Positions 1 to 55,658 of a stretch of 55,658 nucleotides of DNA are shown here, piece by piece. Source of the stretch: an uncultured Solibacteraceae bacterium (GTDB lineage: Bacteria; Acidobacteriota; Terriglobia; Bryobacterales; Bryobacteraceae); NCBI GenBank assembly GCA_964520085.1, contig CAZFOP010000001.1, positions 3,015-58,672 of the forward strand, written 5' to 3'. Both the position numbers and the translations under genes were made by a program. The number at the start of each line of letters is the position of its first letter. Positions within the stretch are counted from its first letter, which is position 1. A model generated the notes under the pieces. It searched no databases and was not told the DNA's origin. It worked only from the letters and a program-made list of their open reading frames with translations.

Positions 1-727
1 TCACTACACCCGCGCTTCCAGCAGGCGTTGTAGCCGTGATGGTTGTGCTGTTCAGCACCACTACGTTGGTTGCTGCCGTTCCCCCAAATGTCAGAATCGA
101 CCCTGCGGCGAAGTTAGTTCCTGTGACCGTGACTGTCGTCCCTCCCGCCGCAGGCCCAGTATTCGGCGATACGCTGGTCACCGTCGGCGGACGAGTGCGC
201 CTGGCTGCGCCGGACGAGCTTTCGCTTAGCCAGTTACTTTTCACCGTCACAGCATCCATGTTTGCTGGTGGAGTGATGGCCGTGCTAACTGTACTGTTCA
301 GCACCACTAAGTTAGTCGCCATTTTTTCCCGAAAGGCGCCACTCGAACCCCCGGCAGATTGCGTCCCTGCGAGGGTGACTGCCGGCCGGCCTCCGGTCGC
401 GCGGCTGTTCGCCGATACAGTACTCGCCAACGGCAGGACTGTGTGCCCTGACCGAGTGGCGGCTGGGGACGCGACCACTCGAGCTTCAGTTATGTCGCCG
501 TTCGGCGACGCCGACAGCAGTCGCGTAAGGCCGCTGCCGGGCCCACTGGTGGAGTTAGTCACATCGTCTGCGCCAACGATCGAATTGGCTGGCTTGCTTG
601 AAGTGGAGTTGCCCTGAACGTAAGTGACAGTCGGCGAAGCCGCCAAGCGAGATGTGTGCGGCCACCCGGTAACTACCATAGTCGTCGACAACACGAGAAA
701 TGCAAGTCTGTAAATGAAGTTGTTCAT
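1..727 (-). CDS. Secreted IPT/TIG (Ig-like fold) repeat protein; C-terminal part cut by window edge (not in supplied ORF track)
   Basis: Hand translation of the minus strand from ATG at 727-725 stays open to position 1. It starts MNNFIYRLAFLVLSTTMVVTGW (signal-like). It ends PTVTSVSPNTGPAAGGTTVTVTGTNFAAGSILTFGGTAATNVVVLNSTTITATTPAGSAGVV, a textbook IPT/TIG unit, preceded by a more degenerate copy (RPAVTLAG...NLVVLNSTVSTAITPPANMDAVTVK). The listed + ORF 36..617 is its antisense shadow. Confidence 0.75.
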   Translation of the reverse strand, partial: MNNFIYRLAFLVLSTTMVVTGWPHTSRLAASPTVTYVQGNSTSSKPANSIVGADDVTNSTSGPGSGLTRLLSASPNGDITEARVVASPAATRSGHTVLPLASTVSANSRATGGRPAVTLAGTQSAGGSSGAFREKMATNLVVLNSTVSTAITPPANMDAVTVKSNWLSESSSGAARRTRPPTVTSVSPNTGPAAGGTTVTVTGTNFAAGSILTFGGTAATNVVVLNSTTITATTPAGSAGVV

Positions 728-1219
728 CGTCAAGATCCTAAGAGCAGGTAGTAAGCACGCGTTTGGCCAACTTGCGGGTTCGGAGTGAACGCAATCGGCG
801 GCATAAGGCGCCAGCGGTTCGGCAAGTTAATGAAAAGCCCCTTCCATCCTGCTTTGCTAGCGGCACCTGAATTCGACCGTAAGCGCGGCTCAAGGCCGAT
901 TCTGCCGGAGGTCGAACCGAGTCCTTGAGGACGCAGCCGGTGCAGTAATTGCCCCGTTAGTGTAGTTCTTACTGCTCCGGCAGTTTGCCCGGCCGAAAGC
1001 CATGCACCGATGTCAAACGTGCGCTAGATCACCAGTCTGTCGCAAGTCACTCTAGATTCTCCACTTCGAACGCGCTCAACTGGCCACGCCGGCATTGGCC
1101 ATAGCACGGCCTCACGCGTCGCAGCCGGCCGCAACTGAGGACGCGATCTTCGCGTGGTTGCCTCAGAATCAAATGAGCATTAGTTGTGGCGCTACGTGAT
1201 GCGGCTCGCAAGAATTCCG

Positions 1220-3415
1220 TCATTTCGTTCCGGTGGTGAGCTTCGCCAGCGTCTCTCTGATGCCAGCGGCGAAGGGCGATTGCGGATCGCGCTTCAGGGA
1301 ATCTTGCAGGGCTCTTCGAGCTGCGTCGGGCTTGCGGTCGGCCAGGTAGGCCATTCCCAAGTGAAATTCGAACATGGCATTGTTTGGAGCCCTTTTCACG
1401 GACTCCTGCAACTCAGTGACAGCGGGTTCGATGGATCCCAGTTTGTAGTAGGCCCAGCCCACGGTATCGGCCGCTAGCGGGGAGCGTGGAATCTTCTGTT
1501 TCACCTTTTGAGCCAAAGATAGCGCCACATTGACATCGCCGCCGTGCTCGAGGTACAGAAAAGCCAGCGAGCCGGCGGCGACGGCAGATTCCGGATCGAT
1601 CTCGTGCGCCTTTTCACAGAGCTTTGTTGCCTCGTCCCAGTTGCCTTCTCGCTCGTACTGGGCCTCCAGGACGAGGTAATTTGAGACGTTACGGGGATTG
1701 GCCTCAATCGCCTTGCGGAAGTCCTGTTTAGCGGCGTCAACGTTGCCCTTGGCGAGGTGAATGTTTCCGAAAAGGCTATACGCTTGGTGCGTGGTCGGAT
1801 CCAGTGCAATCGCCTGCTTCAGGCTGGATTCCGACTTATCCAAATCCTTCAGGTCGAAGTAGCCCAACGCCAGTAGGAAGTGTAACCCAGCGTTCTGCGG
1901 GTTCGTTTGAACCAATCCCGCAATTCGATCCACGGCTTGAGCGGTCTTGCCCTGAACCAGGTACAGGTTGAGCAACTGTGCTAACGCGGGAAGCGATGTC
2001 GGGTTCTGTTTGAGGAGGTCCAGAAGCGTGGCTTCCGCTTGCTGGAATTCACCCTTGGCCTGCAGAGCCTTGGCGCTCGATAGCTCCGCCAGAGGCAAAC
2101 CGGGACGCGCCTTCAGAGCGCCAGCGGCTAAACGCAGGGCTTCGTCGTTGTCTCCCGTTGAAGCCGTGAGTGATGCCAGCGCAGCTTGAGCCTGAACCAT
2201 TCCTGGAGAAAGCGCGAGAGCCCGTGCAAATGCAGGCCTGGCCAAATCGGGCTCCCGGAGTGCCCTCTGGGCGACCCCCAAAAAGTAGTATCCAGGTGCG
2301 GACTGCGGATCGGCCTGCACTGCCTTCTCGAGAGTTGAAACCGCTTCCTGGTGTTTGCCCTGTGCGATCAGTATCCGACCGCCCGAGATAAGCGCGCGTG
2401 GGTTCGCTGGATCGGCTGCCAAAACCTGCTGCTCGACGGCACCTGCCTCTTGGATTCGATTCACGTCGATCAAAGTCTCGACCAAACTCATCTTCACCGA
2501 AGTGTCCTTCGGTTTGGAAGTCATCAGCGACTCGAATTCGACGGCCGCCTTCTCTTTCTGGCCTGTTGACGCATAGAAATGGCCGAGGGCCTGATACGCC
2601 TGAGGGTCGTTGGGGGCGATACTCTTGACCCCACGATAGAGTCTCTCCGCGTCGGCTAGCTTTCCCGCACGGACCAGTACCCGAGCCCAAAGGACCCGAG
2701 GCAGGAACGCCCGAGTGTCCAGATCGGCCGCCTGACGCATTTCGGCCTCCGCTTCAGCCAACCTGCCCTGGGTGAAATAGAATTGCCCCAGACTGACTCG
2801 CGCTTCGACGGATCGTGGGTTGGCGTCAACGGCTTGCCGGTTAACACGTTCCGCTTCTGCGACCTGTCCGGCGGACAGATATACCGCCGCTAAGGCGACA
2901 TAATGCTCAACCTGGTGGGGCGCGAACTCGATCGCGTGCTGGAATTCCAGAATCGCAGCCGGAGTATTACGAGTCAATAGGTATGTTTCGCCGAGTATCG
3001 CGTGAGCACGGGCATTTGTGGGAGTGGCTTTCAGAACTGCTTGGGCAGCCGATTGGGCCTGGTCAAACTGCCAACGCGCGATCATCAGGCCCGCAAGCTC
3101 CAGTTGTCCGTTTGAATCCCTGGGGTCCAGAGTGACGGCCTCCATGTACTCCGTGTAGGCTGCCTCGGAGTTACCGAGTCTCAAATAGGCCTGAGCAAGC
3201 TGCGAATGGGCTTTCGAGAATCTTGGGTCAAGGGCCACCGCGTTGCGAAACTCTATCACCGCCTCACGGTACTTACCGGCACTGGAGTACTGCTCGCCGC
3301 GCTGGAGATACTTTGCCTTCTGCTGATTGGGATCCGAAGAACACCCAGCAAGCGCAACTGCCAGGATGGCCAAAAGAACCCTTCGATCTGGCGCGACGCC
3401 ATGTGTCAAGTACAT
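1220..3415 (-). CDS. TPR-repeat lipoprotein of the PEP-CTERM/exosortase-system type (PrsT-like)
   Basis: ORF 1220..3442. The ATG at 3415 is preceded by GGGGAGG. MYLTHGVAPDRRVLLAILAVALAGCSS is a lipoprotein signal with an LAGC lipobox. The rest is tandem 34-aa TPR units; recurring helix-turn ends include ALDPRFSKAH, TLDPRDSNG, ANPRSVEA, ADPANPRA, ADPQSAPG, NPQNAGL, LDPTTHQA, ANPRNVSN, IDPESAVA and RDPQSPFA. The gene sits beside an exosortase. Confidence 0.8.
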   Translation of the reverse strand: MYLTHGVAPDRRVLLAILAVALAGCSSDPNQQKAKYLQRGEQYSSAGKYREAVIEFRNAVALDPRFSKAHSQLAQAYLRLGNSEAAYTEYMEAVTLDPRDSNGQLELAGLMIARWQFDQAQSAAQAVLKATPTNARAHAILGETYLLTRNTPAAILEFQHAIEFAPHQVEHYVALAAVYLSAGQVAEAERVNRQAVDANPRSVEARVSLGQFYFTQGRLAEAEAEMRQAADLDTRAFLPRVLWARVLVRAGKLADAERLYRGVKSIAPNDPQAYQALGHFYASTGQKEKAAVEFESLMTSKPKDTSVKMSLVETLIDVNRIQEAGAVEQQVLAADPANPRALISGGRILIAQGKHQEAVSTLEKAVQADPQSAPGYYFLGVAQRALREPDLARPAFARALALSPGMVQAQAALASLTASTGDNDEALRLAAGALKARPGLPLAELSSAKALQAKGEFQQAEATLLDLLKQNPTSLPALAQLLNLYLVQGKTAQAVDRIAGLVQTNPQNAGLHFLLALGYFDLKDLDKSESSLKQAIALDPTTHQAYSLFGNIHLAKGNVDAAKQDFRKAIEANPRNVSNYLVLEAQYEREGNWDEATKLCEKAHEIDPESAVAAGSLAFLYLEHGGDVNVALSLAQKVKQKIPRSPLAADTVGWAYYKLGSIEPAVTELQESVKRAPNNAMFEFHLGMAYLADRKPDAARRALQDSLKRDPQSPFAAGIRETLAKLTTGTK

Positions 3416-3702
3416 AAGCCTCCCCGATTCTCTAGCGACCACTTCTTACGCCCACTTTGGGCCAGGAACAATGTTACCAGGAGATACACTTTCGCACATT
3501 CCCGCTGGTACCAGGACTTTTCATCGAGCCAAGTGCTTTGTGGCCAACACACGGCAGTATTCCCTTTGTTCTCCGGCGATTCCATTGCCCTTTGGTACGA
3601 TTGACGGGACTTGCTGCGGGCTGTAATCTTGATGAAGCAATTTCACTGGCGATGACTCTACTGAGGCCGGGGAAGCGGGAGTCATCCCCTCGGAGGATAA
3701 GG

Positions 3703-4419
3703 ATGCGTAACATGCGAAATCACTTCAAACAGATTGGTCATTGGAACATTGCCGGTCTTCTGGCGCTGGCATTTGCTTCTGTAGGGTCCGCACAATACAC
3801 GATTGACCTCACGGGCGTTGGCGACGGAGCGTCGGCCGATGGCGTGTACGTCAGTCCATATTGGGGTACGATCACCGAAAATGGCAGCCCGATCTACACC
3901 GGGTACTTGATTTGCGACGACTTCAATACAGACTCGTCCCTGGACGACCCTACGAGCGCCGATGCGACGAATGCGGGAGCCTTAGACGGGGATCAGAAGT
4001 TTACCGCAGCGTCGTACTCCGACCCGTTTAACGCTGGAGATACTTTCACCGATCAACAGGCTTACGACGCTGTCGCGTGGCTCGCAAATGGGCTGCTGGC
4101 CAGCTCGAACGTTACCAATCCAATCGCACAGACTAACTATTCATTCGCCATCTGGGATATTTTCGATGGCCAGGCTCTTGACCCGGACGGCGGAGCGGCG
4201 AGCCTGATCGCTCAAGCCTTCTCCGCAGTGTCGGCTGGATATGTCGGAAGCGACACCACCGTGTTCACGCCTAATCCGCTGAACGCTTCCCAGGAATTCC
4301 TCGTCGTCAGCACACCCGAGTCATCCCTTCCGGCTACCTTAGCGGTCGAGCTCTCAGCTCTTGTCGGCGTATTCTTCCTGATGCGACGACGGTTGGTGCG
4401 GACTGGAGCGGCCCGATAG
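3703..4419 (+). CDS. Secreted protein with PEP-CTERM-like C-terminal sorting signal (putative exosortase substrate)
   Basis: ORF 3457..4419. The internal ATG at 3703 lies 6 nt after GGAGG. The N-terminus MRNMRNHFKQIGHWNIAGLLALAFASVGSAQ is a signal peptide. The C-terminus VVSTPESSLPATLAVELSALVGVFFLMRRRLVRTGAAR has a P-E-x motif, a hydrophobic helix and an Arg cluster, which is the PEP-CTERM architecture with a TPES variant. Confidence 0.7.
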   Translation: MRNMRNHFKQIGHWNIAGLLALAFASVGSAQYTIDLTGVGDGASADGVYVSPYWGTITENGSPIYTGYLICDDFNTDSSLDDPTSADATNAGALDGDQKFTAASYSDPFNAGDTFTDQQAYDAVAWLANGLLASSNVTNPIAQTNYSFAIWDIFDGQALDPDGGAASLIAQAFSAVSAGYVGSDTTVFTPNPLNASQEFLVVSTPESSLPATLAVELSALVGVFFLMRRRLVRTGAAR

Positions 4420-4478
4420 ACATTCACCGGCCGGCGGTGCGGCAGACAGAGCAGGCCCAGAGGGCCTCACCGTAAGTT

Positions 4479-4529
4479 GAACGAGAAAGCGCCGGAGTGA
4501 CTCAATGTCACTCCGGCGCTTTCTCGTTC
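4479..4529. terminator. Perfect 23-bp-stem hairpin between convergent genes (bidirectional terminator candidate)
   Basis: gaacgagaaagcgccggagtgac / tcaat / gtcactccggcgctttctcgttc is a perfect inverted repeat. It lies 60 nt after the stop at 4419 and 150 nt after the minus-strand stop at 4679. A second small hairpin aggccc-aga-gggcct sits at 4453-4467. There is no U-tract on either side, so intrinsic termination is not certain. Confidence 0.55.
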
Positions 4530-4678
4530 CGGTTCCGGCTTAGCGGCTGAATGTCTCTGCGGAGCGCCACGCAAATGTCGGCATTCCGCTCGCCCAGCGG
4601 GTTGCCGGTCTCTGGAAATTGGAGAAACGCCAGTGGCGGGCGCGGAGGTACAGGCGAGGAGCATCCCCAAGCGGAATG

Positions 4679-5593
4679 TTAGGCACGGCCCAGGCCATCG
4701 CGACGTTCCGCCTTTTGCAGCACGACGATAGCTGGAACCAACATCAGAACGGCCAACAGCGCGAATACCAAGCCGCCGCGCCTGTGTAGGTTGCCATAGA
4801 GGAAGGCTCGATTCACGTACACCCCGAGGGTTGAAATCGTCACAATACGCACCGCGTTCTTGAATATGGCCAGGGGAATAGCGAACAAGACGAGCATGCC
4901 CTTGCTCCACCAGGGCTTAAGAAACGCGTGGCCTGCCAAGATGCTGGTAATCAAAATGGCCAAGCCCGAACGTATGCCACTGCATTGCTCCGCGATCTCG
5001 ATTTCAACACCAGGAAGCGAGAATCTGAAGCCCTGCCTGAAAACGGGCATGCCCGAGACTTTGAACAGGAGATAGGTTACCTCAGCCGAACTCTTCTGCA
5101 ATCCAAGAGTAACTTGGTTCAGCAGGCCGACGGGGATCGGAGCCATTAACAAGAGAAAGCACACTGGGAAAGCCGCTGCTCGGAGAACCTGCGGGCCATA
5201 GCAAAGGAGAAACGCAGCCACCCACACCAGGATGATCGATGGCATGAGAAGAAACAGGCTGCCGGTTTCTGTCGGCGACGGATGCGCATTCAGAATCCAG
5301 AACAGGATCATGCCCAATGCAAGCAATGGAATGCCGAGTTTCGGTGCATAGCGGGCGTTGGGCAATGTCTCTTTGCACTCCAAGCAGAACACGCACAAGC
5401 TGATGAATGGCACCAGGAGAATGTGTGTGTACCGTTCGTTCTGGAGCGATAGCCTGACGAGCATGTTCAACGGCTGCCAAAACGGGAATAGCGACACAAG
5501 CACGACCAGCACGAATGCCAAGCTTTGCGGCGTTGATCGCAGAGCCGGCGAACCAAGCATAGCGTAGCGCCTGTCCCAAAGAGCCCGCTTCAC
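4679..5593 (-). CDS. Exosortase (EpsH/Xrt family transpeptidase), polytopic membrane protein
   Basis: The 304-aa product has about 8 hydrophobic helices. Family signatures are present: YTHILLVPFIS (cf. YSHG-LVP), IAEQCSGIRSGL (catalytic Cys motif), FKNAVRIVT (Arg motif) and GNLHRRGG (His). The GTG start at 5593 overlaps the upstream TGA by 4 nt (GTGA). An alternative ATG lies at 5560. Confidence 0.85.
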   Translation of the reverse strand: MKRALWDRRYAMLGSPALRSTPQSLAFVLVVLVSLFPFWQPLNMLVRLSLQNERYTHILLVPFISLCVFCLECKETLPNARYAPKLGIPLLALGMILFWILNAHPSPTETGSLFLLMPSIILVWVAAFLLCYGPQVLRAAAFPVCFLLLMAPIPVGLLNQVTLGLQKSSAEVTYLLFKVSGMPVFRQGFRFSLPGVEIEIAEQCSGIRSGLAILITSILAGHAFLKPWWSKGMLVLFAIPLAIFKNAVRIVTISTLGVYVNRAFLYGNLHRRGGLVFALLAVLMLVPAIVVLQKAERRDGLGRA

Positions 5594-6318
5594 AGCGTTC
5601 CCCCTGCAGTGAAGGCAGAGTGGCTACTGCCACGGGACTCCTTGTCATCCTGCACCGGCCGCCTGGCGACCGACTCGGCTGCGGCCAATCGGTGCTGCAC
5701 TGCGAACAATGCCAATTCGAGCCGGCTAGCCACCCCGACCTTGTCAAAGATGTTGGTAAGGTGATGCTTGACAGTCCGCTCGCAGATCGAAAAGTGCTGT
5801 CCGACCTCCCGATTCGAATACCCCGCGGCGATCTTTGCTACGATCTCCAACTCGCGCGTTGTGAGCCGATAGTCTCCTTGAAAACTTTCATCCTCCCGAA
5901 CAAACGAGGCGCGAAATGCCTCCAGAAGAACGTCAACGCTGCCGTCCTCGAAGCAGTATTGACCGCCCATAACGCGCCGAATAGTCCTTCGCCACACCGT
6001 CGGGCTCGCCGTTCGAGGAAGAATGCCATGCGCGCCAAAACGGAAAGCTTCTACAATAGCATCCTTTTCGATCCCGGCAAGCAGCACAACGGTTCGCTGC
6101 TGGGAAAAACTTCCTGCACCAAGGCCCAGCAACGCAGACTGTTGGCATAGTGCAAGATCGATGAGAAGAATGTCCGGCTTGAGCTGCTGCGTGAGTTTAA
6201 CAGTACTGGACGCATCCGACGCCTCGCCAATGACCTGGATGTCGTGCTTGCGCTCCAGCGATTGCCGCAACCGCTGGCTAAAGCGCAATTGACCGTCAGC
6301 AATCAGCAGTCGAGTCAT
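5590..6318 (-). CDS. NarL/FixJ-type response regulator with LuxR HTH and an atypical receiver domain
   Basis: ORF 5590..6516. The receiver starts at ATG 6318 (MTRLLIADGQLRF...KPDILLIDLAL...). The C-terminal LuxR HTH is TTRELEIVAKIAAGYSNREVGQHFSICERTVKHHLTNIFDKVGVASRLELALFA. Receiver residues deviate from NarL: DD->AD, S/T->A (VVLLAG) and K->R (GAHGILPRT). Confidence 0.85.
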   Translation of the reverse strand: MTRLLIADGQLRFSQRLRQSLERKHDIQVIGEASDASSTVKLTQQLKPDILLIDLALCQQSALLGLGAGSFSQQRTVVLLAGIEKDAIVEAFRFGAHGILPRTASPTVWRRTIRRVMGGQYCFEDGSVDVLLEAFRASFVREDESFQGDYRLTTRELEIVAKIAAGYSNREVGQHFSICERTVKHHLTNIFDKVGVASRLELALFAVQHRLAAAESVARRPVQDDKESRGSSHSAFTAGGTL

Positions 6319-6502
6319 TGATGATTCCGTCACAGGCCCATTGCTCCGGCGCGAGCCTGAGCGATTAGTCGACTTCTTAGCGTCGCCGTACCCATCCGCA
6401 TCGGGGACATCCTCGAGGCGTAACGCAGTTCGCGTGGCCGCATCTCGATATGTTTCACATCCGCAGACGGCTGCCCCAAGCCCGCGAAAGCGCGCTCCAC
6501 AC

Positions 6503-7297
6503 TTAGCTGAGTCCATCGGTTGCCCGTGCCGAACCTTCGGAATAGTAGGAGCTATAAAATCTGGAATATGGGCGATCAGACGATTTTGTTCCGTTTAGGA
6601 CTATTCCAACGATGCGCGGGCGCCCAATAATGGCAATCGTCTCGTCGATCGCCTCACGAACGGTGCGGTCAGCCCGTGCGACGAGCAATGTGGCATCGGC
6701 GTAACGCGTCAACGACGTCGCATCACTCAACGGCAAGACGGGTGGAGAGTCCACGAGTATCCAATCGAAGTGTGGCAGTATCTTACCCATCACGCGCGAA
6801 AGAGCCGCAGTCTGCAGCAGTTCGGAGGCGTTAGGACGCGAACCGCCAGCAGGCAAGAGGTACCACTTCAGCGGGTCGATAAGTCGAATTGCCGACTGCG
6901 GCTCGACCGTGCCTTCGAGGCATTCTGCGAGCCCGGTCCATGATTTGAGTCTGAGCCTCCCGGTTAGGGCGGGTTGGTGAAGATCGGCTTCGATCACTAG
7001 TACATTCTTCTTGCCGCCCTCGGCAAGCGCCGTCGCGAGGTTCAGGCAGACTGTGGACTTTCCGTCATGCGGAAGCGGGCTAGTGATCAAAACCGTCTTC
7101 AGTTTTCCCGATGACCCTAACTCCCTCAGCCGCATCCGCAGAAGCCTATATCGGTCGGCGCCGGGGCTGCGGGGATTCGTGTGAAAGACGAGTCTACTCT
7201 CAGGCACAATCTGGGCGCGCTCGACCAGCGCCCCAGTCAGTTCATCGCAATCCGCCGGGGATCCGGACTGACGCATCAAATCGAATAGCCGGCTCAT
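6503..7297 (-). CDS. Bacterial tyrosine autokinase (BY-kinase, CpsD/EpsG-like cytoplasmic ATPase half of split Wzc)
   Basis: ORF 6503..7357 has a TTG start. The ATG at 7297 has GGAG 8 nt upstream. Motifs: Walker A TSPLPHDGKST, Walker A' VLVIEADLHQP, Walker B DWILVDSPPV. The C-terminal tail YSRFYSSYYSE is Tyr-rich. Confidence 0.85.
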   Translation of the reverse strand: MSRLFDLMRQSGSPADCDELTGALVERAQIVPESRLVFHTNPRSPGADRYRLLRMRLRELGSSGKLKTVLITSPLPHDGKSTVCLNLATALAEGGKKNVLVIEADLHQPALTGRLRLKSWTGLAECLEGTVEPQSAIRLIDPLKWYLLPAGGSRPNASELLQTAALSRVMGKILPHFDWILVDSPPVLPLSDATSLTRYADATLLVARADRTVREAIDETIAIIGRPRIVGIVLNGTKSSDRPYSRFYSSYYSEGSARATDGLS

Positions 7298-7366
7298 CGG
7301 CTCGACTCCAAGAACAAGTATGTTAGGGTGGTCATTGCGCCTCGAATGCAGGGCCAAGGTGGCTCC

Positions 7367-9067
7367 TTACCGATGCATATACATGTACATCCCGGCAGCC
7401 GAGACTGTTATCGCAACCACGGCGCCGCCGAACCATTCGAACACCATCTTCCAGGCGTGAGCCCTGTACTCCCGAGCCGTCAGATCCAATGGGACACTAA
7501 CGATGAGCGGCAGCCGCAGGTCGCGTCTCAGGTCTTTCTCCCGATGAAACGAATGATCCTTCGCGTCGATGGCGAAAGCGAGCGCCAAGCCTAATACAAT
7601 GCCCGCAGCGGCGCCGCCGAACGCGATCTTGCCGCGCTTTGGGCTGGACGGTACTGTCGGTAAAGTGGGAGGGTCGATGAGGCGAAACTGCTGCCCGCCC
7701 TGTTGCTCCTCCAAATTCGTTGCCAGTTGGGACTCCAGCTCCTTACTCAGCAAATCCGAGTATTCCTTCTTCAATAGCTCGTCGTCCCGCATCAGCCCGG
7801 CTAATTGTTGTTCACGAACAGGTGTCAAGTTCAAGCGATCTTGGTATACTGCGGTTTTTGCTCTTAGTTGTAGTTCGTCTTTGGATAGGTTTTCAATCTC
7901 TAGGCGATTTGCTTCCAACTGGCTCTCAATCTGCGCGGTCGACGCAGTGTCCTCTGACGCTGCTGTCGAGACTCCAGCTATCGGCAACTTCGGGGTCCCG
8001 GCCTTTTCGCTTCTTGCATCGTCTCCGGCAGGCGTGGAGTCGGCCGACTTTGAACTGGTAAGACCAGCCTTTGCTGCCACTATCTCCCGTTGAACTTCGA
8101 TAAGTTCGGGGTATTGGTCCCCATAGGTCGTCCGTAATGCTGCCTCCTTCGCTTGAAGGCCTGAGAGATTCAGACGCGCGGCCTCATCTGGAGATACCTC
8201 AGTACCTGCACCGCGCTGGCTGACGGCACCTATCGCCGATATTCGGGACGCTTGCGAAGCCAGACGCCGGTAGCCATCCAGCATCGACTGAAGATATACC
8301 TTCTGTTGCCGGGCACGGTTCAGGCTGTCCTCAGTATTCTGAAGCTGGGACTGGATGCTGGAAAGTATGGCGAGATTACCCTGTTGCTGCTCCGGCAATG
8401 AGCCAAGATACTGCATCTTAAACTGCTTGAGTTGTTGTTCCTGATCGGCCAGCTTCGCCTTAGCAGCTTCCAGTTGCTCATGAAGGAAGCTGGTGGTGTT
8501 CGTGGCTTGACGCGCGCGGGAGTTGATGTTGGTTTGTATGAATAGCGAGGTCAACCGGCTCGTGACCTCCTGCGCTATGAGCGGCGTACTTGCCACGAAT
8601 GAAATCTTGAACGCATTCAGGTCTTTTCGCCCAGACGATTCGCCCACGGGATCGAGTGGCTGAACGTCAATGTCGTCCCGCATCCGCGACAGTATCAGTT
8701 CCGGGGCCAACCGCGCTCTCTCCTTGCGATACAGTCCGAACTCGTCGATCAGCCCCAGCAACTGCTGCCGCGACAGCACCTCTTGCATCATGGCCTGCAG
8801 GACCCTGTTGAGGTCGGTACTGGCCGTTGGCACGACGTACCGTTCAGGCACGCTTTGCTGAACCACGATGATCGTCGCTTCGGACGTGTAACGGTTTGGA
8901 AGCAAGGTTAGGGCAACTGCCGTCGCGACGATAACAGTGCCAGCCGTGAGCAAGAACCACCACCGGCGTCGGATTAGCGCCCCGGCGAACCGAGCGATGG
9001 TGTCGCCAAGATCGCTCTCAGCCGCTAGGGTCGCGGTATCGTTCTTTGTGGCTTCCATATCACCCAA
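7367..9067 (-). CDS. Polysaccharide chain-length determinant (Wzz/GumC-like PCP, membrane half of split Wzc)
   Basis: 566 aa. The N-terminal Wzz region is RRRWWFLLTAGTVIVATAVALTLLPNRYTSEATIIVVQQ. A long coiled-coil periplasmic segment follows (LEAAKAKLADQEQQLKQFK...), then a second TM region near the C-terminus (AFGGAAAGIVLGLALAFAI). It lies directly upstream of the BY-kinase. Confidence 0.85.
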   Translation of the reverse strand: MGDMEATKNDTATLAAESDLGDTIARFAGALIRRRWWFLLTAGTVIVATAVALTLLPNRYTSEATIIVVQQSVPERYVVPTASTDLNRVLQAMMQEVLSRQQLLGLIDEFGLYRKERARLAPELILSRMRDDIDVQPLDPVGESSGRKDLNAFKISFVASTPLIAQEVTSRLTSLFIQTNINSRARQATNTTSFLHEQLEAAKAKLADQEQQLKQFKMQYLGSLPEQQQGNLAILSSIQSQLQNTEDSLNRARQQKVYLQSMLDGYRRLASQASRISAIGAVSQRGAGTEVSPDEAARLNLSGLQAKEAALRTTYGDQYPELIEVQREIVAAKAGLTSSKSADSTPAGDDARSEKAGTPKLPIAGVSTAASEDTASTAQIESQLEANRLEIENLSKDELQLRAKTAVYQDRLNLTPVREQQLAGLMRDDELLKKEYSDLLSKELESQLATNLEEQQGGQQFRLIDPPTLPTVPSSPKRGKIAFGGAAAGIVLGLALAFAIDAKDHSFHREKDLRRDLRLPLIVSVPLDLTAREYRAHAWKMVFEWFGGAVVAITVSAAGMYMYMHR

Positions 9068-9473
9068 GCCAAAACTGGCGGCCGCGCACTCTCGACTGGC
9101 GCGTGTCTTTGGGAGCTACCGCCCTTCGCGTCCCGCCCGAGGCGACTTTTGCCACTGCTCCCCGAACTCGTCGCAAACGCGTTTCCCTAAAGGGCAACGG
9201 CACTTTGACTGCCAAACCAAGCGGTCGGGGGAGATTATGTTATACGTTATACACTTAGGGACATTTCTCGCAACGCGACGCGGAAACAAACTGCACATAA
9301 TGGATGATGATTGGGATTTGCTGAAAGTTTCTGACACTCCCTAGCCCCGAAAGATCGCGGGCACCGGAGGCGTGATAACGGGAAAACGGCCAATCTCGTA
9401 TCTGGCAGCGTGGCTCCCTCAACGGTTCTTGCGGAGGCTTATCCGCGCTGCGCCTCGCCTGACGCGATTCTCG

Positions 9474-10664
9474 TCAACGAAGAGCTGTTCGGTAGGCTTC
9501 CAGGAGCCGCTTTTTTTCAGCCTCCCAGTTCATGCCGCCCAAAATGTTTTCCCTACCTTTCCCACCCAGCCGTTGGCGCAGCGACTCGGAATCCAATAGT
9601 GTTCCAACCTTGCTGGCAAAGTCGACGGGGTCGTTTGCCTCAGCGTGGAGCGCGGCTCCATTTGCGGATCGTTTTCCCTCCTCGAGATCATAGAGCACAA
9701 TCGGGAGCCCAAAGGCCATGTACTCAAGTATCTTGATCATAGTCAGCTTGTTATTGAGAACGTTCGACGGATCGGGCGCAACGGCCACATCTGCCGTCGC
9801 GAGGTATGCCCAAAGGTCGTCGCCGTAAAGCGGACCGGCAAACTCGACCCACGGTAGAAGGCCGAGGTCGGCAACCCGCGACCTCAGAGAGGGCACCTCT
9901 GTTCCGAACCCGATCAGCACGAATAGCGTATCTTCACGACCCTGACCATTCACCAAGCAGTCGATAGACTCCAAAAGCAGACCGAGGCCATCTTGAGGCT
10001 CCATGACACCGACGTATACGACAAGATGCCTTCGCCCCCTCTTGAGATGGGGATGCGGCGTAAAAGCCAGATCCTTCAGGTCCGGGCATGTTCGAACAAC
10101 AAAGTTTCGGTCTGCCTTGACCCCACCTCGGAGAAGTGCGATTTGCCGAAACGACTGGTTCGTGGAAATAGCAACATCCGCCGCACGGAATGTGAGCTTC
10201 TCAGCTAGCCGCGCGCACCAGTAGAGCCAACTCTTTCGCGGGAATCTGACTTGGCAGAACTCCGGAGTCAGGTCGTGGTGGTCAAATATGAAACGAACCC
10301 CGAACACCCTGAAAAACAGAGCGATCAAGAAGATTGTGTCAGGCGGATTGCAAGCATGCAGGATTCGGAACCGTGAGCGCTCGTATATTCTCAATGCCAA
10401 AATGAACTCTGCGGCCAAAGCCCAAACGTATTCGATGATATGACCAAGCAGCCCCGGCCACTCCAGGCTGGCATGCCGATAAATCTCAACATCGTTTATT
10501 CTTTCCCGGGAGCGGGTATATCCAAGTCCTTTCGGGCAGATGATCGAAACCGAATATCCCGCGGCGGACAGGGCATTGGCCTCCTGCCAGACGCGCCTGT
10601 CCGGTGGCACGACGAGGTTCTCCACAATGATGCAGACAGCGACGCCCCTCCCCTCGTTGGGCAT
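9474..10664 (-). CDS. Glycosyltransferase family 4 (GT-B fold)
   Basis: ORF 9474..10970. The homologous region begins at ATG 10664: MPNEGRGVAVCIIVENLVVPPDRRVWQEANALSAAGYSVSIICPKG, the typical N-terminus of this GT4 subfamily. The C-terminal part reads VAVAPDPSNVLNNKLTMIKILEYMAFGLPIV. The 306-nt in-frame upstream extension looks non-coding. Confidence 0.85.
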   Translation of the reverse strand: MPNEGRGVAVCIIVENLVVPPDRRVWQEANALSAAGYSVSIICPKGLGYTRSRERINDVEIYRHASLEWPGLLGHIIEYVWALAAEFILALRIYERSRFRILHACNPPDTIFLIALFFRVFGVRFIFDHHDLTPEFCQVRFPRKSWLYWCARLAEKLTFRAADVAISTNQSFRQIALLRGGVKADRNFVVRTCPDLKDLAFTPHPHLKRGRRHLVVYVGVMEPQDGLGLLLESIDCLVNGQGREDTLFVLIGFGTEVPSLRSRVADLGLLPWVEFAGPLYGDDLWAYLATADVAVAPDPSNVLNNKLTMIKILEYMAFGLPIVLYDLEEGKRSANGAALHAEANDPVDFASKVGTLLDSESLRQRLGGKGRENILGGMNWEAEKKRLLEAYRTALR

Positions 10665-11573
10665 GTTTTGCGGTCCCACCCGTTGTATCCTTTCGGCTGT
10701 GTTGAAGGCGTCGGCGCCAACTCGGCCGCTGGCTCTTTCGAACCACTTCAGGAGGCGGCAATCCGACAAGTGCGTGTGCTCGGTACTCGCGCGGCGCCGC
10801 AACTCACGCGACCCGATGTGGAGCACTTGAAGAACGCCTGCAAAGGCGGGATGATCTGGTGAGAATCTCATCGGCAGGGTTGGTCCGGCGAAATGGTCGT
10901 ATCCGCCCTGCAAACCCAACGCTCCCTTCATAGGCTCCAGCGGCATGCTCCTTGATGGCGATGCATCCACCCGACGTCGCGGCGCATCGGGTGGCGGCTA
11001 TGATGACGCGGCACGAAAGAGGAGGCAGACCGGAATAGCCTGCTGAACTGTCTTGCCTTTCTGCGAACCCGCGCCATTCCGCCAATCATCGCATAGTTCA
11101 GTCACAACTCCGCCGAGTTTTCCCAAGCCGCTGTCCTCACAGGCCTTACGCACCTGTGCCCGAGCCCGCTCGTCGCACTCGCACTCTTCCACATGCCATA
11201 CTGAGGTTGGGAAGCAGGCAGTTTGCGCGGGCCGCTTCCGTTTCGTGCACCAGCGGAAAAGTGGGAACGATCGGGCCCGCTCTTGAACATTGGTTTTCGG
11301 CGTTTTCAGTAACTTAACCCTCCACCGTGGGAACGATTGGTCCCACGCGAGGCCAGTAACTGAGACGAGGCAGGAGAGGAATAGGCGAATATGGGGCTGC
11401 CTGATCCGCGGCGTTTTCCTGTATGAATCCTGAGCTAATTGGTTGCGGCTGCTCGCTGCGCGAGTGCGAAGCGAAACGCTCACGAGAATTGGACCACCCA
11501 GGGTCGAGCGTCAACAGCTTGCATGACGGGCTGCTGCGCGAATGTGGTTGGCGTCACTGGACTCAGACGCCGG

Positions 11574-13052
11574 CTAGGCTGAAGCGAGGCTGGCTTCTTC
11601 GGCCGGTGCCGACCTTGTGAATCCGCGAAGCAGACTCAGGTACAGAGACTTTTGCCCGGCGACGAACAACAGTATCCCGGCAAATGCAACCAACAGAACC
11701 GTGCTCTCTAACATAAGACGTGGAATAACGGGCAACCAGTGACCGTAGAATACCCGCACTGCGTACGCTAGTCCGGCAGCGGCGATGCTTGAAGCGAATG
11801 GCCGGCTTCCCGCCAGCAGAATATCGCGCGGGGAAATGGCCGTACCATGCAGTGCCCAGATTACAAGCGGAATCAGCCACGCTGTCATGACCACCGAGTA
11901 GGCAAGCGCGACCCCTTTCGGTCCATAGGGTAATCCCACAAGGTAACCCGCAATCATGATGGGGGCGATCACAAGAGCCATCTTCAAAAGCCGTCCAACC
12001 AACCCGATCGAAGACAGCAGCCATGCTAATGGATTGGCGATCGCGAACACGAGGACCGTCGGAGCGAGCAAGCGAAAGATTGGAGCCGCCGCCATCCACT
12101 TTGGCCCCAGGAGAACGGCAACCACGTCATCGGCGAAGAGAGCACAGGCAAGCGTGATAGGAAGGGTGAGTGCCAGGAGGAGGGAGTAACCCTTCAGGAA
12201 GTAGCTTTTGAGACGAGGGGGATCGTCCTGGAGCCGCGAAAGCGCCGAGAACCCCACCTCGGATGCGGCTGAGTTGAGGTTGTCTGTTGGGATGCTGATG
12301 AGCTGGTAGGCCCTCCCATAGATCCCGATCGCATCGACTCCCCAAAAGCGGCCCAATAGAACTTTTTCGAGGTTACTAGCAACGTATACCACGAGGCCAT
12401 TCAAAGTGAGCGTGGCGCCGAACCGCATCATCGAACGGATACCAACCCGGCGGCGCGGCATCCCCGGAACCCAGCCCGAGGTTAGCCACAATCCAATGGT
12501 GGTGGTGAATGGAAGGCTGACCGTCATCCCAACGAGCGCCCAATACCCGTAGCCGGCCATGGCGCCACCAATTGCAACGGCGGTACCCACAATCAAAGAA
12601 ATGACGCTTATCGCCGCCAGGGCGGTAAAGCGCATCTGACGTTGCAGCAGTACTGAGTGCTGAATCCCTGCGGCGTTGAAAAGAAAGCCAACCGCCAAAA
12701 CAGCCGCCACCGCGAAGAGCCTGGGCTCGTGATAGAAAGCGGCAATGAGCGGTGCCATCGCTGCCGTCACAAGGCCGAGTAGTGCACCAAACGCCACGTT
12801 GATCCAAAACAGCGTTGAGATTTGCTCGTCTGTGACGGTTGCACGCTGAACGGCCGCGGACGACAGCCCGAAGTCACGAAACAGAGTCAAAACTCCAGTG
12901 AAGGCAGTCACCATGCCCACAAGGCCAAAGTCTTTTGGCCCCAGGAGCCGGGCCAATACCATGAGGGATCCCACGCGCAATAGAAAGCTCGCCCCTTGTG
13001 CGCAGAGCCTTGCGAACCCACCACGAATCGTCTTCTCCCTCAAGTCCCGCAT
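11574..13052 (-). CDS. Polysaccharide flippase (Wzx; MOP/PST family)
   Basis: 492 aa with about 12-14 TM helices. The N-terminus MRDLREKTIRGGFARLCAQGASFLLRVGSLMVLARLLGPKDFGLVGMV is characteristic of polysaccharide-biosynthesis (PST) transporters. Confidence 0.85.
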   Translation of the reverse strand: MRDLREKTIRGGFARLCAQGASFLLRVGSLMVLARLLGPKDFGLVGMVTAFTGVLTLFRDFGLSSAAVQRATVTDEQISTLFWINVAFGALLGLVTAAMAPLIAAFYHEPRLFAVAAVLAVGFLFNAAGIQHSVLLQRQMRFTALAAISVISLIVGTAVAIGGAMAGYGYWALVGMTVSLPFTTTIGLWLTSGWVPGMPRRRVGIRSMMRFGATLTLNGLVVYVASNLEKVLLGRFWGVDAIGIYGRAYQLISIPTDNLNSAASEVGFSALSRLQDDPPRLKSYFLKGYSLLLALTLPITLACALFADDVVAVLLGPKWMAAAPIFRLLAPTVLVFAIANPLAWLLSSIGLVGRLLKMALVIAPIMIAGYLVGLPYGPKGVALAYSVVMTAWLIPLVIWALHGTAISPRDILLAGSRPFASSIAAAGLAYAVRVFYGHWLPVIPRLMLESTVLLVAFAGILLFVAGQKSLYLSLLRGFTRSAPAEEASLASA

Positions 13053-13115
13053 CGTGTTCTCAGGCTATTAGAAGCGTCAAGCAGCCCTGCCAGCTTTGGC
13101 GTGTCATCCATCGAC

Positions 13116-13769
13116 TCACAACACCACTTTGCGGCAGTAGAACGCCTCTGCGTAACCGCTGGGGGCGTTGCACTCCATCCCCCGCAGCCGCATGAGGGAG
13201 AGAAAGGTGTCCTCCCCAAACCAGCGCTTGGAGTGTTGGGACTGAAAGGCATCCATGATGTAGCGCGTCTTCCTCTGACAGACCTCTGTCGGGAGGGGTA
13301 CGAACACGCAAGGCTGACCGAGGTCGCCATCGTACTTCGGGATTTCGTATTCCAGAATCAGATGGTCCCGAAAGGTATTCCACGTCAGCTCCGCTATCAG
13401 GCGGTGGTCTTGGTGCGCATCCTTGCGGTTGTGAGTCAGGATGAGGTCCGGGGAGAGGGACTGCTTCAGGCCTTCGAAGACCGCTTTCACTTCGGCGCCT
13501 ACGAACGGCATGAATCCGTCCGGAAAAGTCTTCAGCAGCGGTCCCGCCAGACCTGTTGGGCCAGCGAACATCTCGGCCGCGCACTTCGCTTCTGCCTCAC
13601 GAACTCCAATTGCGCTGAACACCACCCAGTGAAATACACAGCCCGGGTATTGCGCGGCCAAGCTGAGGACGGTTCCCCCGCAGCCAATCTCGATATCGTC
13701 GGAATGGGCACCTAAGCACAGCACCTGCAATGCTTGAGCCGCTCCTTTGCCCAGGTTGAGATGGATCAT
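13116..13769 (-). CDS. PIG-L/LmbE family deacetylase
   Basis: Motifs VLCLGAHSDDIEIGCGGTVL and LILTHNRKDAHQDHRLI (the metal-binding AHPDD / HxDH pattern). There is a 4-nt overlap with upstream rfbF. Confidence 0.85.
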   Translation of the reverse strand: MIHLNLGKGAAQALQVLCLGAHSDDIEIGCGGTVLSLAAQYPGCVFHWVVFSAIGVREAEAKCAAEMFAGPTGLAGPLLKTFPDGFMPFVGAEVKAVFEGLKQSLSPDLILTHNRKDAHQDHRLIAELTWNTFRDHLILEYEIPKYDGDLGQPCVFVPLPTEVCQRKTRYIMDAFQSQHSKRWFGEDTFLSLMRLRGMECNAPSGYAEAFYCRKVVL

Positions 13770-14587
13770 GCGCGAGCCGACATCGCCACTACGTGGTCCG
13801 AAACCTGACTGGAGACTTTATGCCAGACTTTCCAAGGTGCCCGACCCTGATTTAATTCCTCCAAGCACTGCTTATCTTTGAAGGTATCCATGCACTGCCA
13901 GAATCCAGTGTACTTGTACGCCAACAACGCCTGCTTCTCAATCAGCCGCTGAAACGGCTGGCGGACCAGCTCGTCGCCGGGGTGGATGTGCCGAAAGATC
14001 TCGTTGCGCAGCGCGAAGAAGCCGCCGTTAATCCAGATGTCGCTGCGATTCAACGCGGAAATGTTGGTGACGGTTCCCCCGAGTCCGGCACTGACAATGT
14101 CAAAACTCGCAGTGGGCTGTACCAACAGCAGAGAAGCAACGGCCTGGCTCTGCCGGAATACCTCTAGCATGGCCGGAAGTGGGAGGTCACTCAGTCCGTC
14201 ACCATAGTTGGCCAGGAACATCTCTTCGCCCTGCAAATGCGGCTCCACCGCCTTAAGCCGCTCGCCGATGGTGGCGTTGGCTCCGGTCTCTACAAAAGTG
14301 ATCGTCCAGTCGTCGATATCGCGGTTCAAGAAGTGGATCTTCTTTCCCGCTTGCGACCAGACAAAATCGTTGGACGCGGATTCATCGTAGTGCAGGAAAT
14401 AGTCCTTGATGCAGTTACCCTTGTAGCCGAGGCAGATGACGAAGTCCTTGTGCCCAAAGTGGGAGTAGTACTTCATTAGATGCCAGAGAATCGGCCGCGT
14501 CCCGACCTGCACCATCGGCTTTGGGACATCATCCGCGTACCCCCTCAGCCGCATCCCGGCACCGCCACAGAAGAGGACCACTTTCAT
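13766..14587 (-). CDS. rfbF: Glucose-1-phosphate cytidylyltransferase
   Basis: MKVVLFCGGAGMRLRGYADDVPKPMVQVGTRPILWHLMKYYSHFGHKDFVICLGYKGNCIKDYFLHY closely tracks the RfbF N-terminus (G-G-G-RL, KPMV-IG--PILWH-MK-YS). Confidence 0.9.
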   Translation of the reverse strand: MKVVLFCGGAGMRLRGYADDVPKPMVQVGTRPILWHLMKYYSHFGHKDFVICLGYKGNCIKDYFLHYDESASNDFVWSQAGKKIHFLNRDIDDWTITFVETGANATIGERLKAVEPHLQGEEMFLANYGDGLSDLPLPAMLEVFRQSQAVASLLLVQPTASFDIVSAGLGGTVTNISALNRSDIWINGGFFALRNEIFRHIHPGDELVRQPFQRLIEKQALLAYKYTGFWQCMDTFKDKQCLEELNQGRAPWKVWHKVSSQVSDHVVAMSARA

Positions 14588-14611
14588 AGACTCGCCTCCG
14601 TTCTTTTCATT

Positions 14612-15886
14612 TCAATAGACGGCCAACTGCGGAATCGGCACGACAAAGCGGCCACCCCACTCCCTAACATATTGCAGTTGCTGGATGATCTCGTCTTTCA
14701 GGTTCCAGGGCAGGATAATGACGTAGTCCGGCCTGGTCTCTCGAATTCGATCCGGATGATGAATTGGGATATGAGTGCCCGGCAGGAATCGGCCCTGCTT
14801 GTGCTGACTGCGGTCTACTGTATATTCGATGAGGTCTTTCCCAATCCCGCAGTAATGCAGCAGGGTCGCACTCTTACCCGGCGCTCCGTACCCCGCAACC
14901 GATTTGCCCTGCCTTGCAGCAGCGAGCAGAAACTCCACCAGAGCCAGTTTGGTCTCTCGCACTTGACGCGCGAAGCTATCGTAACCCTCTGCCGAAGCCA
15001 GACCGGCCCTTCGCTCTTCTTCGATCAGCGCCTGAACGCTCGGCTCAATGCGGCGTAGATGGCTTTCCGATCGGCAGGCGTAAACACGGAGTGAGCCTCC
15101 GTGAGTCGTGAGCTCTTCCACATCGAACACCTTCAGACCGTGGGCCTCCAGAATGCGGACAGTGGTAATCATCGAGAAGTACGAGAAGTGCTCGTGGTAG
15201 ATTGTGTCGAACTCGTTTCTTTGTATCAGTCGAAGCAAATGAGGAAACTCCAGCGTCAGGACGCCGTCGGGCTTCAGCAGGATTTTGAGCCCTTCCACAA
15301 AATCGTTCAGATCCGGCACCTGCGCCAACACGTTGTTGCCCAGCACCAAGTCGGCGCAGCGGTTTCCATCTGCCAGCTCTTCCGCTAGTTGAGCGCCGAA
15401 GAACCGGACAAGTGTCGGGACTCCCTTCTCGACGGCCACCTTGGCTACATTACCCGCCGGCTCAATGCCTAACACCGGCACCTTGCGCTCAGCGAAGTAC
15501 TGCAGTAGGTAACCGTCGTTGCTGGCCACCTCGACAACGAAGCTTTGGTTGCTTAGGCCAATTCGCGTCATCATCTTGTCGCAGTAGTTCTCCGCATGCT
15601 TCAGCCAGGAATCGGAGTAGGAGGAGAAGTAGGCGTAGTCGCTGAAGATATTCTCAGCGCTCTCATATTGCTCCAGTTGAACCAGGAAACATTGGTCGCA
15701 GACGTAGACATGGAGCGGATAGTAAACTTCCCCTCGGTTGAGCTCCGTGGGCGAAGGGTAAGTCTCACACAGTGGGGACATACCTAAGTCGACAAACGTT
15801 CGCCGCAGGCCGGCGCCGCAGAAGCGGCACAGCTTAGCCGGGGTCTCTTGTTGCTCGGTTTCGGCAGGAAGCGTCATTGTGGCCAT
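14612..15886 (-). CDS. NDP-hexose C-methyltransferase (TylCIII-like; Zn-ribbon + class I SAM MTase + C-terminal C-MT domain)
   Basis: ORF 14612..15952. ATG 15886 avoids overlap with the upstream gene. The four-Cys ribbon is CRFCGAGL...SPLCETY...VCDQCFLVQL. The SAM motif is FVVEVASNDGYLL. The C-terminal part reads GYGAPGKSATLLHYCGI. Confidence 0.85.
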   Translation of the reverse strand: MATMTLPAETEQQETPAKLCRFCGAGLRRTFVDLGMSPLCETYPSPTELNRGEVYYPLHVYVCDQCFLVQLEQYESAENIFSDYAYFSSYSDSWLKHAENYCDKMMTRIGLSNQSFVVEVASNDGYLLQYFAERKVPVLGIEPAGNVAKVAVEKGVPTLVRFFGAQLAEELADGNRCADLVLGNNVLAQVPDLNDFVEGLKILLKPDGVLTLEFPHLLRLIQRNEFDTIYHEHFSYFSMITTVRILEAHGLKVFDVEELTTHGGSLRVYACRSESHLRRIEPSVQALIEEERRAGLASAEGYDSFARQVRETKLALVEFLLAAARQGKSVAGYGAPGKSATLLHYCGIGKDLIEYTVDRSQHKQGRFLPGTHIPIHHPDRIRETRPDYVIILPWNLKDEIIQQLQYVREWGGRFVVPIPQLAVY

Positions 15887-15912
15887 ATGTTCTCGTGGAG
15901 GCTCGAGCGGAA

Positions 15913-16965
15913 TCAGGCAACCGCGGCGGACGTGGCCGGTTGCCGTCTCCACCGCAGCGAGGCGTCCAACCGCCCCATGCTCATCATCTTTTGTATGTGG
16001 TTGATTCTGGTGTAACGGCCAGATTCAAGATCGGAATAGCGCAGCCCTGCCGCTCGATATGCCTCATAGAGCTCCTGCGCTCCTTTGCGGGCCGTCCACT
16101 GTGGACGAAAACTCGGCAACACCCGTCCGATCTTGTCACAATTAATGCGGTAGCAGCGTTTGTCGGGTCCACCGTCGGCAGCATACTCGACGCGGCAGCC
16201 TGGAACGGTTTCGGCAACGATGGCCGCCAAGTCGCGAATGCGGTAGTTCTCCTCGGTCTGGCCGACATTGAACGTCTCGTTGTGCACGGCGTCCAGTGGA
16301 GCCTCCAGCACGCTGAGGATCGCCGCTGTAATGTCCCGAATGTGCACGATGGGGCGCCAAGGCGTCCCATCACTCTTGATGTACACCCTCCCGGTGGTGT
16401 ACGCCCAGGCCACCAAGTCGTTCAAGACCACGTCGAGGCGAAGCCTGGGAGACGCGCCGTAAGCAGTCGCGTTTCTCAAGTACGTTGGGTTAAACCGCTC
16501 GTCTGCCAACCGGGCCAAGTCACGTTCCACTAGGACTTTGGACTCGGCATACGCTGTTACCGGGCTGAGCGGAGCGTTCTCATCGTGGATCGCGTCCCCT
16601 GCCGCACCGTACGTACTGCAGGAAGACGAGAAGACGAAGCGGCGCGCTCCCGCCTCTTTGGCCAACTCGGCTAGCCGAACTGAGGCTCTGTGGTTGATGT
16701 CGAACGTGAGGTCGCCATCGAGGTTGCCTAATGGGTCATTCGACAAGGCAGCCAGATGCACAACCGCATCAAAGCCATCGAGGTCGGATCGCGTCAGATC
16801 GCGCATGTCTTTGCGGATCTCCGGTACTTCCTGGGCCGCTTGGCCGAACTCGCACCCCTCGAACAAGTCGGTGTCCAGGCCAACAACCTCATGGCCGGCG
16901 GACCGCAATAGCGGCCCCGCAACGGCGCCGATGTAGCCTCTGTGCCCAGTCAATAGTAATCTCAT
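15913..16965 (-). CDS. NAD-dependent sugar epimerase/reductase (extended SDR)
   Basis: ORF 15913..16998. ATG 16965 is preceded by GGAGGG. The Rossmann motif is [15 protein letters not shown]. The catalytic region SSCSTYG...YAESK is the epimerase/reductase-type Ser/YxxxK and lacks the TDE of 4,6-dehydratases. Confidence 0.85.
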
Positions 16966-17198
16966 GCCGCACCCTCCTCTGAGCACGCCAAAGTCCATTC
17001 CATTTCAATGCGTTGTGAGACTGATAACACTAGAGTTCCCTGCTGTTACAGTGGTTCGCGGATAACGCAGATCCAAAACCTTGGGATCTTGGCATCAGCT
17101 TTGTCCGTCGCCCCTCATCGATTCGGGGCAGATGGATGCGTGCCAGGCGTCTCAATCAACCGGCGCGGCGGCTCGTCCTGGGGCCATGATCGGGGACA

Positions 17199-18536
17199 CT
17201 ATTCGAGCTTTTCGTCCGTTGGGCCGTCTGGTACGATGGCCAACAGGCCACTCTCAGACAACAACTGCGCCGCATCGCTGATTGCGGAAAACGGAATACC
17301 CGAACGCTCGGCGATATCCAGCAAAGAGTGCTCTCCATCGGAGAGATTCAGCACCCAGAGGCGCGCCGAGACCTCCAGGCCAGGCGACAGACCACCGGTG
17401 GACCGGTAAAGGTCTCGCCGGCCTAGCTGCGGTTCACAGTAAGGGCGCTGGTTACGATATCGGCGGTTGTTCTCGAGTACGTCCAAAATGGCGGCACACA
17501 GTCGAAGCGATCCGGCCAGTTGAAGTGGGTGAATGAACGAGAGGTCGTCGGCTGAGGTGTGATACTCCGGAAAGGTTCCCCAAACACTCCGCATCAAGCA
17601 GCCGACGGGAAGGTTGAATCCGGGCGAGCAGTATTGCCGCTCGTCATAGCCGTACGGAGAGAACTCGACGATTTCGGAAGATTCATTCTGGTGACGGAGA
17701 ACATGCGCTGCGGCTCGGTCCATCTCTGCATTTCCACGCCGGCTCTTCTTATAATGAAATCCGCCAGCGTCTCCGATGCACGTCAGAACGAGCCCATGCC
17801 GGATGCGCCCAACGCCGTCGTGGTTCTGCGCTAGCCAAGTGATGGCTCCTATTGTCCCGGGGATAAACAAGAAGCGGTACGAGTAATGATGACCACAATC
17901 GGAAAGCAACTTTGCTAGAGCGGTTGCCACGGTCAGCCCCGATAGATTGTCGTTCGCCAAAGACGGATGGCAAACATGAGTCGATATCAGGACCTCGTCG
18001 GTAGAGCGGCCAGGCAGGTAGCACTCTCCGTACGTCAGGCTGCCGGCTTCCAGGGTGGAGTCGACGCATACCTCGTACTCGCCGTCTTCGAGAGCCAGCA
18101 TCTGGTTATGCGAAAGGCAAAATCCCCAATCCTCCTTGTAATAGGACGTCCGGTAAGGAATCCACTCCGGATGCTCCGGAATGGTAAACAGATGCGGCTT
18201 GAGTTCACTCAGCGGCATCGTAGCGCGTACCGGAACGCTGTAATTCAGGACATGAAGGTTCCCCTGCTGAAAATTCACAACTCGCGTCCCGTCCGGCGCC
18301 TTTATATAGGCATCCCTAATGTTCCACTCTTTGGGCACGGTCCAGTCGAAGACCTGGGTCCCCGTCGGTACCTCAATGGTGCGCAGCGGGATGCGATCCT
18401 GAATCAAGGCTAGAGTCCGCCGGATTCCGTCTCCGGTGATACTCCGGCAAATCGGGTAAAGCTCCGCCGCAAAGCGGTGCAACTCCTCGCCAAGTGCCGC
18501 CGTATCCCTGCGACCGAGTTCATTTAGCAAGCCCAT
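17199..18536 (-). CDS. Aminopeptidase-like domain protein (COG4310/DUF4910 type) with C-terminal winged-helix
   Basis: ORF 17199..18602 has a TTG start. The ATG at 18536 overlaps the upstream stop by 1 nt (TGATG). The N-terminal region LYPICRSITGDGIRRTLALIQDRIPL...VPTGTQVFDWTVPKEWNI is the signature I recognise for this family in O-antigen/EPS loci. The C-terminal EHSLLDIAERSGIPFSAISDAAQLL is wHTH-like. Confidence 0.8.
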   Translation of the reverse strand: MGLLNELGRRDTAALGEELHRFAAELYPICRSITGDGIRRTLALIQDRIPLRTIEVPTGTQVFDWTVPKEWNIRDAYIKAPDGTRVVNFQQGNLHVLNYSVPVRATMPLSELKPHLFTIPEHPEWIPYRTSYYKEDWGFCLSHNQMLALEDGEYEVCVDSTLEAGSLTYGECYLPGRSTDEVLISTHVCHPSLANDNLSGLTVATALAKLLSDCGHHYSYRFLFIPGTIGAITWLAQNHDGVGRIRHGLVLTCIGDAGGFHYKKSRRGNAEMDRAAAHVLRHQNESSEIVEFSPYGYDERQYCSPGFNLPVGCLMRSVWGTFPEYHTSADDLSFIHPLQLAGSLRLCAAILDVLENNRRYRNQRPYCEPQLGRRDLYRSTGGLSPGLEVSARLWVLNLSDGEHSLLDIAERSGIPFSAISDAAQLLSESGLLAIVPDGPTDEKLE

Positions 18537-19069
18537 CACAATTGTGCGAAATCTGGATAAGTCCGGTCCCGCTCGGAAATCACTTTTACCGTTGCCGGCC
18601 AAGAGATCTGGAATGCCGGATCATTCCAGCGGGCTCCTCGAGCCGCCTCCGGGCTATACACTTCCGACATTTGATAGAAGACCTCGCTCTCATCTTCCAG
18701 GGTCAGAAAGCCGTGCCCGCATCCTTCTGGCACGTAAACCATGTTACGGTTCGCCGACGTGAGGACCACCCCGATCCAGTCTCTGTACGTCGGCGAGTCT
18801 GGGCGAAGATCGACCACGACATCGTAAATCGCCCCCTTAGTGCAGCGCACTAACTTGGCCTCCGCATAAGGCGGCGACTGATAGTGCATGCCTCGAAGGG
18901 TCCCCTCCCGCGCGTTAAAGGAGATACTGCATTGAACCAGCTTGGAATTCAATCCATTCCGCGCAAACTCATCCTGGCACCAGCAGCGCGCAAAGAAGCC
19001 GCGCTCATCGGATCTGCGTTCGAGGTGAATCTCAAAGGTTCCCGGCAGCTTGGTTCCGTGGAATGTCAT
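18536..19069 (-). CDS. NDP-4-keto-6-deoxyhexose 3,5- (or 3-) epimerase, RmlC-like cupin
   Basis: Motifs DERGFFAR, GTLRGMHYQ, KLVRCTKGAIYDVVVDLR, VYVPEGCGHGFLTL, ARWNDPAF. Confidence 0.85.
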   Translation of the reverse strand: MTFHGTKLPGTFEIHLERRSDERGFFARCWCQDEFARNGLNSKLVQCSISFNAREGTLRGMHYQSPPYAEAKLVRCTKGAIYDVVVDLRPDSPTYRDWIGVVLTSANRNMVYVPEGCGHGFLTLEDESEVFYQMSEVYSPEAARGARWNDPAFQISWPATVKVISERDRTYPDFAQL

Positions 19070-19124
19070 TGCCAGAAAAACCCCTTTCCAGCATACCGCC
19101 GAGAATCGCCGGCCGTAGGGATCC

Positions 19125-20162
19125 TTATGCGACGTGGCGATAAGACAATTTCCCTAACGCGACGAAGCACCGCTCTGGCATATACCGGCATACTATCCGA
19201 GCTACACTGCCCTTCCACATACCGCGGTATACAGGCGAGGGAGAATCCATGGGAGACCGCAAGTAAGACAGAACCGAGCGGGTCGCGTTCCATCGTTCCT
19301 TGAAGGTCACGAGCCCGGCATTATCGCAGTCCGAGCGTCCCATATCCAACTCTTCCAGTCCAGAATCGATCGCATCTCGAATGGCATGCCAGAACAGGTA
19401 GGGCATGGCGCCGCATCTATGAAAGCGTACCACGGACGCACCATATTTGTAGTATAGGGTCTTTCTGTGCCGGAGGGTTAGGATCGCAGCGATAGGCTGA
19501 CCGTCTTTCCAAGCACAGCGAATCGTCGCTGCCTCATCAAGGCTTTCGACAATGTTGCTAAACCATGCGATTGGCTGAGGCGGCAGGCCATGCCGCCTGC
19601 GGGTTTGCAAAACCAAGCTGTAAAACGCCCTGACAGTACCAGGATCCCTTCCTTCTGTGACCTCTATTCCTTCTCTCTCGGCGTGCCGTATCCTTCTTTG
19701 GATGCAGTCCCGATGAAAACTGCTGAATACCGCGCTGGCGCCGGGACGCAAATCTAGTCGATGGATGAAATAGCCCTGGCTGGTCTTCCAATTTGCCGGG
19801 ACTCCTGGAAACAGCGACGTCGGTCTGACTTCCGCGTACTGGCAGCGCTCTGCCACTGCCCGCTCCTCAAGGCCTGCGAATAGGGCCAGCAGATCCTCCT
19901 TGCTATCGGCAAGCGGCTCGCAATGATCGGAGAACGGAAACGAAACCAGCCGGCTCCCCGTCATCCAGCTCTGTAGGCGGCAAAAGACGAACGCGTTCGC
20001 TAACTCACAGCTCGCATCAGTCGTTATTGCCGCAGGTCTGCAACCGTACGTCCTGTATACCGCCTCCAACCATCCGCGGGTGTGGAAAACCGAGGCGTGT
20101 GGATGGCCGTTGACAAACGCCGGCCAGCGGGGATCTGCCAACGGATCAATCTCTTGGATCAT
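19125..20162 (-). CDS. FemAB-like / GNAT-fold (Acetyltransf_6-type) acyl- or aminoacyl-transferase, PEP-CTERM-locus type
   Basis: ORF 19125..20333. The conserved part starts at ATG 20162: MIQEIDPLADPRWPAFVNGHPHASVFHTRGWLEAVYRTYGC. Later come FHRDCIQRRIRHAEREGIEV and LYYKYGASVVRFHRCGAMPYLFWHAI. The pattern matches FemAB-related proteins associated with exosortase EPS loci (recalled family, not searched). Confidence 0.7.
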   Translation of the reverse strand: MIQEIDPLADPRWPAFVNGHPHASVFHTRGWLEAVYRTYGCRPAAITTDASCELANAFVFCRLQSWMTGSRLVSFPFSDHCEPLADSKEDLLALFAGLEERAVAERCQYAEVRPTSLFPGVPANWKTSQGYFIHRLDLRPGASAVFSSFHRDCIQRRIRHAEREGIEVTEGRDPGTVRAFYSLVLQTRRRHGLPPQPIAWFSNIVESLDEAATIRCAWKDGQPIAAILTLRHRKTLYYKYGASVVRFHRCGAMPYLFWHAIRDAIDSGLEELDMGRSDCDNAGLVTFKERWNATRSVLSYLRSPMDSPSPVYRGMWKGSVARIVCRYMPERCFVALGKLSYRHVA

Positions 20163-20262
20163 TGTGGTTTCCCTGCATGTGCGCCGGTAAGTTCGCGAGC
20201 CTAAGGTCAGAATACTCTCTCTACTAAGTGCAGGGGTACGTTTACCCGCAAGACCGTGATCG

Positions 20263-21486
20263 TCAAAAGCCGCGTCTAACACACAAATAGGGGAACAGTG
20301 CCAGTTCCGCGAGGCCGGGGAGGGGATCCTCACGGCTGATTACGGATTCGATGTCGATATCCCTCAGAGTTCGCAGGTAGGCAAGGAAGTCTTGACGGCC
20401 ACGCAACATCTCGAGAAGGCCGGTCGGCAAGTCCGTGAGCAATCGAATCCAGCTAACCCCCTCCTTCCCGCGACAGTGCGGGACACATTCACCGGTCTGG
20501 TCGGCAAACAACAAATGCGGAAAGTCTACGCCCGCAGCCCACCCCAGCGTATGATAGCCCCACGTGCGTCCGTTGAAGTCGAGTAGCCGGTACGTGCCAT
20601 CGCGCGGATCGAGTTTGTACTCCAGCTCTACCAAACCATAATAGTCGATTGCCCGCAGAAACCGCTTGGACAGTTCTTCGAGTATAGGCAGATCGATGGT
20701 CTCAACGAAGGTGCTGGCTCGCCCAAATTCCGCCGGGTGCTGCCGCCTTCGGCGCACCACCATACTGGCAATCGCTTGACCCGCCTTGAAGAACGCACAA
20801 TAGGCGAACTGCTGGCGCCCGTCACCAGGAATCAAGTCCTGAATCATCACCTCGCCTGCGCCAACAACCTGCTGAGCCCGTAGAAACAGTGTCCGCAGTT
20901 CGGCGCGGTCGTTGGCACGCCACGCTTTCGCCTTCGTGGCGTAGAAGAAATGCTCTTTGACCGATGGCTTAACTGCGAAGGGCGGATCTATCGCGACCTG
21001 TTCCAGGTCATCTACAGAACGCGCGTACACTGTGGCCGGTGTCGGAATCTCGAGTTGGTTGGCTAACTCGTATGTATTCCGCTTGTCCCATGCCCACTTG
21101 ACCGTGTCCCACTCGGGCGTCGGCACTCGGAAGAACTCGCTGAGCAGCGGCCGGTGGCGGGCGATGGCCGCGACGGTCTCGTCTCGCGTTGGATACAGGA
21201 CCCAACCCCTGAGTCCGAGGCGATATCCAGTGTCCAAAATCGCGTCAACGGCTTGCCGCTCCTCGCGCAGGTTCGGAACGGTTACCGAATGCGTGGTGTA
21301 GCGCGAGAAGCGAGCGATAGACTTTTCGTCGTCGATCACGCAAATTGGTATCCGTCGACGCCCAAGGCTGCGTACGATACCGAGACCCTGGTAATCTCCG
21401 CCGATCACAACGGCGCCAACCGAATTCCTGGAGCTGTCGGCTGGAGTCGACGACGGCCCTGACAAGCGTAGCGATCCGTTGTTCAC
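20263..21486 (-). CDS. ATP-grasp domain ligase (COG3919-like)
   Basis: The pre-ATP-grasp region is VVIGGDYQGLGIVRSLGRRRIPICVID. The ATP-grasp core is PFAVKPSVKEHFFY...VMIQDLIPGDG...YYGLVELEYKLDPRDGTYRLLDFNGRTWG. Confidence 0.8.
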   Translation of the reverse strand: MNNGSLRLSGPSSTPADSSRNSVGAVVIGGDYQGLGIVRSLGRRRIPICVIDDEKSIARFSRYTTHSVTVPNLREERQAVDAILDTGYRLGLRGWVLYPTRDETVAAIARHRPLLSEFFRVPTPEWDTVKWAWDKRNTYELANQLEIPTPATVYARSVDDLEQVAIDPPFAVKPSVKEHFFYATKAKAWRANDRAELRTLFLRAQQVVGAGEVMIQDLIPGDGRQQFAYCAFFKAGQAIASMVVRRRRQHPAEFGRASTFVETIDLPILEELSKRFLRAIDYYGLVELEYKLDPRDGTYRLLDFNGRTWGYHTLGWAAGVDFPHLLFADQTGECVPHCRGKEGVSWIRLLTDLPTGLLEMLRGRQDFLAYLRTLRDIDIESVISREDPLPGLAELALFPYLCVRRGF

Positions 21487-21499
21487 GACGGTCCTATAC

Positions 21500-22696
21500 T
21501 CATTGACGCAAGCGGGCTTCCCGCACGAGTGAGCGCGTCAACGCTTCCGACGCATAGGTCGTTCCCGATACGAATTGCATCAATGGACCGAAGCTCCATG
21601 CGGCAGGTGCCCCGAGAATGTGCAGACCCGGGATCGACGTCTCAAGTCCCCTCCTGAGGACGGGGTAGCCATTGACGCGTTCCATAGACTCAACGAGGTC
21701 AGGAGCGAGGAAGTCGTACCTCGACACATCCACGCGGTACCCTGTGCCTAAGAGTACGTGATCCACCGTCCGGTCGCTTCCGTCGTCCAGTTTGACTTTG
21801 ACCCGCTCGCCCGCCGAAGTGGCGGCGACCACAGATCGTCCGAGTGTAATCGGCACGTCCTTTAGCCGATCCACGAGCCAACGGGCCCCAGCAGGCCGAA
21901 CAGCGCGCTTCCTGACCTTCTCTTGGAATCCGCGGGGGAAGCGTCTGAGCAGGTCAGGACGGGCCAGCAGTTGACTGAGGCCAGCAGGCCCGACATCCGT
22001 AGGCGCGTACATCACCTGTCTAGTGAACTTGCCCAAGCTATGGTGAAGTGTCTTCGAGAGACGGCCCTGCAGCCAGTGGATTCCTTGCGAGCGCGCGATA
22101 ATCTCGACCGTAGCGCCATATTCGTGCAGTAGCGCCCCCGATTCGAGTGCGCTTTGTCCGCCCCCGATAACCACCAGTTCCTTCCCGGCGAACTGCTTGA
22201 GATCGCGATGAGCGGAGGTGTGGAACGCCAGGTAATCCGGAATACCTTGGAATTCTGGCGGGCGCCACGCAAATGAGCCGATTCCAGCGGCGACAATTAC
22301 GCGGCGAGACCTGACGATGGAACCGTCCCCGAAACTGAGCCGAAAACCGATGGGATCGGATTCAACGCGTAAAGGTTTCCGGCGGTCGAGGTCGGGCGCC
22401 GCCTGCCGCTGATACCAGAGTCCATACTGCACGAAGCGATCCAGCGGCACGGGCGTGGAGAAGTGACTGCACGTTGCCGCCTGGAACGCCTCCAGCGTCA
22501 GCGAGCGAGACGGGTCCGCGATTTGTGTAGCCGTCCAGTTCGAGCGGAGGAACATGCCGGCCGGCATGCTACGCTCCCAAAAGGCCATGGGCTCGCCAAA
22601 CACGCGAACATCAAGACCCTTCACTTGGTTCAGATGCGCCGCCGCGGACAGCCCATAAGGGCCGGCACCGATGATTGCTACGTCGCAGGTTAGCAT
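21500..22696 (-). CDS. FAD/NAD(P)-binding oxidoreductase (flavin monooxygenase-like, two dinucleotide folds)
   Basis: DVAIIGAGPYGLSAAAHL (GxGxxG 1) and ELVVIGGGQSALESGALL (GxGxxG 2), with the C-terminal LLGTGYR motif. Confidence 0.8.
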   Translation of the reverse strand: MLTCDVAIIGAGPYGLSAAAHLNQVKGLDVRVFGEPMAFWERSMPAGMFLRSNWTATQIADPSRSLTLEAFQAATCSHFSTPVPLDRFVQYGLWYQRQAAPDLDRRKPLRVESDPIGFRLSFGDGSIVRSRRVIVAAGIGSFAWRPPEFQGIPDYLAFHTSAHRDLKQFAGKELVVIGGGQSALESGALLHEYGATVEIIARSQGIHWLQGRLSKTLHHSLGKFTRQVMYAPTDVGPAGLSQLLARPDLLRRFPRGFQEKVRKRAVRPAGARWLVDRLKDVPITLGRSVVAATSAGERVKVKLDDGSDRTVDHVLLGTGYRVDVSRYDFLAPDLVESMERVNGYPVLRRGLETSIPGLHILGAPAAWSFGPLMQFVSGTTYASEALTRSLVREARLRQ

Positions 22697-22749
22697 TGCA
22701 GATCGGCCGTCAGTCTAGGATTGTGAGAATGCAGCACTTTGAAGGTCAA

Positions 22750-25473
22750 TTAATGACTTTGTCCGGCTTGGACGGCAGTCACTTCTTTTTCGACGCCCTC
22801 CGAAGCAAGCTCGTAAGTAAGTGCGCCAGCCCGGTCTATCACGGCATAGGCCAGCCTGGCTCGTTCACTTCCCGTACCCTCGATTCGCCAGGAGGTTCCT
22901 ACATTGACGAGGCTCATCTCGCTTCGCTGCCGCCACCACGCAGCCACGTCCCTTGGCAAGCCGATCCACGTTTCGCCCTTTGACCTCATCTCAGAAAGGT
23001 GTTGGAGCAACTCGATATAGACGCTTCGCGCCGCTAAGTCAATGTTGTAGTCCGGATGGATGATAAAGCTGATGAGGCCATATTTGCGTCGGATCAGGGA
23101 TATCTGTTCCTTCCAGAGCCGAGTCGAGTAATGGTTGAGGATGTTTAAGAGCGAGTAGTCTTGGGTTGTCGTCAGGGGAAGTTCCAGTACTTTGTTTATG
23201 AAAAAAGGCAAAACGGTACAACAGCCGCCCCGCTGGGGATCCAGGCTGGCCACGTTTGGAATCGACATGTCATAGGAGAAGTCTAACGCGTCATACCAAT
23301 CGCTATTTCGATACATGACCGCCGACCGGAATCCGAGCGCGCCGAATTGCCTCCCGTAGCGATTAATCCGTTCGGCGCGTCTTGTGAACTCCTGCCGGTC
23401 GCACATCAACCGCCCGTCATGGTTTAAGTCATGGACATTCACCTCGAAGTCACGGTTGTGAATGCTCTCCAGAAACGCTTGGGAGACCGCGTAGCGCTTT
23501 TCGGGTACGATCTGGAAGGAGCTCTTGATTCCGAACGAATCGTTCAAATCCATCAATTGCGAGCAAAAGTCCCGGCCGTCGGACGTTTCCACATCGTGCG
23601 TCATCATCGTGCAACTACGAGCGCCTTCCGGCCAAAACCAGATAAAAGGCACTCTTTCGACCTTCCGCGCCTTCATCGAAAGTACCAGCAGTTGTTCGAT
23701 GATGTCCTCCACCGTTCGGTCGACAGGCCACCTAGGGAACGCTATCTTTTCCCAACCGCTGAAGTACCACCTCTGGAGGTGCTTCCTCACGGAAACGCCC
23801 AGCATTGGGCGCGCAAGATAGTACATACCCCGCAGAATGTTAACTCCGGGGAATGCCTTGCTCCCATCCGGCGTAACGTGATAGCGTTCGCAACGAAGGT
23901 TATCGACAACTTGCGCAGGGTCGAAGGGGAGGTGAACAGATCCGTTCAGAACCACATCCTCGCTGGCATCATGTAGGGTGCTCGTAGCGAGCGTCGCTGG
24001 CACGGAGGAAGAGCACTGTCCATAGCAAATGGCGTGCGAACCGAAACGGAAGTAGCCCGAGTCGCGGGAGAGATCTCCGTCCACCACAAAGTGTCCTAAA
24101 TCGTCCGGACAGCGGTAGCGGTCCCTCAGAAGCCGCGCGATGTTGTCCGACGGACTCCCTAAAGGCGACGAACTTTGTACGTTAAGTTCAGGTCCCGTAC
24201 CGCTGACGCCGTGTCGAGTGTTGGCCGCCGGCTCATACTCTTCCGGGATGGTGCGGTATTGTTTTCCGGGAGCCACGGGCGACTCAACGCTGGGCGCAAG
24301 CGGCCGGCTGCGCCTCACCAACCCGTCTACCAAGTTCAAATACTCCTGCTTTTTTACATCCCAGTTGTTTTTCTGAATGAAGCTCGTCCCATGCGCAACC
24401 AATGCGTCGCGCTTGGCCGCGTCCTGCACGAGGGCCAGAATCTTCGCCGCGAGGTCCTCCGCGTCTTCGGACTCGAAGAACTGAACCAAACTGTCGTTGA
24501 AGTAGTACTGATCGATACGGGTATTCGACACGACGACAGGGACCCCCATCGCCATGAATTCCATTATCTTGGTACTGAACGCTTCGTTGCCAAAGGAGTC
24601 CTTTCTCTTTGGAACGACTCCAAGGTCGACGCGCGCCATTATTTCCGCGACCTTCTCGATCGGAACTAAGCCAACTATGGACACGCAGCTTTCCAGACCC
24701 AGTAGTTTGACCAAAACTTCGAGCTTGTTTTGGTCAGGACCCTTCCCGATAATCAGGAACCTGAGATTCGGGGCTTTGTCGCGCAACAAGGCCATTGCAT
24801 GAATTGCTAAGTCTACTCCCTGGTGCCAGTTGAGGGTTCCTGGGTAGCACATGAGAAACTCGCTGGTGGTCGCGTGTTTGGAGGAGTGACGGGAGAATAT
24901 CGACGGATCGGGATAATTGATGATTGCCGTACACTTATCCGGTGTCACCGACCGCTGAGTAATTTTTTCGTACCAGAGGTGATTGGAAATAATGACATGG
25001 TTGGAATAGGCAATCGAGACTGCCTCAATCCAAAGAAGCAAACGAAACACAAGCGACCGCTCGCTGACTTTGAATTTGCTAGCGTAGAACTCAGGGACGA
25101 TGTCGTGTATATCAAGAATGACCCGCGCACCCATCAATCGCGGAATGATGGTTGCGAAGACCTCGAAGTCCGGCACCGAGTGCACGTGGATGAGGTCGTA
25201 GCGCGTCCTCAGATGACGCCACGTGAGGATCCATGCGGACCGAACAAAGAACAGCAGAAGCTTGATCAGGTAACTGCTGGGACCGCCTTCGTCTATAACG
25301 CGCTTCTGGATGCGGAAAACGCGCACCCCAGAGATCGTTTCGACGGACGGTTGTCCTTCCCGCTGCAGGGCAAATGCGTCCACCTGGTCTCCACGCTTGA
25401 CGAGAGATTCAGCATATCGCCGCACACGATTGTCGGTTTCGTAAAATGAGTAAACAACCATGCACACTCTCAT
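22750..25473 (-). CDS. Fusion protein: N-terminal GT4 glycosyltransferase + uncharacterised middle region + C-terminal polysaccharide-deacetylase-like (CE4/NodB-like) domain
   Basis: ORF 22750..25500. ATG 25473 lies 9 nt after GGAGG. The GT4 region is MRVCMVVYSFYETDNRVRRYAESL...NEAFSTKIMEFMAMGVPVVVS. A Pro/Ser-rich linker follows (RSRPLAPSVESPVAPG...SSSPLGSPS). The C-terminal part has IWFWPEGARSCTMMTHDVETSDG, VNVHDLNHDG and FIIHPDY, which fit a metal-dependent deacetylase fold. Confidence 0.8.
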   Translation of the reverse strand: MRVCMVVYSFYETDNRVRRYAESLVKRGDQVDAFALQREGQPSVETISGVRVFRIQKRVIDEGGPSSYLIKLLLFFVRSAWILTWRHLRTRYDLIHVHSVPDFEVFATIIPRLMGARVILDIHDIVPEFYASKFKVSERSLVFRLLLWIEAVSIAYSNHVIISNHLWYEKITQRSVTPDKCTAIINYPDPSIFSRHSSKHATTSEFLMCYPGTLNWHQGVDLAIHAMALLRDKAPNLRFLIIGKGPDQNKLEVLVKLLGLESCVSIVGLVPIEKVAEIMARVDLGVVPKRKDSFGNEAFSTKIMEFMAMGVPVVVSNTRIDQYYFNDSLVQFFESEDAEDLAAKILALVQDAAKRDALVAHGTSFIQKNNWDVKKQEYLNLVDGLVRRSRPLAPSVESPVAPGKQYRTIPEEYEPAANTRHGVSGTGPELNVQSSSPLGSPSDNIARLLRDRYRCPDDLGHFVVDGDLSRDSGYFRFGSHAICYGQCSSSVPATLATSTLHDASEDVVLNGSVHLPFDPAQVVDNLRCERYHVTPDGSKAFPGVNILRGMYYLARPMLGVSVRKHLQRWYFSGWEKIAFPRWPVDRTVEDIIEQLLVLSMKARKVERVPFIWFWPEGARSCTMMTHDVETSDGRDFCSQLMDLNDSFGIKSSFQIVPEKRYAVSQAFLESIHNRDFEVNVHDLNHDGRLMCDRQEFTRRAERINRYGRQFGALGFRSAVMYRNSDWYDALDFSYDMSIPNVASLDPQRGGCCTVLPFFINKVLELPLTTTQDYSLLNILNHYSTRLWKEQISLIRRKYGLISFIIHPDYNIDLAARSVYIELLQHLSEMRSKGETWIGLPRDVAAWWRQRSEMSLVNVGTSWRIEGTGSERARLAYAVIDRAGALTYELASEGVEKEVTAVQAGQSH

Positions 25474-25855
25474 AGATTCCCGCCTCCGGTCGGCCCGCAA
25501 CGCCTAGTGATCCGCGCCATCCTCGTCTCTTTTGATCTTCCGAGAGCTGCCCAAGCGAGCTCGTGTGCCAGGTCGTGGCGCCCTTCGCGGATATAGCGGC
25601 CAGAACCTTGCTTCAGCCTGTGAGAGCAACCCGCTCGGCCGCAGCCACCTAGCATCGCGCGCCGGTGCCAGCTCGCATCCGTCTCCGCGGTGCACCCTGG
25701 CGCGACAAGCACTCGCCGCGCCCGATGCCCTCGAGAGACGCCGCCCGACTGAAGCTCGTCAACGAACATTAACCCTTCGCGGCTGGTACGGCTCGGTACA
25801 GTTCCGCCGAAGTCGCAACCACCATGGTCACCGCCATAACCTATCCACCCGGTGC

Positions 25856-26548
25856 TCACCCGGGAAGACGCTCTTGGCGCCTCGCAGCTCTCTTGGAGCC
25901 AGGCAAAGAACAGACAAAACAGTATTCCACCGCGAGTGTTCGGCTGACCACGGGAATCATCGCCGTCATATTCATTTGCAATCTCTTCATATACCGTCGC
26001 GTTGGCTCATGATGGTGCCAGTGGTGAGACGTCGGAAAACATCGAATAATATCGAACCAGGAGGCAAGCGCTCGCTGAAACTCGTCCACTGATTGAATAT
26101 TGTTGTATGCGGGGAAGATACGCACATCCCGATGGTTGAAGTTCACGTACGATGCTATGAAGGTGCCCTCGTCTTTCAGTATGCCCTGTATTTCCGAGAA
26201 CTTTTGCGCCTGGACCGAGCCCACATACTCGAACACTCCTTGAGCAACGATGATGTCGAAGCGCTTATTGCCAAACGCGATCGGACTTTCGACAAAATCG
26301 GCCTGAACAAGGTCCGGAGCCGGATCGTGTATGGCGATATCAATGCCATGGTAATGGATGTTCGCCTGAAGCACCTGCCGCAGACTGGCCGGCCCACAGC
26401 CGATATCGAGAAGGTCCTGTTCTTTGTCTCCGGCAAGCGTATTGATCATCCTGGCGAGCTTCTCGAGCCGGAAATGGACTTTCGCGTAATTCAGATTCTC
26501 CTTGATCCAAAAGTCTCTGTCTCGATATTCCGTTTTCACATCTTGCAT
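25856..26548 (-). CDS. Class I SAM-dependent methyltransferase
   Basis: ORF 25856..26701. ATG 26548 lies 43 nt after the upstream stop. Motif I is DLLDIGCGPASL, with FDIIVAQGVFEYV later. Confidence 0.8.
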   Translation of the reverse strand: MQDVKTEYRDRDFWIKENLNYAKVHFRLEKLARMINTLAGDKEQDLLDIGCGPASLRQVLQANIHYHGIDIAIHDPAPDLVQADFVESPIAFGNKRFDIIVAQGVFEYVGSVQAQKFSEIQGILKDEGTFIASYVNFNHRDVRIFPAYNNIQSVDEFQRALASWFDIIRCFPTSHHWHHHEPTRRYMKRLQMNMTAMIPVVSRTLAVEYCFVCSLPGSKRAARRQERLPG

Positions 26549-26591
26549 GAAACACCACCCTAAACGGCCGTTGTCGGATTCGCTGCCGCGT

Positions 26592-27896
26592 TCAGATTTG
26601 TGTGAACAAATTGGTATACTGCTCATCCAAACCGATGCGAAACTGTGCAGCTCTCCGCTTAATCGACGACTTGACCCTTGTCGAATCCCTCTGAAGGTCA
26701 CAGAATTGTTGGATTAGCATCGAGGAATCTAACGTCTTTATGTCCTGGCAGTACTCGGCCAGACCCATGTCGCGCATCAGAGACTTACATTTCTGGTGAA
26801 AGGTGATGGAGATGACCGGTTTGTTCAGTAGAAGAGCCAAAAGAACATTGTGAAACCGGGTTGCAACCACAACGTCGGTCATCGTCAACTGGGAAAGGAG
26901 GTTCTCGACCGAGTCGATTGGATCGTCGATAACGCGTTCCTCATCGTACAGCACTCCACGGTCCTTGAGGAGTGCCCTAAAGTCTCTCGTCACCGGGCGA
27001 TCGCAAACATCCCCAATCAGCAACCTGACATCGTGGTCGTGAGCCAATAGCCAATGGACGAACGTCGCAAGGTTGTCTAAGTAGTCCGTGTAGATCTGTT
27101 TGGCGGGCCGCCCGCCGCTCCGCGACTTCCAATCATATAGCATCAGGCCGACGCCCACAACGCGTCGCCGTCCGGTACCCCGAGTATCGGTCGGCATCGC
27201 ACGGTCCGGCAGACTGAATGCCAAGTCGGGGTACACTCTGTCGGTCAGTGCCGCCGCGCCGAGGCCGCGAAGGTATGTCTTGGTGGCATCATCTCGATAT
27301 GACCGAACATCGGCCAGGGCAAGAAGCATCCTCACCAGGCACCTGCCGAGAGGGCCATGGATCGGACCGGCGCCGACGCTGACGAAAAACAGCTTGCAGC
27401 GGCATAGTTTGGCTACTAAGCACCACTTAAACAGGTTGTACGGGCCCCAGTTGCGAAGTCCATACGCGTCTGTTAGTAGTCCGGTTCCTGCGACGATCAG
27501 GACATCGAGCCTTCTGACGCAGTTAATCGCCTCCAACCATCTGTAGGCTTCGCTTGGCAAACCCACAAGCACCGCTCGGAGTAAGCGTACAAGGCGATTG
27601 CCGCGGAGCCATAGGGGCCTAAGCACTATACCGTTCATCGAGATGGCTTCGGTTCTGTAGGCACTTCTGACCGCATCGGGATCCGTGCAAATGCACACGA
27701 TCTGGGGTTCCGCAAGACGCCGGCGAATATGGTAGAGTACCGCGCCAAGAGTACTTTCGTTTCCGAAGTTACGATCACCGAAGTGGCCAAAGATACCGAT
27801 CCTTTTCAGCCTCGTCTTGGTGTCCATCACGGTCTGTCGCTGTTGCGGACGCTCGCGACGTCTAAGGGGTATGGTTGAGACTGGCTGAGACATCAC
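26592..27896 (-). CDS. Polysaccharide pyruvyl transferase family protein
   Basis: RIGIFGHFGDRNFGNESTLGAVLYHI is the family N-terminal motif. Further motifs are LIVAGTGLLTD and VVATRFHNVLLALLLNKPVISI. Start is uncertain: GTG 27896, ATG 27893 or ATG 27827. Confidence 0.8.
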   Translation of the reverse strand: MMSQPVSTIPLRRRERPQQRQTVMDTKTRLKRIGIFGHFGDRNFGNESTLGAVLYHIRRRLAEPQIVCICTDPDAVRSAYRTEAISMNGIVLRPLWLRGNRLVRLLRAVLVGLPSEAYRWLEAINCVRRLDVLIVAGTGLLTDAYGLRNWGPYNLFKWCLVAKLCRCKLFFVSVGAGPIHGPLGRCLVRMLLALADVRSYRDDATKTYLRGLGAAALTDRVYPDLAFSLPDRAMPTDTRGTGRRRVVGVGLMLYDWKSRSGGRPAKQIYTDYLDNLATFVHWLLAHDHDVRLLIGDVCDRPVTRDFRALLKDRGVLYDEERVIDDPIDSVENLLSQLTMTDVVVATRFHNVLLALLLNKPVISITFHQKCKSLMRDMGLAEYCQDIKTLDSSMLIQQFCDLQRDSTRVKSSIKRRAAQFRIGLDEQYTNLFTQI

Positions 27897-28136
27897 GAGC
27901 GCTCGAATAGGAAGTTGCTTCTACGAGGTTGTCTGGTGTCACATGCGCCCCATTGGCGCCCGATCCATAGGCGCCCGCGACTGTGCCGCCACAGTGTCTA
28001 GGCTCCAAAGCGTACGGCACGATCGCCGACAACAGTCCAGCCCTAGGTCGGGTGCGGCACCGGGTTCATGCGCCCCCTGTCGCTCGCCAAAGAGCCAGTG
28101 AACACGGCCCGGCGATTCGGCCCGCGGACACGTCAA

Positions 28137-29183
28137 TTACTCCGATGCGGATAGTTCTCTGTGGAAGGTCGCGCTCTCGTCAGTCTTGACTTTCAATAAC
28201 CTGTCGATGGCGTCCTTAGGGTTCAGACTGGCGAGCAATAGCTTTGCCAAGAGCGCCTTGACCAAACGAGCCCGACTGAAGCCAACTCCCGCATCACGGA
28301 GGATGCGCTTATGATACTCCCAGAAAGCCTTTTCACGGCCCCGCAACAAGCTGCCCGCCAGGGAACGGTAGTATCCCGATAGGGCGCGGCTCATACAGAA
28401 GGCAAATTCCTCCTCGGTCAGGAAGCTACGGCCGTGCACAGCAAGATGGTGCACGATGCCCGCTGCAAATGTATTGAGGCTCCTTGACATCGTGACAAGC
28501 GATCGCTGCCGGAGCCTGGTGAAGGTTAGGACCTGGTGGACGAAACCAAAGTCACAGCTCTTGAGCAGGTCGATACATACCTCCGTGTCCGCATGGATAT
28601 TGTCTTCGTTGTAGAATCTCTCGTGGCTTCTAACCAGGTCGGCTCGATAGAGCAAGGACGTAGCGGTGCCGAAGACGTCCATGTGTTCGAGGAACAGGCG
28701 GCGGCAGACATCGCGACCCGAAACCACCACACTGGTATAGGGTAGCCCCGCGCGCACCACCTGGCAGCCTTCCAGGGCGTAAGCGCCGACGAGTCCTACC
28801 GATGGGTGGGCCTCAGAAACTGCAATCATCCGTTCCAGACACTCTGGAAAGATCCAGTCATCCGCGAACACCACTTTACAGTACTTGCTAGCGGGAGAAA
28901 TGTGCCGTAGCGCGGCATTGAAATTTGGAACGGCCTTCAGGAATCGCGGGTTTTCATATATGCGAATCCGGTGGTCTCGCTCGGCATAGCGACCGGCTAT
29001 TCGGAGAGACTCATCCGAGCTGCAGTTGTCGACAATGACGTACTCCCAGTTCTGATACGTTTGAGCGAGGACACTCTCGATGCACTCGGCGATGAATTTC
29101 GCCTCGTTGTACATGGGCGTGACGATGCTCACCAACGGCTGAACTCCCGATATCGTGCATCTTCCTCCCGGTGATTGTGGCAT
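28137..29183 (-). CDS. Glycosyltransferase family 2
   Basis: LVSIVTPMYNEAKFIAECIESVLAQTYQNWEYVIVDNCSSDESL and VVFADDW (DxD-like). Confidence 0.85.
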   Translation of the reverse strand: MPQSPGGRCTISGVQPLVSIVTPMYNEAKFIAECIESVLAQTYQNWEYVIVDNCSSDESLRIAGRYAERDHRIRIYENPRFLKAVPNFNAALRHISPASKYCKVVFADDWIFPECLERMIAVSEAHPSVGLVGAYALEGCQVVRAGLPYTSVVVSGRDVCRRLFLEHMDVFGTATSLLYRADLVRSHERFYNEDNIHADTEVCIDLLKSCDFGFVHQVLTFTRLRQRSLVTMSRSLNTFAAGIVHHLAVHGRSFLTEEEFAFCMSRALSGYYRSLAGSLLRGREKAFWEYHKRILRDAGVGFSRARLVKALLAKLLLASLNPKDAIDRLLKVKTDESATFHRELSASE

Positions 29184-29367
29184 TTGGCGAAATATGGTGG
29201 GGAAGTCCGGCTATGACCCAGGTGGGCCGAGAGCTGTCTCCCATTTTCATGCCGTCAGTCTGCGTGGTTTCTGCCGCTGAATCCGGCTCCTTCCGCGTCA
29301 GCGTCGGGATCGAAGCCAGAAGTTAGGCCGCGGCGTTTCGTAGATGAAGAGAGTTGGTGGGTAGTTG

Positions 29368-30369
29368 TTATGCCGTTGCAGCCTTATTCGATCGCACGCC
29401 GGACAGCCACAGCAAACAGGCGGCACTCAACTTCATCTTGAGAATCGCGTTTGCTCGAGAGGATTTCTTAACCATGAACAGGGCGCTGTAACCCAGCAAT
29501 CGAACGACTTCGTTCAGCAACACCGTCAAAAGATAAAACCCGACAGCTACAGGACTGTGATATTTCCGCCAGAATTGGATGTTGGCACGCTGGCGCTCGA
29601 TGTAGAAGTAGACCGGCGCCTTCGCGGTCGTCCCGCCACCGAAGTGGATGGCTTCGGCCGTTGAGCAGTACACGTTTCGATAGCCGGCGCGATGGAAACG
29701 ATAGGACCAGTCCAGGTCGTCACCGTACATGAACAGATGATCGTCCAAGCCGCCGACGTGGTTCAGCGCATCCCGCTTGACGGCCCAGAACCACCCATTT
29801 AAGATATCGACGTCTGTGGTCCGATCATGTTTGAAATCGGCCATCAAGAAGCCGCCAAAGAGTTTGGAGCGCTTGAAGAGCGAATCCAGCGCAAGGGCTC
29901 GGCAGAACGAGTTCCAAGGCGTCGGAAACCGCATAGTCGACCGCCGGACCGTCTTGTCTGGTCCTAACATTCGAGGCCCCAGAAGGCCGACGGACGGCTC
30001 ACTTTCCAGCGCGTCGATGATTTGTTTTAGGCAGCCGGGGAGGACGATCACGTCAGGGTTAATCAGAAAGAGATACTTACCCTTGGCGTGCCCGATGCCA
30101 ACGTTATTGGCTCGAGCGAAGCCCAAGTTGATCTCGCTCTGGATCAGCTTAACCGCTGGGAAGTCATGGCGGATGAGTTCGGCAGTGGAGTCCGACGATG
30201 CATTGTCCACCACGATGGTCTCCATCGAGAGGCCGCCTGTCTCCTGCTCCTGGATGGACTTCAAGCATTCTGGCATGTACTTTCGGGCATTCCACGTGAC
30301 AACGACGATGGACAGACCTACGTCCCCACCTTGTTCTTGCGATTGAGTGTTTGGGTGCTCTTTTGTCAT
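29368..30369 (-). CDS. Glycosyltransferase family 2 (rhamnosyltransferase-like)
   Basis: LSIVVVTWNARKYMPECLKSI...IVVDNASSDSTAELI...NLGFARANNVGI...LFLINPDVIV. Confidence 0.85.
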   Translation of the reverse strand: MTKEHPNTQSQEQGGDVGLSIVVVTWNARKYMPECLKSIQEQETGGLSMETIVVDNASSDSTAELIRHDFPAVKLIQSEINLGFARANNVGIGHAKGKYLFLINPDVIVLPGCLKQIIDALESEPSVGLLGPRMLGPDKTVRRSTMRFPTPWNSFCRALALDSLFKRSKLFGGFLMADFKHDRTTDVDILNGWFWAVKRDALNHVGGLDDHLFMYGDDLDWSYRFHRAGYRNVYCSTAEAIHFGGGTTAKAPVYFYIERQRANIQFWRKYHSPVAVGFYLLTVLLNEVVRLLGYSALFMVKKSSRANAILKMKLSAACLLWLSGVRSNKAATA

Positions 30370-30451
30370 TCAGTTCGGCCCATCTGCCCGCCGCTTCTTA
30401 ATGGTGTTGGGCGATCGCTACGCGGTCGTCGTGCCATGAATGGGTAGTTTG

Positions 30452-31360
30452 TCAGACTGTCCTGCTTCGCCACCCAGTTGGCAACAGACGCGCCAGTTGT
30501 TCCTTGCGAAGGAATGTCATGAACTCCTTGGAGACCCACCGCTTATCGCCCCGGCAATACGCAGAAGCAAAGCCCATCAGTTCCGCGAGGGTTCCAAGGA
30601 TGTACGGCTTGGATCGCAGACGCCGTGCGGCCTTGCATAATTCGAATAGCGGATGGGTGCCCAGCGAGAAATCGGCGAGGCCTTGCCGGTAGTAATACCA
30701 CGTCATGCTTCCCGCAGCGCCATTTGGGCGATGATGGTAGGCCTTGAGCCCAGGGATGGATCGGACTTTCCAACCCAGCATTCGTAGACTTACTTCCGCG
30801 TGCCAGTCGGGCGAACCATGTGGCAAGGGAGTGTAGCCGCCTAACTCATCAAAGCACTCCCGGCGAAACATCTGGACGCCATGCATCACCGAGTGTGCAC
30901 GGTTGAGTCGCCTTTCCCTGAAGATGCCATCTTTCTCTTCGTGGATGGTCCCGCCAGCCAGCCCGAGACGTGGGTCCTTTTGGAATTCGATGAATAATCG
31001 TTCAAAGTAATCAGGATCGAAAGTTATATCGGCGTCGAGATTGCCGACATAATCAAACTTCAGATGCCGCAACTGCTCATACCCAGCATTGATCGCGTCC
31101 ACCTGAGCCGCGAAGCTGCGCTTATGGGTCTTGGGCATGCGATATAGTTGAATGAACTTGTATTGGTCGGAATACGACCGCACGATGTCGTCGGTACGGT
31201 CGGTGGAGCCGTCGCTAACGATGACCCACCGAACCGGAGGAAGCGTCTGCGCAGACACGGCGGCCAGCAACCCGCCGATCAGCGCCTCTTCGTTCCACGC
31301 AGGAGTCACCGCAGCGTATGCCACGGCGTCCTTGGTGCCCGCCATCGGTTCTTGATCCAT
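30452..31360 (-). CDS. Glycosyltransferase family 2
   Basis: YAAVTPAWNEEALIGGLLAAVSAQT...VIVSDGSTDRTDDIV...GNLDADITF. Confidence 0.85.
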   Translation of the reverse strand: MDQEPMAGTKDAVAYAAVTPAWNEEALIGGLLAAVSAQTLPPVRWVIVSDGSTDRTDDIVRSYSDQYKFIQLYRMPKTHKRSFAAQVDAINAGYEQLRHLKFDYVGNLDADITFDPDYFERLFIEFQKDPRLGLAGGTIHEEKDGIFRERRLNRAHSVMHGVQMFRRECFDELGGYTPLPHGSPDWHAEVSLRMLGWKVRSIPGLKAYHHRPNGAAGSMTWYYYRQGLADFSLGTHPLFELCKAARRLRSKPYILGTLAELMGFASAYCRGDKRWVSKEFMTFLRKEQLARLLPTGWRSRTV

Positions 31361-31420
31361 TGTTACTCCTCAGACTTCTAAAAGACGGCTAAAACTGGCG
31401 ACAAGAGTCACCAGGCAACT

Positions 31421-33298
31421 TCAACGGCCGACCGCGGCATCATCGAGGGTCTCGATGGCGACGATTCCTTCGTCAGGGGCCTCCTTGCCGTTCGGAAATA
31501 CCCAATGGGAGACACCATCGGTGGCGGCCGTCTCCTGCATGCCCAGGTCGCCAAAGACGCGGCCAGACGGCGCATTGCGCGCAGTCCTTCGATAGTTGGC
31601 CATGAATCCAGTCGCTGCGTTCCTGCGGTACTTGCGGATCACGTAGGCCAGGAACGCGTGTTCCACTCGCTTGGACTGAATGCGGCAGCTAAACATCAGA
31701 TCCGTCAATCGCGGCTCACGGCTATCCACGATCGAGAAACCGATCACGCCGTAGCTGCCGAAGCGATCTTCGCAAGTCATTACGTACGTGTCCAGGTGGG
31801 ATGCGTCCATGACGGCCTTCAACACGTCGCGGTCATAGCGGTTGCCGGAGAAATTCATCTGGTTTGTGCGCTGCGTAAGTTCGTAGACGCGCTCAATGTT
31901 TTCGGCTCCGAGGCGCGTAATCCTCAACTTAATGTCGCAACTGCGCAAGAATGCCAGATAATCGTCTCCGAATCTGGTAGCCGACGCCTGACGGTCTCTT
32001 TCAACCTGATACATCTGGCGCCGCGAGGCGCTCTCGGCGGTAACTGGAACGCGGAACTCATCCATCTCAGGTAGCCGGAGATAATCCCGAGCATTTAAGA
32101 CTTTGACGCCGTGACAGGCGGCCCGAACCTCTTGCAATTCGAACTCCGAATCATCGATGAACAGCAGGCTATCAATGCCGATGTTGAGTGACTTGGCGAC
32201 GGCTTTAATCGCTTCGCTCTTGGGCCCCCACGAGATTTGCGGATAGAGAAAGTAGGTGTCGAGCTGGAAGCGACGCAGGGCGGCGACGGCTTCTTCCAAA
32301 TTGTTCTTGCTAGCAACGGATTGCAAAATGCCGCGCTGGTCCAGCTCCCGAATAACTTCAGCCACGCCCGGCCTTAGCCGCAGCTTGTCGAGACCATCTT
32401 CCACCAGGACGCCATTCCACAACGTGTTGTCCAGGTCCCATACAACGCACTTGAGCGTTCTCGGCTCTTTCGCGGTCGGCAGCACATCTTCCTTGACGAA
32501 GTCCATGGCACCGAAATAGAGCGTGATCCCATCATCCACGTCATTCGGGGTGATATCGATCGAGAACGGGGAACGCAAGGTCACGAACGGAGCGATCTCC
32601 GCAAAGGGAATGCGCGACCGATGTAAGCCCGACGGCACATCGATTAGTTTCTGGAACGGGATAGTCGATTCCGTGAGCTCCCGAGACCGCCGGAATCCGG
32701 GCGCAAGCTGGACGAGACTGGAGAGAGGTCCCGACAGCGCGCTGTGTAACGACCGGATAGTGAGCGAAAGCCGCACTGTCACCGGCTGAGGGTTGTAGCA
32801 CTCCAGCAGAAAGCTCGAAGGCTCGGGGCCATCCGGCGCACCTTGGTTCGCCAGCCTCTTCTTCACAGCGTAGCGCTTTAGCGAGACGGTCCGCTTTATT
32901 CCGGCCGGCAGCGGCAGGTGGTGAAGCGTGTCACTGATCCAGTGGTCCCGCCGTTCCATCCGTTCGGCTCGAAGTGTCGAGTACAGCTTGAAATTCCCCC
33001 GCGCCCAGAGTTTGCCCCAGCGCTTGAAGCTGATCTTCAGCAAATAGCCGTTGAGCGCTTCGACACAATCGAGCCTCACCATCCCATCGACAAACCGGCG
33101 GCACTTCAGGTCCTCACGGGCCTCATACAGATCGCAGGTCGAGTAGCACGTTGGCCAGCCACACTCGGTGCAGTGCTCTCCCCATGAGATGAGGGTGCGG
33201 GCAGCCAGTTTTCCCTTCAATTGTCCAAACGCAGAAATTACTTCTGGCGGAATCTGGGCGCTGGATTCGGTTTTGAAATTAGCTTCAGTCTCGTACAT
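31421..33298 (-). CDS. FkbH-like HAD-IIIC phosphatase/transferase with Cys-rich N-terminal domain and GNAT-like C-terminal domain
   Basis: HAD motifs: KCVVWDLDNTLWNG (DxDxT), SVASKNN, LFIDDSEFE. The FkbH-type C-terminal part is TQRTNQMNFSGNRY...FGSYGVIGFSIV...MFSCRIQSKRVE. The N-terminal ~270 aa are unassigned and carry the cluster HCTECGWPTCYSTCDLYEAREDLKC. Confidence 0.8.
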   Translation of the reverse strand: MYETEANFKTESSAQIPPEVISAFGQLKGKLAARTLISWGEHCTECGWPTCYSTCDLYEAREDLKCRRFVDGMVRLDCVEALNGYLLKISFKRWGKLWARGNFKLYSTLRAERMERRDHWISDTLHHLPLPAGIKRTVSLKRYAVKKRLANQGAPDGPEPSSFLLECYNPQPVTVRLSLTIRSLHSALSGPLSSLVQLAPGFRRSRELTESTIPFQKLIDVPSGLHRSRIPFAEIAPFVTLRSPFSIDITPNDVDDGITLYFGAMDFVKEDVLPTAKEPRTLKCVVWDLDNTLWNGVLVEDGLDKLRLRPGVAEVIRELDQRGILQSVASKNNLEEAVAALRRFQLDTYFLYPQISWGPKSEAIKAVAKSLNIGIDSLLFIDDSEFELQEVRAACHGVKVLNARDYLRLPEMDEFRVPVTAESASRRQMYQVERDRQASATRFGDDYLAFLRSCDIKLRITRLGAENIERVYELTQRTNQMNFSGNRYDRDVLKAVMDASHLDTYVMTCEDRFGSYGVIGFSIVDSREPRLTDLMFSCRIQSKRVEHAFLAYVIRKYRRNAATGFMANYRRTARNAPSGRVFGDLGMQETAATDGVSHWVFPNGKEAPDEGIVAIETLDDAAVGR

Positions 33299-33557
33299 AC
33301 ACGAGTGGTAACCTTGAGGGCGCTATTCGGCCACGCAGCGTCCAGTGGCAAGCCGCCTATGACAGTTCGAGCAGCGACGGTGTCGCTTCCGCGAGCATCT
33401 CATCACAACCTTTGGGAATGCCGGCCAGCTCGTTGCCGACACATCCGGCACGCTCGGAAGGGCGGCCGACAGATTCCTTGCACGTCCCATGCTTGTTGAG
33501 GTCATCCAGTCGCAACAGGGTCAGTCCGCGCGTACCTGGGGCAGTGCGGCTGTTTTC

Positions 33558-34400
33558 TTAGACACCAGTCTGGACATTGACGCTTAGCGCAAGGCGACTC
33601 GGGATCTTCTGCGCGTAACCGATCGGACTGCTGAATCCGCCGCGAGTTGGCAGTAGCCCAAGGCCGTTGCCCGCGCCGACCAGCCCCGGAGCCTCACACC
33701 TGAAGCGATCTTTCCACCACGCCTCATCGAAGAACAGCGAAGCGATTTCGGCTTGTTCAGCCTCGTGGGTGAAGAAGCTGCACCCATCCGCGAGCCGTGG
33801 CCACAGATGTTCTACGACTGTCTGTACGGAGCTCCGCAGATCGGCGTCCACGAAAACGAACACGCAAGGACGAGTGAAGCCGGGTACTGTAGCGTCGAAG
33901 TATCCCGGATGAAATCTGCAGACCTGGAGACTTCCGAAGTGGCGCACATTCTCCTGCACTTCATCCAGGCTGCCGCAAAAGGAACCTTCGGCATACGTCG
34001 CTAGCTCGGGGAAGTTCAAGCGCCGGTGCGTTGTGTCGATCTCCGACGGCGCCGGCAAGCCTTGGAACGAATCGAAGACCTCCAACTCGCGGTTGCATAG
34101 CGCGGCCACTAGCGATAGGCTGGCCGTGCTTCTGCCTTTGTAGCAGCCGCATTCGACCACGCAACCGTCCAGAGACTTGGGGATCCTGAATATGTGGGTC
34201 GCCATCATCAGGTGTTCGACATACGACGAGGCGCCCGTAATCTTGCGTTCGTTCCGCCTCATGGCGACGATCAGCCTGAGCTTCGTAAACAGGCCGACGC
34301 CATACTCTCTTCCGGTATCCCCGCGGAAGTAGTCGGCGAGAGTTAGCGGCAGACTCAGCAACAGGAGCAAGTCTTTGTATAGTCTATAAACCAGTGGCAT
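33558..34400 (-). CDS. TylF/MycF-like SAM-dependent O-methyltransferase
   Basis: GCVVECGCYKGRSTASL (SAM loop) and VFVFVDADLRSS (metal/Asp motif), typical of macrocin-O-methyltransferase-like sugar MTases. Confidence 0.75.
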   Translation of the reverse strand: MPLVYRLYKDLLLLLSLPLTLADYFRGDTGREYGVGLFTKLRLIVAMRRNERKITGASSYVEHLMMATHIFRIPKSLDGCVVECGCYKGRSTASLSLVAALCNRELEVFDSFQGLPAPSEIDTTHRRLNFPELATYAEGSFCGSLDEVQENVRHFGSLQVCRFHPGYFDATVPGFTRPCVFVFVDADLRSSVQTVVEHLWPRLADGCSFFTHEAEQAEIASLFFDEAWWKDRFRCEAPGLVGAGNGLGLLPTRGGFSSPIGYAQKIPSRLALSVNVQTGV

Positions 34401-34420
34401 AGCGCTCTCAAGGATGGTAG

Positions 34421-35848
34421 TTATACATGTGCGGCGTCATCTACAAGGGTTGTTGGTTGCCCATCCGCCTGAGCGGGCTGGGGTAAAGCAGCCGGATCCG
34501 GCTGCCAGTAGTCCAGGTCGGCCTGGATCGGCGCAGCGCTCTGTCGCTCGTTCTGCGCGCTGTGGAGGCGCATGGTCGCTACCGGGATGATGGCCAAAAA
34601 GGCAAACCACCAGAAGCGGGTCTGGTCCCAATAGGCTGTACCCCAAAACGCTACTACGTGCGATAGCATCACGGCGCAGAGAGACCAGAGGAACCACTCC
34701 TGGTTGCGATCCTGACCGCGCAGCGCCAGTCGACGTGCTGTGCCCAGCGCTCCGAAGCCACGGCGAAGGATCACAATGAACCAGAACAATGCCACGAGAC
34801 CGCCGGATACACCCTCAGCCACTAGCTGGTTCGAGGTGTCTACCGTCTCCGATCCCCAGCTCGCGTCATTCTTCGTTCCAATCAACCACCAATCGGGCCA
34901 GTGTTTGACGAACGTGTCCACTAACTGAGCGCGGTGCCATCCAGATGAAGCGCTGACTATGTCAACGTGGGCAATCACGTACCACACGGGAGCCTTCATC
35001 ACCAAGGACAGAACCACGAGGGTGAGAACGATGCCCCACCGCACGCCGCGCATATAGTGTCGGATCGGCCACAGGCAGAGGCCGCCCACGCTGGCGATCA
35101 TGGCGAGCACGGGAGTGCTGGATGCGGAGGCAAGCACCATTGCGGTGGAACCTGCAAATCCAGCCAGCGCCACGCCCCGCGCCTTGCCGCTCTTCCACAG
35201 CCAAAAGAATAGCGGAATGACGGTCGCCCCGAAAACGCCGGCGAGGACCGGATGGCCGAAGGCGCCTTGGGCGCGGATCTGCCCGTCACGAAACTGCGGG
35301 ACCACGCTGAAGCTTCCGGCGTAGCCGAAGACGTTCACGCCGCGCAGTCTCTCATTCAACATGCCAGCACCCATGATCAGTGTTACAACGACGAGTAACT
35401 TGGCCGCCCGCGCGACATCGTCCTCATCCTGAATGAGATAACGCAACACAAAGTACCCACCGAGCGCATCCAGAAGAAAAGCCATCTGGTTCACTACTGC
35501 GCCACCTTCCCGATACAGGAGCATGAAAGCTACTGCACGTGACACCGCCCACAAACAGAAGGCTTTGTCAAGCGTGTTAGAACTTCCTGCGACCCGCATT
35601 TCCTTCTTAGCCGCGGCGACACGCACGCAACCAGTCAGTATGACTGTTCGCAGTACGAACCAATGTACGCCGCCCAAGTACAGTTGTTGCCCAAATGGCG
35701 TTACCAAGGCGATCAGAAAGAGCGGAACCATCGCCTGCTTCCGCGGCAACACCAACACCAGTATTATGGCGAGCAGCATCGCCGCCAGCACCGCGGGGTG
35801 CATGACAGTCGCCGCCGCTCCACCACCGAAATAGAAGCTATTGCCCAA
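34421..35848 (-). CDS. O-antigen polymerase/ligase-like (Wzy_C type) polytopic membrane protein
   Basis: 475 aa with about 10-12 TM helices and one large loop, no soluble domain, in an EPS operon that also has Wzx and Wzz. The TTG start at 35848 overlaps the upstream stop by 11 nt. An alternative ATG lies at 35803. Confidence 0.7.
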   Translation of the reverse strand: MGNSFYFGGGAAATVMHPAVLAAMLLAIILVLVLPRKQAMVPLFLIALVTPFGQQLYLGGVHWFVLRTVILTGCVRVAAAKKEMRVAGSSNTLDKAFCLWAVSRAVAFMLLYREGGAVVNQMAFLLDALGGYFVLRYLIQDEDDVARAAKLLVVVTLIMGAGMLNERLRGVNVFGYAGSFSVVPQFRDGQIRAQGAFGHPVLAGVFGATVIPLFFWLWKSGKARGVALAGFAGSTAMVLASASSTPVLAMIASVGGLCLWPIRHYMRGVRWGIVLTLVVLSLVMKAPVWYVIAHVDIVSASSGWHRAQLVDTFVKHWPDWWLIGTKNDASWGSETVDTSNQLVAEGVSGGLVALFWFIVILRRGFGALGTARRLALRGQDRNQEWFLWSLCAVMLSHVVAFWGTAYWDQTRFWWFAFLAIIPVATMRLHSAQNERQSAAPIQADLDYWQPDPAALPQPAQADGQPTTLVDDAAHV

Positions 35849-37028
35849 TGACTAAGTCCGCCGATCGCCTTCGGTCCGTCACACTTTCAAAGACCATCTG
35901 CGCTCCGCGCCCCCAAGCGTTCCAATTCAAACGTTGTTCATACGTCCGGCGGGCGGACACACTCAATGTGCGATAACGTTCGGGATTCCGGCACAAGTTC
36001 ATGATAATTCTCGCATACGCTGGCGCGCCTTCGTGCGGGGCGACTTTGTATCCATTTACCCCGTCTTCAACGACGCTGCCGACGCCGCCCGTATCCCGGA
36101 CGATGGCTGGCAAACCGTAAGCGCACGCTTCGCAGATCACGATCGGCGCGGCGTCGGCTTGCGTAGGTAGGATCAAGACGGTTGAGCTGTGCAAGAGTTC
36201 GGCGAGCCTTGCTGCCTGGGCTGGGTCCCGCTTGCTAAGAAATGGAATGACAGTCATTTTGGGGTGGGAGATCCCGCTGGGTGGTACGCAGCCACAGATT
36301 GTGAGCTCTGCGTCGACGCCGGCATCCAACAGACACTGGAGCGTCTCAAACGCGACCATGCCGCCCTTCCGCTTCCAGTCCACCCCCAGGAATAGGAGTC
36401 GGCAGACATCGAGACTCCGGCGGCGCGTGGCGTCCTCAAATGTCGGCTCTTTCGCTAGGTTGGCCCCGAACGACAAGACATGAACTCTGTCTTTCGGCAG
36501 CCCGTACGTCTCCATCGCGCGCTTCCCCACCCAGTCCGACGGGCAAATGAAAGCAGACGCCTTGTACATGGCCAGAGCTTCAATTCGGCCTACTTCGGCG
36601 GAGGAAAAGGCGAGGAGGCGCGAACACTGCGGGTAGTAGTCCTGATAGTCGGGGAATAAGATATCAGATAAATAGACGATCGGCAGATTGGTTTTTAGGA
36701 GGCTGATCTCGGTGGATGCCACCGGAGCAAAAATTATATCGAACTCGCCCGCAGCCAGCTTTCGTTCATAGCGAAATGCATATTCCCGCGCCGTCAGCAA
36801 GCTGTGCCGATGGTCGTAACTCTTGCGGAGGATGGCTCTCGCGAGCACGTCTCCGCCCCGCAGCGCCATTCGTGCTGCCGATCGGACTGGGCCGAGGGAG
36901 GTCACGCTCATTCCGGTTCGCGCTAACGCCCGGAACATTGACGTCATAGTGCCCGACCACGAGAGCGGATCGAGCGGATCCCATTTGGTAAGGAAGGCCA
37001 CTCGGAGAGGTGTTGACGGGTTGCGCAT
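35838..37028 (-). CDS. Glycosyltransferase family 4
   Basis: ORF 35838..37127. ATG 37028 clears the upstream stop at 37060. Sequence: LRVAFLTKWDPLDPLSWSG...LLFLGVDWKRKGG...ADAAPIVICEACAYGLPAIVRDTGG (EX7E-type region). Confidence 0.8.
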   Translation of the reverse strand: MRNPSTPLRVAFLTKWDPLDPLSWSGTMTSMFRALARTGMSVTSLGPVRSAARMALRGGDVLARAILRKSYDHRHSLLTAREYAFRYERKLAAGEFDIIFAPVASTEISLLKTNLPIVYLSDILFPDYQDYYPQCSRLLAFSSAEVGRIEALAMYKASAFICPSDWVGKRAMETYGLPKDRVHVLSFGANLAKEPTFEDATRRRSLDVCRLLFLGVDWKRKGGMVAFETLQCLLDAGVDAELTICGCVPPSGISHPKMTVIPFLSKRDPAQAARLAELLHSSTVLILPTQADAAPIVICEACAYGLPAIVRDTGGVGSVVEDGVNGYKVAPHEGAPAYARIIMNLCRNPERYRTLSVSARRTYEQRLNWNAWGRGAQMVFESVTDRRRSADLVIGQ

Positions 37029-37059
37029 TTGGGTCTTAGCTAGTGCCACATGCCCAGGC

Positions 37060-38085
37060 TTACGACAGTTTCTCGGAAAGTGCCGCGCCTGCCGATTCAG
37101 TCTGATAAACTTTCCGTTCCAAATCATTCGCGTTGCCGACGGATTGGAATGCAGACTTGTAATCGTTCACAGGGATCGTCTGCATCCGCGGGTACCAGGG
37201 CGAACGTCGAAGAGCCTTCATCCACGCGCGCCGAGCCCGCAGGTAGGCGTTGCCAAGGAAGGCCTGTGGGGAGGGTGCCGATTCGGTCAGCCGCCATGCT
37301 TTCAGTTCCAGGCGCGCGGCGCGGCTCGCACGCTCCGCGGAGCGGCGAAGATTTGCATTGTCGGACGACGCCGGGATACTCGCTGCCGCGCCTTCCAGTA
37401 TGGAGCACCATGATTCCCTGAACAGGACGCTATCTCGGAGCACATGCGACAAGCTATCGGCGCTCTGCTTCCATTCAACCAGGGGCTGGTCCACAAACGC
37501 CCACGGACCGCGAACGGCAAGCCGGATCGCGAGATCGTAATCCTCAAGTACCTTCAGCCGCTCGTCGAATCCCCCACAGTCGTTGAAGAACTTCTTTTGG
37601 ATTGCCACGCATTGGTTGAACATCAGAAACCTGGTGATGAGAACCTCGGCGGGATTCACCCAGACACCCTCGGCCCGTTGGGGAATCATGCCAGCGGCGT
37701 CGAAAGAAGTGCCGGTTCGTCCGCCTTTGAAATGCAGCGTCATGTTCGAAATGCAGCAGCAGATCGAGGGTCCGGCCGCTTCCATGACCGCCATTTGCGT
37801 CTCGATCTTCGACGGCAGCCAAGTGTCGTCAGAATCCAGAAACGATACGATATCCCCACGGGAAGCCCGAACTCCTGCGTTCCGAGCCGCAGCGGGTCCG
37901 GAGTTCCTTTGCCGGACTACCCGGATGGCATTGCCAAAAGAACCCAATCTGATGGCTGTATCGTCCGTGGATCCGTCATCCACCACGATAATCTCAATCG
38001 GACCGTAGCTTTGTGCCTGGACGCTCTCAATGGCACGGCCGACTACTTGGGCCCGGTTGTAGGTAGGTATGATTGCGCTGACCAA
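37060..38085 (-). CDS. Glycosyltransferase family 2
   Basis: MVSAIIPTYNRAQVVGRAIESVQAQSYGPIEIIVVDDGSTDDT...IVSFLDSDD. Confidence 0.85.
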   Translation of the reverse strand: MVSAIIPTYNRAQVVGRAIESVQAQSYGPIEIIVVDDGSTDDTAIRLGSFGNAIRVVRQRNSGPAAARNAGVRASRGDIVSFLDSDDTWLPSKIETQMAVMEAAGPSICCCISNMTLHFKGGRTGTSFDAAGMIPQRAEGVWVNPAEVLITRFLMFNQCVAIQKKFFNDCGGFDERLKVLEDYDLAIRLAVRGPWAFVDQPLVEWKQSADSLSHVLRDSVLFRESWCSILEGAAASIPASSDNANLRRSAERASRAARLELKAWRLTESAPSPQAFLGNAYLRARRAWMKALRRSPWYPRMQTIPVNDYKSAFQSVGNANDLERKVYQTESAGAALSEKLS

Positions 38086-38311
38086 AGGGATTCCTGCAGG
38101 ATTAGGACTTAGCCGGGAGATACCGGTTGGCGTGGGGTGAACGTGGCACCGCGAGCTGGCATAAGACCAGCCCGATGAATCGGGGTGCCCGTGAGGCTCT
38201 TAGTTTCGCCAGTTCAAATGGACTCGGTGCCGGATGGAACTATGATCGGCGCATGTTCCCTCGACCCACACAACAGCAGACGAACCGGAGAGTCAGTGGA
38301 AGCGCTGGGCA

Positions 38312-39910
38312 TCAGTTCACCTCTGTCGACACGGCTGGCGGGGCTTGAGGCATTTGCATTTGTGCCGAGGTGGATTGGTAAGCGCCAATGTCCCAGTTTC
38401 CGGTGCCGCTAGGAGGTCGCGAGGCCGCACTCTTGTCCAAATCGAGCGCAGCAATCCCGAGGCCACTTAGATTGAATCCCGCCTTAATCAGGGGCGATCC
38501 AGCATTGGGTTGATACGAAGAGCTAAGGTTTGGGTTGGTGTTTTGTTGCGAGTGGGCATCACACGAACAACTGGCCTGCCAAGCCGCAAACGCCTCATTG
38601 TTCCACTCTGTGACGTTATAGTAATTGTTGTAATCGCCTTTGCCCGACGCGATCGTCCCCCCGTAATAGGAACTCAGCGTAACAGCCGGAGTGGTGGCCT
38701 GGAGAGTATTGTTCATAAACGTCGCTCCGGCTCCGTCAATCAGGACTCCTCCCGATCCTACCGACGTGGATCCAATTATCGTATTGTTCACGATGATTGG
38801 CGCTGCTCCGTCCGTCGATATGAAGCCATTGCCAGCGTGCGCAACGGAACTCTGGTCCACGAGAACGTTGTTGTACACCTCAGGGCCAGTCCAATGGGAG
38901 TTTCCGGAATCGCCCTCCAGGAATATCCAGGCGTTGACACCTGCGCCCCAATCCCCGTAGATGTAGTTATTGTAGACCTGAACGTTTGTCGTAACCCCGG
39001 ACGTACCGTAGTTGTACACATGGATACCGTCGTGATGGTAGTAGTTCTGCGAGCTGTCCCACGGCTGCGCATCATGGATGATGTTGTCGTGGATGAATAT
39101 ATTGGATGCGGTTGCGGATGCGTTCGAAAGGTCGCCAAAGATGCCATGATCCATGTGGTAGGCGGTATTGCCGTAGATATAGATGCTTCCCTGGGCTCCT
39201 GTTCCATATGCGTCGCTGTAGCCGAAGCACCAGTGGAGATCGTGGCAGGTGCTGTTCGCAATCGTCAGGTTGCTTCCGTTTTCAACGGCTGCGCCTCCAG
39301 TGTTGCCTCCGCTGGAGTCAGTACAGTTTCCAATTGGCTCGGTGCAAGAGCGGACGTACAGATTCTGAACCGTAAGATTCTGAACCGTCATGTAACTCCC
39401 CGTAGCGAGCAACACACCATTTCCATTGTCCTGCTGGTTAGCATACCCCAGGCTAGCCATACCGTTGTTTGTCGCCTGAATGATTCCGTTCGTTCCACCG
39501 TCAACCGTGATGTAACTGTGGCCGGTGGAAAAGATGACGTTGCCGCTCCAGTATGTAGCCTGCAAGATCGCATTTGGTTCGAATAATAGCGTAAGGGTGT
39601 TACCGGCTGTGCCTCCACCTTGGAAGACGAGAAAATTGCTAGATCCTGGAGCCGCAGTGATCGTTCCACACAAATGAACCGTGGTACCCGGGCCGATCTG
39701 TATTCCGCTTGGCGTACCCGAAGTCCAGTTGCTGCTGGTGTTGAAGTACGTGTACGCAAAGGCGCTGCTGCAACTGGATCCGCTTGCGCCCGCCGCGGCA
39801 GTCTGTGCGAGGTATACGACATTGGCGCTCGCCGTGGGCTGAAGGACCAGACACACGGCAACGCTGAGCCCGAACACAAACGAGCCAATTCTGCGCCTTG
39901 ACAAGGGCAT
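38312..39910 (-). CDS. Secreted right-handed parallel beta-helix protein (candidate polysaccharide hydrolase/lyase/epimerase)
   Basis: ORF 38312..39970. From ATG 39910 the N-terminus MPLSRRRIGSFVFGLSVAVCLVLQPTASA is a classical signal peptide. The body shows periodic beta-helix rungs: LTVQNLYV, LTIANSTCHD, IYIYGNTAYH, IFIHDNIIHD, VQVYNNYIYGD, EVYNNVLVD, IIVNNTIIG, TFMNNTL. Confidence 0.75.
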   Translation of the reverse strand: MPLSRRRIGSFVFGLSVAVCLVLQPTASANVVYLAQTAAAGASGSSCSSAFAYTYFNTSSNWTSGTPSGIQIGPGTTVHLCGTITAAPGSSNFLVFQGGGTAGNTLTLLFEPNAILQATYWSGNVIFSTGHSYITVDGGTNGIIQATNNGMASLGYANQQDNGNGVLLATGSYMTVQNLTVQNLYVRSCTEPIGNCTDSSGGNTGGAAVENGSNLTIANSTCHDLHWCFGYSDAYGTGAQGSIYIYGNTAYHMDHGIFGDLSNASATASNIFIHDNIIHDAQPWDSSQNYYHHDGIHVYNYGTSGVTTNVQVYNNYIYGDWGAGVNAWIFLEGDSGNSHWTGPEVYNNVLVDQSSVAHAGNGFISTDGAAPIIVNNTIIGSTSVGSGGVLIDGAGATFMNNTLQATTPAVTLSSYYGGTIASGKGDYNNYYNVTEWNNEAFAAWQASCSCDAHSQQNTNPNLSSSYQPNAGSPLIKAGFNLSGLGIAALDLDKSAASRPPSGTGNWDIGAYQSTSAQMQMPQAPPAVSTEVN

Positions 39911-40115
39911 GCCCGCCAGTTTTCCTCCAAAGAGCGAGGGAGCCGTTACATTTTCCAGTTTTGGTGCCATACGTCACGTATAGTAACAGTTCGGCTCGCC
40001 GGGTCAACATCCCCTTTTTAGTACTGTTAAATGTCTACCGTTAGTTAATGCTGACGCAAAGCATGACCCGTCATACCGTTCACGCGGCTATCGTTTGACG
40101 AAACAGCCTGGTCGA

Positions 40116-40985
40116 TCACGCCGCGGCCCGCTCCTTGAGGTAAGCTCGCAGGCCCGCCTGCCATGGTCGGAACGCGTTGAGCCCACGAGCCTTCAGGGCA
40201 CGGTTTTCCAATACGGAGTACTTGGGCCGAGGCACCTTAGCCGGAAACTCATTCGGGCCAGCCACCTGCAGGTTGGCTTTAGTGCTCGTAACGCTGAATA
40301 TTTCGCCGGCGAACTCGTGCCACGAGCAACTGCCTTCGGGAGTGGCGTGGCAGAGTCCATAGGCGTCAGAGCGGCTCAGCAGAACGATCTGCCGCGCCAA
40401 CTCGCGCGTGCTGGTCGGCGTGACGCGCTCGCTGTCGACGACGCGAATCTCGCGTCCGTCCGCAGCCAGTTTCAGCATCAATTCGACGAAGTTCCTTCCG
40501 CCCTTCGCCCGGCATGGCGAGAGACCATACACGGCGGACGTGCGCAGCACGAAGTGCCTGTCCGCGATGCACCGGATAAACTGCTCGCCGCTCAGTTTGG
40601 TATTCCCATAGACATTGAGCGGCTGGGGCGGATCGGTCTCTTCGTACGGCTCGGCCTTGGCACCGTCGAAAACGTAATCCGTGCTGATGTGCATAACAAC
40701 CGCACCGAGTTCTTGCGCAACGAGGGCGAGATGTTTGGGACCGTTTCCGTTCACGGCGTAAGCCTGCTCGGGGTGGAGCTCACAGCTTTCGACGTGATGC
40801 ATCGCAGCCGTATTCACAATGACCTCGGGTCGAATCTCCCCCAGTACATTGCGCACGGAATCGAGGTTCGCGATCTCAATGTGGGAATGGCAGAGGCCAT
40901 GCACTTTGTCGCCTGCGGCCCCAAACGCCGCGACGACATCGGTCCCAAGTTGGCCGTTCGCTCCGACTACCGCGACGGTTCTCAT
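40116..40985 (-). CDS. rfbD: dTDP-4-dehydrorhamnose reductase
   Basis: MRTVAVVGANGQLGTDV...VNTAAMHHVESCE...ISTDYVFDG...PLNVYGNTKLSGE. Confidence 0.85.
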   Translation of the reverse strand: MRTVAVVGANGQLGTDVVAAFGAAGDKVHGLCHSHIEIANLDSVRNVLGEIRPEVIVNTAAMHHVESCELHPEQAYAVNGNGPKHLALVAQELGAVVMHISTDYVFDGAKAEPYEETDPPQPLNVYGNTKLSGEQFIRCIADRHFVLRTSAVYGLSPCRAKGGRNFVELMLKLAADGREIRVVDSERVTPTSTRELARQIVLLSRSDAYGLCHATPEGSCSWHEFAGEIFSVTSTKANLQVAGPNEFPAKVPRPKYSVLENRALKARGLNAFRPWQAGLRAYLKERAAA

Positions 40986-41974
40986 GCCACCGGCCTGGCC
41001 ATCGCGTAAGTTTCGATTTCGTTCTCGATCGTTTGGAAACTCGCGATATTCGAATAGAGCGGATTATCCCAATCGTCGCATTTTGACATGTTGTCGATCA
41101 GGTTGGAGATGATCGATTTCACATCGTTGCCGGGATGAAAACTCAGCACGTTCATAGCCTTGTCGATGCTGACCTTATAGTTCCGCAGATCCTGCACGTG
41201 CTTGATCGCGAGGTTGATCCGGATTCCAAGTCTATCCTCGATCGCACTCCTGACCAGATCGCCAACTTCTCCGACCGTGTAGTTCCCCGAAGCGACATTG
41301 AAGACTCCAGAGATACTCTCGCTGGCTTCGATCGCCCGGATGTAAGCCGTCGCCGCATCCTCGATGCCAAGGATCGGCCGCCAGATAGTGGGGTTATTTA
41401 CGGTGATTGTGTGATCCTTCATCGCGCTCTTGAACATCGCGTTGATGATGAGATCGAACCGCATACGCGGGCTGTAACCGGAGATTGTCCCTTTCCTCAG
41501 CGAGATCACCGAGAACTGAGCGTCCGCCAGATGCATGGCCGCCTGCTCGCCCTGGAGTTTGGAAATCCCATACGGATAGCTCGACGCCACTGGGCGGGTC
41601 TCATCGTACAGCTCATTCACCGTATACCCGTACACGGAACAGGAACAGGCATAGATGTATCTACGGACTCCGGCCTTCTTCGACACATACGCCAGGTAAG
41701 ATGGCGCGGCTGCGTTAAAAATGAAATTCTTGGTCGGTGAGTACTCAGCCATGGGATCATTGGAAAGGCCCGCCAGGAAAATCACCTGATCGTAGGACTT
41801 CAGATCTTCGACCGAGAGCTGGAAGATGTCTTTGTGCAGCACGTCAACTTGGCGAGGCAGGTGGTTTCCAAACCAAAACAGATCCACAACATCCACCTTG
41901 TAGCCTCGGTCGAGCAGTTTCGGTATCAGGACGGAGCCGACATATCCCGCCCCACCGGCGATCAGCAGTTTCAT
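40982..41974 (-). CDS. NAD-dependent sugar epimerase/dehydratase family protein (extended SDR), paralogous to 15913..16965
   Basis: MKLLIAGGAGYVGSVL; LAGLSNDP...CSCSVYG...YGISKLQGE. It shares the LSNDP...SxCSxYG pattern with the other SDR in the locus. Confidence 0.85.
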   Translation of the reverse strand: MKLLIAGGAGYVGSVLIPKLLDRGYKVDVVDLFWFGNHLPRQVDVLHKDIFQLSVEDLKSYDQVIFLAGLSNDPMAEYSPTKNFIFNAAAPSYLAYVSKKAGVRRYIYACSCSVYGYTVNELYDETRPVASSYPYGISKLQGEQAAMHLADAQFSVISLRKGTISGYSPRMRFDLIINAMFKSAMKDHTITVNNPTIWRPILGIEDAATAYIRAIEASESISGVFNVASGNYTVGEVGDLVRSAIEDRLGIRINLAIKHVQDLRNYKVSIDKAMNVLSFHPGNDVKSIISNLIDNMSKCDDWDNPLYSNIASFQTIENEIETYAMARPVA

Positions 41975-42085
41975 ATCCTTTTCCTCATGGTCTTAAATAC
42001 CAATGGCTTGCTGGGCAAATAGCGGAACAAGCGACTTCTCCGGTAACCCGGGCCGGCCTTTTCGCCGATTCCGCAATACCGCGTT

Positions 42086-42658
42086 TCATTTGTTAAATGT
42101 GAAATGATCCGATTCGGGTCGAGCCAGCCATCGCTCGAGCGTCTGCGCTTGCGTGTCTTTCTCGGAAATGATGGGGGTTGCAACGGGCCACTCAATTCCA
42201 ATTTGCGGGTCGTTCCAGCGGATGCCGGATTCCGCCTTTGAGTTGTAAAGGCCAGTGCATTTGTACTGGATCTCCGCCACGTCGGAAACGACGCAAAACC
42301 CTCGCGCGAAACCAGCTGGCGCCCAGACTTCGCGGCGATTCTCGGCAGACGCAACCACGCCGGCCCACTTGCCCAGTGTCGGCGAACCCTTTCGAATATC
42401 CACAGCGACGAGGAAAGCCTCTCCCACGGTGACGCGCATGAGTTTACCCATGGCCGGCTCCCACTGGAAGTGGAGGCCTCTCACGACATTCTTTGCCGAT
42501 CGCGAGTGGTTATCTTGGACGAAGTTGTCGGGCAGGCCCATTTCCCTGAACTGGTCCTGCCGGAAGGTCTCCATAAAAAAACCGCGGCCATCCTGAAATA
42601 CGTCCGGGACTAACACGACAACATCGGCAAGCGGCGTCGACTCTATCTTGATCTGCAT
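42086..42658 (-). CDS. rfbC: dTDP-4-dehydrorhamnose 3,5-epimerase
   Basis: ORF 42086..42700 has a TTG start. From ATG 42658: MQIKIESTPLADVVVLVPDVFQDGRGFFMETF...VRGLHFQ...KLMRVTVGEAFLVAVDIR...VWAPAGFARGF...IRWNDPQIGIEWP, a canonical RmlC. Confidence 0.9.
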   Translation of the reverse strand: MQIKIESTPLADVVVLVPDVFQDGRGFFMETFRQDQFREMGLPDNFVQDNHSRSAKNVVRGLHFQWEPAMGKLMRVTVGEAFLVAVDIRKGSPTLGKWAGVVASAENRREVWAPAGFARGFCVVSDVAEIQYKCTGLYNSKAESGIRWNDPQIGIEWPVATPIISEKDTQAQTLERWLARPESDHFTFNK

Positions 42659-42696
42659 ATCAATCTGAGGAAATTCGGAAAAGCTACGGCAAGGGA

Positions 42697-43650
42697 TCAA
42701 ACCGGCTCATTCGATCCGGAGCCGCTGGCGGTGGAGGCGCATCGTAATGTCTTGCGGTCAATTCCCAAGTCTGGCCAGCCTGGCTTCGTTTTGCCTGGCC
42801 TAATGGAGCGATGCACCCGTTTCAGCACTTTTGCGACGTGTTGCGGCCCGCGAAGCCAGTTGTACCCGCCCTCCAGCTTCGCGCGGAACAGTTTCAGGTC
42901 GTCGTACACGTTGACCGGCACTCGCGGCAGGAAGAAGCGGTCGTGGTGGGGATGAGCCGTACCGATTACCGTCGATACACCATTCTCATATCCGTGCCTA
43001 GATAGCATCTCCCTCACGTGATTCACGAATGCGACGTTTCCTTGGGGAAACGCGAACGGATACGAGAATGACGTCACGGCCCTGCCGACCTGGTCCTCAA
43101 TCATCTGCCGGGACCGACCGACCTCATCGTCGACTTCCTGCGTGCTTAAGAACTCCAGCTTCGGATGGGTGACGGTGTGGGACCCGATCTGCATTCCCCA
43201 GGACGCCGCATCCCGAACCTCGGCCCAGCTCATGTATTCCTTGTCCTCAAAGGTAAGCCGCTGGTTTCCAATCAAGCCCGACGGCAAGAACACTGTCGCG
43301 CTCAGCCCATACTCCCTCAGAATCGGACATGCCGCCGTATAGAAGTCCTCGTAACCGTCGTCGAACGTAATGACAACGAACCGTTCCGTCGTCAGCGAGT
43401 CTCCCGTCCACTGTGTCGCCGTTTTCAGGTCCACTGCGCGGTATCCGCTGTCGCGGAGATACTTCATCTGCTCCGCAAAGCGGCGGGGCGATGTCCGCGT
43501 CTCGAAGTACGGATGCACTCTCGACATTCCATCCTGAACGCCGTGGTACATCAGAATCGGGACTGGCTGCGCAAACGCCGCACCGAGCGTCCGCGCCAAC
43601 GGGTGAAACAAGTATACGCTCGCCAGCCGGTCTAATCGAACATTCGGCAT
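42697..43650 (-). CDS. Polysaccharide deacetylase (NodB homology, CE4)
   Basis: VVITFDDGYEDFYTAACPIL (TFDDG motif), IGSHTVTHPKL (His motif), FSYPFAFP. Confidence 0.85.
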   Translation of the reverse strand: MPNVRLDRLASVYLFHPLARTLGAAFAQPVPILMYHGVQDGMSRVHPYFETRTSPRRFAEQMKYLRDSGYRAVDLKTATQWTGDSLTTERFVVITFDDGYEDFYTAACPILREYGLSATVFLPSGLIGNQRLTFEDKEYMSWAEVRDAASWGMQIGSHTVTHPKLEFLSTQEVDDEVGRSRQMIEDQVGRAVTSFSYPFAFPQGNVAFVNHVREMLSRHGYENGVSTVIGTAHPHHDRFFLPRVPVNVYDDLKLFRAKLEGGYNWLRGPQHVAKVLKRVHRSIRPGKTKPGWPDLGIDRKTLRCASTASGSGSNEPV

Positions 43651-43677
43651 TACAGGTCTCTTTACGCTGTTCTACTA

Positions 43678-44913
43678 CTACGCCCCAGCACGGGAAGCGA
43701 ATACCCGCTTGCCAGCTTCCTTCTCGTAGACGAATGACTCCAGTTGCCGGACAACTTGCGTCAACTGGTCATCCTCCAACCCTGGGTACATGGGCAACGA
43801 TAGGATCTGGCCCGCTGCCTTTTCGGAAACCGGAAAGTCGCCGGCCTTATATCCGAGGTGGGCGCAAGCCTTCTGCAGGTGGATCGGAACCGGATAGTGG
43901 ATTCCGGAGCCGATACCAGCGTTCGCCAAATGTTGCTGCAGGCCATCGCGGTTGTCAGCACGGACGACGAACAGATGGTACACTGCCTTGGACCCGCGTG
44001 GCTCATGGGGCAGGCCGATGCTCTCGCCGATTGCGCCGATCTGTTCGCGATACCGGGATGCACATTCCCGGCGTTGCTCGTTCCAGCGGGCTAAATGCTC
44101 CAACTTGACCTTCAAGATGCCCGCCTGTAGCGCGTCCAGGCGGCCGTTGTATCCCTCGATGTCGTGATAGTACTTCTGTGCTTGCCCGTGATCGCGAAGC
44201 ATCCGGATCTTCTTCGCGAGCCTCGCGTCGTTGGTCGTTACCGCCCCAGCCTCGCCGCATGCTCCCAGGTTCTTGCCGGGATAGAAGCTAAATGCGGCAG
44301 CGCGCCCCATCGTCCCAGCCTTCCTCCAGCGGCCTTCCTTCTTCGAGAAGTACTCGGCGCCATGAGCCTGACAGGCATCCTCCACAACGGTCAGGTTGTA
44401 CCGGTCCGCCAGATTCAAGATGGAATCCATGTCGGCAGTCTGGCCGTATAGGTGCACGGGAACGATTGCCGTCACGCGATTTCCACTCTTTCGGTCGATT
44501 AGGTGACCTGTGTCGCCGTTAACAAAGCACTCGCCTTCGAGGTACTCCTGGAGCTTGCGAGGGTCCATGTTATACGTCTGCTCGTCAACATCCACGAATT
44601 CCGGCCGAGCACCGGCCTGCGCAATGGCCTCCGTGGTCGCAATGAATGTGTTCGGAACGGTGACTACTATGTCCCCGGTCTCGATCCCTGCCGCGATCAG
44701 AGCGAACCTCAACGCGTCCGTACCGCTCGCAACCCCGACGCAGTGGCGGGTGTCGCAGAATCTAGCGAACTCTCGCTCAAAACCTTCCACCATCGGTCCG
44801 CCGATGAAGCCTGCGCTGCCCAAGGCATTTGCAAACACCTCACACAGTTCCTCTCGTAACTGCCGATGCGGCGTAATAAGATCCAATAAAGGAATCGTAC
44901 TTTTCTCGCTCAT
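43678..44913 (-). CDS. DegT/DnrJ/EryC1/StrS family PLP-dependent sugar aminotransferase
   Basis: IPLLDLITPHRQLREEL...FIGGPMVEGFEREFARFC...GVASGTDALRFAL...AFSFYPGKNLGACGEAGAV. Confidence 0.9.
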   Translation of the reverse strand: MSEKSTIPLLDLITPHRQLREELCEVFANALGSAGFIGGPMVEGFEREFARFCDTRHCVGVASGTDALRFALIAAGIETGDIVVTVPNTFIATTEAIAQAGARPEFVDVDEQTYNMDPRKLQEYLEGECFVNGDTGHLIDRKSGNRVTAIVPVHLYGQTADMDSILNLADRYNLTVVEDACQAHGAEYFSKKEGRWRKAGTMGRAAAFSFYPGKNLGACGEAGAVTTNDARLAKKIRMLRDHGQAQKYYHDIEGYNGRLDALQAGILKVKLEHLARWNEQRRECASRYREQIGAIGESIGLPHEPRGSKAVYHLFVVRADNRDGLQQHLANAGIGSGIHYPVPIHLQKACAHLGYKAGDFPVSEKAAGQILSLPMYPGLEDDQLTQVVRQLESFVYEKEAGKRVFASRAGA

Positions 44914-45410
44914 TCAGTCCCCCGAAATGCTTTTAACGCCAGGGTCCTCAAAACCCGGGCTGGGTTCCCCGCAACAATCGTGTCGGCGGGAACACTCTTA
45001 GTCACGACACTGCCGGCGCCGACGATAGCACGTTCACCCACGACCACATTCGACAAGATAGTGGCCCCGGATCCAATGGACGCCCCTTTCTTGATAACGG
45101 TCTTCTCCACCTTCCAGTCCGCCTCCGTTTGTAAGCCTCCTTCGGCGGTGGTGGCGCGAGGATAGCTATCGTTGATGAACATAACGCCATGCCCTATGAA
45201 CACGCCCTCTTCGATCGTGACCCCTTCGCAGATAAAGGTGTGGCTGGATATCTTGCAGTCTTTCCCGATGCTTGCGTTCTTCTGGACCTCGACAAAAGCG
45301 CCAATCTTCGTGTTGTCGCCAACCTCACAGCCGTAAAGGTTAATGAACCTGGAGAACTTCACATTCTTGCCAAGCTTCACGTCCGGCGCAATGCACAGAT
45401 AGTCGCTCAT
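44910..45410 (-). CDS. Left-handed beta-helix (hexapeptide-repeat) sugar N-acetyltransferase (WbpD/WlbB-like)
   Basis: Hexapeptide periodicity runs through KLGKNVKFSRFINLYGCEVGDNTKIGAFVEVQKNASIGKDCKISSHTFI ... GASIGSGATILSNVVVGERAIVGAGSVV. There are 4-nt overlaps with both neighbours. Confidence 0.85.
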   Translation of the reverse strand: MSDYLCIAPDVKLGKNVKFSRFINLYGCEVGDNTKIGAFVEVQKNASIGKDCKISSHTFICEGVTIEEGVFIGHGVMFINDSYPRATTAEGGLQTEADWKVEKTVIKKGASIGSGATILSNVVVGERAIVGAGSVVTKSVPADTIVAGNPARVLRTLALKAFRGTE

Positions 45411-46414
45411 AGACGCACCGCGGTACCCTTATCTGCGAGCGATCGGTCTGCCGCTTCCAGCAGCTTGACTACGCGCAAGCCGGCGAGTCCGTCGTTGAAG
45501 GGCGTCTCGTCGAGCGTAATGCACTTGATGAAGTACTGGATTTCCGAGGCCAGCGCTTCGGTTTGCTCGACTTTAGGTGCCCACATGTCGCCCGTCCGAT
45601 AACTCACGAGCACATCGTAAACGCCCTGGCGGCTCTTGATCTCCACGCCCTTGTCGTATACCTTGATCTTTTCATCTGCGTCCAAGTCGTTCCACACAAC
45701 CATCTTTTTTTCGCCTCCCAAGAGGGTCGTGCGGACCTTGACCGGCGACAGCCAATTCACATTGAAATGCGCGATCACGTTGTCGCTGAAATAGATGGTG
45801 ATATACGCGACGTCCTGATGGCTGTTGAGATGCTTCTGCCCGGTTGCGGCCAGAAACTCCGGTTTCGATTTCACGAGGTGGTCCATGATCGAAAGGTCGT
45901 GAGGCGCAAGATCCCAGATGACATTAATATCGTGCTGAAACAGGCCCAAGTTCACTCTGGTGGAATCGTAATAGTAGAGTTGCCCCAGAGTGCCGTCGTC
46001 GATGAGTTGCCCAATTTTCTTGACCGCTCCCGTGAACAGGAAGGTGTGATCGACCATGATCGTCAGGTGTTTCCTGGCGGCCAACTCGATCAACTCTTCC
46101 GCTTGCGCAGCGGTCGACGTAAAGGGCTTCTCGACAAAGACATGCTTGCCGTTTTCCAGGGCTGCCTTAGCCAACTCGAAGTGGGTCCAAACCGGCGTGA
46201 TCACAGCGACGGCATCGATCTGCGGCGACCGCAGCACTTCGGAGGCGTCGCACGTTACCTGCACGCCGGGATAGGCGTGCTGGATCCGCCGGTGGACGGT
46301 AGGATTCTGGTCGCAGATTACTGAGACCTCGCAACCGTCGGCGGCGTGGAAATTGCGCGCGATCTGCGGTCCCCAGTAGCCATAACCGATAATGCCGACT
46401 CGGATCATTGTCAT
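45407..46414 (-). CDS. Gfo/Idh/MocA family NAD-dependent sugar oxidoreductase (WbpB-like)
   Basis: IRVGIIGYGYWGPQIARNF (Rossmann), GKHVFVEKP (EKP motif). Confidence 0.85.
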   Translation of the reverse strand: MTMIRVGIIGYGYWGPQIARNFHAADGCEVSVICDQNPTVHRRIQHAYPGVQVTCDASEVLRSPQIDAVAVITPVWTHFELAKAALENGKHVFVEKPFTSTAAQAEELIELAARKHLTIMVDHTFLFTGAVKKIGQLIDDGTLGQLYYYDSTRVNLGLFQHDINVIWDLAPHDLSIMDHLVKSKPEFLAATGQKHLNSHQDVAYITIYFSDNVIAHFNVNWLSPVKVRTTLLGGEKKMVVWNDLDADEKIKVYDKGVEIKSRQGVYDVLVSYRTGDMWAPKVEQTEALASEIQYFIKCITLDETPFNDGLAGLRVVKLLEAADRSLADKGTAVRL

Positions 46415-46421
46415 TCCACTG

Positions 46422-47585
46422 TTAGCAGGCGCCAGATCCGGAGATGACCGCTAGAGGCGTTCGGAGGAGAATCTTGACATCGAGCCACAACGACCATGAC
46501 CTGGCGTACCTGATGTCCATACGAACCATTTCATCGAACTTCACCCGGCTTCGGCCTTCAACTTGCCATAGGCCAGTTATCCCCGGCTTCATCGCCATGA
46601 GACGCTCCTTATGCCACAAGTGGTAGCACTTGAATTCATACATTACCGGGGGCCGCGGCCCAACCAAGGACATTTCGCCGCTCAAGACATTGAGCAATTG
46701 CGGCAGTTCGTCCAGGCTGGTTTTTCGTAGGAATTGCCCCACGCGCGTGATTCTCGGATCCGCCGTCAACTTGTATCGCTTTCGCTGGTCCGGTCCGTCC
46801 TGTTCCGTGCCTTCGGCGCCAGCGATAAACCGCTTCACGTAATGCTCATGGATTGCGTGGTTGTTTCCGACGTACATGGATCTGAATTTCAGGAACGTGA
46901 ACTTCCTTCCGTACTGGCCTAGCCTGACCTGCCGGAAGAGGATGGGGCCCTTCGATGTCAGCTTGATTGCGATGGCAATTGTGGCCAGTATTGGGAGACA
47001 GAGCGCCAGGACGGTCAGGCTACCTGCAATATCCATCAGCCTCTTTAGGACGGCGGCGACCTGCTTCGTCTTGGTGCCTCGCACCAGTTCCAAGTGTAAG
47101 GTCGAGTTGGCTGGCCCATCAGGGCCATCGTTGTCCCAATCTTCGGGGAAGACGTGGAAAGAGAGACTAATCTCGTTCATTTGTTCGACACTCAGGGCGC
47201 CGTATAGAGCGGCGGTGACTTTAGCCGACAGGGCCTTCACTACCGTTTGATTGTCGTCGCCGCCGATCTCCGTGAAGATGACCCCGAGAGCGAATTCTCG
47301 CCCATACCACCCTTTAATGTCCGTGTCGCGGGTTGCCTGCGATAGCGCCCGCCAAACCTGCTCGATGACCACTTCTGAGTTGCCTTCCTTCAGCAGCTTG
47401 CCGGATTCGAGGAGCATTAACACAAAACGCCGATGGGAACGCTCGGTTCTTTTGCGTTCTAGCCTGAGCAACCGCATGAAAAGCTCTTGGGGAAGCACAT
47501 CGAAGCCCTGAGGTTCATCCGGGGCGGAGAATAGTCGTGATGGTGGCGGGTACGTTGGTCTAAGACGAGAGATATTGTTTAGCAC
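46422..47585 (-). CDS. Priming polyprenyl-phosphate sugar-phosphate transferase (bacterial sugar transferase family) with N-terminal degenerate GGDEF-like domain
   Basis: The C-terminal half reads LKRLMDIAGSLTVLALCLPILATIAIAIKLTSKGPILFRQVRLGQYGRKFTFLKFRSM...RVGQFLRKTSLDELPQLLNVLSGEMSLVGPRP...PGITGLWQV, the canonical PGT core. The N-terminal 150 aa align by eye to a GGDEF fold (see findings). Confidence 0.85.
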   Translation of the reverse strand: MLNNISRLRPTYPPPSRLFSAPDEPQGFDVLPQELFMRLLRLERKRTERSHRRFVLMLLESGKLLKEGNSEVVIEQVWRALSQATRDTDIKGWYGREFALGVIFTEIGGDDNQTVVKALSAKVTAALYGALSVEQMNEISLSFHVFPEDWDNDGPDGPANSTLHLELVRGTKTKQVAAVLKRLMDIAGSLTVLALCLPILATIAIAIKLTSKGPILFRQVRLGQYGRKFTFLKFRSMYVGNNHAIHEHYVKRFIAGAEGTEQDGPDQRKRYKLTADPRITRVGQFLRKTSLDELPQLLNVLSGEMSLVGPRPPVMYEFKCYHLWHKERLMAMKPGITGLWQVEGRSRVKFDEMVRMDIRYARSWSLWLDVKILLRTPLAVISGSGAC

Positions 47586-47693
47586 AAGTTCACCCTTGGT
47601 ATCGATTCAGAAAGGTATTGATGCCTCGCTCCGTCGCTTGAAACAGAGCCGGGATGTCAGCGAAGGCCTTCGCCGGGCGCTGGGAACCCTTGC

Positions 47694-48278
47694 CTACGTG
47701 GGCAGAGAAGCTGCTACTAGTGAGGGTCGGATTTGGGTCGCCATGGGACGCCCGCTCGCGTCGAGCGGCGCGATCCAGTCGCGGTCGATTTCCACCGCTA
47801 CGGACCTTTTCAAAAGAGTCACCGAGACAACGACTCGGCATCGCTTGCGAGCCTCGACAAGGAAGCCTTCCAGGCCAGCCAGAGGCCCCTCCTCAACGCG
47901 CACTCGCTGCCCAGCCTCCAAGAATGGCCACGGCTCAGCCGACAGGCCCGAAGATACGGCATTTTGAATCGCGAGGATCTCTACGTCATCGATGGGCACG
48001 GGAATCTTTCCGATGCCCACAAAGTGGAGGACGCCCGGTATGGTCAGTAGTGGCAGCCGGTGCCGCGGGTCCAATCGGCAAAACACGTACCCCGGGAAGA
48101 GCGGGAACTCAACCGCTTTTACGCGATCCGACCATCGCCGGCGGGATCGGTAAAACGGCAAGAACTCTTCGAACCCCTTGCTGTGCGCAATCGTGGAGAC
48201 AACCCTTTCATGGCGCGACTTCACGTGAAGAGCGAACCACTGTTCCGTGATCGAACCGACCGTTATTTCGGTATTCAT
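47694..48278 (-). CDS. NusG paralog (RfaH/UpxY-like operon-specific transcription antiterminator)
   Basis: The NGN domain is WFALHVKSRHERVVSTIAHSKGFEEFLPFY...FPLFPGYVFCRL. The KOW motif is GQRVRVEEGPLAGLEGFLVE. It is the first gene of the long minus-strand operon. Confidence 0.85.
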   Translation of the reverse strand: MNTEITVGSITEQWFALHVKSRHERVVSTIAHSKGFEEFLPFYRSRRRWSDRVKAVEFPLFPGYVFCRLDPRHRLPLLTIPGVLHFVGIGKIPVPIDDVEILAIQNAVSSGLSAEPWPFLEAGQRVRVEEGPLAGLEGFLVEARKRCRVVVSVTLLKRSVAVEIDRDWIAPLDASGRPMATQIRPSLVAASLPT

Positions 48279-48951
48279 GACGTCTTCAAAACGGCTTTTC
48301 GGGCAAGCTACCGCTTTTTGGGTCCCAGTCCACGGGATTCACTTTGTGTTTCCGTGCCACGGACCTAGGCCCTATCCGGTGTCCCCAAAGGGCAAGGGCA
48401 TTCCGAATGCCACATCGGTTATGAAATGTTGTAGGTTTGTTTTCCACCAGTTAGGAGCGGACCCCACTTTCGTCCGTCTGCGCGCCCGCTCGATGTATAC
48501 CGACGATTCGGACTTGCTCCAAATTAGTGAGACGAATGCACTCCCCGCGCGCAGGCGGAGCTGGATATCAACTGCCGAGCAAGAGACTGCGAGGCCAGTC
48601 GCCAGGATCGCCGGCTTCCATACCGCTTGCCGGCCGCTCGGACCCGCCATCTATGCCTTTGCAACGGCTTCCAATGGTTAGGCACGCGAGCTTAACCATC
48701 GGACGCCTTGTTTTATCGTTCTCGCTCCTGCCTATAATGAGGAGGATTTGATCGCAAATCTTTCGCCTTCCCGACTGTTCCATCGAAGGTTTTGGCAGTC
48801 GGCAAAGGATAGACCGAAGTGGATTTGTGCGCTTGTCCGGTTTTCGTCCTTGCGTCTGAACGCCGGGGCTTGTGTTGTCTCGGAAGCCGTGCAAACTGGT
48901 CCCGTATGGGCTATTGAAAGGGCGGGAAGAGAATTGAGGAGGATGCTCTCG

Positions 48952-49455
48952 ATGCGCAGAGTTTTTTGGACAATTCTAGGCGTTGGTTTGTACCTGGTGT
49001 CGATTCCCGCGTGGGCCCAGACCGCCTGTAATCTGGTTACCTCCAGCGGGACGCCCACCCAAAGCGACGTCAATGCGGCGATCAACATGGCGATCGGTGC
49101 GTCACCCTGCACCGCCAACATCATGGGAGCAAATGTCTGCAATGTCGTTGTCGTCCAGCGAGTCGTCAACGCCGCGATGGGTCAACCTTGCATCGTGGGT
49201 ACGCACAGCGTGACCGTATCCTGGGCCGCTGCTGCCCCAGGAACGTATCCCATTGCCGGCTACAACGTTTTTCGCTCAACCACGAACGGCAGTTATGTGC
49301 AGATCAACCCTGCCCTGGTGACGAGTTCTCTCTCCTACACCGATGGTGCCGTCTCGAATAGTTCGACATACTATTATGTAATCGCGGCTGTGGACACGCA
49401 GGGCAACCAGAGCGCGTATTCCACGTGGGTTACGGCGGGCATACCATCGTCTTAG
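48952..49455 (+). CDS. Small secreted protein: duplicated dockerin-like (F-hand-like) segment + fibronectin type III domain
   Basis: ORF 48748..49455. GAGGAGG precedes ATG 48943, and ATG 48952 lies 9 nt after it. MRRVFWTILGVGLYLVSIPAWAQ is a signal peptide. Two Cys-bracketed helices follow: SDVNAAINMAIGASPC and CNVVVVQRVVNAAMGQPC. The FN3 part is SVTVSWAAAAPGTYPIAGYNVFRS...YYYVIAAVDTQGNQS. Confidence 0.7.
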   Translation: MRRVFWTILGVGLYLVSIPAWAQTACNLVTSSGTPTQSDVNAAINMAIGASPCTANIMGANVCNVVVVQRVVNAAMGQPCIVGTHSVTVSWAAAAPGTYPIAGYNVFRSTTNGSYVQINPALVTSSLSYTDGAVSNSSTYYYVIAAVDTQGNQSAYSTWVTAGIPSS

Positions 49456-49944
49456 CGTGTTGAATGTTGTGGGATGCTTGTTGCGGCTTGGCGGTCTGAA
49501 TCTTGGCGCCAGGGGTATTCTGGAAGCCGTTGGATAAGCTGGCGGAGTGCAGGTACGTTTCTGTCGTTTCCCCACAAGTTGCTGTTCGGCCAGAGTTTAC
49601 AGCTTTGTGCTGCGAGGAGGCGGCTGGAAAATCGGTGACAATCCAGCTATCTCTTAGATCCCTGGCTGCGTAATTCGCCACGATAGCGGCAGCGAAGATC
49701 GCCGGGGCCGACATACCCCTTCCCGGCACGACGACCCCACCGCTGCCAGTGAACGACCGCACCTTTCCTCCCTCGGATAGTGGATAACGATTGCTCCGCC
49801 AAACGAGTATCCCGATTTGGCTGACCAGCCGGCGATGATCGGTCCTCAGCCTAACACCAAAGTCCGTTCGGTAATCGCTGTTCGTGACATCAGGGCGTAT
49901 CTTCCGGCTGCGACCGTTCCCGGCGTGATTTGAGACTGGGTTGA

Positions 49945-52900
49945 TTACTGGGCGGCCTCAATTGCAATCGCGACCGTGTTACTGATGATCGTGTTTCCGC
50001 TGGAATCCTCTGTCTGGACGACAACTGGGACACTGTCGCCGGGAGCAACGCCGGCTGGCACTGTCACGTCGATCTGATAGACACCCGCCATTCCGGCCAT
50101 TGGTTGGACTTGGCTCGCCGTCGTCGAGACACCCCCAATGGAAATCCTCAGCGATGGGCTGTCTTCGAGTCCGGCTCCGCTGGCCAGGATCGAGATCGTG
50201 TCACCCGGTTCCACGGGCTGACCGCTGTTCAGATAGCTGCGCGGCGCGGCAAGCAGAGCCGTGCCGGCAAGCATCACCATTCCTTGACCTTGCCCTGAGC
50301 CGTCCGCGGAATAGATTCCCAGCGTAACCTTCTGATTGGCGGGGATCGCGTTGGATGCCACACCATCGATCTGGGCCGAAATCGCCAGCTCCCCTCCTGC
50401 TAGCGCGGCGGGGCAGATGAAGTCGACTCGGGTCGGCGCAGCATACACCACGGGAGCCGGGCTGCCATTCACATTCACCTGGGCACCGGCGAGTTGCGAC
50501 GACCTCGCAGTTTGATCTGAAGCCGGCTGGGTGCCCGTTGAGAGCCACCGGCCTATGAGGCTTGCCACCGAACCCGGAGTGCAACTCATCGAGGCTGGAC
50601 GGTTTAGAATCTTGATCCCGGAAAGTGTGACCTGTGAGATCTGGCTAGCGGCGTTTCGAAGGTCTGTGATCACTGGCCGCCCCGGATCGGCTTCGATCCT
50701 CACGAAACCGGTAGAGGCATGGTTCTCCGAATCGGTAGCGGTGAACGCAACCTCGTATCCCTCCAACGGGGCTGACCGGTAAAGCTGGTCGGCGACAGGG
50801 GGTGGTGCCTCCGGCGTCCAGGAGAATCCGCCGGTGGCGGGATCAAACGAGGCGCCGGGCGGCAGGTTGGCCGCCGACAACACCAACTGTAATCGGCCCG
50901 GATCCACGGCCGAAAACCTGAAGGCCATCGGCTCTCCAAACGCAGCCAGTTGCCGGCCAGGCAGGTTGAGGACCGGTGCGGTGGCCGGTGTTACCACTAC
51001 CGAATCCGTCACCACCGTCTGTCCAAACTGCACGGACACAATCGACGACTGCTGCCCGGCCAAGGGCGTCGTGAAGACCTCGAAACTGAGTTGCGCCTGC
51101 CCGGGACGCGTCGGGAACGGACTGGGAAACTCGAAACTTGTGTTGTTGCTCGTGGCGGCCAGCAGGGCCACCTGAGGAACATTTGGCGTGTTCATACCGA
51201 TCGTGCAGGTGAAGAAACTGCCGGCTGGGACCGTCTGAGGCGCGCAGGAAAGGCCCGTGGGACGGATGCCAGTGATCGGCACGCTGGTCGTTGCCGACGC
51301 CCCTGTCGCCGACGCAGTGATCTGGACCTGCACGTCCTGGTCGGACGATGTTACACTTGCAACGAACTGGGTTTCCTGGGCGCCAGCGGGGATGACAATC
51401 TGGGCCGGAACTTGTACGCGCGAAGTGTTCGCCTGAAGGCCGACGGTCGTACCGCCCGCCGGCGCACTCTCAGCGGACCAAACCGTGCAGTTAAGCCTGC
51501 CGGCTCCGGTGAGATCCGGATGGCAGACAATCGACCAGGACGAGCCCTGTGAAGCTTGCAAGCTGATCCACGCACTCTCCGACGTTCCGTTCAATAAGGC
51601 CGTCACGATAGCCGTCTGGTCACTGGAAACGGCGCCGGCGCTGGCCGTAAAGCTCGCGGCAGTGGAACCGGCGGGGACGATCACAGACGGCGGAACCGTC
51701 AGCGCCGCGGCATTGCTCGATAGTGCCACTGCCACGCCGCCAGCGCCCGCCGAGCTCGATAGCGTAACCGTGCACGTGGAGGTCCCACCCGCGGCCAGAC
51801 TCGTCGGTGTGCAGGATAAAGAACCCACGAAAACGGGCGCCACAAGCGATATAGTCATCTGCGAACTGCCGTTATACGAAGCCGTCACCACTGCCATCTG
51901 GTTCGTAGTGAATGTGCCCGCTGTGGCTATCAAGTTCGCCTCGGTCGCGCCCGCCGCCACGTTTACGGTTGCGGGAACTGTCAGTGCCGCCGCGCTACTC
52001 GATAGCGTCACTGTGATTCCGCCCGAACTAGCGGCCTGTGACAGAGTTACCGTACAGGCGGCCGTGGCTCCCGGAGTAAGGCTTGCCGGATTGCAGGACA
52101 CCTGGCTAACCTTGGTCGGTGCCACCAGCAGTAGCGACGCCGTCTGCGAACTGCCGTTGTAAGTGGCCGTCACAACCACCGTCTGGTTACTCGATACCGT
52201 ACTGGCTGAACCCGTGAAACTGGCTGTACCGGAGCCGCTCGAAACTGTCACCGAGCCAGGAACGGTAAATGCCGCTGCGTTGCTTGAGAGCGTCACCGAC
52301 GCTCCGCCCGTGCCGGCCGTCTTCAATAATGTCACGACACAGGTCGATGTGCCACCTGAACTGAGGCTCGTCGGAGCGCACGCCAACGAGCTCAAGGCCG
52401 GCGCTATGGATACCAGCGCCAGAGTCTGCGTTTGGGAGCTGCCATTCAGTGAGGCCGTGATGACAGCCGTCTGGTCGGCGGAGATCGCGCCCGCCGTCGC
52501 CGTGAAGCTGGCCGATATTGCGCCCGATGCCACGTTCACTGAGGCCGGAACCGTCAGGGCCGCAGCGCTGCTCGATAGAGTAACGGTGATCCCGCTCGAG
52601 CCAGCCGCTTGCGACAGTGTGACCGTGCAGGCCGATGTTCCGCCCAAACTCAAGCTCGTCGGGCTGCACGACACCAGGCTGACGGTCGTGTTTGGCACCA
52701 CCAGTGAGATCGACGCCGTCTTGGAGCTGCCGTTGTACGAGGCCGTGACTACAGCCGACTGGCTCGCTGTAATCGTACCCGCCGTCGCCGTGAAGCTGGC
52801 CGATATCGCGCCCGATGCCACGTTCACCGAGGAAGGAACCGTCAGTGCCGCGACGCTGCTCGATAGAGTAACGGTGATCCCGCTCGAGCCAGCCGCTTGC

Positions 52901-53778
52901 GACAGTGTGACCATGCAGGCCGATGCTCCGCCCGAGCTCAAGCCAGTCGGGCTGCACGACACCAGGCTGACGGTCGTGTTTGGCGCAACCAGTGAGATGG
53001 ACGCCGTCTTGGAGCTGCCGTTGTACGAGGCCGTGACGACGGCCGACTGGCTCGCTGTAATCGTACCCGCCGTCGCCGTGAAGCTCGCCGAGGCCGCGCC
53101 CGATGCCACGTTCACCGATGCAGGTACAGAGAACTCACTGGCACCACTGGAAAGGTCGACCGTAGCGCCGCCGGCCGGTGCCGGCTGGTTGAGCGAAGCT
53201 GCGCAGGTTGACGAAGCACCGCTGGTGAGCGATGTAGGGTTGCACGAAAGCCCAGTCAACGCCGGCAACGAGACCGGCGGCGATGAGAGAGTGACGGTTC
53301 CGCCCGTGCCGGTCATCGAAAGTTGGCCTCCAGCGGAGCTCGTGGCCAGCGGTTCGGTCAGTCCGACCGGCGTGGTGACCGCCGAGGTCGTCATCGTGAC
53401 GGTAATCACAGCAACAACCCCGTTTTGTATCGGCGTCCCGTTGAACCCTGACAGCAGGCATGTATTGGAACCGGCGCTTGAGAAGCAGCTAATAGTCTTC
53501 CCCGCTGCGGTCACGCTGGCGCCCGAGACGGCGGTGATGGAGGAAACATTACCGGCCGAATAGGTCAGCGTCCACTGGAGTCCCGTCGGCTCGCTTTCCG
53601 CCTGAGAGTTCAAAGACAAGTTCAGCGCGACGGTTCCGCCCGGGGCAGCAGTGGCTGAAGATAGTGTCAGCGTGTCCTGTGCGAGCGCCATACCTGGCAC
53701 GATTGCGAGGACAACAGTCAGAAACAACCCGCACCCCACGGGGTGCAGCAGTCTCTTTTCACGGACCTTACTGTGCAA
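49945..53778 (-). CDS. Large modular surface protein: signal peptide, cohesin-like domain, 8 two-Cys Ig-like modules (~96 aa each), Solibacter-type C-terminal domain
   Basis: ORF 49945..53862. TTG at 53778 lies 8 nt after GGAGG and gives MHSKVREKRLLHPVGCGLFLTVVLAIVPGMALAQ. The cohesin-like head is LTLSSATAAPGGTVALNLSLNS...LQWTLTYSAGNVSSI...GKTISC...NGVVAVITVTM. The modules repeat LSC-PTSL--G--S-C-V-L-----GG--V-LSS-------P-SV-V--G---A-F-A-A. The C-terminal ~235 aa (NAASQ...VNVNGSPAPVVYAAPTRVDFICP...GQGQGMVM...ISIGGVSTTASQVQPMAGMAGVYQIDVTVPAG) resemble the uncharacterised Solibacter C-terminal domain as I recall it. Confidence 0.85.
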   Translation of the reverse strand: MHSKVREKRLLHPVGCGLFLTVVLAIVPGMALAQDTLTLSSATAAPGGTVALNLSLNSQAESEPTGLQWTLTYSAGNVSSITAVSGASVTAAGKTISCFSSAGSNTCLLSGFNGTPIQNGVVAVITVTMTTSAVTTPVGLTEPLATSSAGGQLSMTGTGGTVTLSSPPVSLPALTGLSCNPTSLTSGASSTCAASLNQPAPAGGATVDLSSGASEFSVPASVNVASGAASASFTATAGTITASQSAVVTASYNGSSKTASISLVAPNTTVSLVSCSPTGLSSGGASACMVTLSQAAGSSGITVTLSSSVAALTVPSSVNVASGAISASFTATAGTITASQSAVVTASYNGSSKTASISLVVPNTTVSLVSCSPTSLSLGGTSACTVTLSQAAGSSGITVTLSSSAAALTVPASVNVASGAISASFTATAGAISADQTAVITASLNGSSQTQTLALVSIAPALSSLACAPTSLSSGGTSTCVVTLLKTAGTGGASVTLSSNAAAFTVPGSVTVSSGSGTASFTGSASTVSSNQTVVVTATYNGSSQTASLLLVAPTKVSQVSCNPASLTPGATAACTVTLSQAASSGGITVTLSSSAAALTVPATVNVAAGATEANLIATAGTFTTNQMAVVTASYNGSSQMTISLVAPVFVGSLSCTPTSLAAGGTSTCTVTLSSSAGAGGVAVALSSNAAALTVPPSVIVPAGSTAASFTASAGAVSSDQTAIVTALLNGTSESAWISLQASQGSSWSIVCHPDLTGAGRLNCTVWSAESAPAGGTTVGLQANTSRVQVPAQIVIPAGAQETQFVASVTSSDQDVQVQITASATGASATTSVPITGIRPTGLSCAPQTVPAGSFFTCTIGMNTPNVPQVALLAATSNNTSFEFPSPFPTRPGQAQLSFEVFTTPLAGQQSSIVSVQFGQTVVTDSVVVTPATAPVLNLPGRQLAAFGEPMAFRFSAVDPGRLQLVLSAANLPPGASFDPATGGFSWTPEAPPPVADQLYRSAPLEGYEVAFTATDSENHASTGFVRIEADPGRPVITDLRNAASQISQVTLSGIKILNRPASMSCTPGSVASLIGRWLSTGTQPASDQTARSSQLAGAQVNVNGSPAPVVYAAPTRVDFICPAALAGGELAISAQIDGVASNAIPANQKVTLGIYSADGSGQGQGMVMLAGTALLAAPRSYLNSGQPVEPGDTISILASGAGLEDSPSLRISIGGVSTTASQVQPMAGMAGVYQIDVTVPAGVAPGDSVPVVVQTEDSSGNTIISNTVAIAIEAAQ
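52480..53115. repeat. Near-identical 288-bp in-frame tandem repeat (about 2.2 copies) inside the large surface-protein gene
   Basis: Unit starts are gccgatattgcgcccgatgcc at 52511, gccgatatcgcgcccgatgcc at 52799 and gccgaggccgcgcccgatgcc at 53087. Copies 52511-52798 and 52799-53086 differ at roughly 20 of 288 positions by eye. More diverged copies of the same 288-bp (96-codon) period extend from about 50980 to 53265. Confidence 0.85.
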
Positions 53779-54772
53779 GTGGTCAACCTCCAGATCTTGG
53801 GTGCCACATGCACCTGGCTCAAGCGTGCACGTGGCGCGCGCGGCTGCTCGCCAGCTGGCCAACTCTAAAATCTATTCTGAACCCTTTATCCTCAAAACTG
53901 TCGTTTGGAGATTCTCTGCACTGCTGCGGTTCTCCCCAAAAACGCCGACCAACGCAGGATTGGAGAATCCCGGACGGCGCACGCCACGCCGAGTGCCGCT
54001 TGGCCTGGCACAGAGCTGACTGATTACGAGGCACACGACACCCCGAAACACCGAATCGAATTGCTGAAGCTTCAGCACTGCAACTGGAGTGCCAGCACTC
54101 ATTGGTTGGCGATTCAAGGAGTTCATTCCATCAGTCGAGTTTTCGAGCGCGTTTTACATTGTCAAATACCCAGGACCAGGAAGTTTTTTCATGAGTTGCA
54201 GGGCCGCGTATCTCGCTGGCGTCCGGCCGCTGTCACATCGACCACGAGCCGCCAAAGACTCCGATGGAGAACACGAAGACGCTTGCCTGTGCGTTCAGCA
54301 GAGATCCGCGTCAAGTCGATCATGCAACCGGCGCGTTCGCGCGGCGGCCTGCCGGACCGCACCCAAGTTTACAAGTGAAACGTCTGCTCGGTTGGCTTCC
54401 CGCGCCAGGAGCGTCTTCGGCCGTCTTAGGTCATGACCGCTCGGCCTCAGGCCTGTCCGGTGACCTCACTCGGCTCTTGCGCAACTGGCAACACACGCCG
54501 GCTATCGATCCTGGTTTATAGGATTTGCAGAATAACGGCTCCAAAATGCTGAAAATAACTCGAATGAGCTTGATCCTGATCCTGAAATTAACTACTGGCG
54601 AAGTGGTAGTAAGTGTTGCAAGTGGTCGCAAACAAAGCGCCCCACCAAAGACATCTACCTTGGTCGTGCACCTTCGGAGGGCTTTTGGGTACTAACTATT
54701 CACAGTCTGGTTAAACACGGATTCAGTCGACTATATTCAGATCGTAAACGTAAGGGAATCCAGTTAACCGAA

Positions 54773-55658
54773 ATGCCAAAAAATTCCGCGAAGCAGCGGA
54801 TCGCTTTGTTCCTGTTCTGCTTCCTCCCCGGCAGCATTGCCTTGAGCCAAACATCATCTCTGAGCCTCTCGTCCGGTTCCGCCGTTGAGGGTGGCTCTGT
54901 GTCGCTCAACCTCTCATTGAGCGGCAGCGGCGGTGCACCTGCCGATTCGCAATGGACGCTGGGCTTTGTTCCGAGCGATGCTACGTCCGTCGTGGTCGCC
55001 CCCGGAGCAGCGCTTACCAGTGCGGGCAAGACCCTCACCTGCAATTCCGCTTCCGGATCGGTGACCTGTGCGGCAACCGGGACGACCGATTCCACAATCG
55101 GCAACGGCGTGGTCGCTACGGTTACCGTCACCCTCTCCCCGGCAACCAGCGGTTCTTCCGTGCCCATCGCGGTCAGCAATCCCGAGGCGGCTTGGGCGAG
55201 TGGCGCCACCGATGCCCTATCGGCGACGGCGGGCATAGTCACGGTGCAGAATTGGCAACCGGGGTTATCTTCGCTGCAGTGCTCGCCCACCAGCCTTGCT
55301 GCAGGCGCCAAGACCACTTGTACGGTCACGCTAGCTCAGGCGGCTCCGAGCGGAGCCACCGTAGTATCCCTGTCCAGCAACAGCACCACCTTACCCGTGG
55401 CGGCGTCGGTCACCATACCGGCCGGGTCAACTTCAGCCACTTTCACCGCTACCGCTGGCGCTTGCAGCTCGAACCAAACCGCAACGATTACGGCAAAGCT
55501 GAACGGCGTTTCCAAGACAGCGAGCATCAGCTTAGTCGCTCCGGTCCTGGTCTCTTCGCTCAGTTGTAGCCCCACCAGCCTAGGGCAGAATTCCTCCAGC
55601 ACGTGCACGGTCACGCTGACTCAGGTAGCGCCCACCGGCGGCGCCAGCGTTGCGCTGT
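54773..55658 (+). CDS. Paralog of the large cohesin-like/two-Cys-module surface protein; 3' end cut by window edge (not in supplied ORF track)
   Basis: Hand translation from ATG 54773 is open to the window end. It starts MPKNSAKQRIALFLFCFLPGSIALSQ (signal peptide). The cohesin-like head is SLSLSSGSAVEGGSVSLNLSLSG...SQWTLGFVPSDATSV...GKTLTC...NGVVATVTVTL. Modules follow: LQCSPTSLAAGAKTTCTVTL...SATFTATAG...ASISLVAP and LSCSPTSLGQNSSSTCTVTL. The listed ORFs 54700..55329(-), 54952..55569(+) and 55336..55614(-) are shadows. Confidence 0.8.
   Translation, partial: MPKNSAKQRIALFLFCFLPGSIALSQTSSLSLSSGSAVEGGSVSLNLSLSGSGGAPADSQWTLGFVPSDATSVVVAPGAALTSAGKTLTCNSASGSVTCAATGTTDSTIGNGVVATVTVTLSPATSGSSVPIAVSNPEAAWASGATDALSATAGIVTVQNWQPGLSSLQCSPTSLAAGAKTTCTVTLAQAAPSGATVVSLSSNSTTLPVAASVTIPAGSTSATFTATAGACSSNQTATITAKLNGVSKTASISLVAPVLVSSLSCSPTSLGQNSSSTCTVTLTQVAPTGGASVAL

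Follow-up and report, generated by a model that had tools for sequence, protein, structure and literature searches.

A truncated GGDEF-like domain fused to a phosphoglycosyl transferase is a candidate c-di-GMP receptor at the first step of an exosortase-linked exopolysaccharide pathway

PelD of Pseudomonas aeruginosa, PssE of Listeria monocytogenes and YdaK of Bacillus subtilis are c-di-GMP receptors of the degenerate-GGDEF kind, which bind the nucleotide at the I-site and activate exopolysaccharide synthesis. Each has a dead GGDEF fold with an RxxD motif, is membrane-anchored and is encoded within the polysaccharide cluster that it serves. All three belong to synthase-dependent systems (Pel, Pss and Yda) as subunits in their own right, with a full-length GGDEF domain, to which PelD adds a GAF domain. 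In Wzx/Wzy-type synthesis, the first lipid-linked step draws on the scarce undecaprenyl phosphate that peptidoglycan synthesis also needs, and the ways in which bacteria throttle this step are little understood. Direct control by c-di-GMP is well documented for synthase-dependent systems; the post-translational control of Wzx/Wzy systems is incompletely understood (PMC12802240). A precedent for the latter is the EpsW–EpsZ pair of Myxococcus xanthus, in which a small signalling domain, a phosphorylated receiver protein (single-domain response regulator), activates the monotopic transferase of the first committed step, as proposed through its oligomeric state (PMC12802240).

The gene described here lies in a 55,658-nucleotide stretch of DNA (the window) from an uncultured Solibacteraceae bacterium. 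It encodes a protein of 387 residues in which a degenerate GGDEF-like domain (N-domain) is joined through a linker to a putative re-entrant membrane helix, with a Bac_transf catalytic domain behind it. The architecture suggests a variant on the PelD-type theme, judged by sequence and by analogy, in a Wzx/Wzy, exosortase-linked locus. Post-translational control by c-di-GMP, established for the PelD type, is proposed here for a shortened domain of approximately 120 residues that shares one polypeptide with its presumed target, a Wzx/Wzy-type transferase. Unlike in EpsW–EpsZ, the sensor is not a separate protein, and the signal is presumed to be a second-messenger nucleotide.

46422..47585, minus strand: whole gene, an open reading frame of 387 residues with a GTG start
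47136..47501, minus strand: minimal GGDEF-fold domain, residues 29–150 (AF2, Foldseek, hhalign, and profile against the PDB)
46962..47045, minus strand: hydrophobic segment, the putative re-entrant membrane helix with P198, residues ~181–208 (Kyte–Doolittle, start of the Bac_transf match)
46443..47045, minus strand: Bac_transf catalytic domain, residues 181–381 (PF02397)

The GTG start is supported by more than 100 homologues of 380–390 residues (62–81% identity), which align over 100% of the length of the protein. The nearest genomes are Bryobacteraceae MAGs of peat origin, with approximately 80% amino-acid identity. The original prediction had located the GGDEF-like domain at 47136–47501, and these positions do correspond to residues 29–150 of the minus-strand reading frame; the two peptides that it quoted are present, and its numbering of R86 and D89 is correct.

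The C-terminal half matches PF02397 over residues 181–381 (HMM search, E 8.3e-66; 221.4 bits against a cut-off of 27; profile positions 1–178 of 179) and the structures of WbaP and PglC (E 2e-45 to 1e-28; WbaP 2.4e-45). By these matches, the protein is a monotopic phosphoglycosyl transferase. It shares with PglC, WbaP and EpsZ the Asp-Glu dyad, the PRP motif and a single re-entrant hydrophobic helix. Neither the dyad (D292-E293) nor P310-R311-P312 varies among 102 full-length homologues or in any of 77 aligned genomic copies, and from the invariance of the dyad the transferase is presumably active. The sole hydrophobic segment comprises residues 182–200 (Kyte–Doolittle) and contains the invariant P198; by analogy with the PglC/WbaP family, it would be re-entrant (monotopic) rather than spanning. 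With this as the only such segment, the N-domain is predicted to lie beside the catalytic domain on the cytoplasmic face. A full-length AF2 model, built with 102 close homologues, is too poor to describe interdomain packing (pLDDT 56.9, pTM 0.36).

It is at the N terminus that the protein departs from its relatives. Large enzymes of the WbaP type carry four transmembrane helices and a Rossmann-like domain in this region and small enzymes of the PglC type carry nothing, whereas here the position is taken by a soluble GGDEF-like domain. TIGR03013 (EpsB_2, the XrtA/PEP-CTERM sugar transferase) matches the catalytic part only, at 151.5 bits where the cut-off is 393. Receiver domains are among the regulatory domains that small transferases are reported to carry as fusions (O'Toole 2021, as cited in PMC12802240). 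No published description of a fusion between a GGDEF-type domain and a phosphoglycosyl transferase was found in the full-text literature, a search that lay outside the fusion catalogue of O'Toole et al. 2021 (PNAS); this agrees with the earlier remark that no characterised phosphoglycosyl transferase has such an architecture.

A further trait shared with PglC, WbaP and EpsZ is the position of the gene within a glycan cluster, where it comes first behind a NusG-like antiterminator.

47694..48278, minus strand: NusG-family (RfaH/UpxY-like) gene, first of the cluster, upstream of the transferase gene (PF02357, E 3.3e-17)
43678..46414, minus strand: downstream trio of Gfo/Idh/MocA oxidoreductase, hexapeptide acyltransferase and DegT aminotransferase (Pfam)

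Of 80 related loci, 28 have a NusG-family gene upstream in the same orientation. The oxidoreductase, acyltransferase and aminotransferase are present in 68, 61 and 58 of the 80, and are downstream on the same strand in 55, 54 and 50, respectively. The trio probably comprises amino-sugar modification genes that supply the nucleotide-sugar donor of the transferase. The locus also holds an exosortase gene and XrtA-type chain-length and kinase genes, and by its gene content the transferase starts a Wzx/Wzy-type, exosortase-associated and polyprenyl-phosphate-linked exopolysaccharide pathway. No diguanylate cyclase gene was found in the window, nor up to 6 kb from any of the 80 related loci; a search for open reading frames with GG[DE]EF returned none in the window and one chance-looking match across the 80 loci. 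No c-di-GMP riboswitch or other Rfam family was detected in the window, and a promoter and terminator scan around the transferase gene gave background levels.

Single-sequence searches are indecisive for the homology of the N-domain, with a Pfam GGDEF match at E 0.22 (11.7 bits, below the gathering score of 23.8) and an NCBIfam SiaD match at E 0.0022, and family profiles were therefore used. A 51-member family profile, compared with the solved structures in the PDB, has c-di-GMP-bound GcbC as its top match (PDB entry 5euh, E 0.0018), and 11 of its 16 matches are GGDEF domains. Alignment of the family with 55 genuine PF00990 domains (hhalign) gives a probability of 94.5% and E 7.6e-8 over 92 columns. 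The AF2 model of the N-domain (pLDDT 84.5, pTM 0.79) was compared with the PDB using Foldseek, and the best 50 matches are all GGDEF domains (E down to 7.9e-6, TM 0.6–0.7). The agreement of these three comparisons rules out a chance resemblance, and by sequence profile and model the N-domain belongs to the GGDEF fold with a likeness far above chance. PelD is absent from the top sequence matches and the top Foldseek matches.

The hallmark of the GGDEF superfamily (PF00990) is a palm-like core of α0-β1-α-α-β2-β3-α3-β4. In the model, the N-domain is a truncated version with the order α0-β1-α-β2-β3-α3-β4, and stops after β4 at approximately residue 146, to be followed by a disordered linker to the membrane helix. 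The original prediction had recognised a GGDEF pattern by eye in residues ~29–150; the homology is borne out, for a domain that is shorter than a complete GGDEF. The structure nearest to it in size and shape is the 131-residue 'DGC protein' of Thermotoga maritima (PDB entry 6khu; TM 0.68/0.70, r.m.s.d. 2.8 Å), also a weak sequence match of the family profile (E 0.1), from which it follows that naturally shortened GGDEF folds exist; its context is unrelated, and it has no transferase fusion.

Secondary structure of the N-domain (AF2 model): α0 33–50, β1 54–60, helix 70–84, β2 90–93, β3 99–104, α3 112–130, β4 140–146
47406..47408, minus strand: E60, aligned with the first metal-binding Asp of GGDEF domains (hhalign)
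47286..47303, minus strand: G95-R96-E97-F98-A99-L100, degenerate equivalent of the GG[DE]EF hairpin (alignments)

Much of the cyclase apparatus is gone. The guanine-binding NDxxGH segment, part of FKxxNDxxGHxxGD in cyclases, is removed by a 7-residue deletion and the second metal-binding Asp aligns with G62 (both by hhalign). The C-terminal third is missing, and with it α4, β5–7 and the phosphate-binding K/R. The first metal site retains an acidic residue, E60, which is D or E in 112 of 133 domain copies. The earlier statement that the catalytic signatures are gone stands, with this first metal position as a correction of detail. Its reading of Y94–F98 as a reduced GGDEF signature, 'YGREF', has to be corrected: the true equivalents are G95-R96-E97-F98-(A99)-L100, and the five GGDEF-equivalent positions drift freely among family members (K/R/E, D/E/N, G/D/N, S/A, V/I). 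The appearance of 'YGREF' is therefore, by alignment, a coincidence peculiar to the 387-residue protein, and its interpretation as a conserved relic is rejected. Since the GG[DE]EF hairpin, the NDxxGH segment and the C-terminal phosphate-binding part are all lacking, the N-domain is, by sequence and model, catalytically dead and unable to make c-di-GMP.

The positions around the I-site are preserved.

47319..47330, minus strand: RxxD motif R86-D87-T88-D89, at the I-site position of GGDEF domains (alignment to GcbC and 55 GGDEF domains)
47439..47459, minus strand: α0 segment E43-R44-K45-R46-T47-E48-R49 (hhalign columns)

R86-x-x-D89 falls on the RxxD columns of the I-site both in the alignment with GcbC (5euh) and in that with the 55 GGDEF domains, nine residues ahead of the place of the first Gly in the signature hairpin. 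The placement of RDTD at the I-site position, given originally as five residues upstream of that hairpin, is thereby upheld. Conservation was counted in a HMMER-only set of 130 proteins, each representing one 50%-identity cluster, which together contain 133 copies of the domain: R86 is present in 133 of 133 and D89 in 131, accompanied by T88 (127), G92 (133) and W93 (131), such that the family signature reads R-[ED]-T-D-x-x-G-W-Y. The third I-site arginine of PleD and PelD (R390 and R402) is without an exact counterpart; a conserved K/R122 lies one helical turn off, in an uncertain register based on the 5euh-profile alignment and the PleD numbering of R390. In α0, E43 (132 of 133) and R46 (131 of 133) are hallmarks of this helix in GGDEF domains, and R49, kept in 129 of 133, aligns with the column of WspR R198, a secondary I-site arginine with PleD R313 as its counterpart (alignment numbering was converted with a constant offset of 165 to the WspR residues of PMC2270323). 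In WspR, R198 completes the I-site from a neighbouring GGDEF domain, and the R198A and R242A mutants each purify free of nucleotide (PMC2270323). E43, R46 and R49 are conserved in ordinary GGDEF domains too, and part of their conservation here may be structural. The domain ends in a conserved aromatic-rich motif, F143-H-V-F-P-E-D-W150, which suggests a packing surface.

The spacing of RxxD to the hairpin and the α0 arginine equivalent to WspR R198 are shared with the cyclases WspR, PleD, GcbC and DgcZ. In those enzymes, the I-site serves product inhibition of an active A-site, whereas here there is no A-site and the output would be another enzyme. By alignment, the retention of I-site residues amid decayed catalytic positions is the pattern of known I-site receptors.

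The N-domain family comprises 2,924 clusters at E<=1e-3, mostly from Acidobacteriota, and those that carry the fusion are chiefly from peat and soil. At least 566 loci were found in GTDB species genomes, where 78 of 82 open reading frames join the N-domain to Bac_transf; the fusion is near-obligate. The related genomic loci were selected with a 12-sequence subset and the motifs [LV]ERKRTERS and R[DE]TD..GWY, and are circular for the conservation of residues within these motifs, for which the HMMER-only set was relied on. Transferases with tandem domains exist (P0253-P0255), as do stand-alone copies: a 196-residue paralogue directly upstream of the fused gene in one locus (L081), and copies approximately 3.5 kb upstream in two others (L067 and L072). 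The tandem and stand-alone copies suggest pairing of the domain.

Considered together, these features favour the interpretation of the N-domain as an in-built receptor for c-di-GMP through which the transferase would be allosterically regulated, to which we assign a probability of roughly 0.55 on the basis of sequence and analogy. As the dead GGDEF-type domain keeps only residues predicted to bind c-di-GMP, it suggests direct control of the first sugar transfer by the biofilm second messenger. Such gating of lipid-linked initiation appears the most economical reading, and it is strengthened by the conservation of R49 and by the existence of tandem and stand-alone paired copies. The length of the domain counts against it, approximately 40 residues below that of any GGDEF domain with demonstrated c-di-GMP binding, as do the lack of an exact counterpart of the third I-site arginine and the absence of nearby cyclase genes. 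We infer what the ligand is, how it would bridge or dimerise the enzyme, and in which direction it would act. In this model, an intercalated c-di-GMP dimer bridges the RxxD of one N-domain and the R49 of a second, contributed by the other subunit, a tandem copy or a stand-alone paralogue. Bridging would alter the oligomeric state of the enzyme or its domain packing, and could so set the rate of the first lipid-linked step, with high c-di-GMP turning the pathway on by analogy with PelD, PssE and YdaK. Small monotopic transferases are reported to act as monomers (PMC12802240), and a dimerisation switch is therefore not favoured. A broader formulation, of a phylum-wide class of c-di-GMP effectors in which a miniaturised 'I-site-only' GGDEF domain, cross-linked by a c-di-GMP dimer, switches on undecaprenyl-phosphate-linked initiation, is put forward tentatively.

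A possible, though less probable, alternative is that the GGDEF-derived scaffold binds no nucleotide and serves oligomerisation or docking, to the tyrosine autokinase/chain-length regulator, a stand-alone paralogue or its own catalytic domain, with the R-x-T-D-x-x-G-W-Y motif kept as an interface. T88, G92 and W93 are invariant yet part of no described I-site in any receptor, which hints at a modified or different function; the packing surface suggested by F143-W150 and the absence of cyclase genes nearby point the same way, and tandem and stand-alone copies would suit protein–protein pairing as well as ligand bridging. In large transferases, a non-catalytic domain does bring about dimerisation (PMC12802240). 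Against a pure scaffold, the retained residues are exactly the three c-di-GMP-binding positions of WspR/PleD-type domains, 97–100% kept while the catalytic parts decayed. The GGDEF fold is reportedly independent of RxxD, which is said to occur in only about half of active cyclases, and the invariance of RxxD here therefore calls for a specific reason.

It is unlikely that the receptor responds to a nucleotide other than c-di-GMP, such as pGpG, GTP/GDP, (p)ppGpp, another cyclic dinucleotide, or a uridine nucleotide or UDP-sugar in a feedback loop. The site does depart from canonical I-sites in its R-[ED]-T-D-x-x-G-W-Y signature, and the fold is shortened. Some degenerate GGDEF domains are known to bind GTP or ATP (PdeA/CC3396 type and GdpP type), and nucleotide binding has been proposed for the non-catalytic domain of WbaP. 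However, the former use the A-site, which is deleted here together with NDxxGH, GG[DE]EF and the C-terminal K/R; the I-site is the only recognisable ligand site left, and its known ligand is c-di-GMP.

Within the c-di-GMP receptor reading, and included in its probability, is a variant that differs in sign only: c-di-GMP at the I-site would hold the protein in an inactive state, as it does in cyclases, and polysaccharide would be made when its level is low. We regard this as quite unlikely. To our knowledge, the characterised degenerate-GGDEF I-site receptors on polysaccharide machines (PelD, PssE and YdaK) are all activators, and the exosortase/PEP-CTERM features of the locus are typical of matrix or floc formation. 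In its favour, the polysaccharide could be capsule-like as well as biofilm matrix, and the I-site ancestrally serves to inhibit, by holding domains immobile (PMC2270323). The reading as an unorthodox but active diguanylate cyclase that makes c-di-GMP locally, for which the GGDEF fold and the acidic residue at the first metal site could be cited, is effectively refuted by the unconserved GG[DE]EF positions, the deleted guanine-recognition segment and the lost C-terminal third with its phosphate-binding residues.

If the c-di-GMP receptor reading is true, the fused sensor is the most direct coupling possible, and would represent the first case in which a second messenger directly controls a phosphoglycosyl transferase and the committed Wzx/Wzy step. 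The N-domain would also be the smallest GGDEF-derived c-di-GMP-binding module, of use for working out which parts of a GGDEF domain suffice for recognition. The architecture is widespread beyond one genome, and the exopolysaccharides of Acidobacteriota in peat and soil shape aggregation and carbon retention. The Pfam and NCBIfam thresholds miss the N-domain; these proteins are annotated as plain sugar transferases and the domain is sometimes trimmed; the gene call of the source (P0121) comprises 331 residues, begins at M57 and clips the N-domain.

The fused transferase gene and the features within it are located as follows:
46422-47585, minus strand, open reading frame (ORF) of the fused transferase, 387 aa, GTG start
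47136-47501, minus strand, N-terminal domain (N-domain), residues 29-150 of the translated ORF
47418-47585, minus strand, upstream 56 residues left out by the annotated gene call

The original prediction had placed a degenerate GGDEF-like domain here, and its coordinates, its two quoted peptides and the R86/D89 numbering were all recovered in the 387-aa ORF. The long reading frame is valid, because more than 100 homologues of 380-390 aa (62-81% identity) cover it over 100% of its length, and the GTG at 47585 is to be preferred as start codon, since homologues keep the upstream 56 residues. The annotated gene call (P0121, 331 aa, 100% identical) begins at M57 and splits the N-domain, with loss of helix alpha0 and strand beta1. 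Other database entries for such proteins are also shortened (357-358 aa).

The C-terminal half is a textbook monotopic phosphoglycosyl transferase. It matches the Pfam Bac_transf profile over residues 181-381 (E 8.3e-66), in keeping with the original assignment; the NCBIfam families EPS_sugtrans, WbaP and WcaJ match residues ~170-386 only, and the solved structures of WbaP and PglC cover this region too (E 2.4e-45 to 1.3e-28). Among 102 full-length homologues, no variation occurs in the catalytic Asp-Glu dyad (D292-E293) or in P310-R311-P312. With one hydrophobic segment (residues 182-200), the architecture is that of a 'small' monotopic transferase behind ~175 soluble residues, which are presumably cytoplasmic.

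Single-sequence searches of the N-domain were suggestive only (PF00990, E 0.22; NCBIfam SiaD, E 0.0022), and the family was therefore collected (124 matches) and compared as profiles. For a profile of 51 aligned domain sequences (A1), the top match among solved structures was the c-di-GMP-bound GGDEF domain of GcbC (PDB entry 5euh, E 0.0018), and GGDEF domains made up 11 of the 16 matches listed. A control alignment (A4) was made from 55 genuine PF00990 proteins found by searching with the GcbC segment, and hhalign matched A1 to A4 with a probability of 94.5% (E 7.6e-8, 92 columns). The AlphaFold2 model of the N-domain is confident (pLDDT 84.5, pTM 0.79) and has the topology helix, strand, helix, beta-hairpin, helix, strand; the top 50 Foldseek matches in the PDB are all GGDEF domains (best E 7.9e-6, TM 0.6-0.7). 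Singly, 15 of the 51 A1 members touch PF00990 (best E 7.9e-4), and every other Pfam family turns up in three of them at most. The three independent tests and these individual matches establish homology to GGDEF, a fold that had been proposed by eye. The best size-matched structural neighbour is a 131-residue Thermotoga maritima 'DGC protein' (PDB entry 6khu, TM 0.68/0.70), which may be another naturally truncated GGDEF domain.

Alignments by hhalign and HMMER place the N-domain in the same register on canonical GGDEF domains. Conservation was assessed in an unbiased set from a HMMER-only search of 1.84 billion cluster representatives (2,924 matches at E<=1e-3; 1,742 at E<=1e-10), of which 133 domain copies (130 new representatives) were realigned.

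Canonical GGDEF elements and their N-domain counterparts (copies of 133 that keep the residue in brackets)
alpha0 hallmark E-x-x-R-x-x-R-S: E43 (132), R46 (131), R49 (129)
first metal-binding Asp: E60
second metal-binding Asp: G62
guanine-binding NDxxGH segment: deleted, 7 residues
RxxD I-site, R86-D-T-D89: R86 (133), T88 (127), D89 (131)
GG[DE]EF hairpin: G95-R96-E97-F98-(A99)-L100
other conserved positions: G92 (133), W93 (131), K/R122 (129)

Of all family features in this alignment, the RxxD motif is the best conserved. The five GGDEF-equivalent positions are mixed (K/R/E, D/E/K, G/D/N, S/A, V/I), which marks the N-domain, as judged from sequence, as catalytically dead beyond doubt. The predicted loss of catalytic signatures thus holds, with NDxxGH deleted and the GGDEF-equivalent positions not conserved, but the YGREF that had been read as a reduced GGDEF is a coincidence of one protein and lies one residue out of register. 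With the model stopping after beta4 (~residue 146), the N-domain lacks the C-terminal alpha4/beta5-7 found in a normal GGDEF domain.

The I-site of WspR is built from R242-x-x-D245 together with R198 from a neighbouring GGDEF domain, and the GGEEF motif occupies residues 251-255; mutation to R242A or to R198A yields protein that purifies free of nucleotide (PMC2270323). The near-invariant R33, R77, D80 and G86 of A4 have a constant offset of 165 to WspR R198, R242, D245 and G251, and hhalign sets them on R49, R86, D89 and G95 of the fused transferase. By alignment, all three WspR I-site residues therefore have conserved counterparts, and R86/D89, corresponding to R242/D245, occupy the I-site position that had been claimed for them. 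Ordinary GGDEF domains conserve the R49 column too, so R49 may also serve the structure of the domain. For the third arginine of PleD and PelD, the N-domain offers no exact equivalent, the nearest residue being the conserved K/R122, about one helical turn off.

Across the GTDB species, each represented by one genome, a scan recovered at least 566 related loci. The best 80 of these are almost all from Acidobacteriota (Bryobacterales, Terriglobales, Acidobacteriaceae, Sulfotelmatobacter), the group in which a survey of the fusion had been proposed; a few come from MAGs classified as Rokubacteria, Tepidisphaeraceae or Treponemataceae. Bac_transf is present in 78 of the 82 domain-bearing ORFs of the best 80 loci; the remaining four comprise one cut by a contig end, one frameshift-like and two stand-alone copies (L067, L072) ~3.5 kb upstream of a fused copy. 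Three representative transferases of 505-628 aa (P0253, P0254, P0255) have two tandem N-domains with R-x-T-D..GWY in each, every one carrying its own R-E-T-D..GWY. In a further locus, L081, a 196-aa stand-alone paralogue (P0102) lies directly upstream of the fused transferase, and the same genes come next downstream:
191-781, plus strand, stand-alone copy, 196 aa
841-1995, plus strand, fused transferase

From these arrangements, the N-domain essentially always accompanies the transferase, often in pairs. The stand-alone copy in L081 belongs to a subgroup with the end ...LGLDPVIG, and in the fused copy G-R-Y replaces G-W-Y, nearer to canonical R-Y-GGDEF.

A built-in I-site receptor is the best-supported reading of the N-domain, and we put the probability that it acts as a c-di-GMP sensor at roughly 0.55. 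c-di-GMP would bind R86/D89, with R49 of another domain completing an intercalated c-di-GMP dimer in the manner of WspR and PleD; the tandem and stand-alone-plus-fused arrangements would be expected if two domains must pair. Through the oligomeric state or the conformation of the transferase, the second-messenger level would set polysaccharide initiation; EpsW/EpsZ offers a precedent for controlling a monotopic transferase via its oligomeric state (PMC12802240). Activation is assumed from PelD, PssE and YdaK, degenerate-GGDEF I-site receptors that are the functionally closest relatives; inhibition by c-di-GMP would be a sub-variant of the same reading. Set beside the conserved I-site, a ligand-free interaction scaffold is a rather doubtful alternative, and sensing of another nucleotide ligand is less likely again. 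An active cyclase can be dismissed given the catalytic losses. The architecture is solid; the role of the N-domain as a c-di-GMP switch is plausible but unproven.

PelD, PssE and YdaK each form a separate subunit of a synthase-dependent system and keep a full-length domain, whereas the domain of the fused transferase is miniaturised and joined to the phosphoglycosyl transferase of a Wzx/Wzy pathway. According to a recent paper, control by c-di-GMP typifies synthase-dependent pathways, how Wzx/Wzy pathways are regulated post-translationally is incompletely understood, and GGDEF is not named among small-transferase fusions to regulatory domains, receiver domains included (PMC12802240). A full-text literature search, with the catalogue of O'Toole et al. 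2021 outside its scope, found no description of a GGDEF-type domain fused to a phosphoglycosyl transferase, in agreement with the earlier view that no such architecture had been characterised. Pfam-based catalogues would overlook the N-domain because it scores below threshold. The architecture occurs widely in a major soil phylum, and it opens a long-standing question, the control of the committed, undecaprenyl-phosphate-consuming step, to direct testing.

The window is essentially one minus-strand polysaccharide locus, with genes listed from high to low coordinates, 5' to 3' on the minus strand:
4679-48278, minus strand, exopolysaccharide locus of exosortase/PEP-CTERM type, nearly the whole window
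47694-48278, minus strand, NusG-like antiterminator at the 5' end of the cluster, then the fused transferase
43678-46414, minus strand, Gfo/Idh/MocA oxidoreductase, hexapeptide acyltransferase and DegT aminotransferase trio, after the fused transferase
minus strand, after the trio, deacetylase, RmlC, epimerase and RmlD
minus strand, within the cluster, many GT2/GT4 glycosyltransferases, and methyltransferases
38312-39970, minus strand, 552-aa ORF with a single N-terminal hydrophobic segment, no Pfam or NCBIfam match
34421-35848, minus strand, 475-aa membrane protein with at least 7 hydrophobic segments, no Pfam or NCBIfam match
26592-27896, minus strand, pyruvyl transferase
11574-13052, minus strand, Wzx-type flippase
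7367-9067, minus strand, Wzz/XrtA-type chain-length determinant
6503-7357, minus strand, tyrosine autokinase
5590-6516, minus strand, LuxR-type response regulator
4679-5593, minus strand, exosortase

By its gene content, the locus is a Wzx/Wzy-dependent, exosortase-associated system, in which the 475-aa multi-span protein is a possible Wzy-type polymerase. Neither the window nor the DNA up to 6 kb from the 80 related loci contained a canonical cyclase gene, and no riboswitch or other Rfam family was found in the window. The transferase-oxidoreductase-acyltransferase-aminotransferase module is kept in 58-68 of the best 80 of at least 566 loci, which suggests that the first sugar is a di-N-acylated amino sugar. 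The trio looks like the WbpB/WbpD/WbpE-type route to a 2,3-diacetamido sugar, a route that would predict the donor substrate of the fused transferase.

Several other features were observed. In one representative (P0310, 905 aa), an aspartokinase (AA_kinase and ACT) is fused N-terminally to the domain-transferase protein, and in L067 (2928-5779) ATP-grasp and aspartokinase genes separate the stand-alone domain from the fused transferase, an apparent link to amino-acid activation. In the window, the mid-cluster gene at 17199-18602 (minus strand) encodes a DUF4910/DUF2172 protein that also has a winged-helix HTH_47 domain. A 1305-aa ORF (49945-53862, minus strand) has a weak match to the He_PIG Ig-like domain alone, and the G+C content around it is 0.63, compared with ~0.57 elsewhere in the window.
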